From an uncultured virus (IMG/VR IMGVR_UViG_3300020421_000013) (lineage: Duplodnaviria > Heunggongvirae > Uroviricota > Caudoviricetes > Crassvirales), in the IMG/VR virus record IMGVR_UViG_3300020421_000013: 64,000 nt of DNA. One strand, written 5' to 3'. Numbering within the stretch: the stretch's first letter is position 1; every line of letters starts with the position of its first letter. Shown piece after piece: positions 1 through 64,000 of this stretch. The notes under the pieces are model-generated. The model worked only from the letters and a program-made list of their open reading frames with translations. It ran no database searches and had not been told where the DNA came from. Position numbers and translations under genes: made by a program.

Positions 1-68
1 TACTGAGGAACAGATGCATATCTATTACCCCCTCTTGATCCAGTAAATCTTGATGGTCTTCTAGCCAT
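1..68 (-). CDS. 5' end of a virion/ejected protein gene running off the window (MARRPSRFTGSRGGNRYASVPQ...)
   Basis: ATG at 68, frame open to position 1; follows the 99..719 gene on the same strand. Confidence 0.55.
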   Translation of the reverse strand, partial: MARRPSRFTGSRGGNRYASVPQ

Positions 69-98
69 TCTTTTCTTCTTTTTGAAGTTTAGTCATTT

Positions 99-719
99 TC
101 ATCCGCGTCCTAAACCCTGAGGATATAAATTTGTTCGTTTTTTCTCAGAGACAGATGAACTATCATTTACTTTTTTTTTTGGAGTTATATCGCCTGTCTT
201 TCCAGCTAACGCTTGTGTTCTCATCGCTCCAAAAGATCCAGCCATACTTCCTATGTCGGCTATTCCTGAAAAAGCTTGTTGTTTTGCGCCAGCAAGAGCT
301 GCACCTGTTTGAGCAATCTTACCTCTTAATCTAGCCTCTTTTACAGCTTCTATGTTTGCATCTTCTTGTGCAATAGCTATATCTCTATCATATGCCATAT
401 CGCCTAGTTGAGCTCCTAATTGCATATATCCTTTTTGTTGCGCTTGCCCTGCTGCCCCTAAACCACCTAGGACGCCCCTTACGCCAGCTTCTTTTAACTG
501 TTGGGTTTGAGTAGCAAATCCTGATTCAATACCTCTCTCAGCCAGCTCTACGCCTTGTGTAGGCAGTTGCATTCCCTTAAAGGCATTAGTAGGCAAAGCT
601 GATCTTTCAAGCTTGCGCATTTGTTCTTTTTGTTTTTTTGCCTGGACAAAACCATCGATTGTTTTTGCTATACCACCGATTGCTCCAATTCCTAATGATA
701 CGGCTGTAAATGGATCCAT
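99..719 (-). CDS. Gly/Ala/Gln-rich internal virion (ejection/pilot-like) protein
   Basis: 206 aa, hydrophobic Gly-rich N-terminus, helical composition; lies downstream of tail genes as podovirus ejected-protein genes do. Confidence 0.6.
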   Translation of the reverse strand: MDPFTAVSLGIGAIGGIAKTIDGFVQAKKQKEQMRKLERSALPTNAFKGMQLPTQGVELAERGIESGFATQTQQLKEAGVRGVLGGLGAAGQAQQKGYMQLGAQLGDMAYDRDIAIAQEDANIEAVKEARLRGKIAQTGAALAGAKQQAFSGIADIGSMAGSFGAMRTQALAGKTGDITPKKKVNDSSSVSEKKRTNLYPQGLGRG

Positions 720-733
720 CTAATTAATTTTTA

Positions 734-741
734 CAAATATA
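734..741 (-). promoter_or_regulatory. Bacteroidota-type -7 promoter element (TATATTTG)
   Basis: Matches TAnnTTTG in the gap just upstream of the ATG at 719. Confidence 0.55.
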
Positions 742-747
742 CAAATT

Positions 748-1716
748 TTACAGATTACTCTTCGTTACCTCCGAATCAACTGCAAATAACTCAACTGGGC
801 TTGTGCTGTCGTTAGTCATTCTGACGCTAGCATGATATCCCCTTACCCCTTCTGATTCTGCAGTTTGATTTTTAGCAGAAAATATGAAGTCTCCTATTGC
901 AGGTGCGCTAATAAAACTAGCGCATGTTATAGAATTAGCTGAAACAGCTGAAACTACTCCTATCTCAATAATGTTTGATATTTTATTATTTAAAATGTCT
1001 GCCTTCAAAAGTTTATCTCCAACAGACAGGCTTTCATTATTTATGTTTATTACAGTCAAAGAGATTGCTCCTGAATTAACAGAATCACAGACTCCAATTC
1101 CCTGTACACTCAACTTTTTATAATTAATCGAAGTGTTGTTATTCCTTATGTATGCATAATACATTTCTTCCTTCTTCTGGAAAGTTTCTTTATTTATAAA
1201 TCCTGATTCAGTATCAGTTGTGACAGTTATATTCCAATTATCACTACTACCTTCTGTTTTCATAGATCTAAACATTTTTACAGATGACGGATCTTTATTG
1301 ACAATAAATTCTATTTCAGTACTATAAGGTGTGCCATAAAAAACATTTCTTTCATTGCCATCTTTATGATGCTTGTATAACTGTCCACTCTTAAAAGTAT
1401 AAAAATCTCCGTTCATATTAACCATAGACTCAGGAATCCACGAATGAAATGTAGTCCACCCTTGCACATACTGACTGAAGCTCAATGTTTTGTCAGTGGC
1501 AAAAGTTTGTGTTGGATTAGGCATCGTCGGTGGTGTAGCGTTAACAATACTTTGTGTTACGCCAGATGGTAGCGTATTTACAGGACAATCATCAGACAAG
1601 TATTTTTCAATATAGTCTGGCTGTCCAGAAACATTAGCCTTAGTTACATTTGTTGGCTTGCCATTTATATATTTTCTAAGTGTTTTTACTACTCTATATC
1701 CTGATCTAAACTTCAT
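748..1716 (-). CDS. C-terminal part of tail nozzle/stabilisation (tail tubular B-like) protein
   Basis: TLSFSQYVQGWTTFHSWIPE..FYTFKSGQLYKH..KKEEMYYAYIR..GVRGYHASVRMTN..VELFAVDSEV resembles the C-terminus of this family. Confidence 0.65.
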   Translation of the reverse strand: MKFRSGYRVVKTLRKYINGKPTNVTKANVSGQPDYIEKYLSDDCPVNTLPSGVTQSIVNATPPTMPNPTQTFATDKTLSFSQYVQGWTTFHSWIPESMVNMNGDFYTFKSGQLYKHHKDGNERNVFYGTPYSTEIEFIVNKDPSSVKMFRSMKTEGSSDNWNITVTTDTESGFINKETFQKKEEMYYAYIRNNNTSINYKKLSVQGIGVCDSVNSGAISLTVININNESLSVGDKLLKADILNNKISNIIEIGVVSAVSANSITCASFISAPAIGDFIFSAKNQTAESEGVRGYHASVRMTNDSTSPVELFAVDSEVTKSNL

Positions 1717-1727
1717 AATATTAATTT

Positions 1728-4700
1728 TTAACTACACTGATTATAATTTGGTAAGGATGCTACATCTCCTACCTCGTCTACAAACCCATCTGAATTGACA
1801 TGTATATAATTTTTATTATACTTATCTGCAAAATCTAGCTGAACTGATGAATCTGGGTTTCCTCTTTTAAATATAGAGGACTCTTCAGTGTTTCTTGATC
1901 CATAATAACCTGATATAAATGGAGTGCCAGCATAATCAGCGTAAAACTTAAGACCTGTTATATTTATATCTCCAGAGCTAGTAAACATATCATGAGAACG
2001 TGAACTATTGAAAAAAGTGGGGACAGTATATCCATCAGAATTTCTTTTTGGAAAACAAAATATAACATCTCCATAAACAGGCAAACTTCCATTTATAGAT
2101 TTAAAATTTGCGTTTCCAGTTCCTAATGTTGTTCCACCAGAATACATACCTAGTATATGAGTAAAAGTATACCCAGAAGGTGTTGATAATATAGGTCCAT
2201 TTACTGGATCAAAAAGATACTCTATTGATTGTCCAGAAGCAACAGCACCTGGTCGATCACCAACTGTCAATTCAGCTCTAGAATATATTTTAAGGTTGGT
2301 AGCTGCATCAGTTCCTGTTGCATCTGTTCTCCAAAATCCATTTACATACACTTTAGGAATAAATCCATAATACAAGAAAGCATCCCTAACAATATAGTGT
2401 CCGAGTATTGTTAATCCTGAAGTTCCAAAAGAACCTGACACAAGAGTTCCATTATTTGCTGGGTTTGGGACTGAAGATGTAGGCGCAGGACCCATATCAA
2501 ATATACCCTGATAAGTTGTATACTGTTGATTCGACACTGTGTTTAAAACAACTGGAAGAGTTTTACTTAATACAACTATATCAAATACTCCGTCAAATTT
2601 GCGCTGAACTCCATTACCAGTTGTAAATACAATAGAAAATGGGTTATCAGAGTAAACTTCATAATAGTAACCTTGATTATTTGGAGCTTGTGTAAGGGTT
2701 GTTCCTGAAGGAAGTGTTGGTGTTGTTATTGTTGTAAATATCCCTGTGTTTGAAATTGTTGGTGTTGGAGCTGGCGGTATTATAGTGACGCCAAAAGCGT
2801 AGTCTGTTAGTCTCTGTGAATGAGATATAAATTTTCTGTTTTCTTCTTTATCTATAAAAACACTTGATGTTTTTTTATATTTTTTTGTTGTATTATAATC
2901 GTATTCTTTTAAAATTGACCAATTATCTATAATGTCACTCACGTTAGCAGAGTAAGTTCCACTAATAATGTGACCATATGTGTGTCCTGGGGTCGTTCCG
3001 CTCCCTGTGTTGTGGAAAAAATATAATGGCGCATCTTCCCCTGGTAATCTAATATCGGTAAAAGCACCAGAAGAACCAGGCGTTCCGTTTGTAGTAATTC
3101 CGTCTGTGTATTGATTTGCATACTGTAGACCAGAAGCAGACTTTCTTGAAAATAATATTTGTTTGCCTGCATTAGATGTATCACTTTGATCAAATCTGAT
3201 AACACTTCCCTTTGGACCTGAAACAGCTTGATTTATTGCTGAATTACCGTCTATAACAAATAGAAAATAACCTGCTAAATTAGGATAAGCTTGCACTGTG
3301 ATAACTTTAGTCGTAACAGTGTTATAATCTGTTGCATCTGTCCATGATGAAGGAACTGTTCCTCCTAATCTAGTGTTTTCGCCTTTTATATTAACTTTCA
3401 TAAAAGCGTCAAAAAGACCAAATGTCGTAGTGCTTGATCCTGAAGGCACATTTCTGTGACCAGCAGCAGATGTGCTTGTAATAGCAAATACATTTCCATT
3501 TTGTTCGTACAGTGCAGGGTGGTATTCTGGATAAATATAACTATCACCTGTTATGCTATGAGTTGCACTTATTGAGGGAATATTATCTACAGACCAATTA
3601 ATTCCGTAATTCCAAGATATAGCGTATTCATTTGATCCTGTATAAATACATAATCCATTGTCTAATATTAAAAATGGTATATTTCCTTGATTAGCAGCAG
3701 TAGATTGCTGTAAATAATATGTTTCATGTGTGTTAAAAAAGTCAGTATTTTGATTAGCTGTAGATGTTCCGCTTAATCCAGCTATAATTGGCTTTATCAC
3801 ACAATTATCATTAGAAGTATTATTGTCTTGACTTGGAAAATATCTATATAACACAGAGCTTGTAACTGAAGCATTGTTATGATTTGTAAAAGTAATTCCG
3901 TCCCATCTCCATATAAACAAATAATCATATTCAATACTTGCGTATATTCTTGATTTATTAAAGTTATGTAGAACCGTTCCTGTCCCTTGTCCCTGTCCTC
4001 TTGAAGTAGTTAATTGTCCAAAAAAATCTGCATTTCCTGATTTTGTTTCATCAAAATCTAATATAGAAAAAGAAACTGCATTATCAATTGATTTAGCTAG
4101 AAACAATTTATTGACTGCTGAAGATAAAGGTCCAGCTATTCCGTTGCTATTATTAAGCATGCATAATGCATACCATACATGGTTACCACTAGAGTTTACT
4201 CCAGCGTAACAAAAGTCCTCTATATATGTTTGTCTTCTAAAAGCAGCTAGTGATTGATTGTGCCCAAATGTTGCAACAAGTTGACTGTCTGTAGGATTAA
4301 ATTGACATATTTGAAAATTAACCCCATCAGTTGATCTAGCTAATGTTCCTTGTCCAATTTGACCATCTTGTACAACTGATAAATAAATGTTGTTTTCTTT
4401 TTTTGAAAAAGAATAGGTAAGTGGATTATTAAACCTGCTTTTTAAAGCAAAATTATGAGCTCTTGTTTTTGAATGTATAACCTCTTGATAAAGACTAGTT
4501 GATCCAGTACCCACATATTCACAATCGTCTATTTTTATAACATTTAATGCATCATTATCTTCAATAGAAAAATAAGAACTAGATGTATAAGATACTACGC
4601 AACTTTCTTCATATCTAATCCAATTTTTTGTAGATCTAAGACCGTCATCAAATATCATGCTTGCTGTACCAAAATCTCCTGAGCAAGTTACTGTTATATC

Positions 4701-5312
4701 GCCCCAGTATATTGTTTTGGTCCCTGTATAAACAGAAGTAGAAACACTAACTGTTTTTGAATATTGTCCTGTCATAGATAAACCTGTACCAGATGTGTGT
4801 AAACAAAACGCATCGTTTTCATTGTCTATAAACCAAGCATATGTCTGCTGTGCTAGTGCTAAATATAAAGGATCAGATCCATAAAATGTTGTTGCGCTGT
4901 AATTAGTTATTGGCTCAAAAAAGTTGAATGAAGGAACCCCACCTCTCATAACAATATACTCTGAGGTGTTAGCACATAAATATTTTATTTTTTCTACATG
5001 TAGATTTAGTGTGATCTCGTTAGTGTTATCGTCAGAAGGATTTAAGTTTCCTGCTGCGTATTCAAGATTTATATTAAATGTTTGTGTGCCATGTATACCA
5101 TTTCCGTTTCCATCAGCTTCTCTATGGTCAGTTCCTGTTGTGATAGCTATAGGAGTGTTGTCTCCTGTTAAGTTCCATTCATCACCATTAATAGTTAGTA
5201 TGTCGGGATTTTGAATCATAGCGTATCCGTCTTTCACTTTAATAGTATATACACCAATATTTCCAGAAGAGTTTTCTGCTTTTGTTACGGTCTGTAGAAG
5301 CTGTATTGCCAT
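1728..5312 (-). CDS. Large beta-rich putative virion surface protein with Asp-box (BNR)-like motifs
   Basis: 1194 aa, S/T/G/N-rich; RSTDGVNF, KSIDNAVSF, SWNYGINW; degenerate cupredoxin-like segment. Confidence 0.55.
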   Translation of the reverse strand: MAIQLLQTVTKAENSSGNIGVYTIKVKDGYAMIQNPDILTINGDEWNLTGDNTPIAITTGTDHREADGNGNGIHGTQTFNINLEYAAGNLNPSDDNTNEITLNLHVEKIKYLCANTSEYIVMRGGVPSFNFFEPITNYSATTFYGSDPLYLALAQQTYAWFIDNENDAFCLHTSGTGLSMTGQYSKTVSVSTSVYTGTKTIYWGDITVTCSGDFGTASMIFDDGLRSTKNWIRYEESCVVSYTSSSYFSIEDNDALNVIKIDDCEYVGTGSTSLYQEVIHSKTRAHNFALKSRFNNPLTYSFSKKENNIYLSVVQDGQIGQGTLARSTDGVNFQICQFNPTDSQLVATFGHNQSLAAFRRQTYIEDFCYAGVNSSGNHVWYALCMLNNSNGIAGPLSSAVNKLFLAKSIDNAVSFSILDFDETKSGNADFFGQLTTSRGQGQGTGTVLHNFNKSRIYASIEYDYLFIWRWDGITFTNHNNASVTSSVLYRYFPSQDNNTSNDNCVIKPIIAGLSGTSTANQNTDFFNTHETYYLQQSTAANQGNIPFLILDNGLCIYTGSNEYAISWNYGINWSVDNIPSISATHSITGDSYIYPEYHPALYEQNGNVFAITSTSAAGHRNVPSGSSTTTFGLFDAFMKVNIKGENTRLGGTVPSSWTDATDYNTVTTKVITVQAYPNLAGYFLFVIDGNSAINQAVSGPKGSVIRFDQSDTSNAGKQILFSRKSASGLQYANQYTDGITTNGTPGSSGAFTDIRLPGEDAPLYFFHNTGSGTTPGHTYGHIISGTYSANVSDIIDNWSILKEYDYNTTKKYKKTSSVFIDKEENRKFISHSQRLTDYAFGVTIIPPAPTPTISNTGIFTTITTPTLPSGTTLTQAPNNQGYYYEVYSDNPFSIVFTTGNGVQRKFDGVFDIVVLSKTLPVVLNTVSNQQYTTYQGIFDMGPAPTSSVPNPANNGTLVSGSFGTSGLTILGHYIVRDAFLYYGFIPKVYVNGFWRTDATGTDAATNLKIYSRAELTVGDRPGAVASGQSIEYLFDPVNGPILSTPSGYTFTHILGMYSGGTTLGTGNANFKSINGSLPVYGDVIFCFPKRNSDGYTVPTFFNSSRSHDMFTSSGDINITGLKFYADYAGTPFISGYYGSRNTEESSIFKRGNPDSSVQLDFADKYNKNYIHVNSDGFVDEVGDVASLPNYNQCS

Positions 5313-5322
5313 AATTTATATT

Positions 5323-8300
5323 TTAAGGAAGCGTGTGGTCTACTTTTGAATTGTTGTTTATACTTATGCTAAATGTTGCTTGTGCGTCTCTAGTTGCGTC
5401 TAATGGAAAAGCATCTTGTGAATCGGGCACCCCATCATTATCATCGTCAGTATCTATAAAGTCAGGTGTACCATCACCATCTGTATCTGTAGGCGTATCA
5501 GTTGCGTCTAGCGGATCTGAACCAGCTGCTATTTCATCAGCATCTGATACACCATCATTATCGTCATCTGTGTCGTAATAATCTATTACAGTGTCGCTAT
5601 CAGTGTCTGTTGGTGTATTTGTTTGATTTTCAGGGTCTGTAGGAAATGAGTCGCTGCTATCAGGTGTGCCATCGTTATCATCGTCTGTATCTGCATTGTC
5701 CCCAGTACCGTCACCATCAGTGTCTCTCGATTCATTTGGATCTAGAGGGAATCCATCTTGCGTGTCAACAACCCCATCGTTATCATCGTCTGTATCTGCA
5801 TTGTCTCCAGTTCCATCTCCATCTGTATCTGTATTTTCAATAGGATCTAGAGGGAAAGCGTCTGAAGTATCAGGAGTTCCATCTCCATCATCGTCTGTAT
5901 CTGCGTTATCACCAGTTCCATCACTGTCAGTATCTAAGGATTCTGCTGGATCTAAGGGAAATGCATCAGTAGCATCAGGCACGCCATCCCCATCGTCATC
6001 GGTGTCTACAAGGTTGTCTATACCATCTCCATCCGTATCTAAAGACCTGTTAGGATCAGTTGGGAAATCATCAGTTACATCTGGCACACCATCATTATCG
6101 TCATCAGTATCAGCGTTGTCACCTGTTCCATCCCCATCTGTATCAAGTGTTTCTGTAGGATCTAGAGGGAAAGCGTCATTAGTGTCTGGCGTACCATCAT
6201 TATCATCATCTGTGTCAACAGTGTCATCTATATTGTCATCGTCACTATCTGTGGTTCTAGATGGGTCTGTAGGAAAATCATCAGAAGCGTCTGGTACACC
6301 GTCACCGTCGTCATCAGTATCTGCATTGTCTCCAGTTCCATCGCTGTCAGTGTCTGTTGTTTCAATAGGGTCATTTGGAAAAGCATCTTGCTGGTCATTT
6401 ACGCCATCCCCATCGGTATCAGCGTTTGTAGAGCTTGTCGATGTAGGAGGACCTGTTTCTTGACTATCTGTTATTCCATCATTATCATCATCTGGATCAT
6501 GTATATCAGGTATTCCATCACCATCTGTGTCAGTTGTTATTTCTTCTTCTGGATCTGTTTGTGTTGCGTCTGTTAAATCTGGTATTCCATCTCCGTCATC
6601 ATCGGTGTCTACATTATCACCTATTCCGTCTCCATCTGTGTCAGTTTGCTCTGTTGGATCTAGTGGGAAGGCATCAGTAGCATCTGGTGTGCCGTCTCCA
6701 TCATCATCAGTATCTAAAGAATCAACTGTGCCATCACTATCTGTATCAGTACTATCATATAATATTTCGCATTCTACCTCATCCTCTCTCCACTCTTCTT
6801 GTGTGCCTTTCATAGATATGCTTACTTGCCTGTCTCTAGGGTCGTATCCAGCAATAACAGACCTGGGGTTGTCCATTGAAAGATTGTCATTGAAAAAGTC
6901 AATCATTCCAAAATCAGATATTTGATTTATCCTATCTCCTGATAGTGCACAAACCACACGCCTTCTTTCGTCAACAAAATACACGACGCCCCCCGATAAA
7001 ATAACTGAAGATGGGTTTGCGCTTACTCCATATTCTCCACCAAACGCAATATCCTGTCCCAAAACACTTTTGGATTGAGAAACATTACCTGTGCCATCCG
7101 CGTTAAATAAAACGCTTTTGTTGAATAATAATTTAGAAACCCTATTCTCTTGGAAAACAACAAGGTCTGATTCTCTGGAAACTATCTTTGTAATGTCCCC
7201 AAAAAAATCATCCATATCTTTAAAATTAACTTTAGATAAGTTAAATTCATTTAAACCATTATACTTTGTGGTTTGTGAATAAACATTACTATATGTAAGA
7301 GAGGTTGTTCTGTTGTTTTGTTTGTAGTCTACTAAATTTACAGATGGTCTGTTTTGTAATTCAAAGAATTTTAATAAAAACTGATCTTTTATTTTATAAG
7401 ATTCTATACAATTACCCCAAGAAAAAACATTGAAAAAATCCAAGGTAATACTTGCAGGAGTGTTATGTGTTTGGCTTACGTCTACATCATCTCCGAATAC
7501 CACTGTAAAATTTCCACTAGAATTTGAAAAAAAACCAGTTCCACTAACATAATTTGTTGAGTCCATTGGTAATGCAGAAGGGCTATTGTTGAACAAAGTA
7601 ACTCTTGTGCCTCCAGATATATCATTCCTTTGGAAGTACTGAACTGCAATTGTTAGAGTGCCGCTTGCTTGTGATATCTTTAGCTCTTTGCCGTTACCAT
7701 TACCAAAATTTGCATTGTTTGGTCCGCTTCCAACAGTAAAATAATTTGTAAATGCTGTATAAGAATCTGTGTCAAAAGCCATTTGAATCCTATAACCAGT
7801 AGCTGTAAAAGGGTTCGAGGAAAGTGATGGGAAATTATTCCAATTATCGCTATCTGTTATGTTAGTAGTATTTACATACCCTATTGTGTTTACTACACTT
7901 AGATTAGTAGACCCAATAGATAATACCGATGTGTCTTGTGGAACTAATCCAGAAGCAACATCTCCAGATTGATGGTATCCACCTGTTATTGAGTATGTTC
8001 CAGGTACTTCATAAAATATTTCGTCATTCTTATCATCACCCCTTGTTTCTAAAGTGACGATGTCTGATGATTGCCTTTTGAGAAAAGATATGGATGAATC
8101 AATTTTAACTCTTTTTGCTAAATCGTTTTGTTGCTCATGCTCTGATCTCACTATCATCAACAAATCGTCGTTAGAGCTTGCAGTTATATTGGAGCTGTTT
8201 AAACCATATGTTCCTCTTAAGAAAAATATTCTATCTTCATCTATGTCAGCAGTTAAAGTTGCTTTTGCTCCACTTTCGTGATACCATTCTTCTAAATTTT

Positions 8301-10482
8301 CATAATCTGCATTAGAGGTAAATTCATGCGTTACAAATTGATTGCCCCTATTATATTCATCATATTGAAAATTAATGACTGTTCCCAGAGGTATTTGTTC
8401 TTCAGCTTTTGTTCCTGACTGAAAAGTGGCAAAACCTCTGCTGTATCTAGGATATGAAAATGTTTGTGGTCTTGCGTTTACAACCCATCTATCTCCCAAG
8501 GTGTGACCAGTTGCAGACGCAAAATCTACACTTAAGCCTGTTCCTGGAATTGATATGGGAGTCCCAACTGTAATTGACTGTGTTGCTGTTGTTGATCCTG
8601 TATTAGCATCATTATCAAGGGTGTTTACAATAGTTGTAAAAGTATCTCCTGCTGGATTCACTGCATCTATCTCTATTGTTATTCTTGAAAAAACACTTGA
8701 AGTTGTGTATGATCCTGAAATACTTACATCTGTTTCAACAGCACTACTTCCTACTACAGGATAAACAAAAGGTCCTTCAAAGTAAGCTGCGCTTCCCGTT
8801 TGTGAGTTGGATAAAGGATCACTCCTACCATTGCCACTATCGTCATAATCAGAGAAAGATGTTAATTCATAATCTTCTCTTGATATTGAAAATCCAACAG
8901 GCTTTATTTTCATGTATAAACCTTGCTGCTGAGCAATTTGTGGTTGACCTGAAGCAGGATAATCATCTGATTCTAAAAAGTTTCTTTCCTTTAAGCTTAT
9001 TTCTAAAACCTGTGTTTCAACAAGCCCTGTTTTTTGCCCTCTAGTATCCGCTTTTACTACTAAAAAATCACCTTCTTTTACTTTATCCTTATCACTACCA
9101 TTTAATTGTATGTAAGTGAATCCTGTTTCATTGTCTTCATAAAATATAGCAGGACATATAGTTTCGTGTCTTCCCTTGCTTTGTTTTACGTAAAATCTGT
9201 AATATTTTGCAAACTGAGGAGCCAAGTGTGACACATCTACAGAAAATGTATTTTTAGTTTTTGATGCGCTTATAGGAACAAACTGAGATGCGTTTTGTGA
9301 TGTTAATACTGTTGTTGATCTCCCATAGTCATCTAAATACACCATTCCTATTTCATAATCAACATTTGTTTTAATGCTTTTTTCTGCATTAGGAAAAGTG
9401 ATTGTAGATGTATTTAAGTTTGTAGTGATGTTTGGTACAACTGAATCACCATTTGCGTCTATAAGATTAAAATTCTCTTTGTAGTTTGCATATACCAGCC
9501 TATTTCCAATAAGTTGTTGTGTTTGGGCAGTCAATGGCACATTGTCATAAACCCTAAGAAGTTCTGACTCTGCTAAAACTTTAAATACCTTATTGTTTTT
9601 AAAAAGGTATGTATTGTTTGCGTTGTTAGATAAATTTTGATTCTTCTTGTTTATTGTTTCTATAACATAAATGTTTGGAGAGTTGCTTTCTTTAAATAGC
9701 AAATCTATTTCCACTACATTTTTTGAACCTGTATTGTATTCTACTGTTACATCACTGTATCCATTAACCATTGCAGTATTAAGTCCTACAGAAAAATCAA
9801 TTGAAAACGTGTTTGGGAAAAACCCTATTTCTGAAAAAGGCGATATAGCACTGTATTCGCCATGTTTATATTTGTATCTATATGAAAAATATAAAAACCT
9901 TTCCTTGATGCTGTTCTCTAAAGCATTACTATTTCCTAGTGTTATACTGGGTGGACTCAACGGTGGCTGCTGAATAACATCTAAATCATATTTAGTATAT
10001 GTGTTTGCGTCTGTTATCTTAGCAGATTCTACCTCTACTCTTCTCGGCGGGTTAATTCCGTCAGTAAAAAATATAAATTTCTTGTTGTTGTCAATGTCTA
10101 TAAGAAGATTTGACTGAATAAAATTTGTTTTGTAAAAATTAAGAACATTTTCTTTCCAAGCTCTAGTGTCCTTCAAAACAAAAGTAGAAGTGTTATTATC
10201 CTTGTCGTATTCTGCCAAGTAACTTCCCGCATCAGATCTTACAAACCAATATATTTTATTGTTTGCATCATCAGCAATCGAACCAATACATACAGGATTT
10301 GCACCAAAGTCAAGCTGACTTAGGCCTTCATTTGAAAGGCTGTTTTCTAATGCGCCGACATCAGATCCTGAAGATCCAATAACTTTTACATTTAAAGCAT
10401 CTCGAAACTCCCCTTCTTGAACTAGTCTCTCGTCGAGATCCTTGTTCATTTTTCCAGTAGAAAAAAGGCTCTTTACCTTCAT
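5323..10482 (-). CDS. Tail nozzle/stabilisation protein N-terminal part fused to thrombospondin type 3-like Ca-binding repeats
   Basis: 1719 aa; GKMNKDLDERLV..EFRDALN N-terminus, FSYRYKY..EYSAISPFS, GNRLVYANY, NGLNEFN, GEYGVS; C-terminal DxDxDG repeats. Confidence 0.75.
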   Translation of the reverse strand: MKVKSLFSTGKMNKDLDERLVQEGEFRDALNVKVIGSSGSDVGALENSLSNEGLSQLDFGANPVCIGSIADDANNKIYWFVRSDAGSYLAEYDKDNNTSTFVLKDTRAWKENVLNFYKTNFIQSNLLIDIDNNKKFIFFTDGINPPRRVEVESAKITDANTYTKYDLDVIQQPPLSPPSITLGNSNALENSIKERFLYFSYRYKYKHGEYSAISPFSEIGFFPNTFSIDFSVGLNTAMVNGYSDVTVEYNTGSKNVVEIDLLFKESNSPNIYVIETINKKNQNLSNNANNTYLFKNNKVFKVLAESELLRVYDNVPLTAQTQQLIGNRLVYANYKENFNLIDANGDSVVPNITTNLNTSTITFPNAEKSIKTNVDYEIGMVYLDDYGRSTTVLTSQNASQFVPISASKTKNTFSVDVSHLAPQFAKYYRFYVKQSKGRHETICPAIFYEDNETGFTYIQLNGSDKDKVKEGDFLVVKADTRGQKTGLVETQVLEISLKERNFLESDDYPASGQPQIAQQQGLYMKIKPVGFSISREDYELTSFSDYDDSGNGRSDPLSNSQTGSAAYFEGPFVYPVVGSSAVETDVSISGSYTTSSVFSRITIEIDAVNPAGDTFTTIVNTLDNDANTGSTTATQSITVGTPISIPGTGLSVDFASATGHTLGDRWVVNARPQTFSYPRYSRGFATFQSGTKAEEQIPLGTVINFQYDEYNRGNQFVTHEFTSNADYENLEEWYHESGAKATLTADIDEDRIFFLRGTYGLNSSNITASSNDDLLMIVRSEHEQQNDLAKRVKIDSSISFLKRQSSDIVTLETRGDDKNDEIFYEVPGTYSITGGYHQSGDVASGLVPQDTSVLSIGSTNLSVVNTIGYVNTTNITDSDNWNNFPSLSSNPFTATGYRIQMAFDTDSYTAFTNYFTVGSGPNNANFGNGNGKELKISQASGTLTIAVQYFQRNDISGGTRVTLFNNSPSALPMDSTNYVSGTGFFSNSSGNFTVVFGDDVDVSQTHNTPASITLDFFNVFSWGNCIESYKIKDQFLLKFFELQNRPSVNLVDYKQNNRTTSLTYSNVYSQTTKYNGLNEFNLSKVNFKDMDDFFGDITKIVSRESDLVVFQENRVSKLLFNKSVLFNADGTGNVSQSKSVLGQDIAFGGEYGVSANPSSVILSGGVVYFVDERRRVVCALSGDRINQISDFGMIDFFNDNLSMDNPRSVIAGYDPRDRQVSISMKGTQEEWREDEVECEILYDSTDTDSDGTVDSLDTDDDGDGTPDATDAFPLDPTEQTDTDGDGIGDNVDTDDDGDGIPDLTDATQTDPEEEITTDTDGDGIPDIHDPDDDNDGITDSQETGPPTSTSSTNADTDGDGVNDQQDAFPNDPIETTDTDSDGTGDNADTDDDGDGVPDASDDFPTDPSRTTDSDDDNIDDTVDTDDDNDGTPDTNDAFPLDPTETLDTDGDGTGDNADTDDDNDGVPDVTDDFPTDPNRSLDTDGDGIDNLVDTDDDGDGVPDATDAFPLDPAESLDTDSDGTGDNADTDDDGDGTPDTSDAFPLDPIENTDTDGDGTGDNADTDDDNDGVVDTQDGFPLDPNESRDTDGDGTGDNADTDDDNDGTPDSSDSFPTDPENQTNTPTDTDSDTVIDYYDTDDDNDGVSDADEIAAGSDPLDATDTPTDTDGDGTPDFIDTDDDNDGVPDSQDAFPLDATRDAQATFSISINNNSKVDHTLP
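5385..6760 (-). repeat. About 13 tandem ~35-aa TSP3-like repeats (DTDGDGTGDNADTDDDNDGVPDxxDAFPLDP)
   Basis: Counted directly in the translation; ~105-nt periodicity in the DNA; boundaries approximate. Confidence 0.9.
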
Positions 10483-11330
10483 TATTTAATCCACTTATCC
10501 TTACCTCTGAGCCTTTGTACTAGATCATCTATATTGATATTCATTAACTTAATTTTGGCGTTTCTAAGCTTTGCAGAAGTTGATTTTTTATATCTTCTAA
10601 CAATATACTCCTGTACACCAAACTTTCTGTCTAAAATCTCTGATTGTAGATAACTGTACATGTAATCTTCAGCAAGTTTGTTAATTTTAATTTGATCGTC
10701 AGTAGTTCCAAAAAGACCATCAGAAACATACTCTAATATCACTATATCTCCTTCTGTGAGATGAGAACTGAATTTTACAAACCCAGCTTTTTTATCTACT
10801 AAATATGTGCCATTTTTGTTTGCAGATGCCGTATCCATACCAAATCTTCCACCAGTATGTTCGTCTTCCAGAGCGTCAACATCAACTTCTAAATGACTTG
10901 ACGACATTCTAGTATTTGATATACTATCTGTCTGTTGTCTATTACCATTGTCGTCAAATGTGTAATCTGAACTTGAATCCTGTAAAAAAGCATCAGGCAA
11001 AGCGTTTTCTGTATTCTTAATTAGAGGATGCAAACGACCATACTTGTCTAATATAGAGGCTTTTACCAATTGAACAAAGTCTTCTGGCATAACTATTTTT
11101 AATGAAGAACCTAATTCAAATTCTAGTTTTTGAGTTTCTTTCAAAGCATCATAACTTAATTCTTGTATACCTCTTTTTGCATGATGAAGAACTTGATAGC
11201 GAGGAATATCATTTATAATTTTATCATCGCCCACATTCATTAACATGAAATTATTTATGATGTCCTTCAATGACACATATTGGTATTCGCCATGTCTGGC
11301 ACTATCGGCATAGTATTGTTGTGAGCTCAT
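10482..11330 (-). CDS. Tail ring/adaptor (tail tubular A-like) structural protein
   Basis: 282 aa; YQYVSLKDIINNF, HAKRGIQELSYD, ILEYVSDGL, LRGKDKWIK; lies between capsid and nozzle genes. Confidence 0.65.
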   Translation of the reverse strand: MSSQQYYADSARHGEYQYVSLKDIINNFMLMNVGDDKIINDIPRYQVLHHAKRGIQELSYDALKETQKLEFELGSSLKIVMPEDFVQLVKASILDKYGRLHPLIKNTENALPDAFLQDSSSDYTFDDNGNRQQTDSISNTRMSSSHLEVDVDALEDEHTGGRFGMDTASANKNGTYLVDKKAGFVKFSSHLTEGDIVILEYVSDGLFGTTDDQIKINKLAEDYMYSYLQSEILDRKFGVQEYIVRRYKKSTSAKLRNAKIKLMNINIDDLVQRLRGKDKWIK

Positions 11331-11334
11331 CTAT

Positions 11335-12039
11335 CTAAGTAAGGTTTTCTTTTTCAAATTCTTTCGTGTCTTGATTTTCAGCTACAGCTATCACGTTTTC
11401 TTCTCTAATACTAACACCAGCATATCGTAATATTTTAACAATAAGTTGTGTCTCCTCTTCTGGGTGTAGCTCAAAATCTTGATGATCAGAAGCACTTGCA
11501 TTATAAATTGGATCTCCTCCAGATGTAGTGAGGTATGTCCATTTTGGATCAGCAGGCGTTTTGTAATAAACCATACTTAAAACATCTGTGTTTAATAAAG
11601 TAGGTGACACCTCTATTTCATTAGCAAAACGCGTAAAAACTTTATAGGTAGCAGATGGTGAGGATAAATTTGCTTGATTTAAAAAATAAAACTCTGTTTT
11701 ATCAACCTCCTCAACGATATCTGTGTTACACAAAACATTGTTGACCATATACATATCAGAAGGTAAAGTGTAATTATTAGTCGATCCAACCTGTGTAAGG
11801 TTAGACTTTTTAGTGAATATATCAAGCTTGTGTGATATATCCTTCACTTCATCAGTAGCCCCTCTAGAACCTCTTCGATTATTTTTATTTAATACTGCTT
11901 TTCTATAGTTATCAAAATATTCTTGGAATATTTCCAACTGCGCAGCCTTCGCATAAAGATTAAATTCAAGAGGCGATATGTAACCGCTATTATCCTTGTC
12001 GATAATTGAAAGTACGGTATTTCTAACGCTATTGATCAT
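11335..12039 (-). CDS. Tail ring/adaptor structural protein
   Basis: 234 aa; GYISPLEFNLYAKAAQLEIF, PADPKWTY, DFELHPEE. Confidence 0.65.
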   Translation of the reverse strand: MINSVRNTVLSIIDKDNSGYISPLEFNLYAKAAQLEIFQEYFDNYRKAVLNKNNRRGSRGATDEVKDISHKLDIFTKKSNLTQVGSTNNYTLPSDMYMVNNVLCNTDIVEEVDKTEFYFLNQANLSSPSATYKVFTRFANEIEVSPTLLNTDVLSMVYYKTPADPKWTYLTTSGGDPIYNASASDHQDFELHPEEETQLIVKILRYAGVSIREENVIAVAENQDTKEFEKENLT

Positions 12040-12053
12040 TACTTATTTTTAGA

Positions 12054-12061
12054 CAAATTTA
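12054..12061 (-). promoter_or_regulatory. Bacteroidota-type -7 promoter element (TAAATTTG)
   Basis: TAnnTTTG directly after a terminator and upstream of the ATG at 12039. Confidence 0.6.
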
Positions 12062-12063
12062 CG

Positions 12064-12090
12064 AAAAAAACAAACCCCTCATGTGAGGGG
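12064..12090 (-). terminator. Intrinsic terminator
   Basis: CCCCTC-ACAT-GAGGGG hairpin followed by TTTGTTTTTTT on the minus strand. Confidence 0.75.
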
Positions 12091-12113
12091 CTTGATTCGG
12101 AGCGGGGAAGAGT

Positions 12114-12884
12114 TTATAGCTTCTTAACTATAGCTTCCATTAAATCCATGCCCTCGTCAGTTTTAAAATATGCTGACAATTCACCTATTGGATTCTCCCC
12201 AAACTTGACTGTTAAAACAGTTTGTTGACTTTTGTCATTCCAAACAACTGTTCGGTTATCGTCTTTAATTGCTAAAATACCTGAATCCACCGACCTTATG
12301 GCTAAGTTTCTTAATTTGATATCTGGATCATTTGCATAATCAATAAACTCCTTTGGGTTTTCCCTAGCATATATAAGCATATCTCTTTTAAGTTCAGTAG
12401 ATGTCATTTTGCTAACATCTGACCTATACACAATTCGAGCAATTGCCTCTAACTCCTCAATCGGCATTTCTCTACAATTTAATTGTGCATCTAAAATATA
12501 TTCTTCTATTTCTAATTCTGCTTTCGCATCTCTATTTGGATCCCACTCTTCATAAACCATATCTTTATCAGGATGAAGATTACTTAAAAATTTCTGCAAA
12601 TTTACATTTGCTGCTGGGACAAGAAGCTCACCGTTTTCAAACTCTATCGCTTCTGAAATAACATAACCATCTTGTTCATCCATAAAAGGCGTTGTTGAAT
12701 TCGAAGCATATCGTAAAGGACGATAATTATCTCCATCAAAAAACTGTAGTGGTTTATTAGGATGATGTGATGATCTAAGTAAGTATGATATTGGGTTTTT
12801 GTTACCTTTTAGTATGTAACGTCTATCTTTTACTACCCAATTGTCTTTTTTTGCACTAGAACGTGCTGTTTTTGTTGTTGCCAT
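12114..12884 (-). CDS. Conserved capsid-adjacent protein of crAss-related phages
   Basis: 256 aa immediately downstream of the major capsid gene; LRYASN, LQKFL, ELKRDMLIYARENP motifs. Confidence 0.55.
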   Translation of the reverse strand: MATTKTARSSAKKDNWVVKDRRYILKGNKNPISYLLRSSHHPNKPLQFFDGDNYRPLRYASNSTTPFMDEQDGYVISEAIEFENGELLVPAANVNLQKFLSNLHPDKDMVYEEWDPNRDAKAELEIEEYILDAQLNCREMPIEELEAIARIVYRSDVSKMTSTELKRDMLIYARENPKEFIDYANDPDIKLRNLAIRSVDSGILAIKDDNRTVVWNDKSQQTVLTVKFGENPIGELSAYFKTDEGMDLMEAIVKKL

Positions 12885-12911
12885 TATATTAAAATTAAAT
12901 TAAATTAAAAT

Positions 12912-12958
12912 AAGGGGGGCGTTAGCAGGGCGTTTACATGCATAGCGATACCCCCCTT
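12912..12958 (-). terminator. Long-loop hairpin after the major capsid gene (terminator or processing site)
   Basis: AAGGGGGG...CCCCCCTT stem followed by ATTTTAATTT on the minus strand. Confidence 0.55.
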
Positions 12959-12966
12959 GATAAAGA

Positions 12967-14319
12967 TTACTTCATGATGACGAAGTTGTTAGCTCCCATA
13001 ACACAAAGCGCTCTTTCACTTAAGAAGTGAACTTGCATTGCGTCTAGATCGCTTGAACTTGCACCACCAGCAGATCCAACTACCCAAGTTTTATACTTTC
13101 GGTCTTCAGCTTCGCTCTTTCTAAATCTTACGTGTAAGAAAGGACGCTTAGCATTTTTCCCAAGTACTTGGTCATAAACAGTAGTTGTACCAGCAGGAAC
13201 AACGATTCCATCAATATCAGCCACAGCTCCACGAGTAGTAGCATCATTTAAATATTTCCAATCTGTTTTGTAGAAATCATACCCGATGTTGAATCCAGTA
13301 AATCCTAAGTTCAACGCCATGTCAGTATCATTATCAAACAATCCAAATGAAGCAGCTCCAGCTGTACCATAAGTACTTTGTCCAGCAAGCATGTTGTCAA
13401 TCTCAAAAGACTTATCTCTGCTAGCAAAGATTACGTTTTCTTGGATAGCTCCTTGCTTGTCAAGGACTTTTACGATAGCTTCTACGTCTGTTTTAGCAGC
13501 TATAGAACCTGTAGCAACATTTCCTCTGCTCTCTACTTCATGGAATAAACCTTTTGTTCCTTTGTATCCAGCAGTTGCAGCAGCAGATCCACTTGCAGCA
13601 GGCTCACCTTCAACCATTGCAGTTTCTAGGTAGTCCTCAAATCTTAAACGTGTTTCATGCTCTGATTTTAGATACCAAAGATATCCTGTAGCTCCGTTTT
13701 CACTAGTAACTTCAATCCAACCCACTTGAGCCATGTCAGAACCAGCAACTTCATACTTGTCCTTAATGATGATTGGGTTGTTTTCGAAGATATCGATGTT
13801 AGCCTCAAGGCTACCTTCCATTCCTCCAGTTCCTTTCTTGAATTCTGAACCATATACAAAAACAGTTAATCCAGATGTTCCTGTAAGTCCAGCAGCAGTA
13901 AGGTTAGCAGCACCATAAGCAGATACAGTAAATGCGTTTCCGTTTGCATTCACAGCAGTAATTAAAGCTTTTGCTGTGTTTGTTCCATCAGAAATGATAA
14001 CTGTTTGTTGTAATCTGAAAGGGTGTGAGTTAGAAGTAATTACTTCTCCAGAACGTGAAGCACTTTTAACGATAGTGTGTAAACGACCTTGCTCAGACCA
14101 CTTAATTAAGTCAGAGTTAGAAGGAATTTCCGCACCTACCAATCTCATAAAAGATGCAATAGAACGGTTTCCATAACGCTCAAATTCTTGTTCGTAAACA
14201 TCAGGTAGATATTGATTTAAAAAATCAAAGTCTGTGATGTAATTAGTTGATAACGTTGCCTTAGTCGGGGCAGGCGTAATCGGTACTCCAGCAGGAGTAG
14301 GTGACATTGTTATAGACAT
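12967..14319 (-). CDS. Major capsid protein
   Basis: 450 aa; QYLPDVYEQEFERYGNR, WSEQGRLH, GYLWYLKSEHETRLRFEDYLE, FLSERALCVMGANNF; portal-scaffold-capsid synteny. Confidence 0.85.
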   Translation of the reverse strand: MSITMSPTPAGVPITPAPTKATLSTNYITDFDFLNQYLPDVYEQEFERYGNRSIASFMRLVGAEIPSNSDLIKWSEQGRLHTIVKSASRSGEVITSNSHPFRLQQTVIISDGTNTAKALITAVNANGNAFTVSAYGAANLTAAGLTGTSGLTVFVYGSEFKKGTGGMEGSLEANIDIFENNPIIIKDKYEVAGSDMAQVGWIEVTSENGATGYLWYLKSEHETRLRFEDYLETAMVEGEPAASGSAAATAGYKGTKGLFHEVESRGNVATGSIAAKTDVEAIVKVLDKQGAIQENVIFASRDKSFEIDNMLAGQSTYGTAGAASFGLFDNDTDMALNLGFTGFNIGYDFYKTDWKYLNDATTRGAVADIDGIVVPAGTTTVYDQVLGKNAKRPFLHVRFRKSEAEDRKYKTWVVGSAGGASSSDLDAMQVHFLSERALCVMGANNFVIMK

Positions 14320-14341
14320 AATAAATAATTTTTAAAAAGTT

Positions 14342-15400
14342 TTAGTTTCGTTTTCTAATTTTCAACGAAGAACCAGAACCACTGTCCACTGATCTAAACC
14401 TTGTTCTACCATCCTCTGTTTGCCCTGTATTTGACTTAACTGTCATGTCGATGTTTTTTGTTTCTTTCACAATTCCATCAACGGCAGTGGCTTTTCCAAG
14501 CTCATAAAAGTACTTGGCAAACTGATCAGGTTGAGCGGCTATTGTCATTGAACGATGATAACCCGCAGTATCTTTTATATATCCGTCTTTATCTAGAAAT
14601 TTTCCGACGAACTCATTAAGACTAGCTGTTTGCTTCTTTGCGCTTTCCTTGTCGTTTATCTTGTAAACTTGTTTGCTGTCACCTAAATCAAACTCGAAAC
14701 CTTCGATCTGATCGTACAGTTTGTTGGTCTGCTCAAGAAAATGTTGGCCTCTCTTTTGAGATAAAATCTCCTGCTTATCCTGTTTCTTCTTATAATCACT
14801 ATAAAAACTAAAAGCTTTTTCATAATCTTCTGGTACTTTTCCCGTTGACTCAACAGGGCTGTAGTAATCCTCCTTCAGCTTATTAAAATGCTCTTTCGCT
14901 TTATATATAGTCTCTTTTAAATCGAGCTTTTTCTTTCTGGCTACATTATCATCGTCGTCTTCTGAAGCTACGTAATTACTTTCTATGTAATACGAGACAT
15001 CATCGTCGTCGAAATGCGGCTTTTCTTGCTTCACGTATTGACGTAATAAATCTGCCTGATCCATTTCGTCATAATTAACATTCAGCCTTACATAATCGTC
15101 CATCCCACGCCCAGTTTCTTCATTGAATTTCATGAAGGCTTTGACATCTTCTGGAAGCTCGATATTTTTTTCTTCAGTATTTGAAAGAACTTCTTCAGGT
15201 TCATTCTGAACCTCTTCTTCAACAGCGGGCGCTTCAGCTTTCGCTTCCTCTGCCTGCTCTTCTTGTGGCTCCTGTTGAGTTCCCTCTACAGTTTCCTCTT
15301 TTTTTTCTTCGACCTGTGTCTCCTCTTTCTGAGGAGTTTCAGACGTAATCTTCACCTCTGGTGCGTCTTCCTCCAGAGAACGTACTTTAATATCCGCCAT
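14342..15400 (-). CDS. Putative scaffolding protein
   Basis: 352 aa, very acidic N-terminus, located between portal and major capsid genes. Confidence 0.65.
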   Translation of the reverse strand: MADIKVRSLEEDAPEVKITSETPQKEETQVEEKKEETVEGTQQEPQEEQAEEAKAEAPAVEEEVQNEPEEVLSNTEEKNIELPEDVKAFMKFNEETGRGMDDYVRLNVNYDEMDQADLLRQYVKQEKPHFDDDDVSYYIESNYVASEDDDDNVARKKKLDLKETIYKAKEHFNKLKEDYYSPVESTGKVPEDYEKAFSFYSDYKKKQDKQEILSQKRGQHFLEQTNKLYDQIEGFEFDLGDSKQVYKINDKESAKKQTASLNEFVGKFLDKDGYIKDTAGYHRSMTIAAQPDQFAKYFYELGKATAVDGIVKETKNIDMTVKSNTGQTEDGRTRFRSVDSGSGSSLKIRKRN

Positions 15401-15422
15401 TTGATTAAATTAAATTATAGCA

Positions 15423-15430
15423 CAAAAATA
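15423..15430 (-). promoter_or_regulatory. Bacteroidota-type -7 element (TATTTTTG) for scaffold/capsid transcript
   Basis: TAnnTTTG in the intergenic gap upstream of the ATG at 15400. Confidence 0.5.
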
Positions 15431-15449
15431 TAGCTTTTTTAAATACACT

Positions 15450-17864
15450 TTAGCTAAGTAATTGATCTACTATTCCTTGTGTATTATTTTCAAATTCTTG
15501 TGCTGGTTGATTGTTTTTTCTTTGTTGTATAAGTTTCGATTGATTCTCACTCTGCTTATCTACACGTTGATCTTTTCGATCCTCTCGTTGTTTTTCTCTG
15601 CCTGATAACTGTGAAAACTCCGATTGTTTTGTCATCATTTCATACTCAAGCTTTTGTTTTTGCAACATCATGTCTAGCTCTGCTTTCTTCTGCATCTTTT
15701 CTATTTCAAGCATGGCTTTTTGTTTCTCAAACTCTAATTCAGACTGCATTTTGAATTGCATTTCTTTAATTTGATTTGTTGATGCAGCGTTAGATGACTC
15801 GATATTAGATTCTGTTTGCATTTTTATATTTGCTTCCTTCTTCTTTAAATCATCTACCTCTTTCTTGTTTTTTCTAACTTTTAATAGAGCATTAGCTAGT
15901 TTTAAATTTCTAATGTTTCTGATGTCAATAGCATCATCTAAATCAATCATTTGATTTTGAAGAGCAAGTTGTATGCTTTGCTCAAGCATGTTTCTTTCTT
16001 CTTCGTCAGGATGTAACTCTATTTCAATACCAAAGTCATGCAAATGAGCGTCTTTGATGTCATCTATAATTTCTACTGATTTTGACCCAATCATATTCAT
16101 AAGAGATTCTCTCATATCACTATACTCCAGCATATCAGAAAAACGATACGATAATGAATCGATCAATCGTTTTGTAAGCCTTAATCCAGAATCCAACACG
16201 TGTCTGGTTGCTGTGTTTGAATTCAAAGCAGCAAGTTTTTGAACGCCTACTAAAGTTTTGGCATCAGGCATTGACCCATCTCGAGCCTCGTTGATACCAG
16301 TCACATCTCGTATCATTGCAATATAATGGTTATACATACCTACTAAAGAAGATATTTTTGCGTTTGATCCTGATCCATTTAATTCTTGTACAGGTATCTT
16401 CGCATTATTAAACTCTCCTTCTTCTGTAAAACTTCTACCAACTACACTTCCTGTTTGGAAATACATATTCAAAGCTTCATTAGGATTGTACATAGCTCCA
16501 TTTCCTAAATCAACACTTGCAATGCCATCTAAGTCTAGATAAACACCATCGGGAATCATTTTAGATATAACTTGCTGAAGTTTTAAATGTGTCAATTGTA
16601 TCTGATCAGCAAAAGGAATCATTCTTTTAACTAAAGAATCTATCTGACCTCTATACATCTTTGGTGCACTAACAATATATGGTGGTAAAACTTTCTGAAT
16701 TCCTGATTTTGGTCGAACCATATTCTTCATCAACTCCCACTTAAGTATTTGATTTGTACCCAAAACAAGAACTCCTTCATACCAAACATCAATTCGTTTT
16801 GATCTTTTTACAAATTTTGCTATTTCTGTTTTTGGAGGATTAAAATTTTCGTCTTTTTTAATAGCTCTCTTTCCTCCATTTTTGTTTTCTTTTACTTTAT
16901 ATACAATATTTTTATCTGTCTTGTAGCAAAAATATAACAATGTAGCTGTATTAGAATCAAAATTATCTGCTTCATATCCACCTCGAATACCTTGGTACGC
17001 ATCAAATTTTGAGCTTAGCTTTGAAATTTCTTTTATTTCTTCTTGAGTCAAAGAAGAATCTATTTTTTTTAGCTCAGTAATATTTACATTTTTAACTTCA
17101 CCAAAATAATAACAATCAGAAAAATTTGGATCTTCGGTGGGTGAATATACGATCTGTGTTGGATCAACGTATTCCACGTTAATTCCATCATGTGTGTTAA
17201 ATGAATGTTTGACAGATGACAATCCGATAACTGTAGCATCTTCATCAACCTGTCTTTTTATCAACTCATAGTCATTTACATCTAAAATAGCTTGTAAAGC
17301 TTTTTCCTCAGCAACCTCAATCTTTTGTTTATAAGACAACTCCATATGTAATTCCAGCTCTTCATCTGAATCTGGAAGCTTACTTGGATCTGTTGAGAAA
17401 AGATTCTGACCACTTGATTCTTCAAGAAGTTCTAAAACTGGTTTAGCCAGCATATCTTTTTCAATAGTGTCTCTATAATTATTTTTTCTGGCTCTGGCAA
17501 TATCATCTATAGCTTCAACCTTTATATCAAAAAGACGATTTGACATTCCATTAACCACAACATCGACAAACTTTGGGACAATCGGAACAGGAGTCCAATC
17601 TAAATTTAGATATGATGTATCACCGTTTATAGCTAATTCATTTTTATATTTTTGAACAGACTGCTCACCTCGAGCATACTGTCTAAGCTTATGAAAGTTA
17701 TCTCTATTATTATAAAAACGAGCAGCTCCATTATCTTTTCTAAACCACTCCGACTCTATGGCTTTACCCACAGAGAGTCCATACTCCTTTGAACTTTTCA
17801 CAGAATCAGTAGCTAGCTGATCGGGAAAGGAGATGTTGGCAACTTTAAAATCGTTTTTTAGCAT
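15450..17864 (-). CDS. Portal protein
   Basis: 804 aa; YARGEQSVQKYK, LNLDWTPVPIVPKFVDVVVNG, IRDVTGINEARDGS; C-terminal coiled coil; follows terminase. Confidence 0.85.
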   Translation of the reverse strand: MLKNDFKVANISFPDQLATDSVKSSKEYGLSVGKAIESEWFRKDNGAARFYNNRDNFHKLRQYARGEQSVQKYKNELAINGDTSYLNLDWTPVPIVPKFVDVVVNGMSNRLFDIKVEAIDDIARARKNNYRDTIEKDMLAKPVLELLEESSGQNLFSTDPSKLPDSDEELELHMELSYKQKIEVAEEKALQAILDVNDYELIKRQVDEDATVIGLSSVKHSFNTHDGINVEYVDPTQIVYSPTEDPNFSDCYYFGEVKNVNITELKKIDSSLTQEEIKEISKLSSKFDAYQGIRGGYEADNFDSNTATLLYFCYKTDKNIVYKVKENKNGGKRAIKKDENFNPPKTEIAKFVKRSKRIDVWYEGVLVLGTNQILKWELMKNMVRPKSGIQKVLPPYIVSAPKMYRGQIDSLVKRMIPFADQIQLTHLKLQQVISKMIPDGVYLDLDGIASVDLGNGAMYNPNEALNMYFQTGSVVGRSFTEEGEFNNAKIPVQELNGSGSNAKISSLVGMYNHYIAMIRDVTGINEARDGSMPDAKTLVGVQKLAALNSNTATRHVLDSGLRLTKRLIDSLSYRFSDMLEYSDMRESLMNMIGSKSVEIIDDIKDAHLHDFGIEIELHPDEEERNMLEQSIQLALQNQMIDLDDAIDIRNIRNLKLANALLKVRKNKKEVDDLKKKEANIKMQTESNIESSNAASTNQIKEMQFKMQSELEFEKQKAMLEIEKMQKKAELDMMLQKQKLEYEMMTKQSEFSQLSGREKQREDRKDQRVDKQSENQSKLIQQRKNNQPAQEFENNTQGIVDQLLS

Positions 17865-17868
17865 ATTG

Positions 17869-20175
17869 CTATTTTATAATTTCGCTATTCAGACCTGAAT
17901 TGTTGTACTTTGCAAAGTTAACACTTATTTTGCTACGCTTTTTCTCAATCCTATTAATAAACCTTTGGTTTGCCATTATTGCTAATCCAGAGCTAATAGT
18001 GGCATCAAACTTGGTTCTATTGAATATATTATAGTTTGACCAATCTTTTAAAGTCCTCATAAAATACATTTTACCTACAGAACCTACATCTCTATAATTT
18101 CCAGTTGCATCCACTCCTACATTTCTTTCTATATACGCTTCAATAGATTCTGCGTGAACAGAAATAACTGGCTGTGAGGATGGTATGCCCCCTAGTTCTT
18201 TTTCAGACTTCGACAAATCATTTTTTGATTTATCTGGTCTATTCATTGCAAAAGCCCTATAGCCACGCTCTTTAAAATAATACAACAGTCTAGGTTTATT
18301 ATTTTCAACTAATATAGGCATGCTGTAAAAATGACAAGCCATCAATACATCTTCGTAAAATAACTCTGCTGTCTGTGGTCTTGCTATATATTCCAAAAAA
18401 AACAACTCTGAAGGTGCGTTATCGAAATTCACCTTCGTTAATCCATGAAGCGCCCCCTTTGATCCGCTTCCCCCTACAACTCCAGAAATGTCATAACTAT
18501 CACAACCAAAAGAGCCAATATGAATATTAAGTGGATAAAACTTGTCATTATCTCTTCGTACATTATTTCTCAATTCTTTAGGAGGTATCCAAGTTACGTA
18601 AAATTTGCCATTTCTAGAAGGAGTCCAGATAACATTTGATCCTCTAACACCATTTTCCCAATGAAAGTCTCCTCTATCAACAAAACTATTGGCTCCGTTT
18701 GTATCGTTAAAATCTATTTGCTCATATATCTTTTGAAGATTAAAAAGGCTGTTTTTTGATTCGTCCCTAAAAGCATGGTTTTCTGATCTAGGAAACTGCC
18801 TATAAAACTCGTTTAGAGCGTCAGGATCATTCTTCAAAGAATCAACTTCATTTTCCCAATAATCCAAAACACCTTGATATATGTAATCTCCGTGTATATC
18901 TATCAAAGGATCTTCAGGTGTTCTAAAAACAGGATGCCCATATTTATCTAAAAACCCCTCCATATTCCATTCCATAGGAATAAATAAATTATATAGTCCA
19001 GTTTTAGTTTGGCCATTAGCATTTCTTTCTGTAGGATTTGAATCGTAAAATAATTTCTTAAAATTGGATCCTCCTTTATCAAGAGCGTTTGAGGTAGACC
19101 CCATCATACACTTACCTATAATCCTTCTCCCTAATCTAAGACAAGTTTTAGTGACGCGCCAACTGTTGAGGATATTATCGGGTCGCTCCCACTTTCCAGA
19201 TTCATCATGCACGAGTAGCCTGAGTTTTTCACCGTCATAGGAATTGTCGCCTGTATTTTTCCAATCGATAGTTGTGTCAAGTCCTGCGAGCTCGTCTGTT
19301 TCTGTTTGTTCAATGTTTTTTCTGGTAAGCTTGGACGCTGGGACCCTGTATGCGAGCTCTGTCTTTGGCCTGTCCATTCCGTCTTGTATTGGCTTGAAAA
19401 AGAAGGGGTAGTTTGTTGATATTGGTACAACCTTATCTGTGAACATTTTTTTAGCATCAGCTCCAGATTTGGACAGTATCCCAAACCGTGCATCGGAAGT
19501 AATTGTTGCTTGAGCAACGGATTCAGATGAAGACATAAAGGAGAAGCCAGACCTTCTGTTTTTAAGATAGCACATTCCATAAGACCTATAGTCTGCTTTA
19601 CACGCTTCCCAGTAAATATAGAATATTCTATTAGACTCTCTGAACTCTGGGAGCCCAACATCAATCTTGGTCCACTGCAAGTACATGTAGTGAGAGCCAG
19701 TAATATAAGTAGGAACACTGTTGTTTTTAAACCAAAAACCATTTTCTCTTCTTTCGAATTCATTTTCAATGTAATCAACCCATGTTTCTTTGAATGAAGA
19801 TGGGTACTCATTCCACTGGAAAACGGTCTTAATTTTGAATAATTCTCTTGGATATTCTTCTGCTTCCCAATATTGTTCTTTCTTGTCATTACTCCTTGAA
19901 TGAACCTTTTTCGGCTGCAAAGGTAATGCAATTTTTAATCCGTTGATGTTGATCACTTCACCTACTTTACCCGTCTTGGATATAACTACAACATCGTATT
20001 TAGCGTTATAACCATAAACCCAAGATGAAGATTTGTTTTTTATCTTCTTTTCATTTTCTGGTATAGTTCCTATAGAGGTAAAAAGTCTAAGACTTTCTTC
20101 CTCTAGATTCAGCGAAACTTTGGAAGCCTGTATTTTTCTTTTCTGTGTCACCACCTTCAAGCTTTTCTCTCTCAA
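17869..20175 (-). CDS. terL: Terminase large subunit (start codon uncertain, non-ATG)
   Basis: LKNRRSGFS Walker A-like, LLVHDESGKW Walker B, GSTSN coupling motif, FGCDSYD nuclease, FDATISSGLA. Confidence 0.9.
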   Translation of the reverse strand: MREKSLKVVTQKRKIQASKVSLNLEEESLRLFTSIGTIPENEKKIKNKSSSWVYGYNAKYDVVVISKTGKVGEVININGLKIALPLQPKKVHSRSNDKKEQYWEAEEYPRELFKIKTVFQWNEYPSSFKETWVDYIENEFERRENGFWFKNNSVPTYITGSHYMYLQWTKIDVGLPEFRESNRIFYIYWEACKADYRSYGMCYLKNRRSGFSFMSSSESVAQATITSDARFGILSKSGADAKKMFTDKVVPISTNYPFFFKPIQDGMDRPKTELAYRVPASKLTRKNIEQTETDELAGLDTTIDWKNTGDNSYDGEKLRLLVHDESGKWERPDNILNSWRVTKTCLRLGRRIIGKCMMGSTSNALDKGGSNFKKLFYDSNPTERNANGQTKTGLYNLFIPMEWNMEGFLDKYGHPVFRTPEDPLIDIHGDYIYQGVLDYWENEVDSLKNDPDALNEFYRQFPRSENHAFRDESKNSLFNLQKIYEQIDFNDTNGANSFVDRGDFHWENGVRGSNVIWTPSRNGKFYVTWIPPKELRNNVRRDNDKFYPLNIHIGSFGCDSYDISGVVGGSGSKGALHGLTKVNFDNAPSELFFLEYIARPQTAELFYEDVLMACHFYSMPILVENNKPRLLYYFKERGYRAFAMNRPDKSKNDLSKSEKELGGIPSSQPVISVHAESIEAYIERNVGVDATGNYRDVGSVGKMYFMRTLKDWSNYNIFNRTKFDATISSGLAIMANQRFINRIEKKRSKISVNFAKYNNSGLNSEIIK
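17913..17920 (-). promoter_or_regulatory. Bacteroidota-type -7 element (TAACTTTG) upstream of portal
   Basis: TAnnTTTG in the 3' end of terL, ~50 nt before the portal ATG. Confidence 0.4.
19131..19742 (-). CDS. Candidate overprinted lipoprotein-like ORF in the +1 frame of terL
   Basis: ATG at 19742 after an A-rich leader; MVFGLKTTVFLLILLALTT-C signal-like start; 203 aa (frame open from at least 19931); local GC rise. Confidence 0.4.
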   Translation of the reverse strand: MVFGLKTTVFLLILLALTTCTCSGPRLMLGSQSSESLIEYSIFTGKRVKQTIGLMECAILKTEGLASPLCLHLNPLLKQQLLPMHGLGYCPNLELMLKKCSQIRLYQYQQTTPSFSSQYKTEWTGQRQSSHTGSQRPSLPEKTLNKQKQTSSQDLTQLSIGKIQATIPMTVKNSGYSCMMNLESGSDPIISSTVGASLKLVLD

Positions 20176-20371
20176 TTTGTATTCTGTTCAATATTTCAAA
20201 AGCATCAAAGATAGCAAGCTTTTTTGTTGCTGCTGCATTCTTCAATCTATCTGCTGCTAAATCAACCGAAGGGTCATCGGTAATAATTTCATCATGAGCA
20301 ACTTTTATAAGCTCTTCTACAGCTTTTTCTCCTGCCTCTATTACTCGAAGTATAGTTTCTTTAGTTCCCAT
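20087..20371 (-). CDS. Putative terminase small subunit
   Basis: LAADRLKNAAATKKLAIFDAFEILNRI motif; directly upstream of and overlapping terL; likely start MGTKET at 20371. Confidence 0.6.
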   Translation of the reverse strand: MGTKETILRVIEAGEKAVEELIKVAHDEIITDDPSVDLAADRLKNAAATKKLAIFDAFEILNRIQIEREKLEGGDTEKKNTGFQSFAESRGRKS

Positions 20372-20438
20372 TACACTTAAAGGTGTATTCAACTTCATAG
20401 TCACCCCAAGTTGTTGTGGTTATCCAATGTATTTTCAT
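20361..20438 (-). CDS. 25-aa hypothetical peptide (MKIHWITTTTWGDYEVEYTFKCNGN)
   Basis: Fills the gap with an AT-rich leader; overlaps the next start. Confidence 0.35.
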   Translation of the reverse strand: MKIHWITTTTWGDYEVEYTFKCNGN

Positions 20439-20439
20439 T

Positions 20440-20679
20440 TTATTTAATTTTATTTGTTGCATCTAATAGCCCTCTTTCGTATTCTGTTTTTTTCTCTAAC
20501 TCCATAAGTCTATTCTCGATTTTTTCCATAATCAAAACTTTTTCATCTAATCTTTCATGAACTAGATGTAGCTCATCTTTAAGTGCTGTAAATTCCGAGA
20601 ATATAGAACCTGCTGCAAAAACAGCAGCTATAAACGATATAACTACAGATAAATTATTTTTTATAAACGTATCTGCCAT
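20440..20679 (-). CDS. Small membrane-anchored coiled-coil protein
   Basis: 79 aa, N-terminal hydrophobic helix then heptads. Confidence 0.6.
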   Translation of the reverse strand: MADTFIKNNLSVVISFIAAVFAAGSIFSEFTALKDELHLVHERLDEKVLIMEKIENRLMELEKKTEYERGLLDATNKIK

Positions 20680-20771
20680 TATTTATTTTTTTTTGCTGGT
20701 TTATTTCTTCCATTTCTCTGTGCTCTTGTGCAGTGACTATATTTGCCTCGTCTGTTAAGTGATTTTCCCAT
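20679..20771 (-). CDS. 30-aa basic peptide (MGKSLNRRGKYSHCTRAQRNGRNKPAKKNK)
   Basis: Abuts the upstream stop; TAATG coupling to the downstream gene. Confidence 0.55.
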   Translation of the reverse strand: MGKSLNRRGKYSHCTRAQRNGRNKPAKKNK

Positions 20772-21341
20772 TTACGTAAACTCTACACAAATATCTTTTC
20801 TTCTCATCCGATATAGTTTTTCTCCATCTATTTCGAATTCATACTCACTGTCTTTGGTGTATCCTATTTCCAAACCATGTTTTAAACCTTGATTAATTAA
20901 GTTTTCATTGGTATATTTTAAAGTTCCTTTGTGTAATTCGTATGCACCTAAGGACACCTCCATATTCTCCTCCCCCTTCGGAGAGACAAAACAATAATCA
21001 TCAAAGCTAACCCAGTTATTATTTTTCTTAACAAGATAAATTTTATTAGATGGAACAAGATACAAATTATCTTTGAAATACTCGTTGCTCTTTCTTTCAT
21101 TACCTTTCATATCATAGTATGAACGAAAAACATTATGATGTAAAACAACTTGATCGCCTTCTTTTAAATCTCCAATATAAGATAGTGGGGTTTTTTTTAT
21201 TATTCCAAATCTATTGACATCTTTTGCATTTTCAATTGATGAGGTGATAATAACTCCTCCTTTCTCTCTGTTGTATTCTTGATTATTTTTTGGGCTAATT
21301 AAAAATGCACGTGTTGGTCTAAAAGTTAACATTATATTCAA
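20772..21341 (-). CDS. GroES-like (tandem co-chaperonin fold) protein
   Basis: FLISP..KGGVII..G.I...P..LKEGDQVV pattern, then a second half ending EYEFEIDGEKLYRMRRKDI. Confidence 0.55.
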   Translation of the reverse strand: MNIMLTFRPTRAFLISPKNNQEYNREKGGVIITSSIENAKDVNRFGIIKKTPLSYIGDLKEGDQVVLHHNVFRSYYDMKGNERKSNEYFKDNLYLVPSNKIYLVKKNNNWVSFDDYCFVSPKGEENMEVSLGAYELHKGTLKYTNENLINQGLKHGLEIGYTKDSEYEFEIDGEKLYRMRRKDICVEFT

Positions 21342-21537
21342 TTGTTATTGGAGTATTTATACTAAAAAATTTCCATTTTTTGACTTCTTTATTCTTTTGA
21401 ATCCATAAGTGATACCCTTCTTCATCTTGAGAGACAGCATGTATTTTCCATCTGCCACCCATAACCTCTTGCTCAACTACATAATGCATTGCGTTCTTAT
21501 AATCGGCACCAACTGATATTTTTCTTATGTAGTTCAT
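21319..21537 (-). CDS. Conserved small hypothetical protein
   Basis: 72 aa; IRKISVGADYKNAMHY..WKFF..PITIEYN. Confidence 0.7.
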   Translation of the reverse strand: MNYIRKISVGADYKNAMHYVVEQEVMGGRWKIHAVSQDEEGYHLWIQKNKEVKKWKFFSINTPITIEYNVNF

Positions 21538-21543
21538 TACGTT

Positions 21544-24500
21544 TTATTTTATTGCTAAATAGATGTAATCTACATCATAAGAGTTATGCCAAGTTCCTGT
21601 GCTATTTACAGTAAATTTATTAGTGCCTAAAACAAAAGCAGTTGCTGAAGCATCTTCTGCATCACTTAAATTAGCATATAATTCTTTTGAACCTCTTTGT
21701 GAATCTATTAAAATCCATCCTGTTGAACCTACTCCTTTGACTAATAAGAATCTTGGACTAAAACTTAAAGAAACATCAAGACCTGAAACCCCTGTCCCTG
21801 TATAGCTACCCACTTTCTGATAACCTGTTATAGATGTGAAGCAGTACATAATTGTACTTTCGCCTGATATATTTATGTTATTAGATGACCCTGCTCCATT
21901 TATTGTTACTACATCTGAAGTAGGATTAGTTTTATTTGTAGGATATTCGTTTTGACTACCGCTGTCTTGTTTTGAGCTAGTTGCATTTAAATATAACCAT
22001 TCCGAATCACTACCTATAAGAGGTGAATAAACAAGCCAATTTGCTGTTGCATCTGTATTTTTCCAAATTATAAGTTCTGGAGGTGAAGATAATGAATGAC
22101 CTACAGTAGCACCCTGTGTTCCATTTCCTGTATACTTCACTATAGAAAACCCTGCTTCATCATTTACACTTACTACACTATCTATAGAACCCTCTGTGTT
22201 TATCTGTGGTAAGTTGTCATCGTGGTCTCCTGCTTTCCAACACCAAGCGACGTAGTTTTGTGAACTTCTATTTACATAATAGTTACTTGTATTTGTTTGG
22301 TCTACTGTAAATCCATTTGTATTAAAAGATTCTAAAGCAGGGTTAGCAGTTTGGTCTATTTCAGCTATAGTTTGATTTGACGATAGTAAATATTGATTAC
22401 CTCTAACAGAATCAAATAATGCGTGGTGTGATGCATTTGTACGTTCTTTAACCCAAATTAGGTCAGGTTTAAAATCTGTATCAATACTTTGAGTTCCACC
22501 ATTCCCTGTATAAGTAACAACATCAAAACTATTCTCTACAGTTGGAGTAGTAGTATCAGGGTCTGCTGCTATAGCTAGGTAGATGTAAGTACCATTATTT
22601 GCATTTAAAACCCCATCCGTAGTGTTTATGCTAAATCCATTTGATAAGAAATTAATACCATTAGTTGCTCCAAAAGTACCTTCTGGTGCTGAATCTTGTG
22701 CATCTAAAAAGTCATCCATATTAGTTAAGGCATCTGCTCGTTTATTATCAGCCATTAACCATCTATCCCCACTATCTGTTCTTTTAAACAATATAAATGC
22801 AGGTTCAAATCCTGTTTCAACTAAATTACCTGAAGCTCCTGTGCCTGTATAATTACCAACTTTTTGTATTCCGTCTACGCTGTGGAAGCAGTAGGCTATA
22901 TAATCCTTACCTGATTGGTTTACTCTAGGGTCAAAACCAATAGGGAATATAGTGCTAGTTGGTGTTTGATTTTGGTTCATTACTGAAGCAGTATAAGCAG
23001 GTACGCCTGTACCATTTAAAATCATTTCATTATTAGTGCCTATACCTGCAACCCAAGTAAACCAATTTTGTGTTTCTGTTGTGCCTGTAGATAATCCTTT
23101 AATAATTCTAATTTCAGGAGCAGAAGAAAGTCCGTGTCCTACAGTAGAGTTAGAATTAACCCCTGTATATTTTACAATACTAAATCCTGCTTTTTGATTA
23201 GCTGATATTTTTGTTGCAGGTATTGTGCCTGCTAAAGCTGTAGTTAAATCAGCTCCATCAATTTTTACACTTCCAGCGGTTGGAACATTACCTGCCCCAG
23301 CTGAATTTGTAGCTGTAGGAGATCCTCCTGCATTGAAGCACCAAGAGACGTAATCATTATTATTTGTATTTATACCAACATTCGTACTTATTGTAAAACC
23401 GTTTGAATCAAAAGAAGTCAATCCTGTGGAATCTGTTGCTTCGGCTGCGGTAGTATTAGGATGTAGTTTTTTCGTTACTCCTCTTACAGTATCGTATAAT
23501 TGGTGTGCATAATTTGTATCTCTATCTTTAATCCAAACTAAATCAGGAGAAAAATTAGTAGCTTCTTGATAAGTTACGTTTGAAGCAGTGCCGTTGTATT
23601 CAGTATTTATACCCGCAAAACCAGTTGACGGTGTGTAGTCCCAAGCGGTTGACCCAAAGTTAGTTCTATGGTCATTATTTCCGCTAGATGTTCTTGACTC
23701 AGCAGCAACTAAAAACTTTCCACTTAATCCTGTAAATGCATTACCGTAACCAGTACCGTTTTTATAAAATTCAAGCGTGCCATTATCTAAATCAAGTTCA
23801 ACACCAATAATATCTCCATTAGAAAAACCTCCAGACATATATCCAGAAGTACTAACAGAACCATTATGATAAAGATTACCATTAACGTATAAACCCCAAG
23901 ACGTGCTTGATGTTCCAACTACGTAATGACTACCTAAATCTCCTGGTCTTGCAATACCAAAAGAAGATTCCGCCCCTATAGCAATAACCTCGTGTTCCCA
24001 ATACCATTTACCGCTAGATACAGAGTCAACACTATATCCTATTTTATTACCAGAGCCACCTGTCATTCTTAGATTACCCTCCGAGTAATTAGGTACTGAG
24101 CTAAGTGTAGAATCCCACGTTGTAAATACATAATCCAACCCACCTGTATCATTAGCATTCCCATCTAACTGGTATAAAGCAACAGCTGAACCATCAGAGA
24201 ATATATCAGTAACTGATTTAGATGCTGAAGCAAATGTTTCTCCATATAGAGTAGTTACTTCTGTAGAAGATAGTTCTTTGTTAAATATTCTTACTTGGTC
24301 TATTGAGCCATTTAACAGTGCGACTGTATTAGCAAAAGAACCAATTTCAAAATTATCTGAATTAGTCATCGTTGGAGCAGACGTTGTACCTGTTCCCGCA
24401 GAACCATTAACATATATTTGTGCATTTCCGCTTGAATCTAAAGTTCCTACAACGTTATACCAAACACCTACTGATGCAGTAACACCTGATGTAGCTTGTT

Positions 24501-24867
24501 GGTTGTATGTATTATTTTGTCTAATTGCGAAAGTGAATTGGTCTATAAAATCTTCATACCTTAATTGTAAGTATTGTGTATTAGAACCTGATACATAAAA
24601 TCCTTTACTTACTAAAGTGGCATCTGCACCTCCAGTTGGCAAAGCATTAAATTTAACCCAACAAGAAATAGACAAGTTTGAATAATTATCTGTTATCGGT
24701 GTAGAAATTGTACTATTACTACCATTAAATACAGCAGCTCTATTTATATAACCACCTATTTTTTGAGTACCTCCGTTTCCTGTATAGGTAACTGTATTGA
24801 AATAACCTGATGGTAGATTGCCTGAAGGGGCAATATCTGGTTGCGGTAAAAGTCTTTCATTAATCAT
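21544..24867 (-). CDS. Tail fibre/adhesin with LamG (ConA-like) and SPRY-like domains and duplicated YTGNG modules
   Basis: SISCWVK..WYNVV..IYVNG..GSIDQVRIFNKELS (LamG); GKWYWE..GDIIGVELDLDNGTLEFYKNG (SPRY); two PDLxWxKxR..YVxWCxxAG..GFSIVKYTG modules. Confidence 0.75.
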   Translation of the reverse strand: MINERLLPQPDIAPSGNLPSGYFNTVTYTGNGGTQKIGGYINRAAVFNGSNSTISTPITDNYSNLSISCWVKFNALPTGGADATLVSKGFYVSGSNTQYLQLRYEDFIDQFTFAIRQNNTYNQQATSGVTASVGVWYNVVGTLDSSGNAQIYVNGSAGTGTTSAPTMTNSDNFEIGSFANTVALLNGSIDQVRIFNKELSSTEVTTLYGETFASASKSVTDIFSDGSAVALYQLDGNANDTGGLDYVFTTWDSTLSSVPNYSEGNLRMTGGSGNKIGYSVDSVSSGKWYWEHEVIAIGAESSFGIARPGDLGSHYVVGTSSTSWGLYVNGNLYHNGSVSTSGYMSGGFSNGDIIGVELDLDNGTLEFYKNGTGYGNAFTGLSGKFLVAAESRTSSGNNDHRTNFGSTAWDYTPSTGFAGINTEYNGTASNVTYQEATNFSPDLVWIKDRDTNYAHQLYDTVRGVTKKLHPNTTAAEATDSTGLTSFDSNGFTISTNVGINTNNNDYVSWCFNAGGSPTATNSAGAGNVPTAGSVKIDGADLTTALAGTIPATKISANQKAGFSIVKYTGVNSNSTVGHGLSSAPEIRIIKGLSTGTTETQNWFTWVAGIGTNNEMILNGTGVPAYTASVMNQNQTPTSTIFPIGFDPRVNQSGKDYIAYCFHSVDGIQKVGNYTGTGASGNLVETGFEPAFILFKRTDSGDRWLMADNKRADALTNMDDFLDAQDSAPEGTFGATNGINFLSNGFSINTTDGVLNANNGTYIYLAIAADPDTTTPTVENSFDVVTYTGNGGTQSIDTDFKPDLIWVKERTNASHHALFDSVRGNQYLLSSNQTIAEIDQTANPALESFNTNGFTVDQTNTSNYYVNRSSQNYVAWCWKAGDHDDNLPQINTEGSIDSVVSVNDEAGFSIVKYTGNGTQGATVGHSLSSPPELIIWKNTDATANWLVYSPLIGSDSEWLYLNATSSKQDSGSQNEYPTNKTNPTSDVVTINGAGSSNNINISGESTIMYCFTSITGYQKVGSYTGTGVSGLDVSLSFSPRFLLVKGVGSTGWILIDSQRGSKELYANLSDAEDASATAFVLGTNKFTVNSTGTWHNSYDVDYIYLAIK

Positions 24868-24870
24868 GCT

Positions 24871-25350
24871 CTACAACGTTATATCGTAGTCAGCAACAGA
24901 AGATTTAGTCGTTAATGCTCCTATCTCCACCTCTTTAGCTTGGGCAGAAGTTCTTAGAGCATCCCTTTCTGATTGAGCGTCAGAAGGTATAGAAGTCCCT
25001 TTATCCAGTTGACGTATAAAAACCCAGTCTGTTTCCGATAACTTGTTATTAAGATTTGCTTTTAAGCTGTTTATTTTATTTTCTATCATTTCACTCAACG
25101 TTAGTGAAAACTGTTTTTCAACTATAGTATAAGTAAATCTCGTATTAGCTGAGTCCCACTTAACTTCTCCAAGCTTATGGGTGTTTGAATTATATTCAGG
25201 TGTATGTAAATCAAATAACCCCTCTGATTTTTGTTGAGCTTCTGACAAATTATTAAATCCTGAAATGTAATGCTTTTGCGATCCTACAAACTCTGAAGGA
25301 GCAGAAGTATAAATTGTAATTGTTCCGTTTCTATTTGTGGCCTTCATCAT
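24871..25350 (-). CDS. Tail fibre assembly/chaperone-like protein
   Basis: 159 aa; LSETDWVFIR..ERDALRT motif; adjacent to a fibre gene. Confidence 0.55.
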   Translation of the reverse strand: MMKATNRNGTITIYTSAPSEFVGSQKHYISGFNNLSEAQQKSEGLFDLHTPEYNSNTHKLGEVKWDSANTRFTYTIVEKQFSLTLSEMIENKINSLKANLNNKLSETDWVFIRQLDKGTSIPSDAQSERDALRTSAQAKEVEIGALTTKSSVADYDITL

Positions 25351-25730
25351 GTTGTTTGTGGTTTAGATATTGAATACCAAAATTGTTGTGATCCCGATGT
25401 CGCATCCACACATACTATTTGAAGTATTGATTTATTTGATGCTGTCTCATCCATTGCAGTTAATCCAATTTTATTAAACGTCCCTCCTGGACTTCCTCCA
25501 CTAGCAGTAAATGCCAATGTTCTTGCTGTTCCATCTCCTGTTAAAACGATGTTTTTAACCATTCCAGCCTCAGCATTTTGAATATTAAAAGTAGTATTGT
25601 CGTTTGGTGTAACAGTAAAAGTTGAAGCAGAATCAAAATCAACATTTATAGTCGAAGAAGGACTCAAAGCTACTACTGTTCCAAAGAACTCCGATCCTAG
25701 TACTGAATTTTTTATTTTTGTTCTTGCCAT
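25347..25730 (-). CDS. Small virion/tail protein
   Basis: 127 aa beta-rich; MARTKI N-terminus like neighbouring fibre genes. Confidence 0.55.
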   Translation of the reverse strand: MARTKIKNSVLGSEFFGTVVALSPSSTINVDFDSASTFTVTPNDNTTFNIQNAEAGMVKNIVLTGDGTARTLAFTASGGSPGGTFNKIGLTAMDETASNKSILQIVCVDATSGSQQFWYSISKPQTT

Positions 25731-25766
25731 AATTTTAGTGTTTCTGTGTGACTATCTTGGATAATG

Positions 25767-25774
25767 CAAATTTA
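25767..25774 (-). promoter_or_regulatory. Bacteroidota-type -7 element (TAAATTTG)
   Basis: Intergenic, upstream of the ATG at 25730. Confidence 0.55.
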
Positions 25775-25832
25775 CGCTTTTATTGAACACATGTTTTTTA
25801 TAAAATCTTTTACTTTAGTGAATGCAATTTAA

Positions 25833-26177
25833 TTAGGGTTTAGTTGGTTTTGTAGTAGGAAAAGCATCTGTATCAGTCCAATCTCTTAACTCCTGCCTAT
25901 ATGTTACCCATGCAGCGTGATTAGGATAATCAGTTGTTGGAACTATAAAGTCTGTTGCTTGTAGTTCTGCATTTCTCCACTCCCTAGCTTCAGTTTCTAT
26001 TTCCTCAGTTGTTTTAATAGGGTGGCTAAATCCGTCATTTTCATTCCACAAGTCGCCCTCTTTAAAACCATCTTCAAACTCTACCCAAGTACCGTCAAAA
26101 TCATTTATATATTGACTTTCTACATTTATAATGCTTTTTTGAACTACGCCGTTTTCTACTTTAATGTATTTTTGCAT
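25833..26177 (-). CDS. Phage tail fibre assembly chaperone
   Basis: AREWRNAELQATDF..WVTYRQELRDW..FP..KP motif. Confidence 0.75.
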   Translation of the reverse strand: MQKYIKVENGVVQKSIINVESQYINDFDGTWVEFEDGFKEGDLWNENDGFSHPIKTTEEIETEAREWRNAELQATDFIVPTTDYPNHAAWVTYRQELRDWTDTDAFPTTKPTKP

Positions 26178-26187
26178 AATGTTTTTT

Positions 26188-27090
26188 TTAATAGTAAAAA
26201 ATTATTGAACCATCGCCTGCCCAATAATATATGTCGGTGGAAGAAGCGTGTGATGCTATAAGCCCCCCATTGCCATAACCTTGATGGTTACCCCCTTCTC
26301 TAGAATTATCCGCTTCATAATAATGAACTCCACCACCGCCACCAAAACCAAACACTCCAAATTGGGGAGCGTAAGATTGTTGAGTTTGGCTAGACCCTGA
26401 TAATGCGTAGATGCCATTTGCAGAAGTTAGCGTTAATCCTCCAGTTATTGTTGACTCACTTGGCTCTCTTGTTTCTCGTAATGCCCAACTATAGGTGCGC
26501 CTTACGCCACCCTCTCCAATAGATAAAACTAAATCAGTTGATGCAGTTCCAATAGTTGCAATTCCTTGTAAAATTTTGCCACCTCGACCACCTGACCCAA
26601 TATATCCGCCAGTGCTAGCTCCATAATTTCCGCCACCGACTAACATATATCCAAGTTGGTCACCATCGGATAAACCTAAATCATTAGCAGGGTTTACGGT
26701 GTTAACGCTATTTATTGTTACTGCTTGGTTTCCTTGTACATCCGCAGTAGTATTGGATGTTAAATTATAGGTAACTCCTGCATTATCAAATTTTTGTGTC
26801 GAGCCTGCCGTATTAGTACCTAAAGTATAAGTATATCCACCAGTTGTAATTGTTTGTCCTGCTATTAAATCAGCAAATCTACCCGTCAAGAACCAAGTAG
26901 CGGGAAAGTTTCCTAATGTTAACGTAGAGCTGCCAGATGCTGTAAATCCAATAGCTTGGCAAGAAATGCTGCTAAATATTTTATTAGGGAAAGCAGCTCC
27001 AGAGTTTACGCTACTATATTTCTTTTCTTTTGTGAATCCTCCTCCACCTCCACCGCCTGCTGCTGCAAAAAAATCTGTAAAATTATTCAT
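26188..27090 (-). CDS. Glycine-rich tail fibre tip protein
   Basis: 300 aa; YMLVGGG, GGRGG, GDGSIIFYY end; followed by a chaperone gene. Confidence 0.6.
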   Translation of the reverse strand: MNNFTDFFAAAGGGGGGGFTKEKKYSSVNSGAAFPNKIFSSISCQAIGFTASGSSTLTLGNFPATWFLTGRFADLIAGQTITTGGYTYTLGTNTAGSTQKFDNAGVTYNLTSNTTADVQGNQAVTINSVNTVNPANDLGLSDGDQLGYMLVGGGNYGASTGGYIGSGGRGGKILQGIATIGTASTDLVLSIGEGGVRRTYSWALRETREPSESTITGGLTLTSANGIYALSGSSQTQQSYAPQFGVFGFGGGGGVHYYEADNSREGGNHQGYGNGGLIASHASSTDIYYWAGDGSIIFYY

Positions 27091-27091
27091 A

Positions 27092-30000
27092 TTATTGTCC
27101 TATTATTACCCAACCTTGGGCAGTTCCACTATATACTAATTCAAAACTTGCAGATGCCGTGTTTAAAGTAAGATCAGCTGATGCACCCATTATTTTGTTT
27201 GTGTTAGCTCCAAGCACACATGTTGCAACTCCAGAGCGATTTGATATCTTAATCCACTGACCGACTGAAGGCGATGCAGGTAACGTTAATGTTACAGAAG
27301 CTGTTAAAACATACACATAAAATGCATCCGCCGTTGCGTCCTGACTTACAACCTGAACGTTATATTTTTTATTGTCTGAAGTAGCAGATATTAATTTACT
27401 TACAGAAACCACCTCAACCTCGTCTCCACTGGAAGGCGCTGTTAAGAAGGTTAGACTACTTCCCGAAAAACTATACGTTGATTTGTTTTGGTACACACCA
27501 TTAATATATACCATCGTCTCTTTTTTTGACTCAGGAGATCCGTTAACTAACGTAAACGATGTCTGGCTCCCTGTTCCTGAAAAAAGGTCTGAATCAACGT
27601 CTGAGAACGTTATAGAGGTTGGTTGTAAATTTTTTCTAGACTCTACTTCTATTGAGTCACCACTTGAAGGGGCTGTAGTAAAGCTTAATGTTGCTCCTGT
27701 AACAGAGTATGTAGACTTCTCTTGGTATACACCGTTAATATATACTAGCGTATGTGTTTCGTTTGTTGGCGCTAATGAAAGCGTAAAGTCTGTTGTTGTT
27801 CCGTTACCCGTAAATGTATTGTTTTGTATCTGCCCTACATCTGCAACACTAAGTGCAGAAGTAATAGATATAATCTCAACGCTATAATTGTTCTGTGGTG
27901 GAGTTGTAAATGTTATTGTACTCCCCGATAAACTGTAGTGTTCTTTCTCCTGATACACTCCTTGTATGTAAACTAGAGTGTGGTCTTTAGAAGCGGGTTG
28001 ACTAGAAAGTGAATAAGCCGTATCTGAGCCATTACCAACAAAAACATCAGTAAACATACTACTTCCGTCTGTACTCTGAAGTGATGCGTAGCTAATAATT
28101 TCAAGCTCTGTTCCATTTGGTGGCTCATTACCTGTTCCAAACACTAAGTCTGAACCACTAACTGTAAAGGTACTTTTGTTCTGGTATACACCATCTATAT
28201 ATACAAATACATTATTCTCGTCAGTAACACTTTGTCCCATGCCAAAAGTAAGTGTGCTTCCATTAGGACTATAAGTTCTTCTTTCTACTACCGCTGCTCC
28301 TGAGCCTCTAAGGTTCTGAACCTTACTCCCCATTCCTGAATGGTTAGTGCAGTAGTAGTATAAAGCAGGTGAATCCTGCTCTAGTGTAATTTCTGTTTTA
28401 GCGCCTGTACTTCCTGGTGTTCCAGTTACTGTTACTCCTGTAGTGTATTCTGTTCCTGAACCATGCGTTCCATCTTCAGTAGCGCTAAATCTTAAAGGAT
28501 GTCCTGCATTAGAAGAATCTGACTGGTCTATAATGTATTTTTGTCCAGGAATAAGTATAAGGGCTGTCTGTGCACTACCATCTATATGATATTTATTACT
28601 TCCTGATACTTGAGCTACAGTTACGTTTACAATGTTTTCTGATGCGCCTCCTATATCTCCCCACTGATTTGTGTATCCTTCAAACTTCCCTGTGTCGGTG
28701 TTGTATCGGAACATACCCGCTGATGCAGTTGGTCTTGCAGATGTGCCTCCATCTGGAACCTTAATAGCTCCCGTGGTATCAACATCTACAACCTGTCCGC
28801 TTTCTGATATAGATAAGGTAACATTTTCCCATTTTGATGAAACATTGTTATATCTTAATATTTGACTGTTAGATAAGCTAGTTATATTTACATCAGTCAA
28901 ATCATTGATAGGGTGATCAGCATTGATAGCCTCATACGTTGATCCATCATTTGTAAATTCCCAGTTATCATTAGCTTCATTCCATCTTATTGATACAGCA
29001 GAAGAGCTTCCTCTGTTAACCTCTACTCCTGCGTTTTGTGAAGGAGCAACATTACTTAGAAGATCACTATTGAGTGTTATTATGTTATCACCTATATTTA
29101 ATTGATTAGAATTTACAGTCGTTGTGCTTCCTGATACAATTAAATCACCTTGAATGGTTACGTTATTTGAAAATGTTTCCGCTTGATCCTTTCTAGCAAA
29201 CTTAGGGTCTGCGTAATCAAAAACATGATCACCAGTAACTAAAGTTGCTGCGCCATCGGCAACTGCCCCTGTAGTTAAATCAGCATCAATAGTTGCTGTA
29301 CCACTATTTACAGTTATATCTATATAAGTACCTGCAGCTAAAGTTACATCATCATCGACATTATCTGATCCCTCTAAACTTATAACTGCATCATCTCCAC
29401 TTTGTGCGACAGTTAAATCATAAGTTGTGTCTGTGTTTGTGGGTACTGTAATACTACTGGTTCCATCTGTAACAACTCGAGTATTTGTATTAACGTTTAT
29501 GTCAGTTAACTTTGTTCTTTCTGATCCAGTAATAATCTGTCCAGATCCTGAGTTTGTAATATCTGCGAGTTCTGTGGCATTGTGTAAAGAAAGATCTGTT
29601 ACGTCTGTTGGCTTATTTAAAATCTCAGAATCTCCAGTAGTAGCATTATAATCTGCTTTTACATTTACTTCGGCTCCAGAAGCAATACCATTAAGTTTTG
29701 ATAGTAAAAGATCTGTAAAATTATTATCCGTTAACTCCTTGCCAACAACTTCATCAACCTTTGCATCTAAAGCTGTTTGTAAACCTGCTATACTAGATAT
29801 ATTAAGAGCATTTAATGTAGACCTATTGAGTTCTATGTAGTCAACAACTTCCTGAAGGGTATCTAAAGTTGATTCGTCACTTAATAACAGAGTATTTATA
29901 GAATCAATCAACCCTTTCAAAACTCTTCCCTGATTTGCAGATAAAGGTGTGTCTGTACTAGTAGATGTAACATCATCAACTACATCAGAGTGTAACAAGG

Positions 30001-30589
30001 AATTTGTTAAAGTTGTTCTTTCAGCTGAAGTAATTATTTCTCCTGAACCTGCATTTGTTACGCCATCAAAATCAACTACACTAGCAGACTCTACAAAAGC
30101 TAAAAAGAAATAAGCTGTAGGGCTAAAAGACCCGTTTGACGATAGGTGTGTAACATTGAATATTATATAGTTTGAATTTACACCCCAAGTTTGAGCGCTA
30201 TCAACTCTAAATATTCCAAATACATCAAAATCATCCTGTTTTGATACTTTGATTCTTTTTCCTTGAAAAAATTGAAGGTAATTTGAAACATTAATTCCAC
30301 TAATAACTTCCTTCGATAATATAATTTGTGTTGTAGCAGAAAATGCAGTTGAAGTTGCAACACCTCCATTTAAACTTAAAACTCCTTGAGGATCGGTATT
30401 GGTTGGATCATAATTTTGAAATCTGTAAGCTATGCCATCAAATATAGCAACAGCACTAAGGCTATTAATCAAATCAACAATACTTTGAAGAGTAAAGTTT
30501 TTTGTAGTATTTGTAGCTTGATCAGTTCCTAAAAGCTTATCACCTAAAGTAACATTACTATCTTGAAGATATGTTTGTATCCTAGCCAT
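27092..30589 (-). CDS. Long tail fibre/baseplate-wedge-like protein with cupredoxin-like domain and four VYIxGVYQ repeats
   Basis: Likely start MARIQTY at 30589; GDNIITLN..AGVEVNRG..WNE, GMFRYNTDTGKFEGY, YYCTNHSGMG and four GNGS..VYIxGVYQ..FTTAP repeats. Confidence 0.75.
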   Translation of the reverse strand: MARIQTYLQDSNVTLGDKLLGTDQATNTTKNFTLQSIVDLINSLSAVAIFDGIAYRFQNYDPTNTDPQGVLSLNGGVATSTAFSATTQIILSKEVISGINVSNYLQFFQGKRIKVSKQDDFDVFGIFRVDSAQTWGVNSNYIIFNVTHLSSNGSFSPTAYFFLAFVESASVVDFDGVTNAGSGEIITSAERTTLTNSLLHSDVVDDVTSTSTDTPLSANQGRVLKGLIDSINTLLLSDESTLDTLQEVVDYIELNRSTLNALNISSIAGLQTALDAKVDEVVGKELTDNNFTDLLLSKLNGIASGAEVNVKADYNATTGDSEILNKPTDVTDLSLHNATELADITNSGSGQIITGSERTKLTDINVNTNTRVVTDGTSSITVPTNTDTTYDLTVAQSGDDAVISLEGSDNVDDDVTLAAGTYIDITVNSGTATIDADLTTGAVADGAATLVTGDHVFDYADPKFARKDQAETFSNNVTIQGDLIVSGSTTTVNSNQLNIGDNIITLNSDLLSNVAPSQNAGVEVNRGSSSAVSIRWNEANDNWEFTNDGSTYEAINADHPINDLTDVNITSLSNSQILRYNNVSSKWENVTLSISESGQVVDVDTTGAIKVPDGGTSARPTASAGMFRYNTDTGKFEGYTNQWGDIGGASENIVNVTVAQVSGSNKYHIDGSAQTALILIPGQKYIIDQSDSSNAGHPLRFSATEDGTHGSGTEYTTGVTVTGTPGSTGAKTEITLEQDSPALYYYCTNHSGMGSKVQNLRGSGAAVVERRTYSPNGSTLTFGMGQSVTDENNVFVYIDGVYQNKSTFTVSGSDLVFGTGNEPPNGTELEIISYASLQSTDGSSMFTDVFVGNGSDTAYSLSSQPASKDHTLVYIQGVYQEKEHYSLSGSTITFTTPPQNNYSVEIISITSALSVADVGQIQNNTFTGNGTTTDFTLSLAPTNETHTLVYINGVYQEKSTYSVTGATLSFTTAPSSGDSIEVESRKNLQPTSITFSDVDSDLFSGTGSQTSFTLVNGSPESKKETMVYINGVYQNKSTYSFSGSSLTFLTAPSSGDEVEVVSVSKLISATSDNKKYNVQVVSQDATADAFYVYVLTASVTLTLPASPSVGQWIKISNRSGVATCVLGANTNKIMGASADLTLNTASASFELVYSGTAQGWVIIGQ

Positions 30590-30593
30590 CTTG

Positions 30594-30683
30594 TCAGTTT
30601 GTCTTTGTTGTTGAATCTGTCCCAATCCACTTATCGCTAAGGCTTAGGGTAGTATCGAGATCGTATGTGTTAATTCTAGGCAT
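30594..30683 (-). pseudogene. 29-aa truncated duplicate of the fibre N-terminal anchor
   Basis: MPRINTYDLDTTLSLSDKWIGTDSTTKTN* aligns by eye with MARIQTYLQDSNVTLGDKLLGTDQATNTTKN. Confidence 0.6.
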
Positions 30684-30691
30684 AATTAATA

Positions 30692-30699
30692 CAAAGATA
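30692..30699 (-). promoter_or_regulatory. Bacteroidota-type -7 element (TATCTTTG)
   Basis: Intergenic, 8 nt upstream of the ATG at 30683. Confidence 0.55.
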
Positions 30700-30733
30700 C
30701 CAATAAAAAGTAAGCTCCATTTCTAACTTGTAG

Positions 30734-31153
30734 TTAGTGATGGTTCTTGTTTCCCATAACCTTCTCGTAAGACCTTCCGCCGAAGTAGCCTGCGAAGACA
30801 ACAAATAAAAGCTCTTTAACAACTGATAAACCTTCTATCTGCATATACCAGCCAATAACAAAAGAAACTGTAAGAAATATTAATGTTAGTGGCCTTACAT
30901 TAGAGGGGAGCCATCCACTTCTGGCATCTGCCACCCACCTTCTTGTAACACCGTCAATTTCAGCGCGTTCTATATCTAATTTTTTCAGAGCAACTTTTTT
31001 GTCCTCTTCACTCATTTCAGAACCTCCTATAATAGCCTGAATTACACTACCTGCTAATGTATCCCCAGCTACTGCGCCAACAACATTTGGTATTTTGTTA
31101 AGTAGGAATTGTCCTACCTTCGTGTCTTTGAATTTTTTTCTTTGTTGAGACAT
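30734..31153 (-). CDS. Holin (3TM/GTA-holin-like)
   Basis: RWVADARSGWLPSNVRPLTL, two C-terminal TM helices, YFGGRSYEK; adjacent to the endolysin. Confidence 0.75.
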   Translation of the reverse strand: MSQQRKKFKDTKVGQFLLNKIPNVVGAVAGDTLAGSVIQAIIGGSEMSEEDKKVALKKLDIERAEIDGVTRRWVADARSGWLPSNVRPLTLIFLTVSFVIGWYMQIEGLSVVKELLFVVFAGYFGGRSYEKVMGNKNHH

Positions 31154-31157
31154 TTTT

Positions 31158-31532
31158 TTAATAAACCCAAGTTACCTGTGGATCAAGGTCTTTTGCTCCA
31201 TCCGCATGAATAAATGTTTTAGCAACACCTATTCTATGACACCCAGCCTCTATAAGTCCTTTCAGAATCAAAAACCTATCTCTTGAACCTTTAACAGCTA
31301 TATCAACTGCACAAGGGCCGCCTTGTCTTGTAGACAAATGAGCCGAGTTAGATTTTCCTCCAACAGACTTGTTATGAGAAGGTGTACGGACTCCTGAGTT
31401 AATTCTGTACGGAGTCCCTGATATTTCCCTAGCCTTGTCAAGTAAAAGCAAAAATTCTTCATTCATCAAGGTTCCGCTTCCTGGTTCATCAGGAGAATCA
31501 AAATCTTGAATACTAAAGTATTTGAGTTCCAT
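31158..31532 (-). CDS. Peptidase M15-family endolysin
   Basis: INSGVRTPSHNKSVGG..SAH..AVDI..RIGVAKTFIHAD Zn-peptidase motifs. Confidence 0.85.
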   Translation of the reverse strand: MELKYFSIQDFDSPDEPGSGTLMNEEFLLLLDKAREISGTPYRINSGVRTPSHNKSVGGKSNSAHLSTRQGGPCAVDIAVKGSRDRFLILKGLIEAGCHRIGVAKTFIHADGAKDLDPQVTWVY

Positions 31533-31682
31533 TTATTTTCTTAATTTATGTGAAATATTAATTACTGTGTATATCAAAGTTGCTAATAAAACAAACGTTG
31601 ATAATATTGGGTTTATGTCATGAAAAAAACTAGTCCCAATCGCTGAGATACTTAATCCGTATATCTTCAAATCTTCTATCAT
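31533..31682 (-). CDS. 49-aa small membrane protein (holin/antiholin-like)
   Basis: MIEDLKIYGLSISAIGTSFFHDINPILSTFVLLATLIYTVINISHKLRK; coupled on both sides. Confidence 0.6.
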   Translation of the reverse strand: MIEDLKIYGLSISAIGTSFFHDINPILSTFVLLATLIYTVINISHKLRK

Positions 31683-31975
31683 TTTTTTGGTTTTCTTCCT
31701 GGTCTTGTTTTACCTGTAGCAGCTTTAGGTATATCTCCAAGTTGATTTCCAACTTCTTTGATTGCTTTACCTACATCAGATAATTCTTGACCTACTCTAT
31801 CAACTCTTATGGACACATCTTTTTTAAGATCCATAAATTTTTCTTCTAAAATATCAGGAATCATATTATTATTATCATCTTTTGTATATCCTTTTTTGGC
31901 AAGCCAAATAGCAGATACATTGATTGTAATTAATACAACTAGTAATATTATTGTTATTATAATTAAAGTTTGCAT
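31679..31975 (-). CDS. Membrane-anchored coiled-coil protein (possible lysis accessory)
   Basis: N-terminal TM helix, DDNNNMIPD motif, amphipathic helix, basic tail. Confidence 0.6.
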   Translation of the reverse strand: MQTLIIITIILLVVLITINVSAIWLAKKGYTKDDNNNMIPDILEEKFMDLKKDVSIRVDRVGQELSDVGKAIKEVGNQLGDIPKAATGKTRPGRKPKK

Positions 31976-31976
31976 T

Positions 31977-32057
31977 TTATTTTATATTTAAGTGTGAGCC
32001 ATCACAAATCCCTAGTGAGTTTTGAGTTGTTCCGCATACACATGGTTTAGTTTTCAT
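31977..32057 (-). CDS. 26-aa CDGSH-type Fe-S/Zn mini-protein (MKTKPCVCGTTQNSLGICDGSHLNIK)
   Basis: C-x-C-x9-CDGSH; ATGA overlap with the upstream stop, stop 1 nt before the next ATG. Confidence 0.65.
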   Translation of the reverse strand: MKTKPCVCGTTQNSLGICDGSHLNIK

Positions 32058-32296
32058 TTTCTTTTTGCTCCTCCTCGAGCCCTATTTATTTTTCTTCGTT
32101 CTGAGACTATAGTACCGTTCTTATGAGAACAATCCATGTTATCTCCCTTTTTTCCAAATTTACGATTAAAAGCATTACACTCTACACGTTTTTTGACTTG
32201 CTTCTTTTTTTTCTGAAAGACGCTATCATAAGCAGCCTTTTTAGCTCTCGCCTTGGGGTTGCTCCTGTAATATAAAGCAGTTCTGCCTAAACTCAT
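32054..32296 (-). CDS. Small basic protein with degenerate HNH-like motif
   Basis: 80 aa; DCSHKNG..ERRKINRARG. Confidence 0.6.
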   Translation of the reverse strand: MSLGRTALYYRSNPKARAKKAAYDSVFQKKKKQVKKRVECNAFNRKFGKKGDNMDCSHKNGTIVSERRKINRARGGAKRK

Positions 32297-32302
32297 AATT
32301 AT

Positions 32303-32389
32303 TTACTTTTTCTTTTTTTTCTTTTTCTTAGAAGTAGTTTTGGCTTTTTTTCCCATTTTTCCTCCGTAAGTTCCTTTTCCGTATGGCAT
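32303..32389 (-). CDS. 28-aa poly-Lys peptide (MPYGKGTYGGKMGKKAKTTSKKKKKKKK)
   Basis: AT-rich leader, tightly packed between neighbours. Confidence 0.6.
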   Translation of the reverse strand: MPYGKGTYGGKMGKKAKTTSKKKKKKKK

Positions 32390-32391
32390 AA

Positions 32392-32517
32392 TTAATCTTC
32401 TTTTGTTGGTTCAACTTCTTTTTTCTCTTCTTTAGCTTTTGCTTTTTTCTTAGCTGGTGCTACTCCCATTCTGATTAGGAAATCTTCCTTTTTTTCATTT
32501 TTTCCTCTTAACTCCAT
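32392..32517 (-). CDS. 41-aa Lys/Glu-rich peptide
   Basis: MELRGKNEKKEDFLIRMGVAPAKKK...; packed 2 nt from both neighbours. Confidence 0.55.
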   Translation of the reverse strand: MELRGKNEKKEDFLIRMGVAPAKKKAKAKEEKKEVEPTKED

Positions 32518-32519
32518 AA

Positions 32520-32768
32520 TTACTGTTTTTTAAATTTAACTTTCGCTTTTCTTGTGTTTGAAACAAACTGCTTGCTACTACCTCCAGATCTTTTTTTTCT
32601 TTTAGCAGTAGCAGCCCTTTCAGCCTGCGATAGGCTTCTAGCTTTTGATAGAGGTAAACATCTGTCTGGGTTTTTCTTATTTTTACTTGTCCCGCAAGCA
32701 CCTTTTATCTTCCCATCCGTTCCGATTCTCACCCATTTTTGTTCTCTCCATTTTTTTAATTCTCCCAT
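32520..32768 (-). CDS. Small basic phage protein (DUF5872-like)
   Basis: LKKWREQKWV..CG..CLPLSKARSLS..RAATAKRKK. Confidence 0.65.
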   Translation of the reverse strand: MGELKKWREQKWVRIGTDGKIKGACGTSKNKKNPDRCLPLSKARSLSQAERAATAKRKKRSGGSSKQFVSNTRKAKVKFKKQ

Positions 32769-32778
32769 TTATTTATAA

Positions 32779-34008
32779 TTAACTAAATGTTATTGTTCCT
32801 GTTCCTGCTGTAAATACTGCTATTTTTTCAGAGCCAGATGTAATATCAATAGCTCCTGTTAGTCCTGCAGATTTTGTTAATGTATTAGCTGCTGGGTATC
32901 TTAGTATAACAGTGCCTGATCCACCATTTCCTCCTGATTCCGTTGATGTGTAAAGCCCTAAATAAGCAGGACCACCACCGCCACCGCCTGTATTTGTAGT
33001 CCCCACTTGTCCCCCAGCTGGCCTTGATGCTGCCGTATCACCACCACCTCCAAGTCCTCCAGTTCCTGGTGTATATCCAGCAGTATCATTTTTAGATCCT
33101 CCAGCGCCACCTCCTGAAAAATATACAGAACCTCCATTTACTTCACCAACACTATATACGCCTGCTTCTGATGTGCTTATAATTGTTGTAGTTGCACCAA
33201 CACCACCACTTCCTGCAGTTGTACCTACACCTGCTGTTCCAGCCGCACCAGCACCGCCGCCACCGCCTCCAGAATAGTTAGCCCCATAAGTACCTCCTGC
33301 ACCATCATTACCTTGTGAGGGGGTTGTTGAAGGCGTATTACCTGATCCGGCTCTATCTACTGGATAACCACCACCACCGCCACCAGAACCACCATCTGCG
33401 TTTGTGGTTGCGCCGTCATAGTTTTTAATACCACCACCACCGCCAGTTGATGTAATAGTACTAAATACTGAATCTGAACCTTTTGATGCACTAGTTGTAT
33501 TCTGATTTGCACCACCGCCTCCAGCTCCTATTGTAACTACCGCACTAATTCCTGCGGTTAAAGTTAAAGATCCTGTTCTATAACCGCCAGCTCCACCACC
33601 ACCGTTTGATGCGCCACCACCGCCTGCTGCTACTAAATAATTAGCCGTTACTGAACCAGCATTTAACGCAATATTATCAGCTGTCCAGCCTTTTGTAGCG
33701 TCCTGATAAACTAAATTTACAGTTGCATTGTTTGTTACACATTTATAATTATCAGTTGATCCTTGGATCTTTTCTGATCCATTAGAAGCAAACATAACTT
33801 TGTTAGTAGCAAATGTACCAGCATAGTCTTGTATAACTATTTCAGTACCTACGACACCCGCGGGTAGAGTAACTGTAATTTCGGTACTAGTTGTGTTAAC
33901 AAAATAACCCTCTCCACCTACAGCTGTAAAGTTTGTTGTTTTTAACCCCTCTTGCCAAGCCGTTCCAGCTCCTTCTATTAATCCGCCAAGTACTTTAGTT
34001 TGCCCCAT
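32779..34008 (-). CDS. Glycine-rich tail fibre/surface protein (copy 1)
   Basis: GYFVNTTS..TLP..IQDYAGTF..KIQG..LVYQDATKGW domain, then a YLVAAGGGG..GGSGTVILRY Gly-rich domain. Confidence 0.7.
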   Translation of the reverse strand: MGQTKVLGGLIEGAGTAWQEGLKTTNFTAVGGEGYFVNTTSTEITVTLPAGVVGTEIVIQDYAGTFATNKVMFASNGSEKIQGSTDNYKCVTNNATVNLVYQDATKGWTADNIALNAGSVTANYLVAAGGGGASNGGGGAGGYRTGSLTLTAGISAVVTIGAGGGGANQNTTSASKGSDSVFSTITSTGGGGGIKNYDGATTNADGGSGGGGGGYPVDRAGSGNTPSTTPSQGNDGAGGTYGANYSGGGGGGAGAAGTAGVGTTAGSGGVGATTTIISTSEAGVYSVGEVNGGSVYFSGGGAGGSKNDTAGYTPGTGGLGGGGDTAASRPAGGQVGTTNTGGGGGGPAYLGLYTSTESGGNGGSGTVILRYPAANTLTKSAGLTGAIDITSGSEKIAVFTAGTGTITFS

Positions 34009-34009
34009 T

Positions 34010-34375
34010 TTATTCTGTTGTTACTGCGTCCCAAGTTTGTGTTTCCTCATTCCAATAGTATTCTTGCTCATTATCTGGATAATCAATTGGAGCCTTCCAA
34101 TCAAAATTAGAGTCTAATATCCAAGAATCAAATGGTTTAGGTGAAATAAAAATATCATTTGCTAAATCATATGTACAACCTACTCGTGCAAATTGTTTTC
34201 TAACTTTATTATTAAAACTTGTTTTAACCCAATTATTTTCACCTAATAAATTATTTAAAAAATCCTTACCTTTTTGTTCAGACTCTGTTCCATCAGAATT
34301 TAGTAAAACTTTATTATTAACGACTATTACTTCGGTAACAGTATTGTTGTTATTTATTTTTGCAAAATGTGCCAT
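34010..34375 (-). CDS. Fibre-associated small protein (copy 1)
   Basis: MAHFAK..VTEVIVV..KTSFN..RKQFA..YD..FISPKPFDSW..W.APIDYP..WNEET. Confidence 0.7.
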   Translation of the reverse strand: MAHFAKINNNNTVTEVIVVNNKVLLNSDGTESEQKGKDFLNNLLGENNWVKTSFNNKVRKQFARVGCTYDLANDIFISPKPFDSWILDSNFDWKAPIDYPDNEQEYYWNEETQTWDAVTTE

Positions 34376-34376
34376 A

Positions 34377-35783
34377 TTAATGTGTATAACTACCGCTTCC
34401 AGTATATGTTAATATTGTTTTTTCAGCAGTAATAGTTCCATAAGCGTCTCTAATAATCTCCTGAGTTACTGAAGGTGAACCTGTGGTTGTGCCTGAATAT
34501 TGAGCAGTATCCATTCTTAGGATTACAACCCCTGATCCTCCTGCTGCAGGGCCTGTAGAACCGCTGTTTCTTGCAGATGCACCTCCACCACCGCCACCAC
34601 CTGAATTTATTTTTCCAGCTGTTGCAGCTACTCCGCTATAATTAGGGGGAGCATATCTTATGGCTCCAGTACCAGAACCATCTCCAAGACCACCTGCTCC
34701 AGCTACTCCTGAAGTAGAACCAAGCGGTATATGTAATCCACCTCCACCACCAGCTGCATATATAATATCAGTGCCTGTAATTCCAACTGTAGTTCCTACT
34801 CCTCCATTACCTGGTGTTGGTAAACTTGTGCTTCCGCCTCCTATACCGCCAGATCCTCCTCCTCCAGCTCCAGAAAATGTTGTGGCAAGACCACCACTGT
34901 ATCCTTGACAAGAAGTTCCAGAACCTTCTCGATCATCACCGTTGATGAAAACACCACCACCACCAGAACCTCCATTAGCAACAATGGAACCGTAAGAATA
35001 ACCTTGTCCAGTTCCGCCTTTGGTAGCTGTAATGGTTGTAATATTAGATCCTGATATTGAAGAATCAGTGTCTGATCCACCAACAGTAATAGTATAAGTA
35101 GTTCCGATTGTAAAAGTTGGTTTTGTTTCAGAAGAAGCTGCACAACCTCCTCCTGAATTACCAGATCCAAAAGTAGTTCTTAATCCTCCAGCTCCACCAC
35201 CACCACCAGCAGGGTTAGATTGACCACCATGAGGACCACCAGTACCACCACCAGCGATAATTAAAAAATCTGGAGTTATATTAGCTGGGGGCGGAATTGT
35301 AGTTAAATTTTGATCAGTCCAACCTTTAGTCGAATCTTGGTATATTAACGTAGCACTTGTATTTAATGTTCTTAATTGACCATCTTCAGAACTACCTTGT
35401 ATTTTATCTGAACCATTAGCAATTATTCTAACTCGGTAAACATTAAAAGTACCTGCATAATCCTGTATGCTTATCTGATCTCCTACTGTGCCTTGTGGTA
35501 AAGTTACACTTACCTCAGCGGATGTGGTATTAACAAAATATCCTTTTAGACTAACTGCAGTAAAATTACTTGTTTGAATAGTGCTTATCCATTCAATCCC
35601 GCTAGAACTATTAGCAATTGATGTGTCAACATAATCTTTTACAGCAGCTGATGTAGGTAGAGTAGTATCATTATCATTTGAGCCTATTCCCTCCGATTCT
35701 GTTACCATGGTAGCATCTGATATTTTATCTGTATTTATCGAATCATCCGATATTAATGCTCTTGACACTCTAGTTATTGCCAT
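34377..35783 (-). CDS. Glycine-rich tail fibre/surface protein (copy 2)
   Basis: Same domain order as 32779..34008 plus an SNDNDTTLPTSAAVKDYVD motif. Confidence 0.7.
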   Translation of the reverse strand: MAITRVSRALISDDSINTDKISDATMVTESEGIGSNDNDTTLPTSAAVKDYVDTSIANSSSGIEWISTIQTSNFTAVSLKGYFVNTTSAEVSVTLPQGTVGDQISIQDYAGTFNVYRVRIIANGSDKIQGSSEDGQLRTLNTSATLIYQDSTKGWTDQNLTTIPPPANITPDFLIIAGGGTGGPHGGQSNPAGGGGGAGGLRTTFGSGNSGGGCAASSETKPTFTIGTTYTITVGGSDTDSSISGSNITTITATKGGTGQGYSYGSIVANGGSGGGGVFINGDDREGSGTSCQGYSGGLATTFSGAGGGGSGGIGGGSTSLPTPGNGGVGTTVGITGTDIIYAAGGGGGLHIPLGSTSGVAGAGGLGDGSGTGAIRYAPPNYSGVAATAGKINSGGGGGGGASARNSGSTGPAAGGSGVVILRMDTAQYSGTTTGSPSVTQEIIRDAYGTITAEKTILTYTGSGSYTH

Positions 35784-35794
35784 GTTTTATTTTC

Positions 35795-36166
35795 TTATTC
35801 AGTTATTGATTCCCAATTTGTTGTTTCCTCATTCCAAACATACATTTCATTATCAGTAGGATAAGCTACAGGAGCCTCCCAAAGACAGCTTGTCTCGTTT
35901 AGCGTCCAGCTATCGTATGGTTGTGGAGGAATAAATGCGTCTCTAGATTCATCATACGTATACCCTATGCCTGCATAATTTTTTCTATATGGAGTGCCAT
36001 CACCTGAGTGTACACCACCATATGTATTATAAGAAGTTCTTTTACAAACTTGCTCACGTATGTTACCATAGTGTATCTCCCAGTTTGTATTTCCGTCTGT
36101 TTCGTCTCTACCTACTATTACTTCGGTGACAATGTTTTGCATGTTTAAAAAAGCGTAATGTGCCAT
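35795..36166 (-). CDS. Fibre-associated small protein (copy 2)
   Basis: Likely start MAHYAFLN; paralog of 34010..34375. Confidence 0.7.
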   Translation of the reverse strand: MAHYAFLNMQNIVTEVIVGRDETDGNTNWEIHYGNIREQVCKRTSYNTYGGVHSGDGTPYRKNYAGIGYTYDESRDAFIPPQPYDSWTLNETSCLWEAPVAYPTDNEMYVWNEETTNWESITE

Positions 36167-36170
36167 ATTA

Positions 36171-36626
36171 TTAGTTTTTTCCTTTACAGATACATTTGTT
36201 TTTACCACATGTACATTGCTTCATAATACTTTTTGCTGTTGCTCTATCATCATAGTCTAATGCAGCTTTCAATACAATTTTATCCATAATGCCATCTTGA
36301 TTTTCTAGGATCTGCTTTTGTAATGTAATAACCATATCTTCTAACCTGTCTTTTGCAGTAACAAGCAAATCTATTTGGTTATTTTTTTTATCAATTTCCC
36401 CTCTTAATGCATTTATGTCATCTGGTTTAGTTCCAGTAATGCTTGATATAATAACTGGAATTGAGGCCGCGATTGTTCCTATTAACATCATCACAACTTC
36501 TTTATTGGAATCTAATACAGGAAACTGTAATAAAGTTACTATAATTCCTATAACAAATAGAAAAATAAATAAGGACCCTATGTATGAACGTAGCTCTTTC
36601 GCCACACCGTTTTTTGGAAGTTGCAT
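36171..36626 (-). CDS. Two-TM coiled-coil membrane protein with Cys-rich C-terminus
   Basis: 151 aa; two hydrophobic helices, heptads, CTCGKNKCIC. Confidence 0.65.
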   Translation of the reverse strand: MQLPKNGVAKELRSYIGSLFIFLFVIGIIVTLLQFPVLDSNKEVVMMLIGTIAASIPVIISSITGTKPDDINALRGEIDKKNNQIDLLVTAKDRLEDMVITLQKQILENQDGIMDKIVLKAALDYDDRATAKSIMKQCTCGKNKCICKGKN

Positions 36627-36630
36627 AATT

Positions 36631-36810
36631 TTATTTTCCTATTTTACTCATTGCTGATTTATGTGATCCAGTAAATGACATTTTAGAACTACCACACATT
36701 TTTTTTACCATGTCCGAAATATGCTTCCCTGTGTGGTGCTTAGAATGTTCTTTCATTGTTTTTTGTTGTCTTTTTGATAAACAACTTACATCTATACCTT
36801 TTATTTTCAT
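36631..36810 (-). CDS. 59-aa basic His-rich protein
   Basis: MKIKGIDVSCLSKRQQKTMKEHSKHHTGKH..SFTGSHKSAMSKIGK. Confidence 0.65.
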   Translation of the reverse strand: MKIKGIDVSCLSKRQQKTMKEHSKHHTGKHISDMVKKMCGSSKMSFTGSHKSAMSKIGK

Positions 36811-36815
36811 GATAT

Positions 36816-36983
36816 TTACTTTTTGCCTTTTGATTTTTTAGCATAATTAGGATCCTTACAATATTTACTTGCAGCCATATTTGCATAAGCTGATGGATAT
36901 CGATCAAATGTCCTCTTTGCCCATGCTATCCCTGCCGAACATATTTTATTGCCCCTGTTTGCTTTTGTTTTACTTTTTGCCAT
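36816..36983 (-). CDS. 55-aa basic protein
   Basis: MAKSKTKANRGNKICSAGIAWAKRTFDRYPSAYANMAASKYCKDPNYAKK. Confidence 0.65.
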   Translation of the reverse strand: MAKSKTKANRGNKICSAGIAWAKRTFDRYPSAYANMAASKYCKDPNYAKKSKGKK

Positions 36984-37143
36984 AAGGAAATATTTCGTTT
37001 AATGTTTTTCTTCTTTTATCACATCCACAAGGTGTGTTAGTGGCTTTTGACGTTGCTTCCACAATAGCTTTGATTCCTGTCGATTTTGTGAACGCCTCGA
37101 CAGTATCTCCAAAACCTTTGTGATTTTTAAACAAATTTGCCAT
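36970..37143 (-). CDS. 57-aa protein with CGC motif
   Basis: KGFGDTVEAFTKSTGIK..PCGCDKRRKTLNEIFPY. Confidence 0.65.
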   Translation of the reverse strand: MANLFKNHKGFGDTVEAFTKSTGIKAIVEATSKATNTPCGCDKRRKTLNEIFPYGKK

Positions 37144-37256
37144 TACTTCTTTTTTCTATTGCTTTTCTTAAGAGCTGCAAAATCTGCAGATGTGATCTTA
37201 TCATAAGGTATCGATGCTCTTGCTATTTTTTTTTGTGCTGGTGTTAATTTTTTCAT
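37143..37256 (-). CDS. 37-aa basic peptide
   Basis: MKKLTPAQKKIARASIPYDKITSADFAALKKSNRKKK; TAATG coupling. Confidence 0.65.
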   Translation of the reverse strand: MKKLTPAQKKIARASIPYDKITSADFAALKKSNRKKK

Positions 37257-37259
37257 ATT

Positions 37260-37559
37260 CTAATATTTTCCTTGTCTTGATTTAGGAGAACTTTTAGTGG
37301 ACCCCCCTTTTCCAGCCCATAAGTTTTTACAAGCCCAGTATCTTGCAGTCAACTTGTTTGTTGCTGACGAACAATTATGTCTAGCCTTAAATGACTTTCT
37401 AGCTGCTGCAGAATAATTATGACCATACCCTTTTGCTCCGTAATGAATTATTTTTTCCGTTCCTCCAGAACAAGCTTTAACCATTCTTTTCTTTCCTGGC
37501 CTTGTACTCGAGCGTGGTGAGTTACAAGCCATTTTAGATTTATCAACTCTTTTTGCCAT
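37260..37559 (-). CDS. 99-aa basic Cys-containing phage protein
   Basis: Likely start MAKRVDK at 37559; KKRMVKAC..IIHYGAKGY..SFKARHNC..ARYWACKNLW. Confidence 0.7.
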   Translation of the reverse strand: MAKRVDKSKMACNSPRSSTRPGKKRMVKACSGGTEKIIHYGAKGYGHNYSAAARKSFKARHNCSSATNKLTARYWACKNLWAGKGGSTKSSPKSRQGKY

Positions 37560-37563
37560 GCAA

Positions 37564-37571
37564 CAAATATA
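37564..37571 (-). promoter_or_regulatory. Bacteroidota-type -7 element (TATATTTG) heading the late operon
   Basis: In the divergent gap, only 4 nt upstream of the ATG at 37559 (possibly leaderless). Confidence 0.5.
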
Positions 37572-37615
37572 CGATAAAAAAAAGTTCGCTATTTTTGATT
37601 CTAAATCACATCTAG

Positions 37616-38104
37616 TTGAAAAGACCAGCAAAACGCATCAGACAAAAAGCTACAGACAAGTATCATATATCATACGAAAAAGAAAGAAGGTATGGTTTTT
37701 TAAAATATTGGAGGATAGTTAAGTATTATGTAAAAAGAAAGTACGAGTTGTCTGAAACAGATCTCGAAATGCTACTCTACCTTTATGATGAAGGTCGTTT
37801 TGATATGGAAGCTTTTAAAGAGTATGCAAACATTATGCATTGGGACAGAAATAGATTTTGGAATCTGAAAGAAAAAGGATTTATAAATGTTTGGAGAAAA
37901 AGAAACGAAGTTAGCAACAGAAGGCCTATATACGAGCTCTCTGTAAAATCAGCTAGAATATGCAACTTAGTCTACAAAAGGTTGTTGCTTGAGGAGAAGA
38001 TTTCAGAAAACCCAAGAATAAACCCTATCATGAAAGGCACAACCTATACTGACAGGGTTTATAGAATGGCAATAAAAAAGATGAATCGAAAAATCAAAGA
38101 CTGA
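37616..38104 (+). CDS. Winged-helix DNA-binding protein (putative regulator)
   Basis: LSETDLEMLLYLYDEG..LKEKGFI..YELS; lone plus-strand gene divergent from the late operon. Confidence 0.6.
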   Translation: MKRPAKRIRQKATDKYHISYEKERRYGFLKYWRIVKYYVKRKYELSETDLEMLLYLYDEGRFDMEAFKEYANIMHWDRNRFWNLKEKGFINVWRKRNEVSNRRPIYELSVKSARICNLVYKRLLLEEKISENPRINPIMKGTTYTDRVYRMAIKKMNRKIKD

Positions 38105-38819
38105 CCGCCTTTTTCAAAACATCGTAATCTCTTACGGAAACCCTGCTTTTAAGTTCTCTCATTGTAACAGGTAGACCTTCGCCTTTTATCTCAGCCACAG
38201 CATGCTTGCACTTAAGAAACTCTGATTCATTTTTTATGTCCTTGTTTCGAAGCTTTAGATTTAATAGCATCTTATTATCGAAACTTCTGCGCACCGTAGG
38301 TGCACTACATCCAAGAACTTCTCCAATTTTTTTCATTGTAAGTTTACCTTGGATTTGGCTACAGGCTCTCCATATATCTGATGATTCAAATCTTATACTT
38401 GGATGAATTAACTGCTGCACGATCTTTCGCTTCTCTTCAATTGGTATCATTTTCGATGGGTTAAATATAACCTTTCTCTTTTTTCTACAATAAGGTTTTG
38501 TTAGAGTTTTTTCCCAAACATCTTCACAAATTGCATCTATTCTTCTGTCACTGTATGTTCTAATAACATGACCATTAGATCTGTCTGTCATTTGCTTCAT
38601 GTGGCGTACAAAAACAGAGTATTCAATTTTTGGATTTAGCCACCTAAGTTTTTCCGCCACATACTCAACTTCCTGAATAGAGTTTATTTTTCTAGTTGTT
38701 CTAAAAAGACTATAGAATTCGATGCCCTTTGGAAAGAAAAGATATTTCTGACCTCCGAACTTAAAAGAGGATTCCATAATAATCCTATCTTCTTCATATT
38801 CGAAGAGTGGTATGTACAT
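38094..38819 (-). CDS. Conserved hypothetical protein with C-terminal HTH
   Basis: 241 aa; KLTMKKIGEVLGCSAPTVRR. Confidence 0.6.
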   Translation of the reverse strand: MYIPLFEYEEDRIIMESSFKFGGQKYLFFPKGIEFYSLFRTTRKINSIQEVEYVAEKLRWLNPKIEYSVFVRHMKQMTDRSNGHVIRTYSDRRIDAICEDVWEKTLTKPYCRKKRKVIFNPSKMIPIEEKRKIVQQLIHPSIRFESSDIWRACSQIQGKLTMKKIGEVLGCSAPTVRRSFDNKMLLNLKLRNKDIKNESEFLKCKHAVAEIKGEGLPVTMRELKSRVSVRDYDVLKKAVSL

Positions 38820-39073
38820 TACTCCTTAACAACAATCCCACTTTCAAGTAAAACCAATTTGATTTCACCTGACATTCTCATTTCTGAAGAAGCCATTTTA
38901 TCATAGTACACGTTGTCACCAGGACTAACTTCTTTTACCTTTGCCCCCACCGAGTCAACAACCCCCCTGACATATCTAACATTTTTATCCGTCTTGCTTG
39001 ACAAGATAACACCCCCTGATTCTATCTCGTCTTTTATTGGAGTTATAACAATGTATTGACCTAATGCTTTCAT
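38819..39073 (-). CDS. groES: Co-chaperonin GroES
   Basis: MKALGQYIVI..SGGVILS..GVVDSVG..VSPGDNVYY; coupled to groEL. Confidence 0.85.
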   Translation of the reverse strand: MKALGQYIVITPIKDEIESGGVILSSKTDKNVRYVRGVVDSVGAKVKEVSPGDNVYYDKMASSEMRMSGEIKLVLLESGIVVKE

Positions 39074-40665
39074 GCTCTAATATTTGTGATTACGCAATCA
39101 GTTGTTAAAATTTCACAAGACACGCTAACTGCATTTTCAACTACATTTATGGTTACTGTTGTAGGGTCGAGTATTTTTTCTTTAAACATATCAACTACTT
39201 GGTTTGTTATAGCGTTATATCCTTTTTTATAATCTTCTTTTCCAACTTCTTTTGTAACAACAGTAAAGGCTTTATCTTTCATATCTGTGTTGGACATGAT
39301 TGTGGTTAAAAGCGATGATGTAGATGCACAAAGGCAAAACCAACCTTTTCTATAGGAATCATCCCAATCGGAAAATTTTTCCTGTTCTACATGAGATCTC
39401 ATTTTTCTTCCTATATGAAGAAGTGCTGTACCTCCACCAGGAACCACGCCCATCTTCATAGCAGCACGAGTAGCACTTATTGCATCATCCACTCTGTCCA
39501 TCTTCTCTTTCATCTCCACTTCAGTAGAAGCTCCTACATGTACTGTTGCAACTCCTCCAGTCAACTTCGACAGTCTATCTCTCAAGTGCCACTCATTATC
39601 TGCTTCTTTCTCGTCAGCTATTTTTTGCTCTAAATGTTCTTTCAGTTCTGATATCACCTTCTGATCTTTTGGCTCTACAAACAAAACTGTTTCTCCTTCT
39701 GAAACAACAACCTTATCTGAAGATCCTAAATATTCTGGTGTGATCTGACCGAAGTCGCTACCTTGTGCTTCTGAAAAAACTTTCGATCCAGTCATACTTG
39801 CTAGATCTTGTAAAAGTTCATCTCTTTTGTATCCTACACCAGCAGGCTTTACCACACAAGCTTTAAACCTTCCTTTGTTGTTGTTGAGAATCATTGTAGC
39901 TAAAAATTCATCTGATGTGTCAGCTACGATAATTATTGACTTACTGTTCTCTGCGCAATATTGAAGTATCGGCAGAATCTGCTGAGCACTTTGTATTTCA
40001 GATGAACAAATAAAAATAAGGGGAGACTGAGCAACAAATTCACGTTTATTAATATCCGTGACTAAGTGGTGGGATGCCCAGCCTCTATCAATTTTAGTTC
40101 CTTCTTTGATGGTTACATAGCTTTCTTCGTTGTAAGATTCCTCTACAGCTACTACTCCATCCTTTCCAACCTTTTCATATGCTTCTGCAATTAACTTTCC
40201 AATCTTTTTATCGTTGTTTGCCGATATTGAAGCAACTGCTACTAGGTCCGTTTTACTTAATTTTTTATTCATCTTCTTCAAAGAATCAACAACATAATCT
40301 TTAGCATCATGCATACCTCTTTTAAATTTATGAATGTTGGCAATTTCACTTCGAGTAGTCAATGAGATGATTGCGTTACTTAGCACAATGGAGGAGGTAG
40401 TTCCATCTCCAGCCCGTAGGGCTGTTTTTTTACTAGCCTGCCTAACTGTATTCATCGCTAAGTTTTCAATCGGATCTGTGAGCGTTATGCTTTCCGCAAC
40501 CGTTATACCATCTTTTGTAACGTGTGGTCTCCCGTGCACATCCTCTAGTATAACTGTCTTACCGTTTGGTCCTAGAGTAGAACCCACAGCTCTATTTAAT
40601 TTAGATATACCAGATTTCATTTTAATCCAGGCATCGTCCTTAAAAGTTAATTGTTTTTCTATCAT
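39070..40665 (-). CDS. groEL: Phage chaperonin GroEL
   Basis: TLGPNG, TKDGITVA, AGDGTTS, ISANND, EMKEKMDRVDDA, GVVPGGG, ILDP motifs; no GGM tail. Confidence 0.95.
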   Translation of the reverse strand: MIEKQLTFKDDAWIKMKSGISKLNRAVGSTLGPNGKTVILEDVHGRPHVTKDGITVAESITLTDPIENLAMNTVRQASKKTALRAGDGTTSSIVLSNAIISLTTRSEIANIHKFKRGMHDAKDYVVDSLKKMNKKLSKTDLVAVASISANNDKKIGKLIAEAYEKVGKDGVVAVEESYNEESYVTIKEGTKIDRGWASHHLVTDINKREFVAQSPLIFICSSEIQSAQQILPILQYCAENSKSIIIVADTSDEFLATMILNNNKGRFKACVVKPAGVGYKRDELLQDLASMTGSKVFSEAQGSDFGQITPEYLGSSDKVVVSEGETVLFVEPKDQKVISELKEHLEQKIADEKEADNEWHLRDRLSKLTGGVATVHVGASTEVEMKEKMDRVDDAISATRAAMKMGVVPGGGTALLHIGRKMRSHVEQEKFSDWDDSYRKGWFCLCASTSSLLTTIMSNTDMKDKAFTVVTKEVGKEDYKKGYNAITNQVVDMFKEKILDPTTVTINVVENAVSVSCEILTTDCVITNIRA

Positions 40666-40679
40666 TATAAATTAAATTT

Positions 40680-40915
40680 GCATTAAATGTAATATTATTT
40701 TATTTTATATATATTATATATATATTATATACAATAGCTATATAATTACTCTGTAGTATACAATAACTCTGTAATAACTAGTAATTATACAGTGTATAGC
40801 AACCCCCCTCACTGTGCGATACTTCGTGTAAAAAAAGAGAGCAAGCCTCCGCAAACCATTGAATTCAGTGGTATTTAAGGTGGAATATAGTGTGCGGAGT
40901 TTGTGCGATGCTCTC
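40680..40915. other. Non-coding origin-like segment (AT-rich tract plus nested inverted repeats)
   Basis: (TA)-rich run ~40700-40745; GAGAGCA/TGCTCTC and CTCCGCA/TGCGGAG arms; near-palindrome ACCATTGAATTCAGTGGT. Confidence 0.4.
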
Positions 40916-40916
40916 A

Positions 40917-41219
40917 TTATAAAATATGATCTTTAGCGTCAGCCACATGTTTAAACTCAAAAACTAAGCGGTCTATCTCTTCGATTTGATCCATAATCTT
41001 TTTAGAAACCTCAAACGATTCATCCGTTTCAATAATATTACCTAAATCCTTTAATATTATGTTAACGGCCTTGTTTCTTACATCTATCATATTTCTGACG
41101 GCAAAATAACGGTCTGTCAGTAGATAATTAATAACATTTCTGTCAGAACCTTCCATTTTTTTTAAAAGACGATACTCCTGATCTAACGTTCTCCCTTGAT
41201 GATCTTTCTTATTTGGCAT
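40917..41219 (-). CDS. Hypothetical protein
   Basis: 100-aa ORF with AT-rich leader and upstream promoter. Confidence 0.65.
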   Translation of the reverse strand: MPNKKDHQGRTLDQEYRLLKKMEGSDRNVINYLLTDRYFAVRNMIDVRNKAVNIILKDLGNIIETDESFEVSKKIMDQIEEIDRLVFEFKHVADAKDHIL

Positions 41220-41324
41220 ATTATAGAATTAAAACCCAGACTTACTTCACTAAAACAAACAAAGAATAAACAAATGAAAAAAACTTCATATAAGCCTGGG
41301 TTACTAATGAAAAAAAATCTATAA

Positions 41325-41332
41325 CAAAGATA
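41325..41332 (-). promoter_or_regulatory. Bacteroidota-type -7 element (TATCTTTG)
   Basis: In the large divergent non-coding region, upstream of the ATG at 41219. Confidence 0.5.
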
Positions 41333-41673
41333 AGAAAAATGTGGCACAAAAAAAAATAGCCTAACACACCTATTTAATTACTTGATAGAGCTTTAAAAAA
41401 CTGCCACATGTTTTAGGGCTGCAGAAATGTAGAGTGTTGAGGTTATATACACTTTATGGCAGTCACTCCTGATTAGAAAAGCTACTTTTTTTTAGCCACC
41501 CCATCTACTTCAGCCGTTACAGTTCTCTTTTTTTTTAGCTTTTTTATATTTAATCAGTCGTTCCGTTAAGGTTTCTCCATTTTTGGGTTGACATTTTGCA
41601 ATTTGATTCAGATATGCGGTGAGATGGGGCTATCACATCCTCCACATTGCGCTCCCATTAAACAATTGTACAC

Positions 41674-41685
41674 GTTCACTATCAT
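41674..41685 (+). repeat. Oriented motif GTTCACTATCAT (first copy)
   Basis: Exact copies also at 42405, 46787 and 53537; partial copies at 41819, 42759, 45011 and 56523. Confidence 0.75.
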
Positions 41686-42026
41686 CTAGTATTGTCTATG
41701 TGTCAGTGGATTACATCACGGATATAATAGCTGTACAGTTCGAATATAATAATTACTTCAGTTAGTTAGATAGTATGTCACACGAATCAAATTTAACGGT
41801 TAACCATCATCAACAGCATTCACTATCATTGCTATAATATTATCTTCCTTGATAATGTTAAAATTTTATGCAAAGCTACGCTATCACAATATGCGATTCA
41901 ACTGCGCCTTCGGCGTACTATGTATGCTTTGTAATTCTTTTGCCTAACGGCAAAACAATAACACGCACAGCTGTATCTGCACATTCTGCTATCGTATATG
42001 CTCAGCATAATTTTAAATTTATTATC

Positions 42027-42392
42027 ATGGAAAATATATTATTTTACGCAAAGATGGCAAAAGCTGGCGCTAAAGTTGGTAAAGCCGTTAAACTCGAATC
42101 TGTAAGTGACAATAAAGAATTGTCAGATATAATTATTAGATATTCTTACTGGCCATTATCACAGTTACGAGCTGATGTAATCAACATGAATTACAACGAC
42201 AATTATGCTTTAGTTGAGTGTCGTGTTCCTCATTGGTTATGGGATTCAAAGTTAGAAGATGCAGATAGCAACTTCAAAGCTAATATATCTGATTCATTTC
42301 AACAACTCACATTAATGATGGATACTGATAACATCACTCTTCCTCCAAAGAAAGAAAAGATTAGAGATATAATGAACGAGGGGCTAGAATAG
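42027..42392 (+). CDS. Early hypothetical protein
   Basis: Likely start MENILF at 42027 after TAATTTTAAATTTATTATC; VPHWLWDSKLE motif. Confidence 0.65.
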   Translation: MENILFYAKMAKAGAKVGKAVKLESVSDNKELSDIIIRYSYWPLSQLRADVINMNYNDNYALVECRVPHWLWDSKLEDADSNFKANISDSFQQLTLMMDTDNITLPPKKEKIRDIMNEGLE

Positions 42393-42404
42393 GCCCCTTT
42401 TTTT
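42379..42404 (+). terminator. Intrinsic terminator
   Basis: AGGGGC-TAGAATAG-GCCCCT followed by a T run. Confidence 0.75.
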
Positions 42405-42425
42405 GTTCACTATCATATGTATAAC

Positions 42426-42560
42426 ATGGATTGGTTTATTCTATCAGGGTTTCATATAGTCTTTCTCTTTGACGGACAAGTGCAAACCATTATAAAAAAG
42501 CATACAGCCATGATAATCCTAAACATGGCAGTTTTGTGTGCTTCTGCCTTTTTGTTATGA
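42426..42560 (+). CDS. 44-aa hydrophobic peptide
   Basis: MDWFILSGFHIVFLF...; ATGA-coupled to the next small ORF. Confidence 0.35.
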   Translation: MDWFILSGFHIVFLFDGQVQTIIKKHTAMIILNMAVLCASAFLL

Positions 42561-42697
42561 GTAAATCAAAAATACAACACTTGCATTATATGCAATATTT
42601 GAAAGACAAAAAACGTCAGGAGTGGAGACGTTCAAATTGTAACAGTCAGGACACCACTCAGCCTGACACAAATTCTAATGAAAATGGTAAAAATTGA
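42557..42697 (+). CDS. 46-aa hypothetical peptide
   Basis: MSKSKIQHLHYMQYLKDKKRQEW...; fills the gap. Confidence 0.35.
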   Translation: MSKSKIQHLHYMQYLKDKKRQEWRRSNCNSQDTTQPDTNSNENGKN

Positions 42698-42965
42698 TTT
42701 TACTTTTATTAATCAAGTCGGTATGAGCATTTATGCAGAAGATATCAAGCTAGACGGTATCACTATCATCGACTCAGCGTACCTAGCTACATCTCAATTA
42801 CAATTGATGAATGATGTAAACGTTGCAGAACTAAATGTTCCTTGCGACGTGCAGGCAATGATTCCTGATTGGCTTTTACGTTCTAAAATAGAACAAAACA
42901 GAGCAGAACAACAAGAAGCAAGTGATCAAACCGTTCGCGATTTGATACAACTTGCAACTAACTAA
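42678..42965 (+). CDS. Early hypothetical protein, probable paralog of 42027..42392
   Basis: IPDWLLRSKIE motif. Confidence 0.6.
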   Translation: MKMVKIDFTFINQVGMSIYAEDIKLDGITIIDSAYLATSQLQLMNDVNVAELNVPCDVQAMIPDWLLRSKIEQNRAEQQEASDQTVRDLIQLATN

Positions 42966-42982
42966 TTTTAAATTTATTAATT

Positions 42983-43408
42983 ATGAGTACAAAACGTAAA
43001 ATGAAACCTACAAAGCGTAGGGGTCCAAGACCTGTAGCACGCAAATATGACAATGATTATTGTCTAAATATTGCAAAAGCAGTTCAAGAACATGGATTAA
43101 CAAAAGTTGCTAAAATGTATGGTTTGAAATATCATGATGTTCAATATATCAACAAACAATACTATACAAGAATGGCACGTGGTGAATATGATGCACGTAA
43201 GAAAGACAACAATACTCCAAAAGGCAGAGTTTATCTCAAGCCTCGTGTTGTTGGTTTCAAAAATACAGAATCTGCTTGGGATGTTATTGAAAAAACTTTC
43301 AATGATGAACAACTTGATATTGTTATAAAATTTTATAACACTATTATATTCGAGCAAACAGATGCTAAAAACGGTGCATTGATTAGTGCAGACTATGAAA
43401 AGGTCTAA
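42983..43408 (+). CDS. Basic HTH-containing protein
   Basis: GLTKVAKMYGLKYHDVQYI. Confidence 0.6.
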   Translation: MSTKRKMKPTKRRGPRPVARKYDNDYCLNIAKAVQEHGLTKVAKMYGLKYHDVQYINKQYYTRMARGEYDARKKDNNTPKGRVYLKPRVVGFKNTESAWDVIEKTFNDEQLDIVIKFYNTIIFEQTDAKNGALISADYEKV

Positions 43409-44468
43409 GATCATTAATGACCTTTGCACATTAGTTTCGATACAGTCATGTAGTTATGAAACAGGACGTATGATGAAACATATTGGTAATGTAGTGCAAT
43501 CAATTCAAGGTTGTACTACATCTACTGATAGTTACGGAAACTTATATGTAACAAAGGGTGATGGACCATACAAGGCTATGGTGTGTCATACAGATACTGT
43601 TCATGATATTGTTAAAGCAAAAGTATTACCAGTGAAAGTAAAAGGTAATATTATTGCTATCAACAGTAAAACAATGAAACAAATTGGTACTGGTGGAGAT
43701 GATAAATGTGGTATAGCGATTACACTTCAATTATTAAAAACACAACCGAGTATGAAAGCAGTATTCTTCTTAGATGAAGAAGTTGGATGCTTGGGATCAT
43801 CAAAACTAAAGAAAAAATTCTTCAATGATTGCTTGTACGTACTACAATGTGATAGACGTGGGGCAGATGATTTTGTAAATAGAATATCAGGTACAAAATT
43901 ATATGAAGAAAATTTTCAAGATGCAATCAAATACATTCTACAAAAATACAATAGAGTAGAAGTAAATGGTGGTATGACTGATGTGTTAGAAATTGCTTAT
44001 AAAACAGATTTACCAGTAGCGAATATGTCGTGTGGATATTACAATCCGCATACGGATACAGAATATATAAATATCAATGACTTTGTTGAAACATACAAAT
44101 TATGTTCAGATATATTCAAGTATATAAATACAAAATATGTTGTAAAAACAAAACGTGAAAGTTATAATTACCATATGTACGGTAGATATAATGATTACGA
44201 TTGGAATTATAATTCACATATGATGTATGACCACGTTTTTGATGAAGATCAACTGTCTGAGGCAGAGAAAAAAATCAAAATAATATGTGGTACAGGATGT
44301 GGTATGTATGACGGTTATTGTGATGCATGCATGGTATCAGCAGAAGAAGCAATAGAATTTTATTTAGAAGAAGATGAACAAAACGAACTTTACACTAAAT
44401 TACCTACAGTGGGTGCACCTATACAAATTGGACCAAAAAATCCAAGTATGGATGATGAACAGAGGTAG
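43386..44468 (+). CDS. M28/M20-like Zn peptidase
   Basis: CHTDTVH, GGDDKCG, DEEVGCLGS, QCDRRG, TDV, NMSCGYYNPHTDTE. Confidence 0.8.
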   Translation: MQTMKRSKIINDLCTLVSIQSCSYETGRMMKHIGNVVQSIQGCTTSTDSYGNLYVTKGDGPYKAMVCHTDTVHDIVKAKVLPVKVKGNIIAINSKTMKQIGTGGDDKCGIAITLQLLKTQPSMKAVFFLDEEVGCLGSSKLKKKFFNDCLYVLQCDRRGADDFVNRISGTKLYEENFQDAIKYILQKYNRVEVNGGMTDVLEIAYKTDLPVANMSCGYYNPHTDTEYININDFVETYKLCSDIFKYINTKYVVKTKRESYNYHMYGRYNDYDWNYNSHMMYDHVFDEDQLSEAEKKIKIICGTGCGMYDGYCDACMVSAEEAIEFYLEEDEQNELYTKLPTVGAPIQIGPKNPSMDDEQR

Positions 44469-46335
44469 TGAATCAGAATCTGTTTATAATATAGTAAGAA
44501 AATATACACAATTACTGGAGGATGGTATAATAAATATATCAGAACTTCCTCCTTGCATTAAAAATACAGATCGTACAGAATTAATATTCATAAACAGTTT
44601 ATTTGACCATAAACATGTCAAGTGTATATTACCAACAGATTGTAAAAACTTATTTAAATCACAAGATTTTCCACTTATTGCCTGTAAAATAGAAGATCAG
44701 GAATTACAAAAAGAAGCACAGTATATGTCATACATTAGAACAAATGATTTTTACATGCACACAGTTGTATTTATACTTGATCCAGATATGAACCTGATTG
44801 GTGAATATATGATAGATGGTAAACAAATAAAAGAAACAGCTGGTAAAACTTTGAGGAAACTACCTTGGATTTATAAAAAAAGTGATGCACAGATAGAACA
44901 AATGGTAAACATGATAAAAGCATATTATGTTCCAGACCTAACATTTAGTATTGTTAAAGGTGAGGAGATAAAAGATTGGTATCATGAAAGCAGATATAAA
45001 AATAAGAGCGGTTCACTATCAAATAGCTGTATGAGATATACTAGTTGTCAAAAATATCTAGATATATACTGTGAAAACGATTGTCAAATGCTAATTGCAA
45101 CTGATTCTGATGGTCAACTACATGGTCGAGCATTATTATGGCCACGATCCATGTGGAATAAAAATTACTATAGTGATACCGATATTATAATGGACCGTAT
45201 ATACGGTACAGAGGTCACAATCAAAAGATTTATCATGTATGCACAAAATAAAGGTTGGGTTCATAAAAAAACACAAAACTTTACAGATAATCAAAACTTT
45301 ATGTTCAAAGGTGAAGATGGTGTATATACAACAGAACACAAACGTATGCGTATGAATTTAACTACATATAACTTTGATTACTATCCATATGTAGATACCT
45401 TCAACACAATGTCGTATGATACAGAAAGTATAAAAAATCATGGTGAAGGTGATATGCTTACAGAAACAGGTGGTGGTACATCAGAAGCTAACATTATAGA
45501 ATGTTATGATTGTGGCAGCAGTGTCAACGAAGATGATGTAAGATGGGTTAATGATGAACGTTATTGTGAGGAATGTGTAACTTATTCTGAATATGATGAT
45601 CAAGATTATAGAAGTGATGAAGTTAGATATTCAGAAGTACTAAACTCATATATATGGCATGAAGATGCATATGAAATTACTCACGGTATTAGAAGAAATG
45701 AATTCATACATATTGACGAAAGTAGGCAATGTTATCTTGATGAAGAAAGTTTTGTAGCAGTAAATGATATAATTAATAATCATGGTGCACCTGTACCATA
45801 TTTAACAAGCGATGATACAGTACAATTAAGTATAACAACAATAGACGATATAGTTAACGAAGCAGCTACTGGTATAATGAGAATAAATTCAGATACAATA
45901 CCATACATGCCATCAAATACAGAAGCGTTTACTAGAAACAGAGGACAGTATATGGCAAATTATGCCTATGAATATAATACAAGTCGTGATCCTATAACTA
46001 ATAATATAATGATGGATTGTTCTACAAATGAAAACTATGATGCATATTGTTGGGCAAAAGTGTACAGATATATACATGCTATATGGTGTAAATATGGTAT
46101 AGAAAGTATTAATGTGTGCTGGGATGGTGAAATTCAACAAATAAACTTTGATGCAACAACATACAATCAATATAAAGATTTAATTGTTTCTGGTGAACTC
46201 AACATTACAGATGCTAATAATGCAAATGATTTTGCAGATATGTTTGAAACATCAATGGAACCATTCATGGAAGTAATGTGTGCATTAACAAGTGAATTTC
46301 CACTTAATCATAGAAATATAAACGAAAATGCCTAA
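44374..46335 (+). CDS. Large hypothetical protein with SCM..GRALLW..MDRIY core and Cys-pair region
   Basis: GSLSNSCMRY, GRALLW, MDRIY, YPYVDTF, CYDC..YCEEC; true start may be ~44450. Confidence 0.7.
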   Translation: MNKTNFTLNYLQWVHLYKLDQKIQVWMMNRGSESESVYNIVRKYTQLLEDGIINISELPPCIKNTDRTELIFINSLFDHKHVKCILPTDCKNLFKSQDFPLIACKIEDQELQKEAQYMSYIRTNDFYMHTVVFILDPDMNLIGEYMIDGKQIKETAGKTLRKLPWIYKKSDAQIEQMVNMIKAYYVPDLTFSIVKGEEIKDWYHESRYKNKSGSLSNSCMRYTSCQKYLDIYCENDCQMLIATDSDGQLHGRALLWPRSMWNKNYYSDTDIIMDRIYGTEVTIKRFIMYAQNKGWVHKKTQNFTDNQNFMFKGEDGVYTTEHKRMRMNLTTYNFDYYPYVDTFNTMSYDTESIKNHGEGDMLTETGGGTSEANIIECYDCGSSVNEDDVRWVNDERYCEECVTYSEYDDQDYRSDEVRYSEVLNSYIWHEDAYEITHGIRRNEFIHIDESRQCYLDEESFVAVNDIINNHGAPVPYLTSDDTVQLSITTIDDIVNEAATGIMRINSDTIPYMPSNTEAFTRNRGQYMANYAYEYNTSRDPITNNIMMDCSTNENYDAYCWAKVYRYIHAIWCKYGIESINVCWDGEIQQINFDATTYNQYKDLIVSGELNITDANNANDFADMFETSMEPFMEVMCALTSEFPLNHRNINENA

Positions 46336-46364
46336 AATAAATTAATCAATTAAAATATAATATA

Positions 46365-46673
46365 ATGTATAAAAACAAAAATCAGTTCAAGTTCAATGAA
46401 AATCAATTAAAAATATTCACAAAAATATACGCTAGTAATTGGTGTTCTGTTCCAAACGAATTCAAAGAGAAAGATTATCAAGGTAAAAACATTGATGAAA
46501 AAATTCAACAATTTATTTGTGATATAAAAAAGTTAGATATGAAGAAAGAAACTTTGAATGAACTACTGTTGCAATTTTATCATCAGGGTGATGCTAATGA
46601 CACAGAACACTTTATAGACACTATATATGAATTATTTCAATTACAAACTGATAAAAACAATAGTTATGCCTAG
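46365..46673 (+). CDS. Hypothetical protein
   Basis: 102-aa ORF with AT-rich leader. Confidence 0.6.
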   Translation: MYKNKNQFKFNENQLKIFTKIYASNWCSVPNEFKEKDYQGKNIDEKIQQFICDIKKLDMKKETLNELLLQFYHQGDANDTEHFIDTIYELFQLQTDKNNSYA

Positions 46674-46760
46674 GAATAAATACGAAATAATAATTAGTAA
46701 TTTTATAATTATGGTGGTATTATCGGCAATATTTTGGTTACTAATGAGTACTTAAGAATA

Positions 46761-46853
46761 CTTGTGACTTGGAAAAGTTACAAGCTGTTCACTATCATGT
46801 GCCTACGCGACCAGTGCGCGACCAGTGCAAACCTCAGCGAGACCAGTGCAAAA
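46761..46853 (+). repeat. GGAA-loop hairpin, GTTCACTATCAT and three GACCAGTGC direct repeats
   Basis: CTTGTGACTT-GGAA-AAGTTACAAG; cgcGACCAGTGCgcGACCAGTGCaaa..gaGACCAGTGCaaaa. Confidence 0.75.
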
Positions 46854-46942
46854 TTAAATTGTGGCGGATTTATAAAAATTAATGCTTATTAACTTGTATT
46901 TGTGAATAACATTGATTATATTTACATAAAATAATCTAATAT

Positions 46943-47197
46943 ATGACTAATTCAAAAATCAAAGATATATTACACTCTGAAAAACTCAGCATAGGAGATA
47001 ACATGAAGGTGTTTAGTGAGGTTTACGAAAGAATAAGTTCGATCGTAGATGAACGAGTAGATATGGAAGTTAAAAGCTTTAATATCGGACCCGATGAAAG
47101 CGATGTGTTAGAAGATATCACAACTAATCACTCGAAATATTATTATAATGAAATTCTTGATATCGTAAATCTAGTTTTAAACAAATGGAAAAATTAG
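46943..47197 (+). CDS. Hypothetical protein
   Basis: 84-aa ORF, first gene after the intergenic element. Confidence 0.6.
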   Translation: MTNSKIKDILHSEKLSIGDNMKVFSEVYERISSIVDERVDMEVKSFNIGPDESDVLEDITTNHSKYYYNEILDIVNLVLNKWKN

Positions 47198-47604
47198 TCA
47201 ATGTGGACTCAACCACTAAAAAAGAACAACTGTGGGCAAAATTAGCCGCTTACAGTACGCCGCACGTGATAAACGTATTTACGGGCGAGATTGGGTTTAT
47301 AATGCCCTACATGAAGGTAACTATAGAAGGTGGAGAATTGAACGCAGTATATACTGATTCAAACCTGTATCCGGATATAACAGACCAGGACATCGACACA
47401 ATCTTAAATGATGGTGTTTTAGAAGGAGTAAGAAAAATTGCTTACACTAAATCATGGATTAAATTAAAAGCGCTTAGAGAACATTTGTATTTAAATAAAG
47501 CACGTGGCGCATTTAAAAAAATTCAAGAAAAAGAACTAGAAATTGCTCAATTAATATCTAGAATGAGGCAATTAAGACACACAAAAAAAATAATACTTAA
47601 CTAA
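47185..47604 (+). CDS. Hypothetical protein
   Basis: 139-aa ORF overlapping its neighbours. Confidence 0.6.
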   Translation: MEKLVNVDSTTKKEQLWAKLAAYSTPHVINVFTGEIGFIMPYMKVTIEGGELNAVYTDSNLYPDITDQDIDTILNDGVLEGVRKIAYTKSWIKLKALREHLYLNKARGAFKKIQEKELEIAQLISRMRQLRHTKKIILN

Positions 47605-47753
47605 TGAGATACAAAATAAATATTTACCACGGAGGCGAAGGCGACGATGAAACATGGTACGCCAAAACAATCAGTGATGCAAAACGCATAGCTTTCAGGG
47701 GGGAGCATCAGGAAATTATAGACACTAAAACAAATAAAATTATTGAAATATGA
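47604..47753 (+). CDS. 49-aa hypothetical protein
   Basis: MRYKINIYHGGEGDDETWYAKTISDAKRIA...; TAATG and ATGA coupling. Confidence 0.55.
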   Translation: MRYKINIYHGGEGDDETWYAKTISDAKRIAFRGEHQEIIDTKTNKIIEI

Positions 47754-48250
47754 GTATATATGCCAAACTGTTTGACATCCAACAGGAAATAGGAGCTATT
47801 TCGAAGGATTCTAAGAACCCTTTTTACAATTCAGCATACTTTGACATTAACAGTCTTATTGCACAGCTTATGCCTCTTCTAAAGAAGAATAAGGTGTTGC
47901 TCACACAACCAATAGAAAATAGCACTGTTATGACTAGATTGACCTGTGTAGAAAAAGGAAATTTTGTAGAGGGAGGTATACCTCTACCTGATATAGCTGA
48001 TCCACAAAAAATGGGAGGTGCCATAACTTATTACAGAAGATATAGTTTAGCATCTCTATTAGGACTTCAGGCACAAGATGATGATGGCAACAGCACAATT
48101 AATTCTGCAACCAGCAAACCTATGCTAAGTCAAGCTGGTCTTGATTACATACTGACAAAAGGGACAAAACAAGATGGGATTGATGCGTTAACAAAACGAA
48201 CAGTGAAACCAGATCATCAAAAATTAATCAAATCTAAATTTAAAATCTAA
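47750..48250 (+). CDS. ERF-family ssDNA annealing protein
   Basis: KDSKNPFYNSAY..DPQKMGGAITYYRRYSLASLLGLQAQDDDGN. Confidence 0.9.
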   Translation: MSIYAKLFDIQQEIGAISKDSKNPFYNSAYFDINSLIAQLMPLLKKNKVLLTQPIENSTVMTRLTCVEKGNFVEGGIPLPDIADPQKMGGAITYYRRYSLASLLGLQAQDDDGNSTINSATSKPMLSQAGLDYILTKGTKQDGIDALTKRTVKPDHQKLIKSKFKI

Positions 48251-48978
48251 TGGAATTTAAGGAAATCATCAAAACTCTCCGTCAAGACGACGAATATTAC
48301 GATGGAATTGGCAAAAAGTACTTGTCAAATTCTAACATTGAAACGCTTTTAAAAAATCCAAAACAATATGGTGTGCCACAGCAAAAAACTGTTGCAATGC
48401 TAATGGGTAATGCAGTACATGAAATTACATTCTTTGGATCAACAAACCTACCAGCAATTGATGTTTCTTCTAGGAACACAAAAGCATATAAAGATAGGGA
48501 TGTAGATGGTCCTGTGCTTCTACAAAAAGAACTGGATGAATGTCATAGAATTGCTGAAACATTAAGAAAAACTAAAGCTGCTGAAGTTTTGTTTGAAGAT
48601 GCAAACATATATGAAGAGCCTATGGTTAAAGATTTATTTGGCAACGGTGTTTTATGGAAAGGCAAAGCAGATATTATTAGCTCTGTTGTCAATAAAATTA
48701 TTGATCTAAAAACGACAAGTAATATTGACTCATTTGCAAGCAAAGCTAGAATGTACAACTATGACAGTCAAGCTTGGATATACAAACAACTTTTTGATTT
48801 AGACATGATGTTTTTTGTTATAGAAAAAGACACCATGCGTATGAAACAAATTGAAGTTTCAGACGAAACTTTAGAGAAAGGCAAGATAAAGGCAATAGAA
48901 GCCGAACAAAACTACCTTGATATGTTCGTAAACAAGAACATTGATCCAACCCAATATGTAGAGTATGGCATCATATAA
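48250..48978 (+). CDS. PD-(D/E)XK exonuclease (RecE/ExoVIII-like)
   Basis: LSNS, GNAVH, WKGKADI..IIDLKTT..YNYDSQAWIY. Confidence 0.85.
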   Translation: MEFKEIIKTLRQDDEYYDGIGKKYLSNSNIETLLKNPKQYGVPQQKTVAMLMGNAVHEITFFGSTNLPAIDVSSRNTKAYKDRDVDGPVLLQKELDECHRIAETLRKTKAAEVLFEDANIYEEPMVKDLFGNGVLWKGKADIISSVVNKIIDLKTTSNIDSFASKARMYNYDSQAWIYKQLFDLDMMFFVIEKDTMRMKQIEVSDETLEKGKIKAIEAEQNYLDMFVNKNIDPTQYVEYGII

Positions 48979-49047
48979 CAGACGTGCCGTCATAGGTATA
49001 TGGGTATCAATTATAATTTTTTTATTAATCATTAATTTTTTTTCAAA

Positions 49048-49377
49048 ATGCTAAAAGCAAACATTTCAATCAACCTGACCAAACTTGGTCAAAATCAAGC
49101 CAAAATTTCAACGTCAAAAAAAGGCGAGAAGTGGGCAAATTTAGAGATCGCAGTCAAAGACGAAGTCGATCAGTATAATCAAAACATTTCTGTTAAGTTT
49201 TCAAAAGACAAAAACAATCCTGATGAAGCTCCTATATGGTTAGGCAATGGATCAACTTATTGGACGGATGGATTAACACCAAAAACTTCAAGAGAAATGT
49301 CACAACCTGCACAAAAAGAAGCAAATTTTCAACCTGCAGAAGAACCAAATGATGTAGCAGATGATCTCCCTTTCTAA
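49048..49377 (+). CDS. Putative single-stranded DNA-binding protein
   Basis: Beta-rich core, DQYNQN, LGNG, acidic DDLPF tail; follows the recombination genes. Confidence 0.65.
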   Translation: MLKANISINLTKLGQNQAKISTSKKGEKWANLEIAVKDEVDQYNQNISVKFSKDKNNPDEAPIWLGNGSTYWTDGLTPKTSREMSQPAQKEANFQPAEEPNDVADDLPF

Positions 49378-49936
49378 TATTATAGGAAAAAGAAACGAAA
49401 AGGTCAAAGCGGTAGTGGAAAAAGCCTGTGAATGGCACGGGCTCTTCCCTCACTCCTTGTTTAAAAAGAAGAGAAAAAGACCTTTAGTCGAAGCAAGACA
49501 AGAAGCCTGGTATTTTATTCGAAGACATGTAAGAACCAGCAATGGTATTAAAATTTCTTTGAGTGAGATAGGCAGATGCGCAACTCTATGGGATATAAAA
49601 GAAGTATGGGATCATGCTTCAGTATTACATGCAGTAAGATTGATAGATGGTAGGAGAGATGTAGATAAAGTATACAATTCACATATGGAAAAGGCTGATA
49701 AAGAAATTTCAGATCTTATAAAAAACATGGATTGTACACAATTAGACACATATAACCCAACTTTACATTATCATGAAATGCTCGGACATTTAAATTACAA
49801 TTTATGCGAGAGAAACGATTCAGAAGAGGTGGACTTTTTAATCAAAACTTTAAATGAAAAAAGAAACAACGAAACATCCAATCAAGATTCATTCAAAGAT
49901 CTTAAAATGGAGGTGGTACAAGGAACCGTTAACTAA
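49361..49936 (+). CDS. DnaA domain IV-like (C-terminal HTH) protein
   Basis: KRKRPLVEARQEAWYFIR..SLSEIGR..DHASVLHAVR matches the DnaA C-terminal signature. Confidence 0.75.
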   Translation: MISLSNIIGKRNEKVKAVVEKACEWHGLFPHSLFKKKRKRPLVEARQEAWYFIRRHVRTSNGIKISLSEIGRCATLWDIKEVWDHASVLHAVRLIDGRRDVDKVYNSHMEKADKEISDLIKNMDCTQLDTYNPTLHYHEMLGHLNYNLCERNDSEEVDFLIKTLNEKRNNETSNQDSFKDLKMEVVQGTVN

Positions 49937-50567
49937 ATCAGTATTTTTTCATTTATTAATAACAGCATGCCAAGATAAATGCTTACAAAATGATGCATTA
50001 GTCACAAGAGGAGAGGTTATGACTTCTTACAGAAAGTTAGCTGATGATCTTGGCATGACTGTTTCACAAATCAGAACTTCATTAACAAAATTAAATCAGA
50101 CTGGAGAGATTGATACAGTAAAATCTAAACGTTTTACTAAGATTATTCTTTTGAATTACGAAAATTATCAAGCTGACATTATAGCTACAGATGTTTTAGT
50201 CAAGCATGAAAGTAATAATAAAATATTTTTACAAATGGCTATGAAAGATGTGGGATGGCAGGAAATGCTATGCATGCATAATAATATTACAGTAGGTCAA
50301 ATGAAATTTATGCTTGATAGATTTTTGAAACATATTGAATCATCAGATGATCGAAAACCAAATTTTAAAGAATTCAAAACACATTTTACTAATTGGCTTC
50401 GTTATCAAAACATAAAAGAACATGAGGTAAAAAGCCAGGATGTGTATCAATTTAAATGGAATGGTCAGGCTTTATTGACTGGAACTAAACAACAATATGA
50501 TCGTGCCAAAAAAACCTATGATGTAGAGGGATTTGATTTTAAACTAATAAAGATTATAAAACAATGA
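49854..50567 (+). CDS. Replication initiator/replisome organizer
   Basis: IKIHSKILKWRWY..FFHLLI..RGEVMTSYRKLA..IRTSL..NYENYQ winged helix; C-terminal HFTNWL. Confidence 0.75.
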   Translation: MKKETTKHPIKIHSKILKWRWYKEPLTKSVFFHLLITACQDKCLQNDALVTRGEVMTSYRKLADDLGMTVSQIRTSLTKLNQTGEIDTVKSKRFTKIILLNYENYQADIIATDVLVKHESNNKIFLQMAMKDVGWQEMLCMHNNITVGQMKFMLDRFLKHIESSDDRKPNFKEFKTHFTNWLRYQNIKEHEVKSQDVYQFKWNGQALLTGTKQQYDRAKKTYDVEGFDFKLIKIIKQ

Positions 50568-52351
50568 ACGAAATTAACGGCTTTAAAATAAAAACATATA
50601 ACCAATACGCATTTAAACAGGATGCAAAAACTGATATTTGTCCTAAATGCTCACACGAAAGAAAGAAAAAGAAAGATAAATGTGTGATGTTAGATTGGGA
50701 AAGAGCTCTTGCGACATGTCAGCATTGTGGAAGTGTAATGCAGATGCATGAATACGAGAAAAAAAATCAAACCAAAACATATGTACGTCCTGTAGAAAAA
50801 AACTACACACCTTTGAACGAAAAGGTTGTTCAGTGGTTTAAGGGCAGAGGCATAAGCGCAAAAACAATCAATTATCTTAGAATAACAGATGGTATAGAAT
50901 GGATGCCTCAAACAAAAACAGAGGTACACACCATACAATTTAATTACTATTTAGATTCTCAACTAGTCAACACAAAGTATCGTGATGCTAGAAAGAATTT
51001 TAAAATGATTAAAGATGCAGAAAAAATATTTTACAATCTGGATTCTATAAGGTTTACAGAACAAGTGGTAATTGTTGAAGGCGAAATGGATGTGGCTTCA
51101 GTTATAGAATCTGGTATAAATTACTGTGTAAGTGTACCAAATGGATTCACTGCAAATGGAAACATTAATCTTGACTTTCTATCAGATTACTATGAATTTT
51201 TTGAAAACAAAAAGAAGATTTATTTAGCTACAGACAACGATGAAGCAGGGCGAAAAGGAAAAGCAGAATTGATAAGAAGATTCGGAGCAGAAAATTGTTT
51301 TATTGTTGACCTGATTGATTGTAAAGATGCAAACGAATATCTAGTCAAGTATGGAAAAGATGCATTGAGAGAAGCAATTGTGTCTGCACCACAGTGTCCT
51401 CTTGAAAATGTTGTAACTGCAAAAGATGTTGCGACTGATCTTGAAAGCTTTTACGCTCATGGCCATCAAAAAGGATTCGGAATTGGGTTGAAGGAATTTG
51501 ACAACATATTTACAACCTATACAAAACAATTTATTGTAGTCACTGGATTTCCATCTTCAGGTAAATCTGATTTTGTAGACCAGATGTGTGTAGGCTACAA
51601 CATTTTACATAATTGGAAAATTGCATATGCATCTACTGAAAACTTTCCAGCATATCTTCATGTAGATAAAATTGTAAGAAAATTTTACGGCAACAAACCT
51701 GATAAAGATCAAGTTAAAAACCATGCTTGGAAGCAGACTGTTGATTATGTGAGTGAAAATTTTTTTCATATCAATTATGATGATGGATATGATTTAGATA
51801 AAGTTTTAAAAAAGGGAGAAGAGCTTGTTAAAAGGAAAGGAATCAGATGTTTAGTAATTGATCCTTATAATAAAGTTAGATACAAGGATGGTAAAAATCT
51901 TGGCATAAATGATTATACTAATGAATACCTAAACAAAGTAGACAACTTTTGTAAAAAGCATGATGTGCTTGTTATAGTTGTGGCACACCCTACAAAACCT
52001 GAGAAGATAGATGGCAAACTTCAACCACCTACTTTCTACGACGTGAAAGGTGGGGGAGAGTTTTATGATATGAGCCCACATGGAATATTGGTTCATAGAG
52101 ACAGGACAGAAGAAGGGTTGCAAAATAATTCAGTTATGATCAAAGTTCTTAAAGTCAAGTTCGCTAACTTAGGAACAAATGACGCGTCGTGTAATTTTGT
52201 ATGGAACGTGAATAACGGAAGATATGATAACATTGTAGATGATAATCCACAATGGGACAATTCAAACTGGTTGAAAAATCATAGCAATAAAGTCAAACAA
52301 ACTGTAATAATTGAAAAAGAATTTAATGAAATCGAAAAAAATATCTTCTAG
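50564..52351 (+). CDS. Primase-helicase (T7 gp4/Twinkle-like)
   Basis: CPKC..CQHC Zn-binding, EGEMD and DND TOPRIM, GFPSSGKS Walker A, LVIDPYN, VAHP. Confidence 0.92.
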   Translation: MNEINGFKIKTYNQYAFKQDAKTDICPKCSHERKKKKDKCVMLDWERALATCQHCGSVMQMHEYEKKNQTKTYVRPVEKNYTPLNEKVVQWFKGRGISAKTINYLRITDGIEWMPQTKTEVHTIQFNYYLDSQLVNTKYRDARKNFKMIKDAEKIFYNLDSIRFTEQVVIVEGEMDVASVIESGINYCVSVPNGFTANGNINLDFLSDYYEFFENKKKIYLATDNDEAGRKGKAELIRRFGAENCFIVDLIDCKDANEYLVKYGKDALREAIVSAPQCPLENVVTAKDVATDLESFYAHGHQKGFGIGLKEFDNIFTTYTKQFIVVTGFPSSGKSDFVDQMCVGYNILHNWKIAYASTENFPAYLHVDKIVRKFYGNKPDKDQVKNHAWKQTVDYVSENFFHINYDDGYDLDKVLKKGEELVKRKGIRCLVIDPYNKVRYKDGKNLGINDYTNEYLNKVDNFCKKHDVLVIVVAHPTKPEKIDGKLQPPTFYDVKGGGEFYDMSPHGILVHRDRTEEGLQNNSVMIKVLKVKFANLGTNDASCNFVWNVNNGRYDNIVDDNPQWDNSNWLKNHSNKVKQTVIIEKEFNEIEKNIF

Positions 52352-52583
52352 AGAATTATTGTTTTGGACACCAACAAAAAATATGTATGCATCTGTAAGT
52401 TATTGTTTACAAAACGACATAAAAGCTTATATAGTACTTGATGGAAAAGGTTTTAAAATAGAGCTCAATTATAAAGGCACAATTAAACCTGGTCAAATAT
52501 TTTATGAAAAACAAGCTGAAGCAGAAAAAGCAATATGGAAGTTATATGAACAAATTTGTTCAAGTTTGAAAAAAAAATTGTAA
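52311..52583 (+). CDS. Hypothetical protein
   Basis: ~85-90-aa ORF overlapping the primase-helicase end. Confidence 0.55.
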   Translation: MKKNLMKSKKISSRELLFWTPTKNMYASVSYCLQNDIKAYIVLDGKGFKIELNYKGTIKPGQIFYEKQAEAEKAIWKLYEQICSSLKKKL

Positions 52584-52617
52584 ATTATGGGCGTATGAAT
52601 GTAATAATTAAATATTT

Positions 52618-53010
52618 ATGCATATTAAAAGGACCTTAAATCTGGTAAAACAGTTTAATAAATCATTTAGTGTAAAAGCTAACAAAAATCCAGGAGTTCT
52701 TTCTGAAGAGGAGTGGACGCTCAAAGCCAACCTCATGACGGAAGAGCTTTCTGAGTATATAGAGGCATGCAAACAAGGCGATCTTGTTGAGGTTGCAGAC
52801 GCCATTGTTGATATGCAGTATATATTGTCAGGGATTATTATAGCGCATGGCTTAGAAAATGTTTTCGAAGACCTCTTCAATGAAGTCCATGATTCTAATA
52901 TGAGTAAACTTGAAAATGGGAAAGCCCTTAGAAGGGATGACGGAAAAGTGCTTAAGGGAAAAAATTATTTTAAACCTGACTTAAAAAAAATTTTGTTAAA
53001 ATGGATCTAG
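52618..53010 (+). CDS. MazG-like/PRA-PH all-alpha NTP pyrophosphohydrolase
   Basis: EELSEY..EVADAIVD..EVHDSNMSK..RRDDGKVLKG. Confidence 0.85.
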   Translation: MHIKRTLNLVKQFNKSFSVKANKNPGVLSEEEWTLKANLMTEELSEYIEACKQGDLVEVADAIVDMQYILSGIIIAHGLENVFEDLFNEVHDSNMSKLENGKALRRDDGKVLKGKNYFKPDLKKILLKWI

Positions 53011-53246
53011 AAAAGCAAATTAAAAAGATTGTAGGTTACAAAACCTGGAGTTTAAGGAAAAAAGTAGATGAACTGCTTCGTATCGATCACGAAATGTATA
53101 TGAATCTAGGTTGTGATTCTACAAAAAAAGAAATACAAGAAGTTAAAAAAAGTAGCAGATTAATATATAGAGCGATAACTCAAGTTAGTCCATCAGATGG
53201 ATATGCGCTTGAGGCACATATGATGGAGAAGGATTTAAGAGTATAG
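53001..53246 (+). CDS. Conserved hypothetical protein
   Basis: KKVDELLRID..LGCDST..SRLIYRAI. Confidence 0.65.
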   Translation: MDLEKQIKKIVGYKTWSLRKKVDELLRIDHEMYMNLGCDSTKKEIQEVKKSSRLIYRAITQVSPSDGYALEAHMMEKDLRV

Positions 53247-53420
53247 ATGAAAGCGGCTGATTTTTTAAACAATTATTTTAACGATGAACTTTCACCTTTA
53301 TTAGATGAGGTGTACGAAGATTGTATGGATCAGTCACACAGTACGGCAAAAAATAAAATTAATAAGCTTATATATAAGCTTCAAGAATTAAGAAGACATT
53401 TGCATGACAACAATGAGTGA
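53247..53420 (+). CDS. 57-aa hypothetical protein
   Basis: MKAADFLNNYFNDELSPLLDEVYE...; abuts the upstream stop. Confidence 0.5.
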   Translation: MKAADFLNNYFNDELSPLLDEVYEDCMDQSHSTAKNKINKLIYKLQELRRHLHDNNE

Positions 53421-54549
53421 AGAGCAAAAGAAGTATGCCCTTGATCACTATGAGGCGGGCTTTACTAATAAAACTTTGCTCGCTAAAATGATGATTGAGA
53501 AATGGAAAATCGACATGCCAGTTGAAAAGCTGAGACGTTCACTATCATCGTGGCTAAATAGAAATGCAATAAAAAAAGAAAACCCTGCTTTGTCAGAAGA
53601 ATGCGAGACTGTCGGCATTGATCCAAATGATGTGCGACATGCGTGGTACAAAGGAGAACATTGGAGTATAAATTTTAAACCAAGCTCTTCTGGACCGACT
53701 TTTGATGAAATGTTAAAAGAACACATAGAAGATGTTAAAAATCATACGTTCAATTATAAACCTATTGTCAGAGAAAGATATCCTGATTCTTGCTTACTCG
53801 TTATTGATCCTGCTGATGTACATATTGGGAAGTTGGCTAGAAGCTTCGAAACAGGAGAAGAATACAATAGTCAAATCGCAGTGCAACGAGTTAAAGACGG
53901 CGTACAAGGAATACTCGATAAAACAGCTGGATTTAATATAGATAAAATACTTTTTATAGCGGGTAATGATATTATGCATGTCGACACCCCAAAAAGAGTA
54001 ACTACATCTGGTACACCACAAGATACAGATGGAATGTGGTACGATAATTTTTTGTTAGCAAAAAGATTATATGTTGATGTTGTGGATCAGCTGATGCAAG
54101 TAGCTGATGTTCGTTTTATGTTCAATCCATCTAATCATGATTATCAAAGTGGATTTTTCTTAGCAGATTCAATAAGTTCTTGGTTTAAAAAATGTAAAAA
54201 CGTTTCGTTTGACGTAAGCATTGCTCATAGAAAATATTATAAATATCACAATAATTTAATTGGCACAACACATGGAGATGGAGCTAAAGCCCAAGACCTC
54301 CCCTTACTTATGGCGCAAGAAGCGAAAAAAGACTGGGCTGAGGCAAAAAACAGGTATGTATACATACATCACATACACCATAAAATGTCTAAAGATTTCA
54401 TTGGAGTTACTGTTGAAGCTTTACGATCTCCATCTGGAACAGATTCGTGGCACCATAGAAATGGGTATCAACACTCACCGAAAGCGGTTGAAGGATTTGT
54501 ACATTCGAAGGATCACGGGCAAATAGCTAGAATCACACACCTATTCTAA
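53404..54549 (+). CDS. Calcineurin-like metallophosphoesterase
   Basis: DVHIG, GND..H.D, SNHD, HGD, HHIHH motifs. Confidence 0.85.
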   Translation: MTTMSEEQKKYALDHYEAGFTNKTLLAKMMIEKWKIDMPVEKLRRSLSSWLNRNAIKKENPALSEECETVGIDPNDVRHAWYKGEHWSINFKPSSSGPTFDEMLKEHIEDVKNHTFNYKPIVRERYPDSCLLVIDPADVHIGKLARSFETGEEYNSQIAVQRVKDGVQGILDKTAGFNIDKILFIAGNDIMHVDTPKRVTTSGTPQDTDGMWYDNFLLAKRLYVDVVDQLMQVADVRFMFNPSNHDYQSGFFLADSISSWFKKCKNVSFDVSIAHRKYYKYHNNLIGTTHGDGAKAQDLPLLMAQEAKKDWAEAKNRYVYIHHIHHKMSKDFIGVTVEALRSPSGTDSWHHRNGYQHSPKAVEGFVHSKDHGQIARITHLF

Positions 54550-54719
54550 TGTTTGAAGTTGTATTTTTTCCGTTATATGGGGTTACAGTAGGAGTTAACT
54601 ACTGGAATAATACTATGGATCAATGGCCTGACTGGATGGAAGACGACGAAGAAGAAGAACAACACATGATTCAAATATTTTGTTTGTTCTTTGGGTTTTC
54701 AATAATTTGGTATCGATAA
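54549..54719 (+). CDS. 56-aa protein with hydrophobic ends and acidic middle
   Basis: MFEVVFFPLYGVTVGVNYW..EDDEEEE..IQIFCLFFGFSIIWYR; TAATG coupling. Confidence 0.55.
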   Translation: MFEVVFFPLYGVTVGVNYWNNTMDQWPDWMEDDEEEEQHMIQIFCLFFGFSIIWYR

Positions 54720-54757
54720 TATCCCTATCATTATTTTAGAAGTCTGATTATGGAAAG

Positions 54758-54788
54758 CACCTGATAAAATACTGCCAGGTGTTTTTTT
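54758..54788 (+). terminator. Intrinsic terminator
   Basis: CACCTG...CAGGTG stem followed by T7. Confidence 0.55.
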
Positions 54789-54801
54789 GTAACTTAGCCT
54801 T

Positions 54802-55260
54802 ATGCTTATCGAAAAAATTTATTGGAGTGAAGAGCCTACCGTCGAACAGGAAATATTAATGACAACATTTCTGAAAGAGAAAGGATACGATAAATTACTT
54901 GAAAAACATCACATGTATATATTCTTGAGCGAAAAACCAGAAGAAGTGTTTTTTAAACTATACAAGACTTCAAGAGTGATGCACATATCTAAAAAATATA
55001 ATTTTTCAGTTGATCAGGTTATAGAATATTTGTTCGATTCTTTTAGTTTTTATCAGGAACTCAGAGAAGTTTTGTATTGGAATAGTATAGGTGACTACAA
55101 AAAATATGTACCTTGTACAGGTGAAATCAAAACAGTAAATGGTACTGAGTCGGTTATTGAAAACGATTGTGTCTTTGCGAAGACAGAACAAGAAGCAGAA
55201 TTGCTTTTTAAAGATATCGGATATAGTGATTTAATGTATGTTGTTGATATAGATGAGTAA
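54802..55260 (+). CDS. Hypothetical protein
   Basis: 152-aa ORF. Confidence 0.6.
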   Translation: MLIEKIYWSEEPTVEQEILMTTFLKEKGYDKLLEKHHMYIFLSEKPEEVFFKLYKTSRVMHISKKYNFSVDQVIEYLFDSFSFYQELREVLYWNSIGDYKKYVPCTGEIKTVNGTESVIENDCVFAKTEQEAELLFKDIGYSDLMYVVDIDE

Positions 55261-55537
55261 TTTTCCATGTACATCTTGCGGCGCCTGCTGCAGAAGGCTA
55301 CATCTTTTTCCTAAGGATTTGATAGAAGAGCACGGGCTAAAGCATGACCAGTCTGGACGATGTGAAAATCTACAGGAGAACAACAAATGTAGAATATACG
55401 AAGATAGACCTGAGATATGCATTGTCGATCACAAAAAGTATGACGTGGATGCTGATTTCTACTATAAGGTTGTAGCTAATTCATGCAACACATGGATGGA
55501 AGAGGACAAGTCTGAATATGAACGAGTCAAACTATGA
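55253..55537 (+). CDS. YkgJ-family CxxCxxCC (Fe-S/Zn) protein
   Basis: FPCTSCGACC..GRCENL..CRIYEDRPEIC. Confidence 0.85.
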   Translation: MSNFPCTSCGACCRRLHLFPKDLIEEHGLKHDQSGRCENLQENNKCRIYEDRPEICIVDHKKYDVDADFYYKVVANSCNTWMEEDKSEYERVKL

Positions 55538-55989
55538 GAAGAAAAGTTAAGCGGAATAAGCAAATAACGAGATCAACGAAAGTACAGTATCAAGGATTAA
55601 ATTTTGCATCCAAATTAGAAATGCATATGTACAAGCTCCTGAAACAAGCAAAGATACCAGTAGAATACGAAGGTAAAACATTTTCATTAGTTGAGGGTTT
55701 TGATTTTACAAATGCAAGCTACGAGAAAACTCGAGTTAAGAAATTCTTGCATGATAGAGGCAATAAAAATGTATTGCCAATCAAATATACGCCAGATTTT
55801 TTAGATATTCAGGACCCCCCTAGATTTATTATTGAATGCAAGGGTAATCCAAACGAAGCTTTTCCTATCCGCTGGAAGCTTTTTAAGCGGTATTTAATAA
55901 ACAACAACATTAAAGCTGACCTTTTTATGCCTAGAAATCAAAAAGATTGCGCAGAGGTCGTTAAAATAATTCAAGAAATTATTGACTAG
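55534..55989 (+). CDS. Endonuclease I-like Holliday junction resolvase
   Basis: FASKLE..YE..YTPDF..IIECKG. Confidence 0.8.
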   Translation: MRRKVKRNKQITRSTKVQYQGLNFASKLEMHMYKLLKQAKIPVEYEGKTFSLVEGFDFTNASYEKTRVKKFLHDRGNKNVLPIKYTPDFLDIQDPPRFIIECKGNPNEAFPIRWKLFKRYLINNNIKADLFMPRNQKDCAEVVKIIQEIID

Positions 55990-58900
55990 CATCCATCAAG
56001 GCTCTTCTGAGGTTTTGTTTTCTTAAAAGTTCACTCTTATTGTACTTTGGATTTCGCACTTTTTCTTTTACTTCTTCTAGTCTTTCCTCCTTTTCCTCCA
56101 TCTCAATTCTTTTGATAGACGTAGGAGTTCTGCTTATTAAGTAATCTCTATTTATTTTCCCTCGCAACGCCCTCGTAAGCGTGTTTAAGTCTGCTGATGG
56201 AAAAACAGAATTAATCAGTGTAGCGACAGCTAAAACATCTGCTGCATCCTTAGCACGCTCCATAACATATCTATCCTTACCTATGGAGTAAGACGGGAAC
56301 TGCCCCTCTTGTGTATTCATTCTTTGCATCAAATACACCAGAGAGTTAACGTTGTCTAGGTAATCTTCAGCAACCAATTCATAAACACCTAAACTACTAA
56401 GTAACACCTCAGAAAGATCACGTGCATTCATAGGTCCAATATCCGAACCTAATCTTCTAATTGCTGGATTGTAGCTATTAAAAAAATCTTCATTTACTAA
56501 ATCTGATCTTTTCAATGTTTCATTCACTATCATCAAACCGAGCTCCGTAGCAATAGGTGGCGTTGGTAGAGGTATCATGCCATCTGCTAATGCAGTGTAA
56601 AATTCTTTTGATAAATCCCTTTCATAATTAGTGAGTTTGAATTCTTTCCCTTTAGCAATATCAACACCGTCTTGACCAAAACGATCTTGGTATATCGCTA
56701 TAAGTTTATCAATTTCATCGTCAAATCCTAACAAAGAAGCGAATAAACCAGAAACAGAAGAAATAAGTGCAGTATTAAATATCGGACTCATAATTTTGAA
56801 TACACCTATCTCAACAGCCGCAGACATCAATCTTCTTGCAGCCATAGCTTTATCTGCTCTAGACGTATACTTCGTATTAAGAATACCATAATCATTAGCC
56901 ATACCTGCCTTTCTATTATACATAAAAGCACCAAACATGTAGAATAAATCTGCTATTGCTCTGTGATTGCCACCAAATATACCTCGCTGATTCCAATTGT
57001 CTTGTTGTCTTTGTGATCTACCAACCTGATCATCAGCATAAGCTCTAGCTTTTTCACTAAAATTGTTTGCGGCATATTCAAAAAACTCAGAATCACTCAT
57101 TTTTCTTAATTCTGGATTATTCTTCATTTCATAATCCATGTAAAAAGCCAGGAATGTAGCATCTGCCGCCAACTCATCTGAATGAGTAACCATAGGTTTT
57201 AAAAACAAACCCTCTACTACATTTTTAACGAATTTATCATCAACCCACTTAGCTGTTTTACCAGCATATGTTGTTGGTTCAGTAAATTTTAATCCATCGA
57301 TATAACCAGTACCATATCTAGCCTTGCCTGTTCTTCCCAATGTAGTGCTATTAGATATTATAGTCATTTTGTTTTTGTGCTCTAAACTAGAAGCTAATCC
57401 TTTTCCTCCTGTAGCACCAAACACAAATCGAGCTATTTCTTTAGATAAATAAGCCCTAGGAGCCCCACCCATGTTTACAGTTTGAGCCAGCATGGCAGAT
57501 AATCCTTGTGCCGCTCTCATTCGTATACTAGCTAGTCTTTTTGTTTGAGAAATAGTTTTTACTGATTTACCAATTCTAGCCATAACACCAGTAAACTCAT
57601 CTGAGTCAATAATTTCAGTTCTAGAAGTTTTAACCATTTCTCTTTGAGCATTGACTAAATTTTCATTTAAAACTTTTTTTAGATAATCAAAATCAGTTAT
57701 GGTTGGCTCAGCGAATGCTCTGCTCACAGATTCAGTATCAAATATGTCTGAAAACTTTTTGCTATTATAAACCCCAGATAATGTTGATATATGTTCTGCA
57801 GCTGACAATTGTGCTTTAGTGTTTTTATACAAATCGAACACTATGGCTTCGTAATTGTCGAAAAACATGTCAGCATCAGGAATATTTGTTTGGTCGGAAG
57901 ACTCTTGTAAGTTTCCTGACACCATTTGTGAAGGGTCTTCTATTGGCGTTATAACATCCATATCTCCAACAACACCTCCGACAAGATTGTTTTTACCTAA
58001 GTTAGAATACACTAAAGGCATGTAGTTTTCAAACATCATTGGTTCTTTTCCTAAGAAATCTACCATGTGTTGATTTACGCCATCATACAAGGGCTTGAAC
58101 ATACTGCGAAGTTCATTTACACCCAAAACATTGTAATCTTTTGCCCTGCCCTCCACCTCAGCATAAGAATTAGATCCAGCAATAATATTGTTGAAAACCT
58201 TCATAAAGTCTTTTTGCTTTTTCTTCGCCACATTTGAATTGTCATCACGCAACATGTTTTCTATATATTGACGTAATGAATTGGCTTTTTCTTTAAATTG
58301 AGTATTTATATCATCGGTTTTCTGCTGGCCATCTAAACCTTTGTCATGATACTTTCCTAAATAAGAAAGCATTCCTCTTTCAATCAGGTTGTCACTAGAT
58401 TTAAATTCGTCTATGCTTATCTTGATCCCTTCTTTAGAAAGAAAAGACAATGATTCAAATTCCTCTTTTTTATCTTGTGCTTGTTTTTCAGCTACGGTTA
58501 TAGCGGTGTCTTTGTTACTCTCTAGTGTCAGTAGTGGCTGTTTTGCTTTCTGACTCTTAAATAACATACTAATAATCAACCTTTGATCTGCGAAGCCAAA
58601 TGTTTTTCCAGTAAATAAACTTTCTAAAAATGTCTGAGGTTTTAATTTTTCTCCTATTGTTTCGGTTGGCATGTTAGATAACACCTCATCCATCACCTGA
58701 TCGGCTTTTGCTAAAAATGTGTAGTATCTTCTTATGGGTATTTTTGTTACATCTCCGCTTTTTGATGCTTCGGCTAAATCGTTTGTTAATTTTTGAAATA
58801 TTCTTTTTTGAGCTTCAGTAAGATCTTTGTAATTTTTGCTGTCTAAAAAATTAATTACTCCTTGTAATTCTTTTGGATTTCTAGTTACAGGATTAGTTGG

Positions 58901-61900
58901 CTTATCAAACAAGGCTTTTTCATTTGCGACAACTCGAAGCGACCTAAGATTTTTAGCCGTTTGTCGCATAGTCAAATCTTCTTCAGTTATCGCTTTTCTT
59001 TGTTGATCTCTAAAAACAATGTCAAATTCAGACATTTCTTCCGACGTTAAGTTTTCAGGATATATAACTTTATCTTTTAGTTTAGATTCGAGGCCAAACT
59101 TTTCTAAAAACCTAAAATTGGCTGGAGATTGTCTTAATGTAACAGGAACTTTATATTTATTAGCGAAATCCTGTGCGTTTTTAATAAGAACCTGCTCTTC
59201 TGTTTTATATCTTGCATAGTTTTCCTCGTCGGCCTTTCTTAATTCTTCTTTGCTAACTAAAGGATCTTGTATGCCTTCATAAAAGTCCTGCAAATCATTA
59301 TCGTTGTCAAAAGCTTCTTGAACTAATGGCTGGCCATATCGCATTTCAATACCAAGCAATCCATTGTCTCTAGACACAGGTACGGTTTCTCTTGAAACAA
59401 CTTCGCTTTCGTCTTTTTGCTTGTTTGTTTTTTGAGATGTATCAGCCAATTCCTGGGACATTTGATTTCTGTCAAAGAAAAATTTTGCACCTACAGTACT
59501 ATAATCCCATTTGTGATCCTTGCTAAAATATATAGCATTTTCTTCTGTATCCTTGAAAGTAGGGTCTGTATTTTTAACGAATTTATCCCTATCCCTAAGC
59601 TCGTCCCGTGTTCTTAAATTTCCATCAAGAAGAACATCAAACTTAGTCCTGGTTGCGTGAGAAACGACCTCTCTTTCATCACCCCCTTTAACGCCAACAA
59701 ATGCATCGATATTTTTCCCAACATCTTGTGATAATTTATATTGACCTTCAGCTGTTATTTTATTGAAGTTTTTTTGCTGATCTCTAACAAGTTGTTTTAA
59801 TTTTTTCTCGGTGCGTTCCTTAAAGTTTTGATCAACTTCCTGCCCTTTTTCTGGAATTCCTTGGGGGTCTGTTTCATCAAATATAGTTTTTATATCAAGC
59901 TCAACTCTAGCGTCTTTTGCTTGATTAACTAAATCTTGTATTTCTATTTCTGTTTTTGCTATTGCAGCAAGGTTTTCTTTATCAGCATTTTTTATAAAAT
60001 CTTTAGACTGATTTATAATATTGCTTTGTCTTTCAGTAAGATTATTATACTCTTCTTCAATTAAATTATTGGTTGATTTGCCCTGCTTTTTTAAATCGTC
60101 TTTGATTTTCTGAATAGATGTTAATTCATGTGATATAGAATTGTATTCTATATTTTGCTCTAGATAAAGGCTTGTTAAGACTTCTTCTATAGCTTTTCTA
60201 GATGATTTTGTTTGAGTGTATCCCAAACCAGCACTCAATACAAATCCAGATCCAATACTGCTTAAAGATGTGTTTCCTACGGTTCTAGCGTAATCTTCGA
60301 ATTCATATTCAGCAATTCCAGTAGCTTCATCAATCATCATATTGTGAACAGATATCAAGTTTTCTTCAAACTGTTCAGAAGCCATTCCAGCCCCAAGCTT
60401 GTAACTCATCTCCTTCACAAGGCCTCTTCTGTAAGCTTCTACAGCCTCATTCATTTGAGAAACAGTAGCCTTACCAGGAATTATTTTACTTGCGTCTTTA
60501 AATAATTTATATGTAAATGCTCTTGTAACTAATGCTTCTTGCGCTGCCTTAGCAAAAGCAGTTCCATACATATTTACTCTACTTCTTTCTAGATGTGGAG
60601 CAAGCGACTCATCTATGTGACCATCCTCAGCAAAGTCTCTACGAGCTATAGACTGCATCGTTCTAGCCTGCTCCATTGACTGTCCAAATGCAGAGGTGGT
60701 TGTCATTGCTAAACCAGCTGCTGGGTTTATCATGAATAGGGCTGTGTGCGGAAAACTTTGTCCCGCTGCCTGACTCATCCTAGTTGCCAGCTCAACAAAA
60801 CTTGAAGAATCTACTATATCTCCTTGATTTTCAGGCAATATAACTTGCTTCGATCTAATCTGATCTTTTAATTTTTGAATTTGACGATCTTTTTGCTTGT
60901 AGTATACGTTAGAAAAGTAATCATCTACTTGATCTTTAGTCCAGTCAGTTCCTAATTCAACGACAGCCTTTGTTATTGCAGTTTCAGGTATTGCTGCTAA
61001 ATGATGCATTGTTTCTGCCATATCAGCAGATATATCTAAAATACTGTTTGTTGCCGATCCAAAAAGATATGCCACAAAGTTATCGTTAGTGGTTTGATCT
61101 TCTAAAAGTTTTGTGGCTTGGTTTATTAAAACATTATTCATGTTTTTGAAACCAGTGTTATTTAATGTGCTTTCATCATTTATAGTTATGTCAATCTCGC
61201 CTGATCTTCTCAAATCAAAATCAGTCAAAACATCATATAACTGATTGTATGATGAAGGACGACCATCTATTTGAATTCCTGGAACTTTAATATCTCCTGG
61301 GTCTAGGTCTCCTGAAGCCATCAACTGGTCTACTACAGCAGAATTAATTTGATTATTTTTAACAAAAGCTTCTATACCTCCTGTGTTGTCTATCAGATTA
61401 GAATATGTTGTTGAAAACACTCCTCGACTTCTCTGATATTGACGTATAACCCCATCATATGAACGCATCTTTTCTTTAAGCTCGAGATATGCTGGGTTTT
61501 TCTGTCCATAGCTTTGTGTCCCTGCGGTGCCCTGTAAGTATTCTTCAACACCTTCTAATTGTTTTTTTAATGCATTTTTACCAGCAATAGCTTTCTGAAC
61601 TACTTCTTGATCCATGATTATATCAGAACGCATTTTCTGAGCTGCCTCAGCTGGGTTTGTCTGAAAATCTAAACCATATACAATTTCAGGAGTAACATCG
61701 CCTTTAACTTTTTGCATAAAGTCTCTCAGTCCTCTTGCATCAAGAACCATTTGTTCATCAGTAACGGTTCCATTAAGCCAAAAGCTATTGTTTTCTATTT
61801 TAAATGTACCCTCTATATTAGGATGTGAAACTTCTATATTATCCTCAGAAGGGTCAACTTCTTTAAAGTTGAATCCAAGGTATCCAAATTGTTTTTCAAG

Positions 61901-62890
61901 CTTAATTCTTAAATCTGATTCATCTCCACCTCCAATTGTTGTTCCAAATATTCCAGGTTCAATGCGTAGGTAATCTGGCGTTATAACACCGAAAACATCG
62001 TTTATTTTCTTTTTATTTTCTTTTTGAAAGAAATCTAATGCCTCATCTGACATTATTTTATATGAGCCTCTTTTAATAAACTCATCAAGCATCAAGTTTA
62101 GTTTTTCTCCATCGCCTTTAGCTTTATTTGACCCCTGTCCTTCGTAGTAAGATTCCCCAGCATTCTTTGTTCCGTCTGCTTTGATAAGTGGAACTGAAGC
62201 CCAGGTCTTAGCTAATCCATTTGAAAACTTGTCCTTGTTTTTTTTCGGGTCACGTAAAAAATCCCCATAGCCAGCTCTATTTAAAAGTTCTATAGTAATT
62301 CTGTCTTGTAATTCTGGGGTAAATTTTTCGCTTTCATCGATTCCTAGCTTATCGATTGTTTCTTTTAAGGTTTCGGGTTTAAACTGAAACATCCCTACAG
62401 CCTTGTTTTTATTTCTTCTCTGCCAATCTAATACGCCTTTGATAGACATATTAGTAAAATCTGCAGATTGTTTTTCGTCAAGATAGTCTCCTTGATAAGC
62501 ACTATAACCATTCGGTCCACCTTCAATAGGCTTGAGGTAGTCCAAAATGTTTTTGGTCATTGATTTATTCTTGTCCAATAACGAATCCAAAGAAGATTCG
62601 TCGTCTACCGATAGAGATTGATAAGCCGAACTTAGTTGATCCAGAGGCGATTCCTCTTGACCTGGCTTTGCCTGTTGATGAGGAGTGCGATTTGGATTTT
62701 TTTTTTCAAAATCTGTCTGGTAATCAATTTGATCCATGAACGTCTTGAGTTGATTTGCATTTTGCACAGCAAACGTATAACCGTCTTGCTTGTTGTATAT
62801 GCCTAGCAAATCATCATAGTTTCCGTTATCGAAAAGCTCCTCGTTCTCCGACTTTAATTTTTGTAATTCTTTCTTTAATATTGGATCCAT
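55979..62890 (-). CDS. Giant internal virion (ejected) protein with N-terminal lysozyme-like domain
   Basis: 2303 aa; IEG..GY..AVGMFQFKPETL..FTPELQD..WASVP..SYY at aa ~120-260; remainder helical. Confidence 0.7.
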   Translation of the reverse strand: MDPILKKELQKLKSENEELFDNGNYDDLLGIYNKQDGYTFAVQNANQLKTFMDQIDYQTDFEKKNPNRTPHQQAKPGQEESPLDQLSSAYQSLSVDDESSLDSLLDKNKSMTKNILDYLKPIEGGPNGYSAYQGDYLDEKQSADFTNMSIKGVLDWQRRNKNKAVGMFQFKPETLKETIDKLGIDESEKFTPELQDRITIELLNRAGYGDFLRDPKKNKDKFSNGLAKTWASVPLIKADGTKNAGESYYEGQGSNKAKGDGEKLNLMLDEFIKRGSYKIMSDEALDFFQKENKKKINDVFGVITPDYLRIEPGIFGTTIGGGDESDLRIKLEKQFGYLGFNFKEVDPSEDNIEVSHPNIEGTFKIENNSFWLNGTVTDEQMVLDARGLRDFMQKVKGDVTPEIVYGLDFQTNPAEAAQKMRSDIIMDQEVVQKAIAGKNALKKQLEGVEEYLQGTAGTQSYGQKNPAYLELKEKMRSYDGVIRQYQRSRGVFSTTYSNLIDNTGGIEAFVKNNQINSAVVDQLMASGDLDPGDIKVPGIQIDGRPSSYNQLYDVLTDFDLRRSGEIDITINDESTLNNTGFKNMNNVLINQATKLLEDQTTNDNFVAYLFGSATNSILDISADMAETMHHLAAIPETAITKAVVELGTDWTKDQVDDYFSNVYYKQKDRQIQKLKDQIRSKQVILPENQGDIVDSSSFVELATRMSQAAGQSFPHTALFMINPAAGLAMTTTSAFGQSMEQARTMQSIARRDFAEDGHIDESLAPHLERSRVNMYGTAFAKAAQEALVTRAFTYKLFKDASKIIPGKATVSQMNEAVEAYRRGLVKEMSYKLGAGMASEQFEENLISVHNMMIDEATGIAEYEFEDYARTVGNTSLSSIGSGFVLSAGLGYTQTKSSRKAIEEVLTSLYLEQNIEYNSISHELTSIQKIKDDLKKQGKSTNNLIEEEYNNLTERQSNIINQSKDFIKNADKENLAAIAKTEIEIQDLVNQAKDARVELDIKTIFDETDPQGIPEKGQEVDQNFKERTEKKLKQLVRDQQKNFNKITAEGQYKLSQDVGKNIDAFVGVKGGDEREVVSHATRTKFDVLLDGNLRTRDELRDRDKFVKNTDPTFKDTEENAIYFSKDHKWDYSTVGAKFFFDRNQMSQELADTSQKTNKQKDESEVVSRETVPVSRDNGLLGIEMRYGQPLVQEAFDNDNDLQDFYEGIQDPLVSKEELRKADEENYARYKTEEQVLIKNAQDFANKYKVPVTLRQSPANFRFLEKFGLESKLKDKVIYPENLTSEEMSEFDIVFRDQQRKAITEEDLTMRQTAKNLRSLRVVANEKALFDKPTNPVTRNPKELQGVINFLDSKNYKDLTEAQKRIFQKLTNDLAEASKSGDVTKIPIRRYYTFLAKADQVMDEVLSNMPTETIGEKLKPQTFLESLFTGKTFGFADQRLIISMLFKSQKAKQPLLTLESNKDTAITVAEKQAQDKKEEFESLSFLSKEGIKISIDEFKSSDNLIERGMLSYLGKYHDKGLDGQQKTDDINTQFKEKANSLRQYIENMLRDDNSNVAKKKQKDFMKVFNNIIAGSNSYAEVEGRAKDYNVLGVNELRSMFKPLYDGVNQHMVDFLGKEPMMFENYMPLVYSNLGKNNLVGGVVGDMDVITPIEDPSQMVSGNLQESSDQTNIPDADMFFDNYEAIVFDLYKNTKAQLSAAEHISTLSGVYNSKKFSDIFDTESVSRAFAEPTITDFDYLKKVLNENLVNAQREMVKTSRTEIIDSDEFTGVMARIGKSVKTISQTKRLASIRMRAAQGLSAMLAQTVNMGGAPRAYLSKEIARFVFGATGGKGLASSLEHKNKMTIISNSTTLGRTGKARYGTGYIDGLKFTEPTTYAGKTAKWVDDKFVKNVVEGLFLKPMVTHSDELAADATFLAFYMDYEMKNNPELRKMSDSEFFEYAANNFSEKARAYADDQVGRSQRQQDNWNQRGIFGGNHRAIADLFYMFGAFMYNRKAGMANDYGILNTKYTSRADKAMAARRLMSAAVEIGVFKIMSPIFNTALISSVSGLFASLLGFDDEIDKLIAIYQDRFGQDGVDIAKGKEFKLTNYERDLSKEFYTALADGMIPLPTPPIATELGLMIVNETLKRSDLVNEDFFNSYNPAIRRLGSDIGPMNARDLSEVLLSSLGVYELVAEDYLDNVNSLVYLMQRMNTQEGQFPSYSIGKDRYVMERAKDAADVLAVATLINSVFPSADLNTLTRALRGKINRDYLISRTPTSIKRIEMEEKEERLEEVKEKVRNPKYNKSELLRKQNLRRALMDASQ

Positions 62891-64000
62891 TAGCCTTGAT
62901 TACTAAATAAATAATATAATATCTCTGAAGCTGTAGGCGCACCTTTAGCATTTTTTAATTGCTCATATCTAGCAGCTAAAGCTGGGCTTCCATCTAGCGC
63001 CTTGCTTATAATCTGCTGAGCCTGCTCGTTTGTCAAAGTGTTTGTTGTTGCGCTACCTGTAACTCTACTTTGAGCTTGCGAACCAAGTCCAGTGTCTACG
63101 ATAGAACCGTCTGCCTGAACTCCTTCTTTTGACATGCTTTCTTCATATGTCACAGAGCCAACTGCTCTTACTCCTTTTAAAACAAGTCTTGACTTGGTAA
63201 AATCTGGAATACCAGAATCACCTTCTTCCACAATAGTTTTTCCAGTATCTTTATCTACTCCAGGAACTCTTTCAGTTACAAATACAAATCCGCTTAGTGA
63301 GCTAAATTTTTGCCCACCATTACTGGTTAGCTTTATGTTTTCTAAGTCAGTGCCACTCATGTCAATAGTTACGCCAACATCCTGCAATTCTCTTTGTTCA
63401 GAGTAGGACCTAGTGTCAGTATAATCTGATTTAGATCCAGAAGATATATTTGCAAGTTTACCTGTTCCATCCTCATCCTGAAATATAAGGTCAGAATTGT
63501 TCTGAACAAACTCAGGTTCAGCCATTAATTCCTCAGCCATAGAAGTGTAGCTCATGTTTTGAACTTTACCTTGAATAGTTGTAAATGCTTGTGTATAATT
63601 CTCACTTCCTGGGGTCTGATTAAGCCCGTGTTCGCGACCTAATATAGCTGATTGAAGAAGATCTCTACCATCAAAATCATCAGTACTCATGGTTTGCCCA
63701 TTCTTTGCTTGACTAGCACCCTTGTTGCTAATAGACCCTAGCCTGCCTCCAACTATTGTTTTATCTGGCTTCTGTGATTTGTTAGTAGGTGAATCTCTTC
63801 TTCTCACTACTGTTACATCAACATCTTCTTCTTCACCAAATGCTCCTTTAACTTGTTTTAAATAAGCTTTAGCCGCCTCTTCTCGCATATCATTAGTGAT
63901 TTTAAACCTTCCTGTGTCTGGATCAAGTACTATATCTGTTTCAGCGTTATCGCCAAGTTTTTTCCCTAGATTATCGTATAAGTAGGATATAACTTTACTA
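62890..64000 (-). CDS. Virion/ejected protein, 5' end outside the window
   Basis: Frame stays open upstream of the ATG at 63888 to the window edge; TAATG coupling to the giant gene. Confidence 0.65.
   Translation of the reverse strand, partial: SKVISYLYDNLGKKLGDNAETDIVLDPDTGRFKITNDMREEAAKAYLKQVKGAFGEEEDVDVTVVRRRDSPTNKSQKPDKTIVGGRLGSISNKGASQAKNGQTMSTDDFDGRDLLQSAILGREHGLNQTPGSENYTQAFTTIQGKVQNMSYTSMAEELMAEPEFVQNNSDLIFQDEDGTGKLANISSGSKSDYTDTRSYSEQRELQDVGVTIDMSGTDLENIKLTSNGGQKFSSLSGFVFVTERVPGVDKDTGKTIVEEGDSGIPDFTKSRLVLKGVRAVGSVTYEESMSKEGVQADGSIVDTGLGSQAQSRVTGSATTNTLTNEQAQQIISKALDGSPALAARYEQLKNAKGAPTASEILYYLFSNQG

Follow-up and report, generated by a model that had tools for sequence, protein, structure and literature searches.

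One of the closest described counterparts of the locus studied here is the muzzle gp44 of phage crAss001 (7QOK), a member of the T7 gp12 / P22 gp10 nozzle class made as one chain of 1371 aa, with insertions reported in the crass and IG2 domains; the same paper describes insertions that vary the length, tail parts stabilised by disulfides and inter-chain disulfides in the crAss001 tail (PMC10172136). A nozzle made of two chains has been resolved by cryo-EM in Pseudomonas phage A1002, whose host belongs to another phylum: gp42 and gp39 complement each other's strands to form a single propeller and platform. Its C chain brings two incomplete blades, the platform and an N-terminal extension used in docking, a long rope that binds fibre dimers. 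The available portion of that report describes no small Cys-paired module for this nozzle (PMC13730344). Cellulophaga phage phi13:2 (gp120 and gp121, Pachyviridae) and the Manatee Spring genome MW202828 are split in the same loop as the phage studied here, with cargo on the N chain and a stand-alone C chain of 241 or 267 aa, MW202828 also having an intervening gene; their records call these genes only "structural protein", and phrog_18548 (241 positions) models the stand-alone C chain. Both genomes lack the donor and the acceptor described below.

In pilus donor-strand complementation, cohesin-dockerin scaffolds and peptide tag/catcher pairs a short strand completes the fold of another chain and repeated docking sites set the valence; in the case of pili, a terminal extension completes an incomplete Ig-like pilin fold. 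The module presented here differs from these in its donor, which is internal or C-terminal, its N-terminal acceptor, its size (~60 aa) and a presumed disulfide lock. In the passages covered on the crassvirus muzzle, split nozzles, DUF5977 and donor strands in phage tails, drawn from main texts and few subscription journals, neither the module nor this split is described.

A muzzle encoded by two ORFs

In the window, that is, the whole stretch of 64,000 nucleotides analysed (IMG/VR record IMGVR_UViG_3300020421_000013), the three ORFs of the nozzle locus were confirmed, all on the minus strand; those of 1719 and 1194 aa are listed in Table 1 and the third, of 322 aa, spans 748-1716. In the 1719-aa chain GYDPRDRQVSISM starts at residue 1212 (nt 6849) and EEWREDEVECE corresponds to residues 1229-1239 (nt 6798-6766), while in the 322-aa ORF TLSFSQYVQGWTTFHSW begins with residue 77 (nt 1488); the W..C motif and the start of the 322-aa ORF are ~5.05 kb apart.

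Table 1. Features of the nozzle locus and their positions in the window.
Feature	Position	Strand	Basis or remark
Muzzle/nozzle N chain, 1719 aa (core, donor strand, TSP3 stalk, C-terminal tip)	5323..10482	-	phrog_14478 5e-230; PF25731
Muzzle core of N chain, residues 1 to ~1222	6817..10482	-	Ends at the propeller loop where relatives also split
Donor strand (putative "plug"), residues 1229-1239, W1231-x6-C1238	6766..6798	-	First part of the small domain; homology to intact copies
TSP3-like acidic repeats, ~22 motifs, likely calcium-bound stalk (calcium from the family)	5392..6756 (limits approximate)	-	PF02412
C-terminal tip of N chain	5326..5391	-	Sequence type covaries with that of the 1194-aa gene
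1194-aa variable accessory protein	1728..5312	-	Mosaic between strains; no acceptor module
Acceptor (putative "socket"), residues 1-46 of the 322-aa ORF, ends in C44-P	1579..1716	-	Sole copy in the window
Pro/Thr-rich linker, ~30 aa, acceptor to muzzle C core	1489..1578	-	Sequence
Muzzle C core, with the final propeller strands and the part joining the ring	748..1488	-	Homology to gp44; phrog_18548
Two virion structural genes upstream, ring/adaptor-like	10482..12039	-	Weak SU10_adaptor match, below cut-off

An earlier note on this DNA had read the first and the last of these ORFs as one split nozzle gene, and both matched crassvirus muzzle profiles. The last 247 residues of the N core matched PF25731 (crAss_MUZ) with 33.4 bits (cut-off 27), a family absent from the listing when the whole N chain was the query; the 322-aa ORF matched PF25729 (crAss_MUZ_C) with 47.9 bits (cut-off 27), and a profile of its family aligned with residues 1199-1283 of gp44 with an E value of 4.5e-10, confirming that its body is the missing C-terminus of the nozzle. 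Body and C-terminal domain of the muzzle class are both found above the curated cut-offs, and the propeller and ring-joining domain, which in this class belong to one polypeptide, are distributed over two ORFs. Members of the class have a seven-bladed propeller with Ig and crass domains and assemble as hexamers. The earlier statement that the two motifs now on separate ORFs normally stand near each other in one chain was also correct, since they lie 6-21 residues apart in the seven unsplit orthologues. The muzzle gene comes after the capsid, portal and ring/adaptor genes, an order shared with cultured relatives, and like that of crAss001 it follows the ring proteins; the two ring/adaptor-like genes upstream (Table 1) place it in the usual tail-nozzle position. 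Relative to gp44, the break falls close to the counterpart of residue 1199, with cargo at the new end.

The homology of the two ORFs to a single muzzle, known here from sequence, fits a two-product nozzle of the A1002 type, with the extension of the C chain measuring 75 residues (acceptor and linker) as against several hundred in the A1002-type fibre dock. We propose that the two chains reassemble by strand complementation, as the unsplit orthologues and A1002 suggest, the 1719-aa chain giving most of the propeller and the distal domains and the 322-aa chain the last strands and the ring-joining part.

The locus was compared in a set of 97 muzzle rows, without exact duplicates and rows of <150 aligned residues; L003 (Panino) was omitted as it is broken elsewhere, not in this loop. 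Far from being confined to this genome, the split is the norm in the group, being found in the same loop in 90 of the 97 distinct relatives, the cultured phi13:2 among them. Routine separation of the two parts with no insert had been named beforehand as an argument against the original reading; since the split is the norm, the first part of that argument applies, but not the second, as relatives nearly always carry an insert, with tails of 7-1503 aa and 0-6 intervening genes at the loop. The muzzle C core, ~247 aa, stands alone in many relatives, and only 3 proteins came up when longer homologues of the C chain were sought, a weak guide to the frequency of the fused form. A two-protein nozzle is common among relatives of this marine phage. 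By itself the split is of modest importance. It mends the annotation of aquatic Bacteroidota podophages, a large group, in which the muzzle C-terminus that seems "missing" is encoded by the small gene that comes next.

A small domain proposed to be divided between scaffold and appendage

It had been suggested that W..D..C on the N chain and SGY..TLRKY..CP on the 322-aa ORF are two halves of one small domain that clamps the nozzle fragments together. There is strong comparative support for the first part of this proposal. In other proteins W-x6-C and SGY..TLRKY..CP form one contiguous, tandem domain, as seen in the alignment of P0093, P0116, P0077, P0096 and P0104, and W/F-x6-8-C stands just upstream of 14 of 22 distinct internal copies, against 5.4% of all sequence windows in the same proteins; the other 8 copies have no adjacent donor, and likewise L244 and L236. 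The intact domain is also present in cis, in the same tail, in two distant split muzzles (L167, L231). P0116 has two intact copies just before a DUF5977 domain (PF19404, of Bacteroidota stalk proteins), which covers a different stretch, residues 199-255. The W, the donor C and the acceptor C are invariant in alignments whose flanks diverge; each half has only one conserved cysteine, a conserved histidine is absent from the alignments, and one internal copy (L177) lacks both cysteines. AF2 models of the repeats, built on an alignment of 5 rows only and with output that does not report Cys-Cys distances, gave a pLDDT of ~80-90 and placed strands at the W and C positions.

No match to the module was obtained in Pfam, NCBIfam or PHROG families, and a fold search with the P0093 model gave nothing significant in PDB or BFVD. 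A wider fold search also returned no module match, but as its results were filled by the low-confidence C-terminal part of the P0093 model, this does not show a new fold; pilin was not among the sequence or fold matches, with the module barely tested in the wide search. In ESM Atlas there was no usable match for the N-terminal extension or P0093, and the 49-aa extension had no tblastn hit among annotated phages. The genome scan for the module gave 0 of 19 candidates with P0093 alone as the query and 7 of 47 with the alignment; the acceptor profile was built without the five long hits P0056, P0067, P0090, P0097 and P0103, judged to be chance matches on repeats, and without six internal or extended-start copies.

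In the muzzle tree of 97 rows, 35 have both halves, 62 have neither and none is discordant; since the pair forms one clade (36 rows, support 98), the 35 of 35 amounts to about one gain and one loss rather than 35 tests. L032, whose muzzle is fused again and falls inside the donor clade, has neither half. The donor lies at the same offset in all 44 acceptor-found loci that include the muzzle end, and a pattern scan of the structural genes in the window found exactly one acceptor and one donor, the latter on the N chain. However, 55 of the 90 split rows have neither half, and the acceptor is on accessory genes instead of the C chain in 19 rows, so that keeping a split nozzle together does not depend on the pair; as a requirement for the split it was rejected. 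On the sequences compared, the fusion of the acceptor to the muzzle C chain is a derived state of this clade, and the pair seems mostly to dock accessory proteins.

Two donors occur with two acceptor genes in 12 loci and three with three in L202; mismatched donor:acceptor counts also occur (5-6:1, 4:1, 3:1 and 2:1), and L117 has one donor-pattern match against two acceptor genes. On independent scaffolds, such as those with a different cut and the donor right at the C-terminus (L171, L181), a distant muzzle (L168) and a gene adjoining a baseplate wedge gene (L165), donor and acceptor were paired in 17 of 21 loci against 1.9 expected, with a donor pattern written after some of the 21 were known and with 12 of them from one phage group. 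Among held-out loci with non-muzzle scaffolds pairing was found in 9 of 10, five of these nine being relatives of groups already known.

We propose a portable module, separate from the split itself, in which an all-beta domain of ~60 aa exists as two pieces. One is a 10-residue W-x6-C donor carried by a scaffold; the other is a 46-residue acceptor with which another protein begins and whose fold the donor would complete, as homology and co-occurrence suggest; the two invariant cysteines would most likely be joined by an inter-chain disulfide. The acceptor heads accessory stalk proteins in most relatives, and the donor repeats would set the number that dock. In this clade the acceptor gene, lying just upstream, would have been fused to the muzzle C chain, so that here the pair would staple the N chain to the C chain, either within one subunit or between ring neighbours. 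We consider this whole reading, a two-chain nozzle with a cargo end plus a portable donor/acceptor module that staples the chains, to be probable. We would also favour, with some caution, a broader one: that Bacteroidota phages and prophages share a portable covalent plug-and-socket (10-residue tag, 46-residue N-terminal catcher) derived from a split tandem stalk domain and locked by a disulfide, which was independently installed on nozzles, baseplate-region proteins and other tail scaffolds, with the tag number setting the appendage number, tag-bearing catchers chaining into multi-gene fibres, and the nozzle-chain staple as its form in this clade.

The halves could instead be relics of gene fission, an intact domain having been cut once or several times, leaving parts that adjoin but no longer bind, or bind other things. 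The intact copies in muzzle tails (L167, L231) make fission the likely origin, and the donor is usually in the gene just upstream of the acceptor, as fission would leave it. As an account of the present state we find it unlikely, because the W and the two cysteines are invariant between diverging flanks, donors have multiplied up to six times without their acceptor, bare acceptor genes of 46-47 aa are kept (L103, L104), pairing holds over up to 8.6 kb of intervening genes and L032 has lost both halves jointly. Equally improbable, or slightly more so, is that the halves pair non-covalently or with another partner, the cysteines binding a metal or bonding to a neighbouring domain, or the acceptors pairing with donors on a different virion protein. 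Phages assemble in a reducing cytoplasm, which speaks for this alternative, as do the 8 of 22 internal acceptors without an adjacent donor and the presumed nature of the disulfide; it is opposed by the single conserved cysteine per half with no conserved histidine, the joint absence of both cysteines in L177 and the fact that the structural genes of the window contain a single donor and a single acceptor.

If the proposed module is correct, it matters more than the split. In a phage group where most tail genes have no assigned function, it would provide a rule, read from sequence, that links unannotated proteins to the virion scaffold they attach to and gives their number. It suggests a way for these phages to exchange surface appendages while the DNA gate stays unchanged; should binding be confirmed, the module would be a natural tag-and-catcher pair of very small size, available in many sequence variants. 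The pair is testable with two short synthetic or expressed pieces.

Junctions and cargo of the split loop

That RNA splicing, recoding or protein trans-splicing joins the ORFs to give a single chain is very improbable. Introns and inteins are reported often to interrupt crassvirus genes (PMC7886860), but positions 1-12000 gave no Rfam match at E values up to 0.1, no intein family was among the Pfam matches, and the search for a Hint domain or intron RNA at the junctions found none, so that intron or intein joining was rejected. Moreover, each ORF has its own ATG preceded by a similar A/T-rich leader, the gap between N and C genes varies from 0 to 8.6 kb, and the joint of N core to C gene was not among the contig joints listed, a weak point as it concerns contigs only; contigs from RNA runs were not taken as evidence of expression. 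A sequencing or assembly artefact or a pseudogene, for which nothing was found in favour, was rejected and has next to no probability, as the stops at 5323 and 1728 lie in contigs of run X3, from a study other than the two possible sources, that show 0 differences over 1324-2050 and 5080-5698, 14 of 39 homologues are proteins of 315-331 aa that share the N-terminus of the 322-aa ORF, and the three-gene layout is identical in L008, L021 and L027 and kept in many contigs; the stops, which recur independently, are not errors.

The cut would free a new C-terminus at the nozzle surface, where the group, whose cargo is observed to vary, may display it; in this phage the displayed cargo would be a TSP3 stalk and probably the exchangeable 1194-aa protein. 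The TSP3 repeats of the N chain matched PF02412 with 80.2 bits (cut-off 25), contain 22 DxDxDGxxD motifs and also match COMP and thrombospondins; judging from the family, they are likely a calcium-bound stalk.

The 1194-aa gene is mosaic between strains, with two internal segments replaced in run X11. One phage matches the muzzle end at 96% identity but this gene at 36%, and in phages with 72% at the muzzle end the gene reaches 79%; together with the variable tails and intervening genes, these discordant values uphold the idea that the nozzle loop carries exchangeable cargo. The C-terminal tip of the N chain may be a docking strand, or simply part of the same recombined segment as the 1194-aa gene. 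The scan found no acceptor module in the 1194-aa protein, which has no Pfam, PHROG or NCBIfam match and an uninformative AF2 model (pLDDT 35.6); it is likely a tail-tip appendage or receptor-binding protein. Separately, Asp-box-like motifs were noticed in it by eye.

A small domain, intact and in two halves

The main finding of the analysis is a small domain of about 60 aa, contiguous in some proteins and divided at the muzzle (nozzle) locus of the window into a donor (the W-x6-C strand, residues 1229-1239 of the 1719-aa N chain) and an acceptor (residues 1-46 of the 322-aa C chain). The earlier note had suggested that W..D..C and SGY..TLRKY..CP are halves of one such domain, and this is supported by its contiguous form in other proteins. 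A profile of the 48-residue extension matched 74 representatives among 1.84 billion, most of which carry the domain first, followed by Thr/Pro stalks and unrelated domains; in several it is internal and tandem with W-x6-8-C just before it, a motif that precedes 14 of the 22 distinct internal copies, compared with a background rate of 5.4%. One intact copy starts WRP..., as do several muzzle donors, and one (in locus L177) is without both cysteines. AF2, run on a 5-row alignment, confidently folded the repeats into small all-beta units in which W and the first C lie on strands. The distant split muzzles of L167 and L231 hold the intact domain in cis on the same tail, a plausible ancestral state.

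The domain would work like donor-strand complementation, but we do not class it as a member. No family match was obtained in Pfam, NCBIfam or PHROG, and none among the sequences of solved structures; fold searches with the model of P0093 (a protein from the profile search) gave no match, the wide search being filled by its low-confidence C-terminal part. No description of it was found in the literature searched, which included passages of PMC10172136, PMC7886860, bioRxiv 10.1101/2020.12.07.414375 and PMC13730344.

Co-occurrence of donor and acceptor

Among 97 distinct loci placed on the muzzle tree, both halves occur in 35, neither in 62 and one alone in 0; the 35 form one clade, which is nearly equivalent to a single gain, with both halves lost together once, in the re-fused L032. 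In all loci (44/44) that were found by their acceptor and extend over the muzzle end, the donor lies at the same offset; many of these loci overlap earlier contigs. Two donors accompany two acceptor genes in 12 loci; other loci have 2-6 donors per single acceptor gene, which in two cases encodes no more than a 46-47-aa acceptor. In L117 a single pattern match accompanies two acceptor genes.

Outside the clade, 17 of 21 loci (1.9 expected) have a donor in the gene lying upstream of their first acceptor gene, scored with a pattern composed after some loci had been seen and with 12 of the 21 from one group. Of the four misses, one is a W-to-C variant, one a donor missed at the pattern's third position, one a cut contig and one a gene with its own donors. 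With the pattern fixed, 14 later-scored loci gave an upstream donor in 9 of the 10 with an N-terminal acceptor, five of these nine being relatives of groups already seen, and two of four internal copies were intact; one of these loci (L202) has three donors with three acceptor genes. Non-clade scaffolds include a muzzle split at another site (L171, L181) and a gene adjoining a baseplate wedge gene (L165), and module loci also occur in Flavobacterium, Chitinophaga and Sphingobacterium assemblies. Proteins with the acceptor first, then donors or intact repeats (see table), might join the products of separate genes head to tail, forming a fibre. The 118-aa P0050, in which the muzzle N-chain end and a donor come after an acceptor, is probably a chimera or deletion.

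Coordinates of features at the muzzle locus and elsewhere
Feature	Record	Coordinates	Strand
N chain, 1719 aa	window	5323-10482	minus
1194-aa gene	window	1728-5312	minus
C chain, 322 aa	window	748-1716	minus
N chain, C-terminal tip	window	5326-5391	
GroEL, phage-encoded	window	39070-40665	
Interval between muzzle N and C genes	L022	2355-8825	
Same interval	L023, L033, L031, L035, L097		
Acceptor first, then donors or intact repeats	L165	7704-8804	
Same arrangement	L172	5175-5957	
Same arrangement	L203, L204, P0093, P0096		
Muzzle annotated as two CDSs	L003 (Maribacter phage Panino)	8001-11914	
Muzzle cut at second site, within C-terminal domain	L171	2039-9823	
Same cut	L181		
Second split domain, both halves (muzzle tail end and next gene)	L005, L055, L058, L061, L069, L088, L090, L091		
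Second split domain, second half only	L053, L094		
C-chain extension starting MCDC	L041, L054, L082, L084		

The split muzzle and the role of the pair

All three ORFs and every motif quoted in the earlier note lie where it placed them. Its view that the outer two are parts of one muzzle agrees with Pfam, the end of the 1719-aa core matching crAss_MUZ and the 322-aa ORF crAss_MUZ_C; in the solved crAss001 muzzle, the family profile of the latter aligns with residues 1199-1283. As the earlier note expected, GYD and T.S..GW.SF lie close together in one chain in seven unsplit orthologues, 6-21 residues apart. Errors do not account for the stops, as both are spanned by contigs of an independent study with 0 differences; no Rfam family was found in window 1-12000. 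A nozzle assembled from both chains is very probable.

The split is ordinary within the group, occurring in 90 of the 97 loci, a sample that leans to split forms because loci were found with stand-alone C chains and the acceptor. Six annotated records comprise three unsplit (phi38:1, Gundel_1, elemoA), two split at the same loop (phi13:2 and MW202828, the latter with an intervening gene) and Panino, broken ~100 residues upstream of the loop, either an alternative split site or a sequence error. The earlier note's refuting condition, relatives routinely split with no insert, thus holds for the split, but the relatives nearly always carry an insert too. Split N chains extend 7-1503 residues beyond the loop with varied cargo; 0-6 genes precede the C gene. 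According to PMC13730344, one nozzle propeller and platform of Pseudomonas phage A1002 is rebuilt from two gene products, a structural precedent, and the split nozzle here is a further case of a known kind; the crAss001 paper (PMC10172136) may already record the phi13:2 split in its conservation tables. In L171 and L181 the last piece is 108 aa and the donor forms the last residues of the N chain. Another clade bears a different Cys-bearing C-chain extension (~95-190 aa).

The window's single acceptor sits on the C chain; its structural genes contain one donor, directly after the cut. Acceptors on the C chain occupy 16 rows of the tree, a single nested clade (support 99); in the 19 surrounding rows they are on accessory genes, often immediately upstream of the C gene. 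The simplest history is that an appendage-docking system came first and its last acceptor gene was then fused to the C chain, the order being read from the nesting because the tree root is only a midpoint. The clamp envisaged by the earlier note is likely in the window, but as a derived extra staple, since 55 split rows do without the pair. Donor probably binds acceptor; a disulfide between them is favoured with somewhat less assurance.

Exchangeable cargo and genome setting

The slot is interchangeable, as had been proposed: compared with L008, the muzzle end of the window has 96% identity and the 1194-aa protein only 36%, while against L021 and L027 the values are 72% and 79%. In sequencing run X11 two internal segments of the 1194-aa gene are swapped with flanks retained, and in eight distinct relatives with the same C chain this gene is absent and the N chain is longer. 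The 1194-aa protein had no family match in Pfam, PHROG or NCBIfam, and its predicted structure was uninformative; the cargo would presumably be displayed at the surface, where it may have a receptor role. The N chain ends in 25 residues of one of two types, tracking two types of 1194-aa gene (six distinct pairs); this pairing of N-chain tip and gene start may reflect an additional strand-docking interface or, alternatively, recombination in the repeats that transferred both together.

A second, different split domain occurs in sister clades, with a muzzle tail WDY..LCY..AC.C and a next gene starting YYID..F.TATAV..D..LT..APDG.Y; both halves are in 8 loci, the second alone in 2 and neither in 84, which suggests that split-domain docking arose twice on the same tail. 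It has weak internal copies with a Cys-bearing strand just before. The L022-type intervals contain, among acceptor proteins with Pro/Thr-rich stalks, genes with domains of 2OG-Fe(II) oxygenase, O-fucosyltransferase, GlcNAc-transferase, NAD-dependent epimerase and carbamoyltransferase and a gene for a conserved 300-aa protein (phrog_4417); glycosylation of virion appendages by these is possible.

The structural module in the window is of podophage type (terminase, portal, capsid, two virion genes, then the split-muzzle locus); replication genes and GroEL lie elsewhere. Its nearest annotated records are Bacteroidota phages (Cellulophaga, Maribacter, Tenacibaculum, Flavobacterium; 33-39% identity), and the labelled runs containing the stretch are marine.

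Follow-up and report, generated by a model that had tools for sequence, protein, structure and literature searches.

The +1 frame of the terminase large subunit gene (terL) of an uncultured crassvirus almost certainly holds a second, overprinted gene under selection, as judged by comparison of this locus with its relatives. This overprinted gene is accessory, since about half of the terL homologues carry scattered +1 stops. The window is the whole 64,000-nucleotide stretch of IMG/VR record IMGVR_UViG_3300020421_000013, and the features of the locus are as follows.

17869..20175, minus strand: terL, terminase large subunit, up to 768 aa (phrog_6681, E 1.3e-178)
19131..19934, minus strand: stop-free +1 frame, 267 codons from stop to stop, terL codons 81–348
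19131..19763, minus strand: likely coding sequence of the overprinted gene, ATG at 19763 (terL codon 138), 210 aa; alternative ATG at 19742, 203 aa
20087..20404, minus strand: conserved gene of 103–105 aa overlapping the terL start, present in 124 loci

The 266-codon stop-free +1 frame described in an earlier note was confirmed: it runs open from 19934 to the TAG at 19133–19131, with 266 codons counted from the TTG at 19931, and its stop is indeed created by a TTA-G. The hand-counted GC values (29, 34, 18 and 22 of 60) were exact on recount, and the ATG at 19742, preceded by the quoted A-rich leader, opens the 203-aa protein reported, with its Cys20. None of 10,000 synonymous codon shuffles of terL, a check proposed for this frame, reached 267 codons; the longest +1 run averaged 79 codons with a maximum of 215, and two shuffles reached 203 codons or more. 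Among 27 genes tested in the window, terL alone had an alternative frame that beat all 300 shuffles. The frame is open far beyond codon-usage expectation, as in an overprinted gene. GC content was 0.42 at 19131–19742, and 0.34 both at 19743–19934 and in the rest of terL; because the rise is absent at 19743–19934, the gene probably does not include the first 64 codons of the open frame. Within the ORF, the rise is explained by selection on two features of the open copies, a hydrophobic stretch free of charge that leads up to a Cys, and a hydrophilic tail. Two other IMG/VR contigs (L400 and L401) encode an identical terL protein with the same open frame, and parts of the ORF are covered, with 0–3 differences, by contigs that come from four runs in two studies, so the ORF is not an assembly error. 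RNA-labelled runs contain the stretch as assembled contigs, from which neither transcription nor strand nor level can be read, and the parts uncovered in runs X3 and X4 carry no meaning. We found no published description of this ORF in the literature searched.

Among 269 distinct terL relatives, the +1 frame was open in 124 and closed early in 145, with no intermediates: the first +1 stop came either no later than codon 204 or no earlier than codon 220 (41 of 80 and 5 of 80 rows whose terL did not cover the region were left out). A first terL set had 52 of 81 genes without a +1 stop in codons 145–281, where 0.1 genes were expected, and 34 of 64 genes were open in an independent set (6 of 151 loci left out). 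At Leu204, on the Walker A side, a +1 stop occurred in 27/29 closed copies and 0/52 open copies. Open copies had normal stop density elsewhere in terL and in neighbouring genes. The expectation that homologues share the openness thus held for about half of them and failed for the other half. A profile search of 1.84 billion proteins returned 152 matches, of which all that were inspected turned out to be +1 products, chimeras or a repeat artefact; a search from P0099 yielded loci of already known type only. A distant +1 protein lacking the hydrophobic leader (P0165) was not placed on any contig.

The TerL encoded here is 32–43% identical to those of cultured Elemovirus, Pachyviridae and Pervagoviridae phages. 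The window carries phi38:1-like structural genes and GroEL, which it shares with the cultured relatives Elemovirus, Baltivirus phi18:3, Callevirus phi38:1 and Gundelvirus. The same combination is described, in the passages of Nishimura et al. 2017 (PMC5332604) on their group 2 marine Flavobacteriaceae phage genomes, and we infer that the window phage belongs to that group. The virus record nearest to the window (G001) does not include terL. Judged by its position, the product of the gene at 20087..20404 would be the small terminase; it had no family match better than E 0.019. Neither the four cultured relatives examined nor MW202828 had such an ORF, their longest +1 runs being 39–87 codons and none at the same place. 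The ORF was absent from 4/4 cultured outgroups and from the 2/2 more distant terL genes covering the region; the terL frame predates the ORF and has the wider distribution of the two, the relation seen in overprinting.

Part of terL differs in ancestry from the rest of the gene.

19132..19779, minus strand: terL tract of different ancestry from flanking terL, about codons 133–348, boundaries approximate

Within codons 133–348, the window shared 119 informative sites with an ORF-bearing relative (L004) and 28 with an ORF-lacking one (L002), as against 36 vs 46 and 133 vs 191 sites outside this tract. These shared sites indicate that the ORF segment moves as a unit by recombination. On a rooted tree that took in 176 sequences, ORF state changed at least 15 times (34 short sequences left out).

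The earlier note had placed the start at the ATG at 19742 (terL codon 145), which proved not to be a conserved start, occurring in just 5 of 92 ORF-bearing relatives. An ATG at terL codons 133–138 was present in 76/92 ORF-bearing relatives vs 39/98 closed ones, and from this enrichment the ATG at 19763 (210 aa) appears at least as likely a start here as that at 19742. No start codon occupied one fixed position across the ORF-bearing relatives, and 7/92 open copies had only a GTG or TTG 12–40 codons ahead of the Cys. The predicted protein has three parts.

19686..19715, minus strand: hydrophobic core FLLILLALTT, terL codons 154–163, with a Lys ahead
19677..19685, minus strand: C-T-C, two candidate lipidation cysteines; 19685–19683 is forced by terL and 19679–19677 is selected, with Thr at −1 of each
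19134..19676, minus strand: mature chain, about 180 aa, hydrophilic, 36% S/T/Q/P, net +7, predicted unstructured, without a membrane helix

The mean KD of codons 154–163 was 2.68 in 92 ORF-bearing vs 0.61 in 98 ORF-lacking relatives; open copies carried 0.09 charged residues per sequence there, and Leu was fixed at codons 155, 156, 159 and 161. In the window sequence alone, the hydrophobic core had p = 0.07. Taken across the relatives, the hydrophobic leader is very probably under selection. It has the signal peptidase II layout of a basic n-region and an uncharged h-region ending at a Cys 15–35 residues from the start, with the candidate Cys at 20/22 or 27/29 depending on the start used. Cys20, which the earlier note took as the mark of the signal, is forced by terL Met164-Tyr165 and was present in 98/98 closed copies too. 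The selected residue is Cys22 (Cys166 in terL codon numbering, at a Leu codon), found in 86/92 open vs 34/98 closed copies, and one or other of the two Cys had a relaxed lipobox in 89/92 vs 29/98. The earlier note's reading held as regards a selected leader and Cys, but the lipobox is non-canonical, with Thr at −1. The boxes seen were L-T-T-C or T-C-T-C here and I/T-G-S-C in a second clade; these depart from the strict consensus, given as [LVI][ASTVI][GAS]C in PMC6139136, where unusual boxes are also noted. Among 78 pattern-picked Bacteroidota host lipoprotein candidates, one had Thr at −1 and none had Gly at −2. The choice is limited by terL: Tyr163/Tyr165 leave no choice but Thr or Ile, and Gly is imposed by Trp148. 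Pfam LPAM_1 did not match the +1 protein. Lipidation of the +1 protein is probable. Suppressed synonymous variation, also anticipated, was seen at codons 150–164 (0.34 vs 0.55) but not along the rest of the ORF. A sigma-70 scan gave 8 sites vs 4.9 ± 2.0 expected, under a model not suited to Bacteroidota.

In a monophyletic clade of 19 sequences (16 distinct), the +1 frame was open to codon 249 or later (6 of 228 loci were left out of this survey). Hydrophobicity at codons 154–163 was lost in this clade (KD −0.53) and codons 134–149 had a KD of 1.98, the values there being 0.23 and 0.08 in the other groups, so that the hydrophobic run lies 14 codons upstream of the main-clade signal. This run ended in G-S-C in 14/16 and was preceded in 14/16 by an ATG particular to the clade, at codon 119 (elsewhere 1/92 and 0/98); Ser at −1 was selected (TTC in 14/16 vs 14/98 closed copies). 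Both Cys164 and the Cys150 of this clade derive from terL ATG codons. Selection on the alternative-frame protein is found in diverged homologues, as expected of an overprinted gene.

The tail was more hydrophilic than a stop-free codon null (z < −2) in 75/83 and 13/13 open vs 3/91 closed copies, and its GC3 in open copies was 0.417 vs 0.286 expected. The mature chain was mostly 117–202 aa across open copies, some ending after 54–56 mature residues. The +1 identity at codons 170–249 was no higher in open copies (0.43) than in closed ones (0.45). AlphaFold2 on 44 sequences gave a mean pLDDT of 44, with the signal helix alone confident and no predicted beta structure. Neither Pfam nor PHROGs matched the window +1 protein (none at E <= 1 in PHROGs); the 44 +1 members had no PHROG family in common, one chimeric member matching terL. 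A retroelement Gag-like identity from the ESM Atlas was rejected, its best feature score of 0.83 lying below the usable mark, and the second-clade protein had no usable match there. Comparison of open and closed copies indicates that selection is on the signal, a minimum open length and hydrophilicity, rather than on a fold, which is the profile of a tether.

That a nucleotide element or local terL codon bias holds the frame open, with no gene present, is extremely improbable. Synonymous constraint is restricted to codons 150–164 and the tail is no more conserved than terL imposes, as such a reading would have it, but the bimodal stop distribution lies far beyond sequence-specific nulls, stop density outside the region is normal in open copies, and the selected amino-acid features (hydrophobic run, hydrophilic tail) relocate between clades. 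A 3-sequence fold of the region, a weak test, showed no covariation, with 0 compensatory pairs at the signal. Programmed frameshifting, yielding a TerL(1-140)-ORF fusion as in tail chaperones or influenza PA-X, would account for the missing fixed start codon and for the TerL/ORF chimeric proteins in databases. These chimeras, however, change frame at differing places, as assembly indels would, and codons 137–153 hold no conserved shift-prone sequence (the Phe147 codon is TTT in 59/92 and is replaced by Tyr or His in others). In the second clade a separate ATG is conserved, and any fusion protein would carry the signal in its interior; we consider frameshifting very unlikely.

It is improbable, though less so, that the protein is exported or anchored in a membrane but carries no lipid, its leader being either a peptidase I signal or an inner-membrane anchor left uncleaved, and its cysteines being terL Met by-products or forming disulfides. 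This reading would fit the non-canonical −1 Thr and −2 Gly and the origin of Cys164 and Cys150 in terL ATG codons, and the small residues T-C-T-C-S-G could make a −3/−1 peptidase I site. The main-clade core, at only about 10 residues, is short for a membrane anchor, and in both independent signals the core runs straight into the Cys; Ser at −1 in the second clade and Cys166 at a Leu codon are selected. Proline next to a cleavage site disfavours peptidase I cleavage, and Pro follows C-S-G in 24/52 open copies.

The explanation we propose is that overprinting of terL in its N-terminal (ATPase-side) half gave rise to the accessory gene, which has its own translation initiation, at a start that drifts between lineages (here the ATG at 19763 or 19742), probably from a late packaging/structural transcript. 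The product would be exported through Sec, receive its lipid on the Cys that follows the short hydrophobic core and be cleaved by signal peptidase II. It would be a lipid-anchored, unstructured, basic chain of about 120–200 residues, placed on the periplasmic side because no acidic surface-export motif follows the Cys. Its most likely job would be that of an unlinked o-spanin-like or accessory subunit in the outer-membrane step of lysis, with membrane-anchored coiled-coil proteins as partners, for example the product of a 79-aa gene. If the protein is a lipoprotein, a lysis role is about an even call; the whole chain, from overprinted gene through tether to lysis, is plausible yet somewhat less than even.

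20440..20679, minus strand: 79-aa gene with an N-terminal membrane segment and a coiled-coil-like acidic tail, i-spanin-like by anatomy
30734..31975, minus strand: lysis cluster with a holin (phrog_3427), M15 endolysin, holin-like protein of 49 aa and membrane/coil protein of 98 aa

The earlier note had recognised no spanin lipoprotein in the lysis cluster, and a pattern scan in any frame likewise found no lipoprotein gene there; over all frames of the window, the late strand had no lipoprotein-like ORF other than the +1 ORF. A lipoprotein gene adjoined the endolysin in 5/14 ORF-lacking vs 0/16 ORF-bearing records (p = 0.06 when related second-clade records count once), and 9 of the 14 had no lipoprotein at all beside the endolysin. 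The 79-aa gene, a candidate i-spanin 0.7 kb upstream of the ORF beyond the putative small terminase, lay beside terL in 39 loci (14 distinct), all ORF-bearing (26 of 269 rows left out), and elsewhere in the genome in 19 genomes, 17 of them ORF-bearing (11 of 30 records, without terL, left out). In loci not found with a 79-aa query it was near terL in 0/115 ORF-lacking and 6/78 ORF-bearing ones, the other 72 of the 78 having none nearby, and it lay <=0.9 kb from an M15 endolysin in 8/41 other loci. A conventional lipoprotein of 53–78 aa adjoined it in 8/14 terL-adjacent and 7/19 distant cases, all ORF-bearing; there it is the better o-spanin candidate, and the ORF does not replace it. In 3–10 kb flanks and 27 long contigs, no protein family but the ORF itself co-varied with the ORF, and no hidden partner in the +1/+2 frames of the portal, small terminase, GroES-like or 72-aa genes was tied to ORF state. 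Complex prediction with two copies of the 79-aa tail and the mature +1 chain scored 0.00 and bears neither way. The associations with the 79-aa gene and the endolysin neighbours may reflect shared ancestry or host range.

Embedded o-spanin genes, lambda Rz1 in Rz and T7 18.7 in 18.5, resemble the ORF in their same-strand out-of-frame nesting, an N-terminal hydrophobic signal ending in Cys, an unstructured mature part and being usually missed by gene callers (PMC6139136, including its section 8). The spanin survey of Kongari et al. (PMC6139136) describes Rz1 as unstructured and combined spanin periplasmic lengths of 62–300 residues. Unlike Rz1 and 18.7, the ORF is nested in a packaging motor gene and not in an i-spanin gene, 11 kb from the lysis cluster, has a non-canonical lipobox and is present in only part of the phage group; its mature chain is mostly 117–202 aa vs 40 for Rz1. 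It lacks the o-spanin gene layout, in, overlapping or adjoining an i-spanin gene in a lysis cassette. The u-spanins T1 gp11 and those of flavophages Ingeline and Nekkels, as outlined in PMC6139136 and PMC8776804, share a lipoprotein signal, a long periplasmic stretch and a Gram-negative host, but a u-spanin identity is ruled out by the absence of a C-terminal membrane helix from all 106 open copies (0/106; maximum 19-residue KD 1.37) and the ORF product also has no predicted beta structure. The suggestion of an outer-membrane spanin has indirect support as a lysis-accessory role, but not as u-spanin or textbook o-spanin architecture. T7 19.2 and 19.3 (NC_001604; 85 and 57 aa) are likewise annotated +1-frame ORFs inside terL, but of an unrelated terL family and sequence, much shorter, listed as hypothetical and without an N-terminal hydrophobic run plus Cys. 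Homology to the window +1 protein was unsupported, with no PHROG match at E <= 1. PMC4038870 lists 19.2 as a conserved T7-like protein, and the main text of a T7 knockout preprint (10.1101/2024.10.10.617714) mentions neither 19.2 nor 19.3.

Cor and T5 Llp are accessory phage exclusion lipoproteins of patchy distribution, and these receptor blockers are short folded proteins. A real lipoprotein that modifies the host envelope, masking or jamming the phage receptor (superinfection exclusion, progeny protection) or tuning lysis timing, is possible but less likely than our preferred lysis reading. The ORF resembles Cor and T5 Llp as an accessory, patchy phage lipoprotein; it is often gained, lost and swapped by recombination, like host-interaction genes, is dispensable in the 145 closed relatives, and coexists with the conventional small lipoprotein beside the 79-aa gene. 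It differs from them in being longer, unstructured and overprinted, with neither sequence similarity nor residue-level conservation or a conserved folded domain; the window protein matched no PHROG in a library that included the Cor profile phrog_1119, and its late-gene position would fit early exclusion poorly.

For annotation, dN/dS and terL phylogenies the overlap matters because terL is a standard tailed-phage marker assumed to be single-coding: in about one half of the members sampled from an abundant group of aquatic Bacteroidota phages, some 200 of its codons also encode a second gene, and the overlap reshapes third-codon positions and recombines as a unit. It offers an unusually clean, large-sample case of overprinting birth in a dsDNA phage, with closed sister lineages as natural controls and a relocated signal peptide. 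Rather unlikely, in our view, is the fuller reading of a split spanin, in which an outer-membrane subunit was born de novo in terL, its signal re-invented at least twice at different positions under TerL constraint, spread by terL-segment recombination and serving, together with a short unlinked i-spanin, as a cationic tether that does not depend on sequence; if true, it would be a fourth spanin gene architecture, with lysis function set by composition and length, not fold. By the survey count in PMC6139136, 91 of 677 genomes of phages that infect Gram-negative bacteria seem to be without spanins. If the lysis role is true, the apparent absence of spanins in some phages may reflect a gene hidden in the packaging gene.

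The window spans most of the genome of a phage whose structural genes are phi38:1-like; it also encodes GroEL, GroES-like proteins and an M15 endolysin. Its TerL showed 32–43% identity to TerL from cultured podoviruses of Flavobacteriaceae and 65% identity to that of one freshwater metagenomic phage, and the phage fits, by inference, group 2 of Nishimura et al. (PMC5332604). The features analyzed were:

17869–20175, minus strand: terL (phrog_6681 match)
19131–19934, minus strand: ORF, a stop-free +1 frame overprinted on terL
19763, minus strand: ATG within terL codons 133–138, giving 210 aa with Cys27/Cys29
20440–20679, minus strand: 79-aa membrane-plus-coil gene, i-spanin-like by anatomy

If terL starts at TTG 20175, some 30 of its codons would be shared with the putative small terminase gene (20100–20175, minus); terL N termini vary between close relatives. 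Three minus-strand genes, at 20772–21341, 38819–39073 and 39070–40665, comprise GroEL, an adjoining GroES-sized gene and a second, longer GroES-like gene, and nearly every relative has the longer GroES-like gene at a fixed place upstream of the terminase. Series of short Lys/Arg-rich ORFs (32054–32768 and 36631–37631, minus) also occur in relatives. One 117-kb contig (G008:C7) carries two terL genes of this phage group, and many of the group's contigs (loci L087–L155) sit in bins of unrelated taxa, which makes record titles no guide to hosts.

The overprinted frame described in the earlier note is present in the window, with 267 stop-free +1 codons ending at TAG 19133–19131; the 203-aa product from ATG 19742 was reproduced, and all four hand-counted GC values were confirmed. 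When terL was shuffled synonymously 10,000 times, the codon-shuffle check that the note had proposed, no +1 run exceeded 215 codons. In two other contigs the TerL protein is identical and the +1 frame is open in the same way; a metagenomic protein collection already contains the 203-aa protein together with 54 relatives, all unannotated. Other same-strand +1 runs in the window comprised 112 codons (34841–35170, minus), 97 (1728–5312, minus) and 88 (53404–54549, plus), with uncorrected p values of 0.007, 0.023 and 0.017 among 54 tests. Some database proteins (P0002, P0019, P0042, P0048–P0055, P0063, P0070 and P0120) are chimeras of TerL and the +1 product whose junctions differ in position, probably through indel errors in assemblies.

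The openness of the frame that had been expected in homologues was found in part of them. Among 80 IMG/VR sequences and the window (TerL identity 63–80%), 52/81 had no stop in codons 145–281 and the remainder carried stops, against a sequence-specific null for the 81 genes of 0.1 stop-free genes and 5.5 stops per gene. The frame was open in 34/64 of an independent set from genome bins. Pooling all searches gave 337 sequences, or 269 after clustering at 95% identity, with the first +1 stop at codon 220 or later in 124 and at codon 204 or earlier in 145; the resulting 46% open is not a population frequency, as some searches used biased queries. Stop density in neighboring genes was ordinary in both open (ORF+) and closed (ORF−) classes. 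A tree that excluded the overlap, with four cultured phages as its root, required a minimum of 15 changes of ORF state (shuffled mean 58), and every major subclade included open copies. The cultured phages and MW202828 lack this ORF. Two more distant +1-frame products (P0162 and P0165; no contig found) lack the hydrophobic leader, which suggests open +1 frames in further terL lineages.

Open copies have a hydrophobic run at terL codons 154–163, with Leu almost fixed at +1 positions 155, 156, 159 and 161, followed by Thr163, Thr165, Cys166 and Ser167. The first Cys (164), which the earlier note had taken as evidence, is dictated by Met-Tyr in TerL and is uninformative. Predicted suppression of synonymous variation was seen as a drop at the signal and nowhere else along the ORF, and downstream of the signal, identity among open copies did not exceed that among closed copies. 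Codons 170–280 were more hydrophilic than the stop-free null in 75/83 open vs 3/91 closed copies, with a GC3 of 0.417 vs 0.286 expected in open copies; the GC-rich island noticed earlier arises because this hydrophilic composition is selected. The open-copy product has a mean net charge of +12 and a mature length of mostly 117–202 residues, and its signal helix was the sole part confidently modelled by AlphaFold2.

In a single clade on a long branch (19 sequences, of which 16 are distinct), the frame stayed open although the main signal is gone. Codons 134–149 there encode an uncharged hydrophobic run, terminating in I/T-G-S-C in 14/16, and codon 119 is ATG in 14/16. The two hydrophobic windows were reciprocal between clades, and closed copies had neither, which argues that selection acts on a protein export signal ending at Cys rather than on a frameshift site or some element of the nucleotide sequence. 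Judged from these comparisons of sequence, the ORF is almost certainly a real overprinted gene under selection.

The window's terL has mixed ancestry. Codons 133–348 showed 85–94% DNA identity to the ORF+ locus L004 (raised at the signal partly by dual-coding constraint) and formed a group with L004 and L005 at a bootstrap of 96. Identity to L004 was 63–78% beyond this tract, and 3′ of the ORF the window's terL grouped with the ORF− loci L001/L002 (bootstrap 100). The tract limits approximate those of the ORF. In an ORF+ group (L027, L055, L106, L111 and L120), the 3′ half of terL grouped with ORF− L009–L012 and the 5′ half with the large ORF+ clade, a pattern read here as a second mosaic terL.

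The product is probably a lipoprotein. Its −1 residue in the main clade, window included, is Thr, outside the consensus [LVI][ASTVI][GAS]C given in PMC6139136. Two Bacteroidota bins supplied 863 long ORFs, among which a pattern search picked 78 candidates, with −1 Ser or Ala in 50, Thr in one and Gly at −2 in none. TerL Tyr codons restrict the site to Thr or Ile, of which Thr is used; two copies with Tyr changed to Phe reach Ser instead. The product agrees with the relaxed Armbruster-type criteria for Bacteroides (Cys at 15–35, preceding residues uncharged; PMC12889592). An acidic export signal is missing after the Cys, leaving a periplasm-facing location as the presumptive default. ATG 19742, previously proposed as the start, occurs in only 5/92 open copies; an ATG at codons 133–138 occurs in 76/92 open vs 39/98 closed copies, and GTG or TTG are the sole starts in range in 7/92 open copies.

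The layout resembles lambda Rz1 and T7 18.7. T7 19.2 and 19.3 are likewise +1 ORFs inside a terL gene, but they are short, unrelated and without a comparable signal; no published description of the present ORF was found in a literature search that covered few subscription journals. The product failed the test for o-spanin architecture and the helix test for u-spanins, with a second hydrophobic helix in 0/106 open copies.

In a six-frame pattern scan the ORF was the sole lipoprotein-like gene on the window's late strand; a looser scan added one distant, spurious-looking 63-aa ORF. A lipoprotein gene of 107–207 aa adjoined the endolysin in 5/14 ORF− vs 0/16 ORF+ records (p = 0.014, or 0.06 with the second clade taken as a single count). 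These genes (L144:3811–4317, L081:15458–16078, L271:17928–18542, L286:11073–11393 and one in L132) are unrelated and have no PHROG name, and the L144 product has u-spanin-like C-terminal membrane helices. The 79-aa gene, where adjoining terL, accompanied the ORF in 39/39 loci (14 distinct), and in that subclade 14/21 ORF+ and 0/4 ORF− loci with enough flank carried it. Away from terL, 17/19 genomes with it were ORF+, with both signal types represented, and it lay near the endolysin in 8/41 loci where it did not adjoin terL. Around it, several loci (L003:2605–2805, L005, L409, L410, L417, L433 and L434) have a 66–87 aa coil gene with an overlapping 53–78 aa lipoprotein gene, an arrangement suggestive of a spanin cassette that lacks annotation.

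Several findings tell against a plain o-spanin role: the 79-aa gene was missing nearby in 72/78 ORF+ loci, the small lipoprotein gene coexisted with the ORF and the 79-aa gene in 8/14 cases beside terL and 7/19 cases elsewhere (in the window, the 79-aa gene occurs but the small lipoprotein gene does not), 9/14 ORF− records had no lipoprotein by the endolysin, and all these associations could be products of shared ancestry or host. An envelope modifier or exclusion factor, unlikely in itself, ranks next after a lysis role. Our best single guess, tentative over its whole chain, is that the product serves as an accessory or unlinked outer-membrane lysis component, and for the role of this overprinted gene we lean toward lysis.
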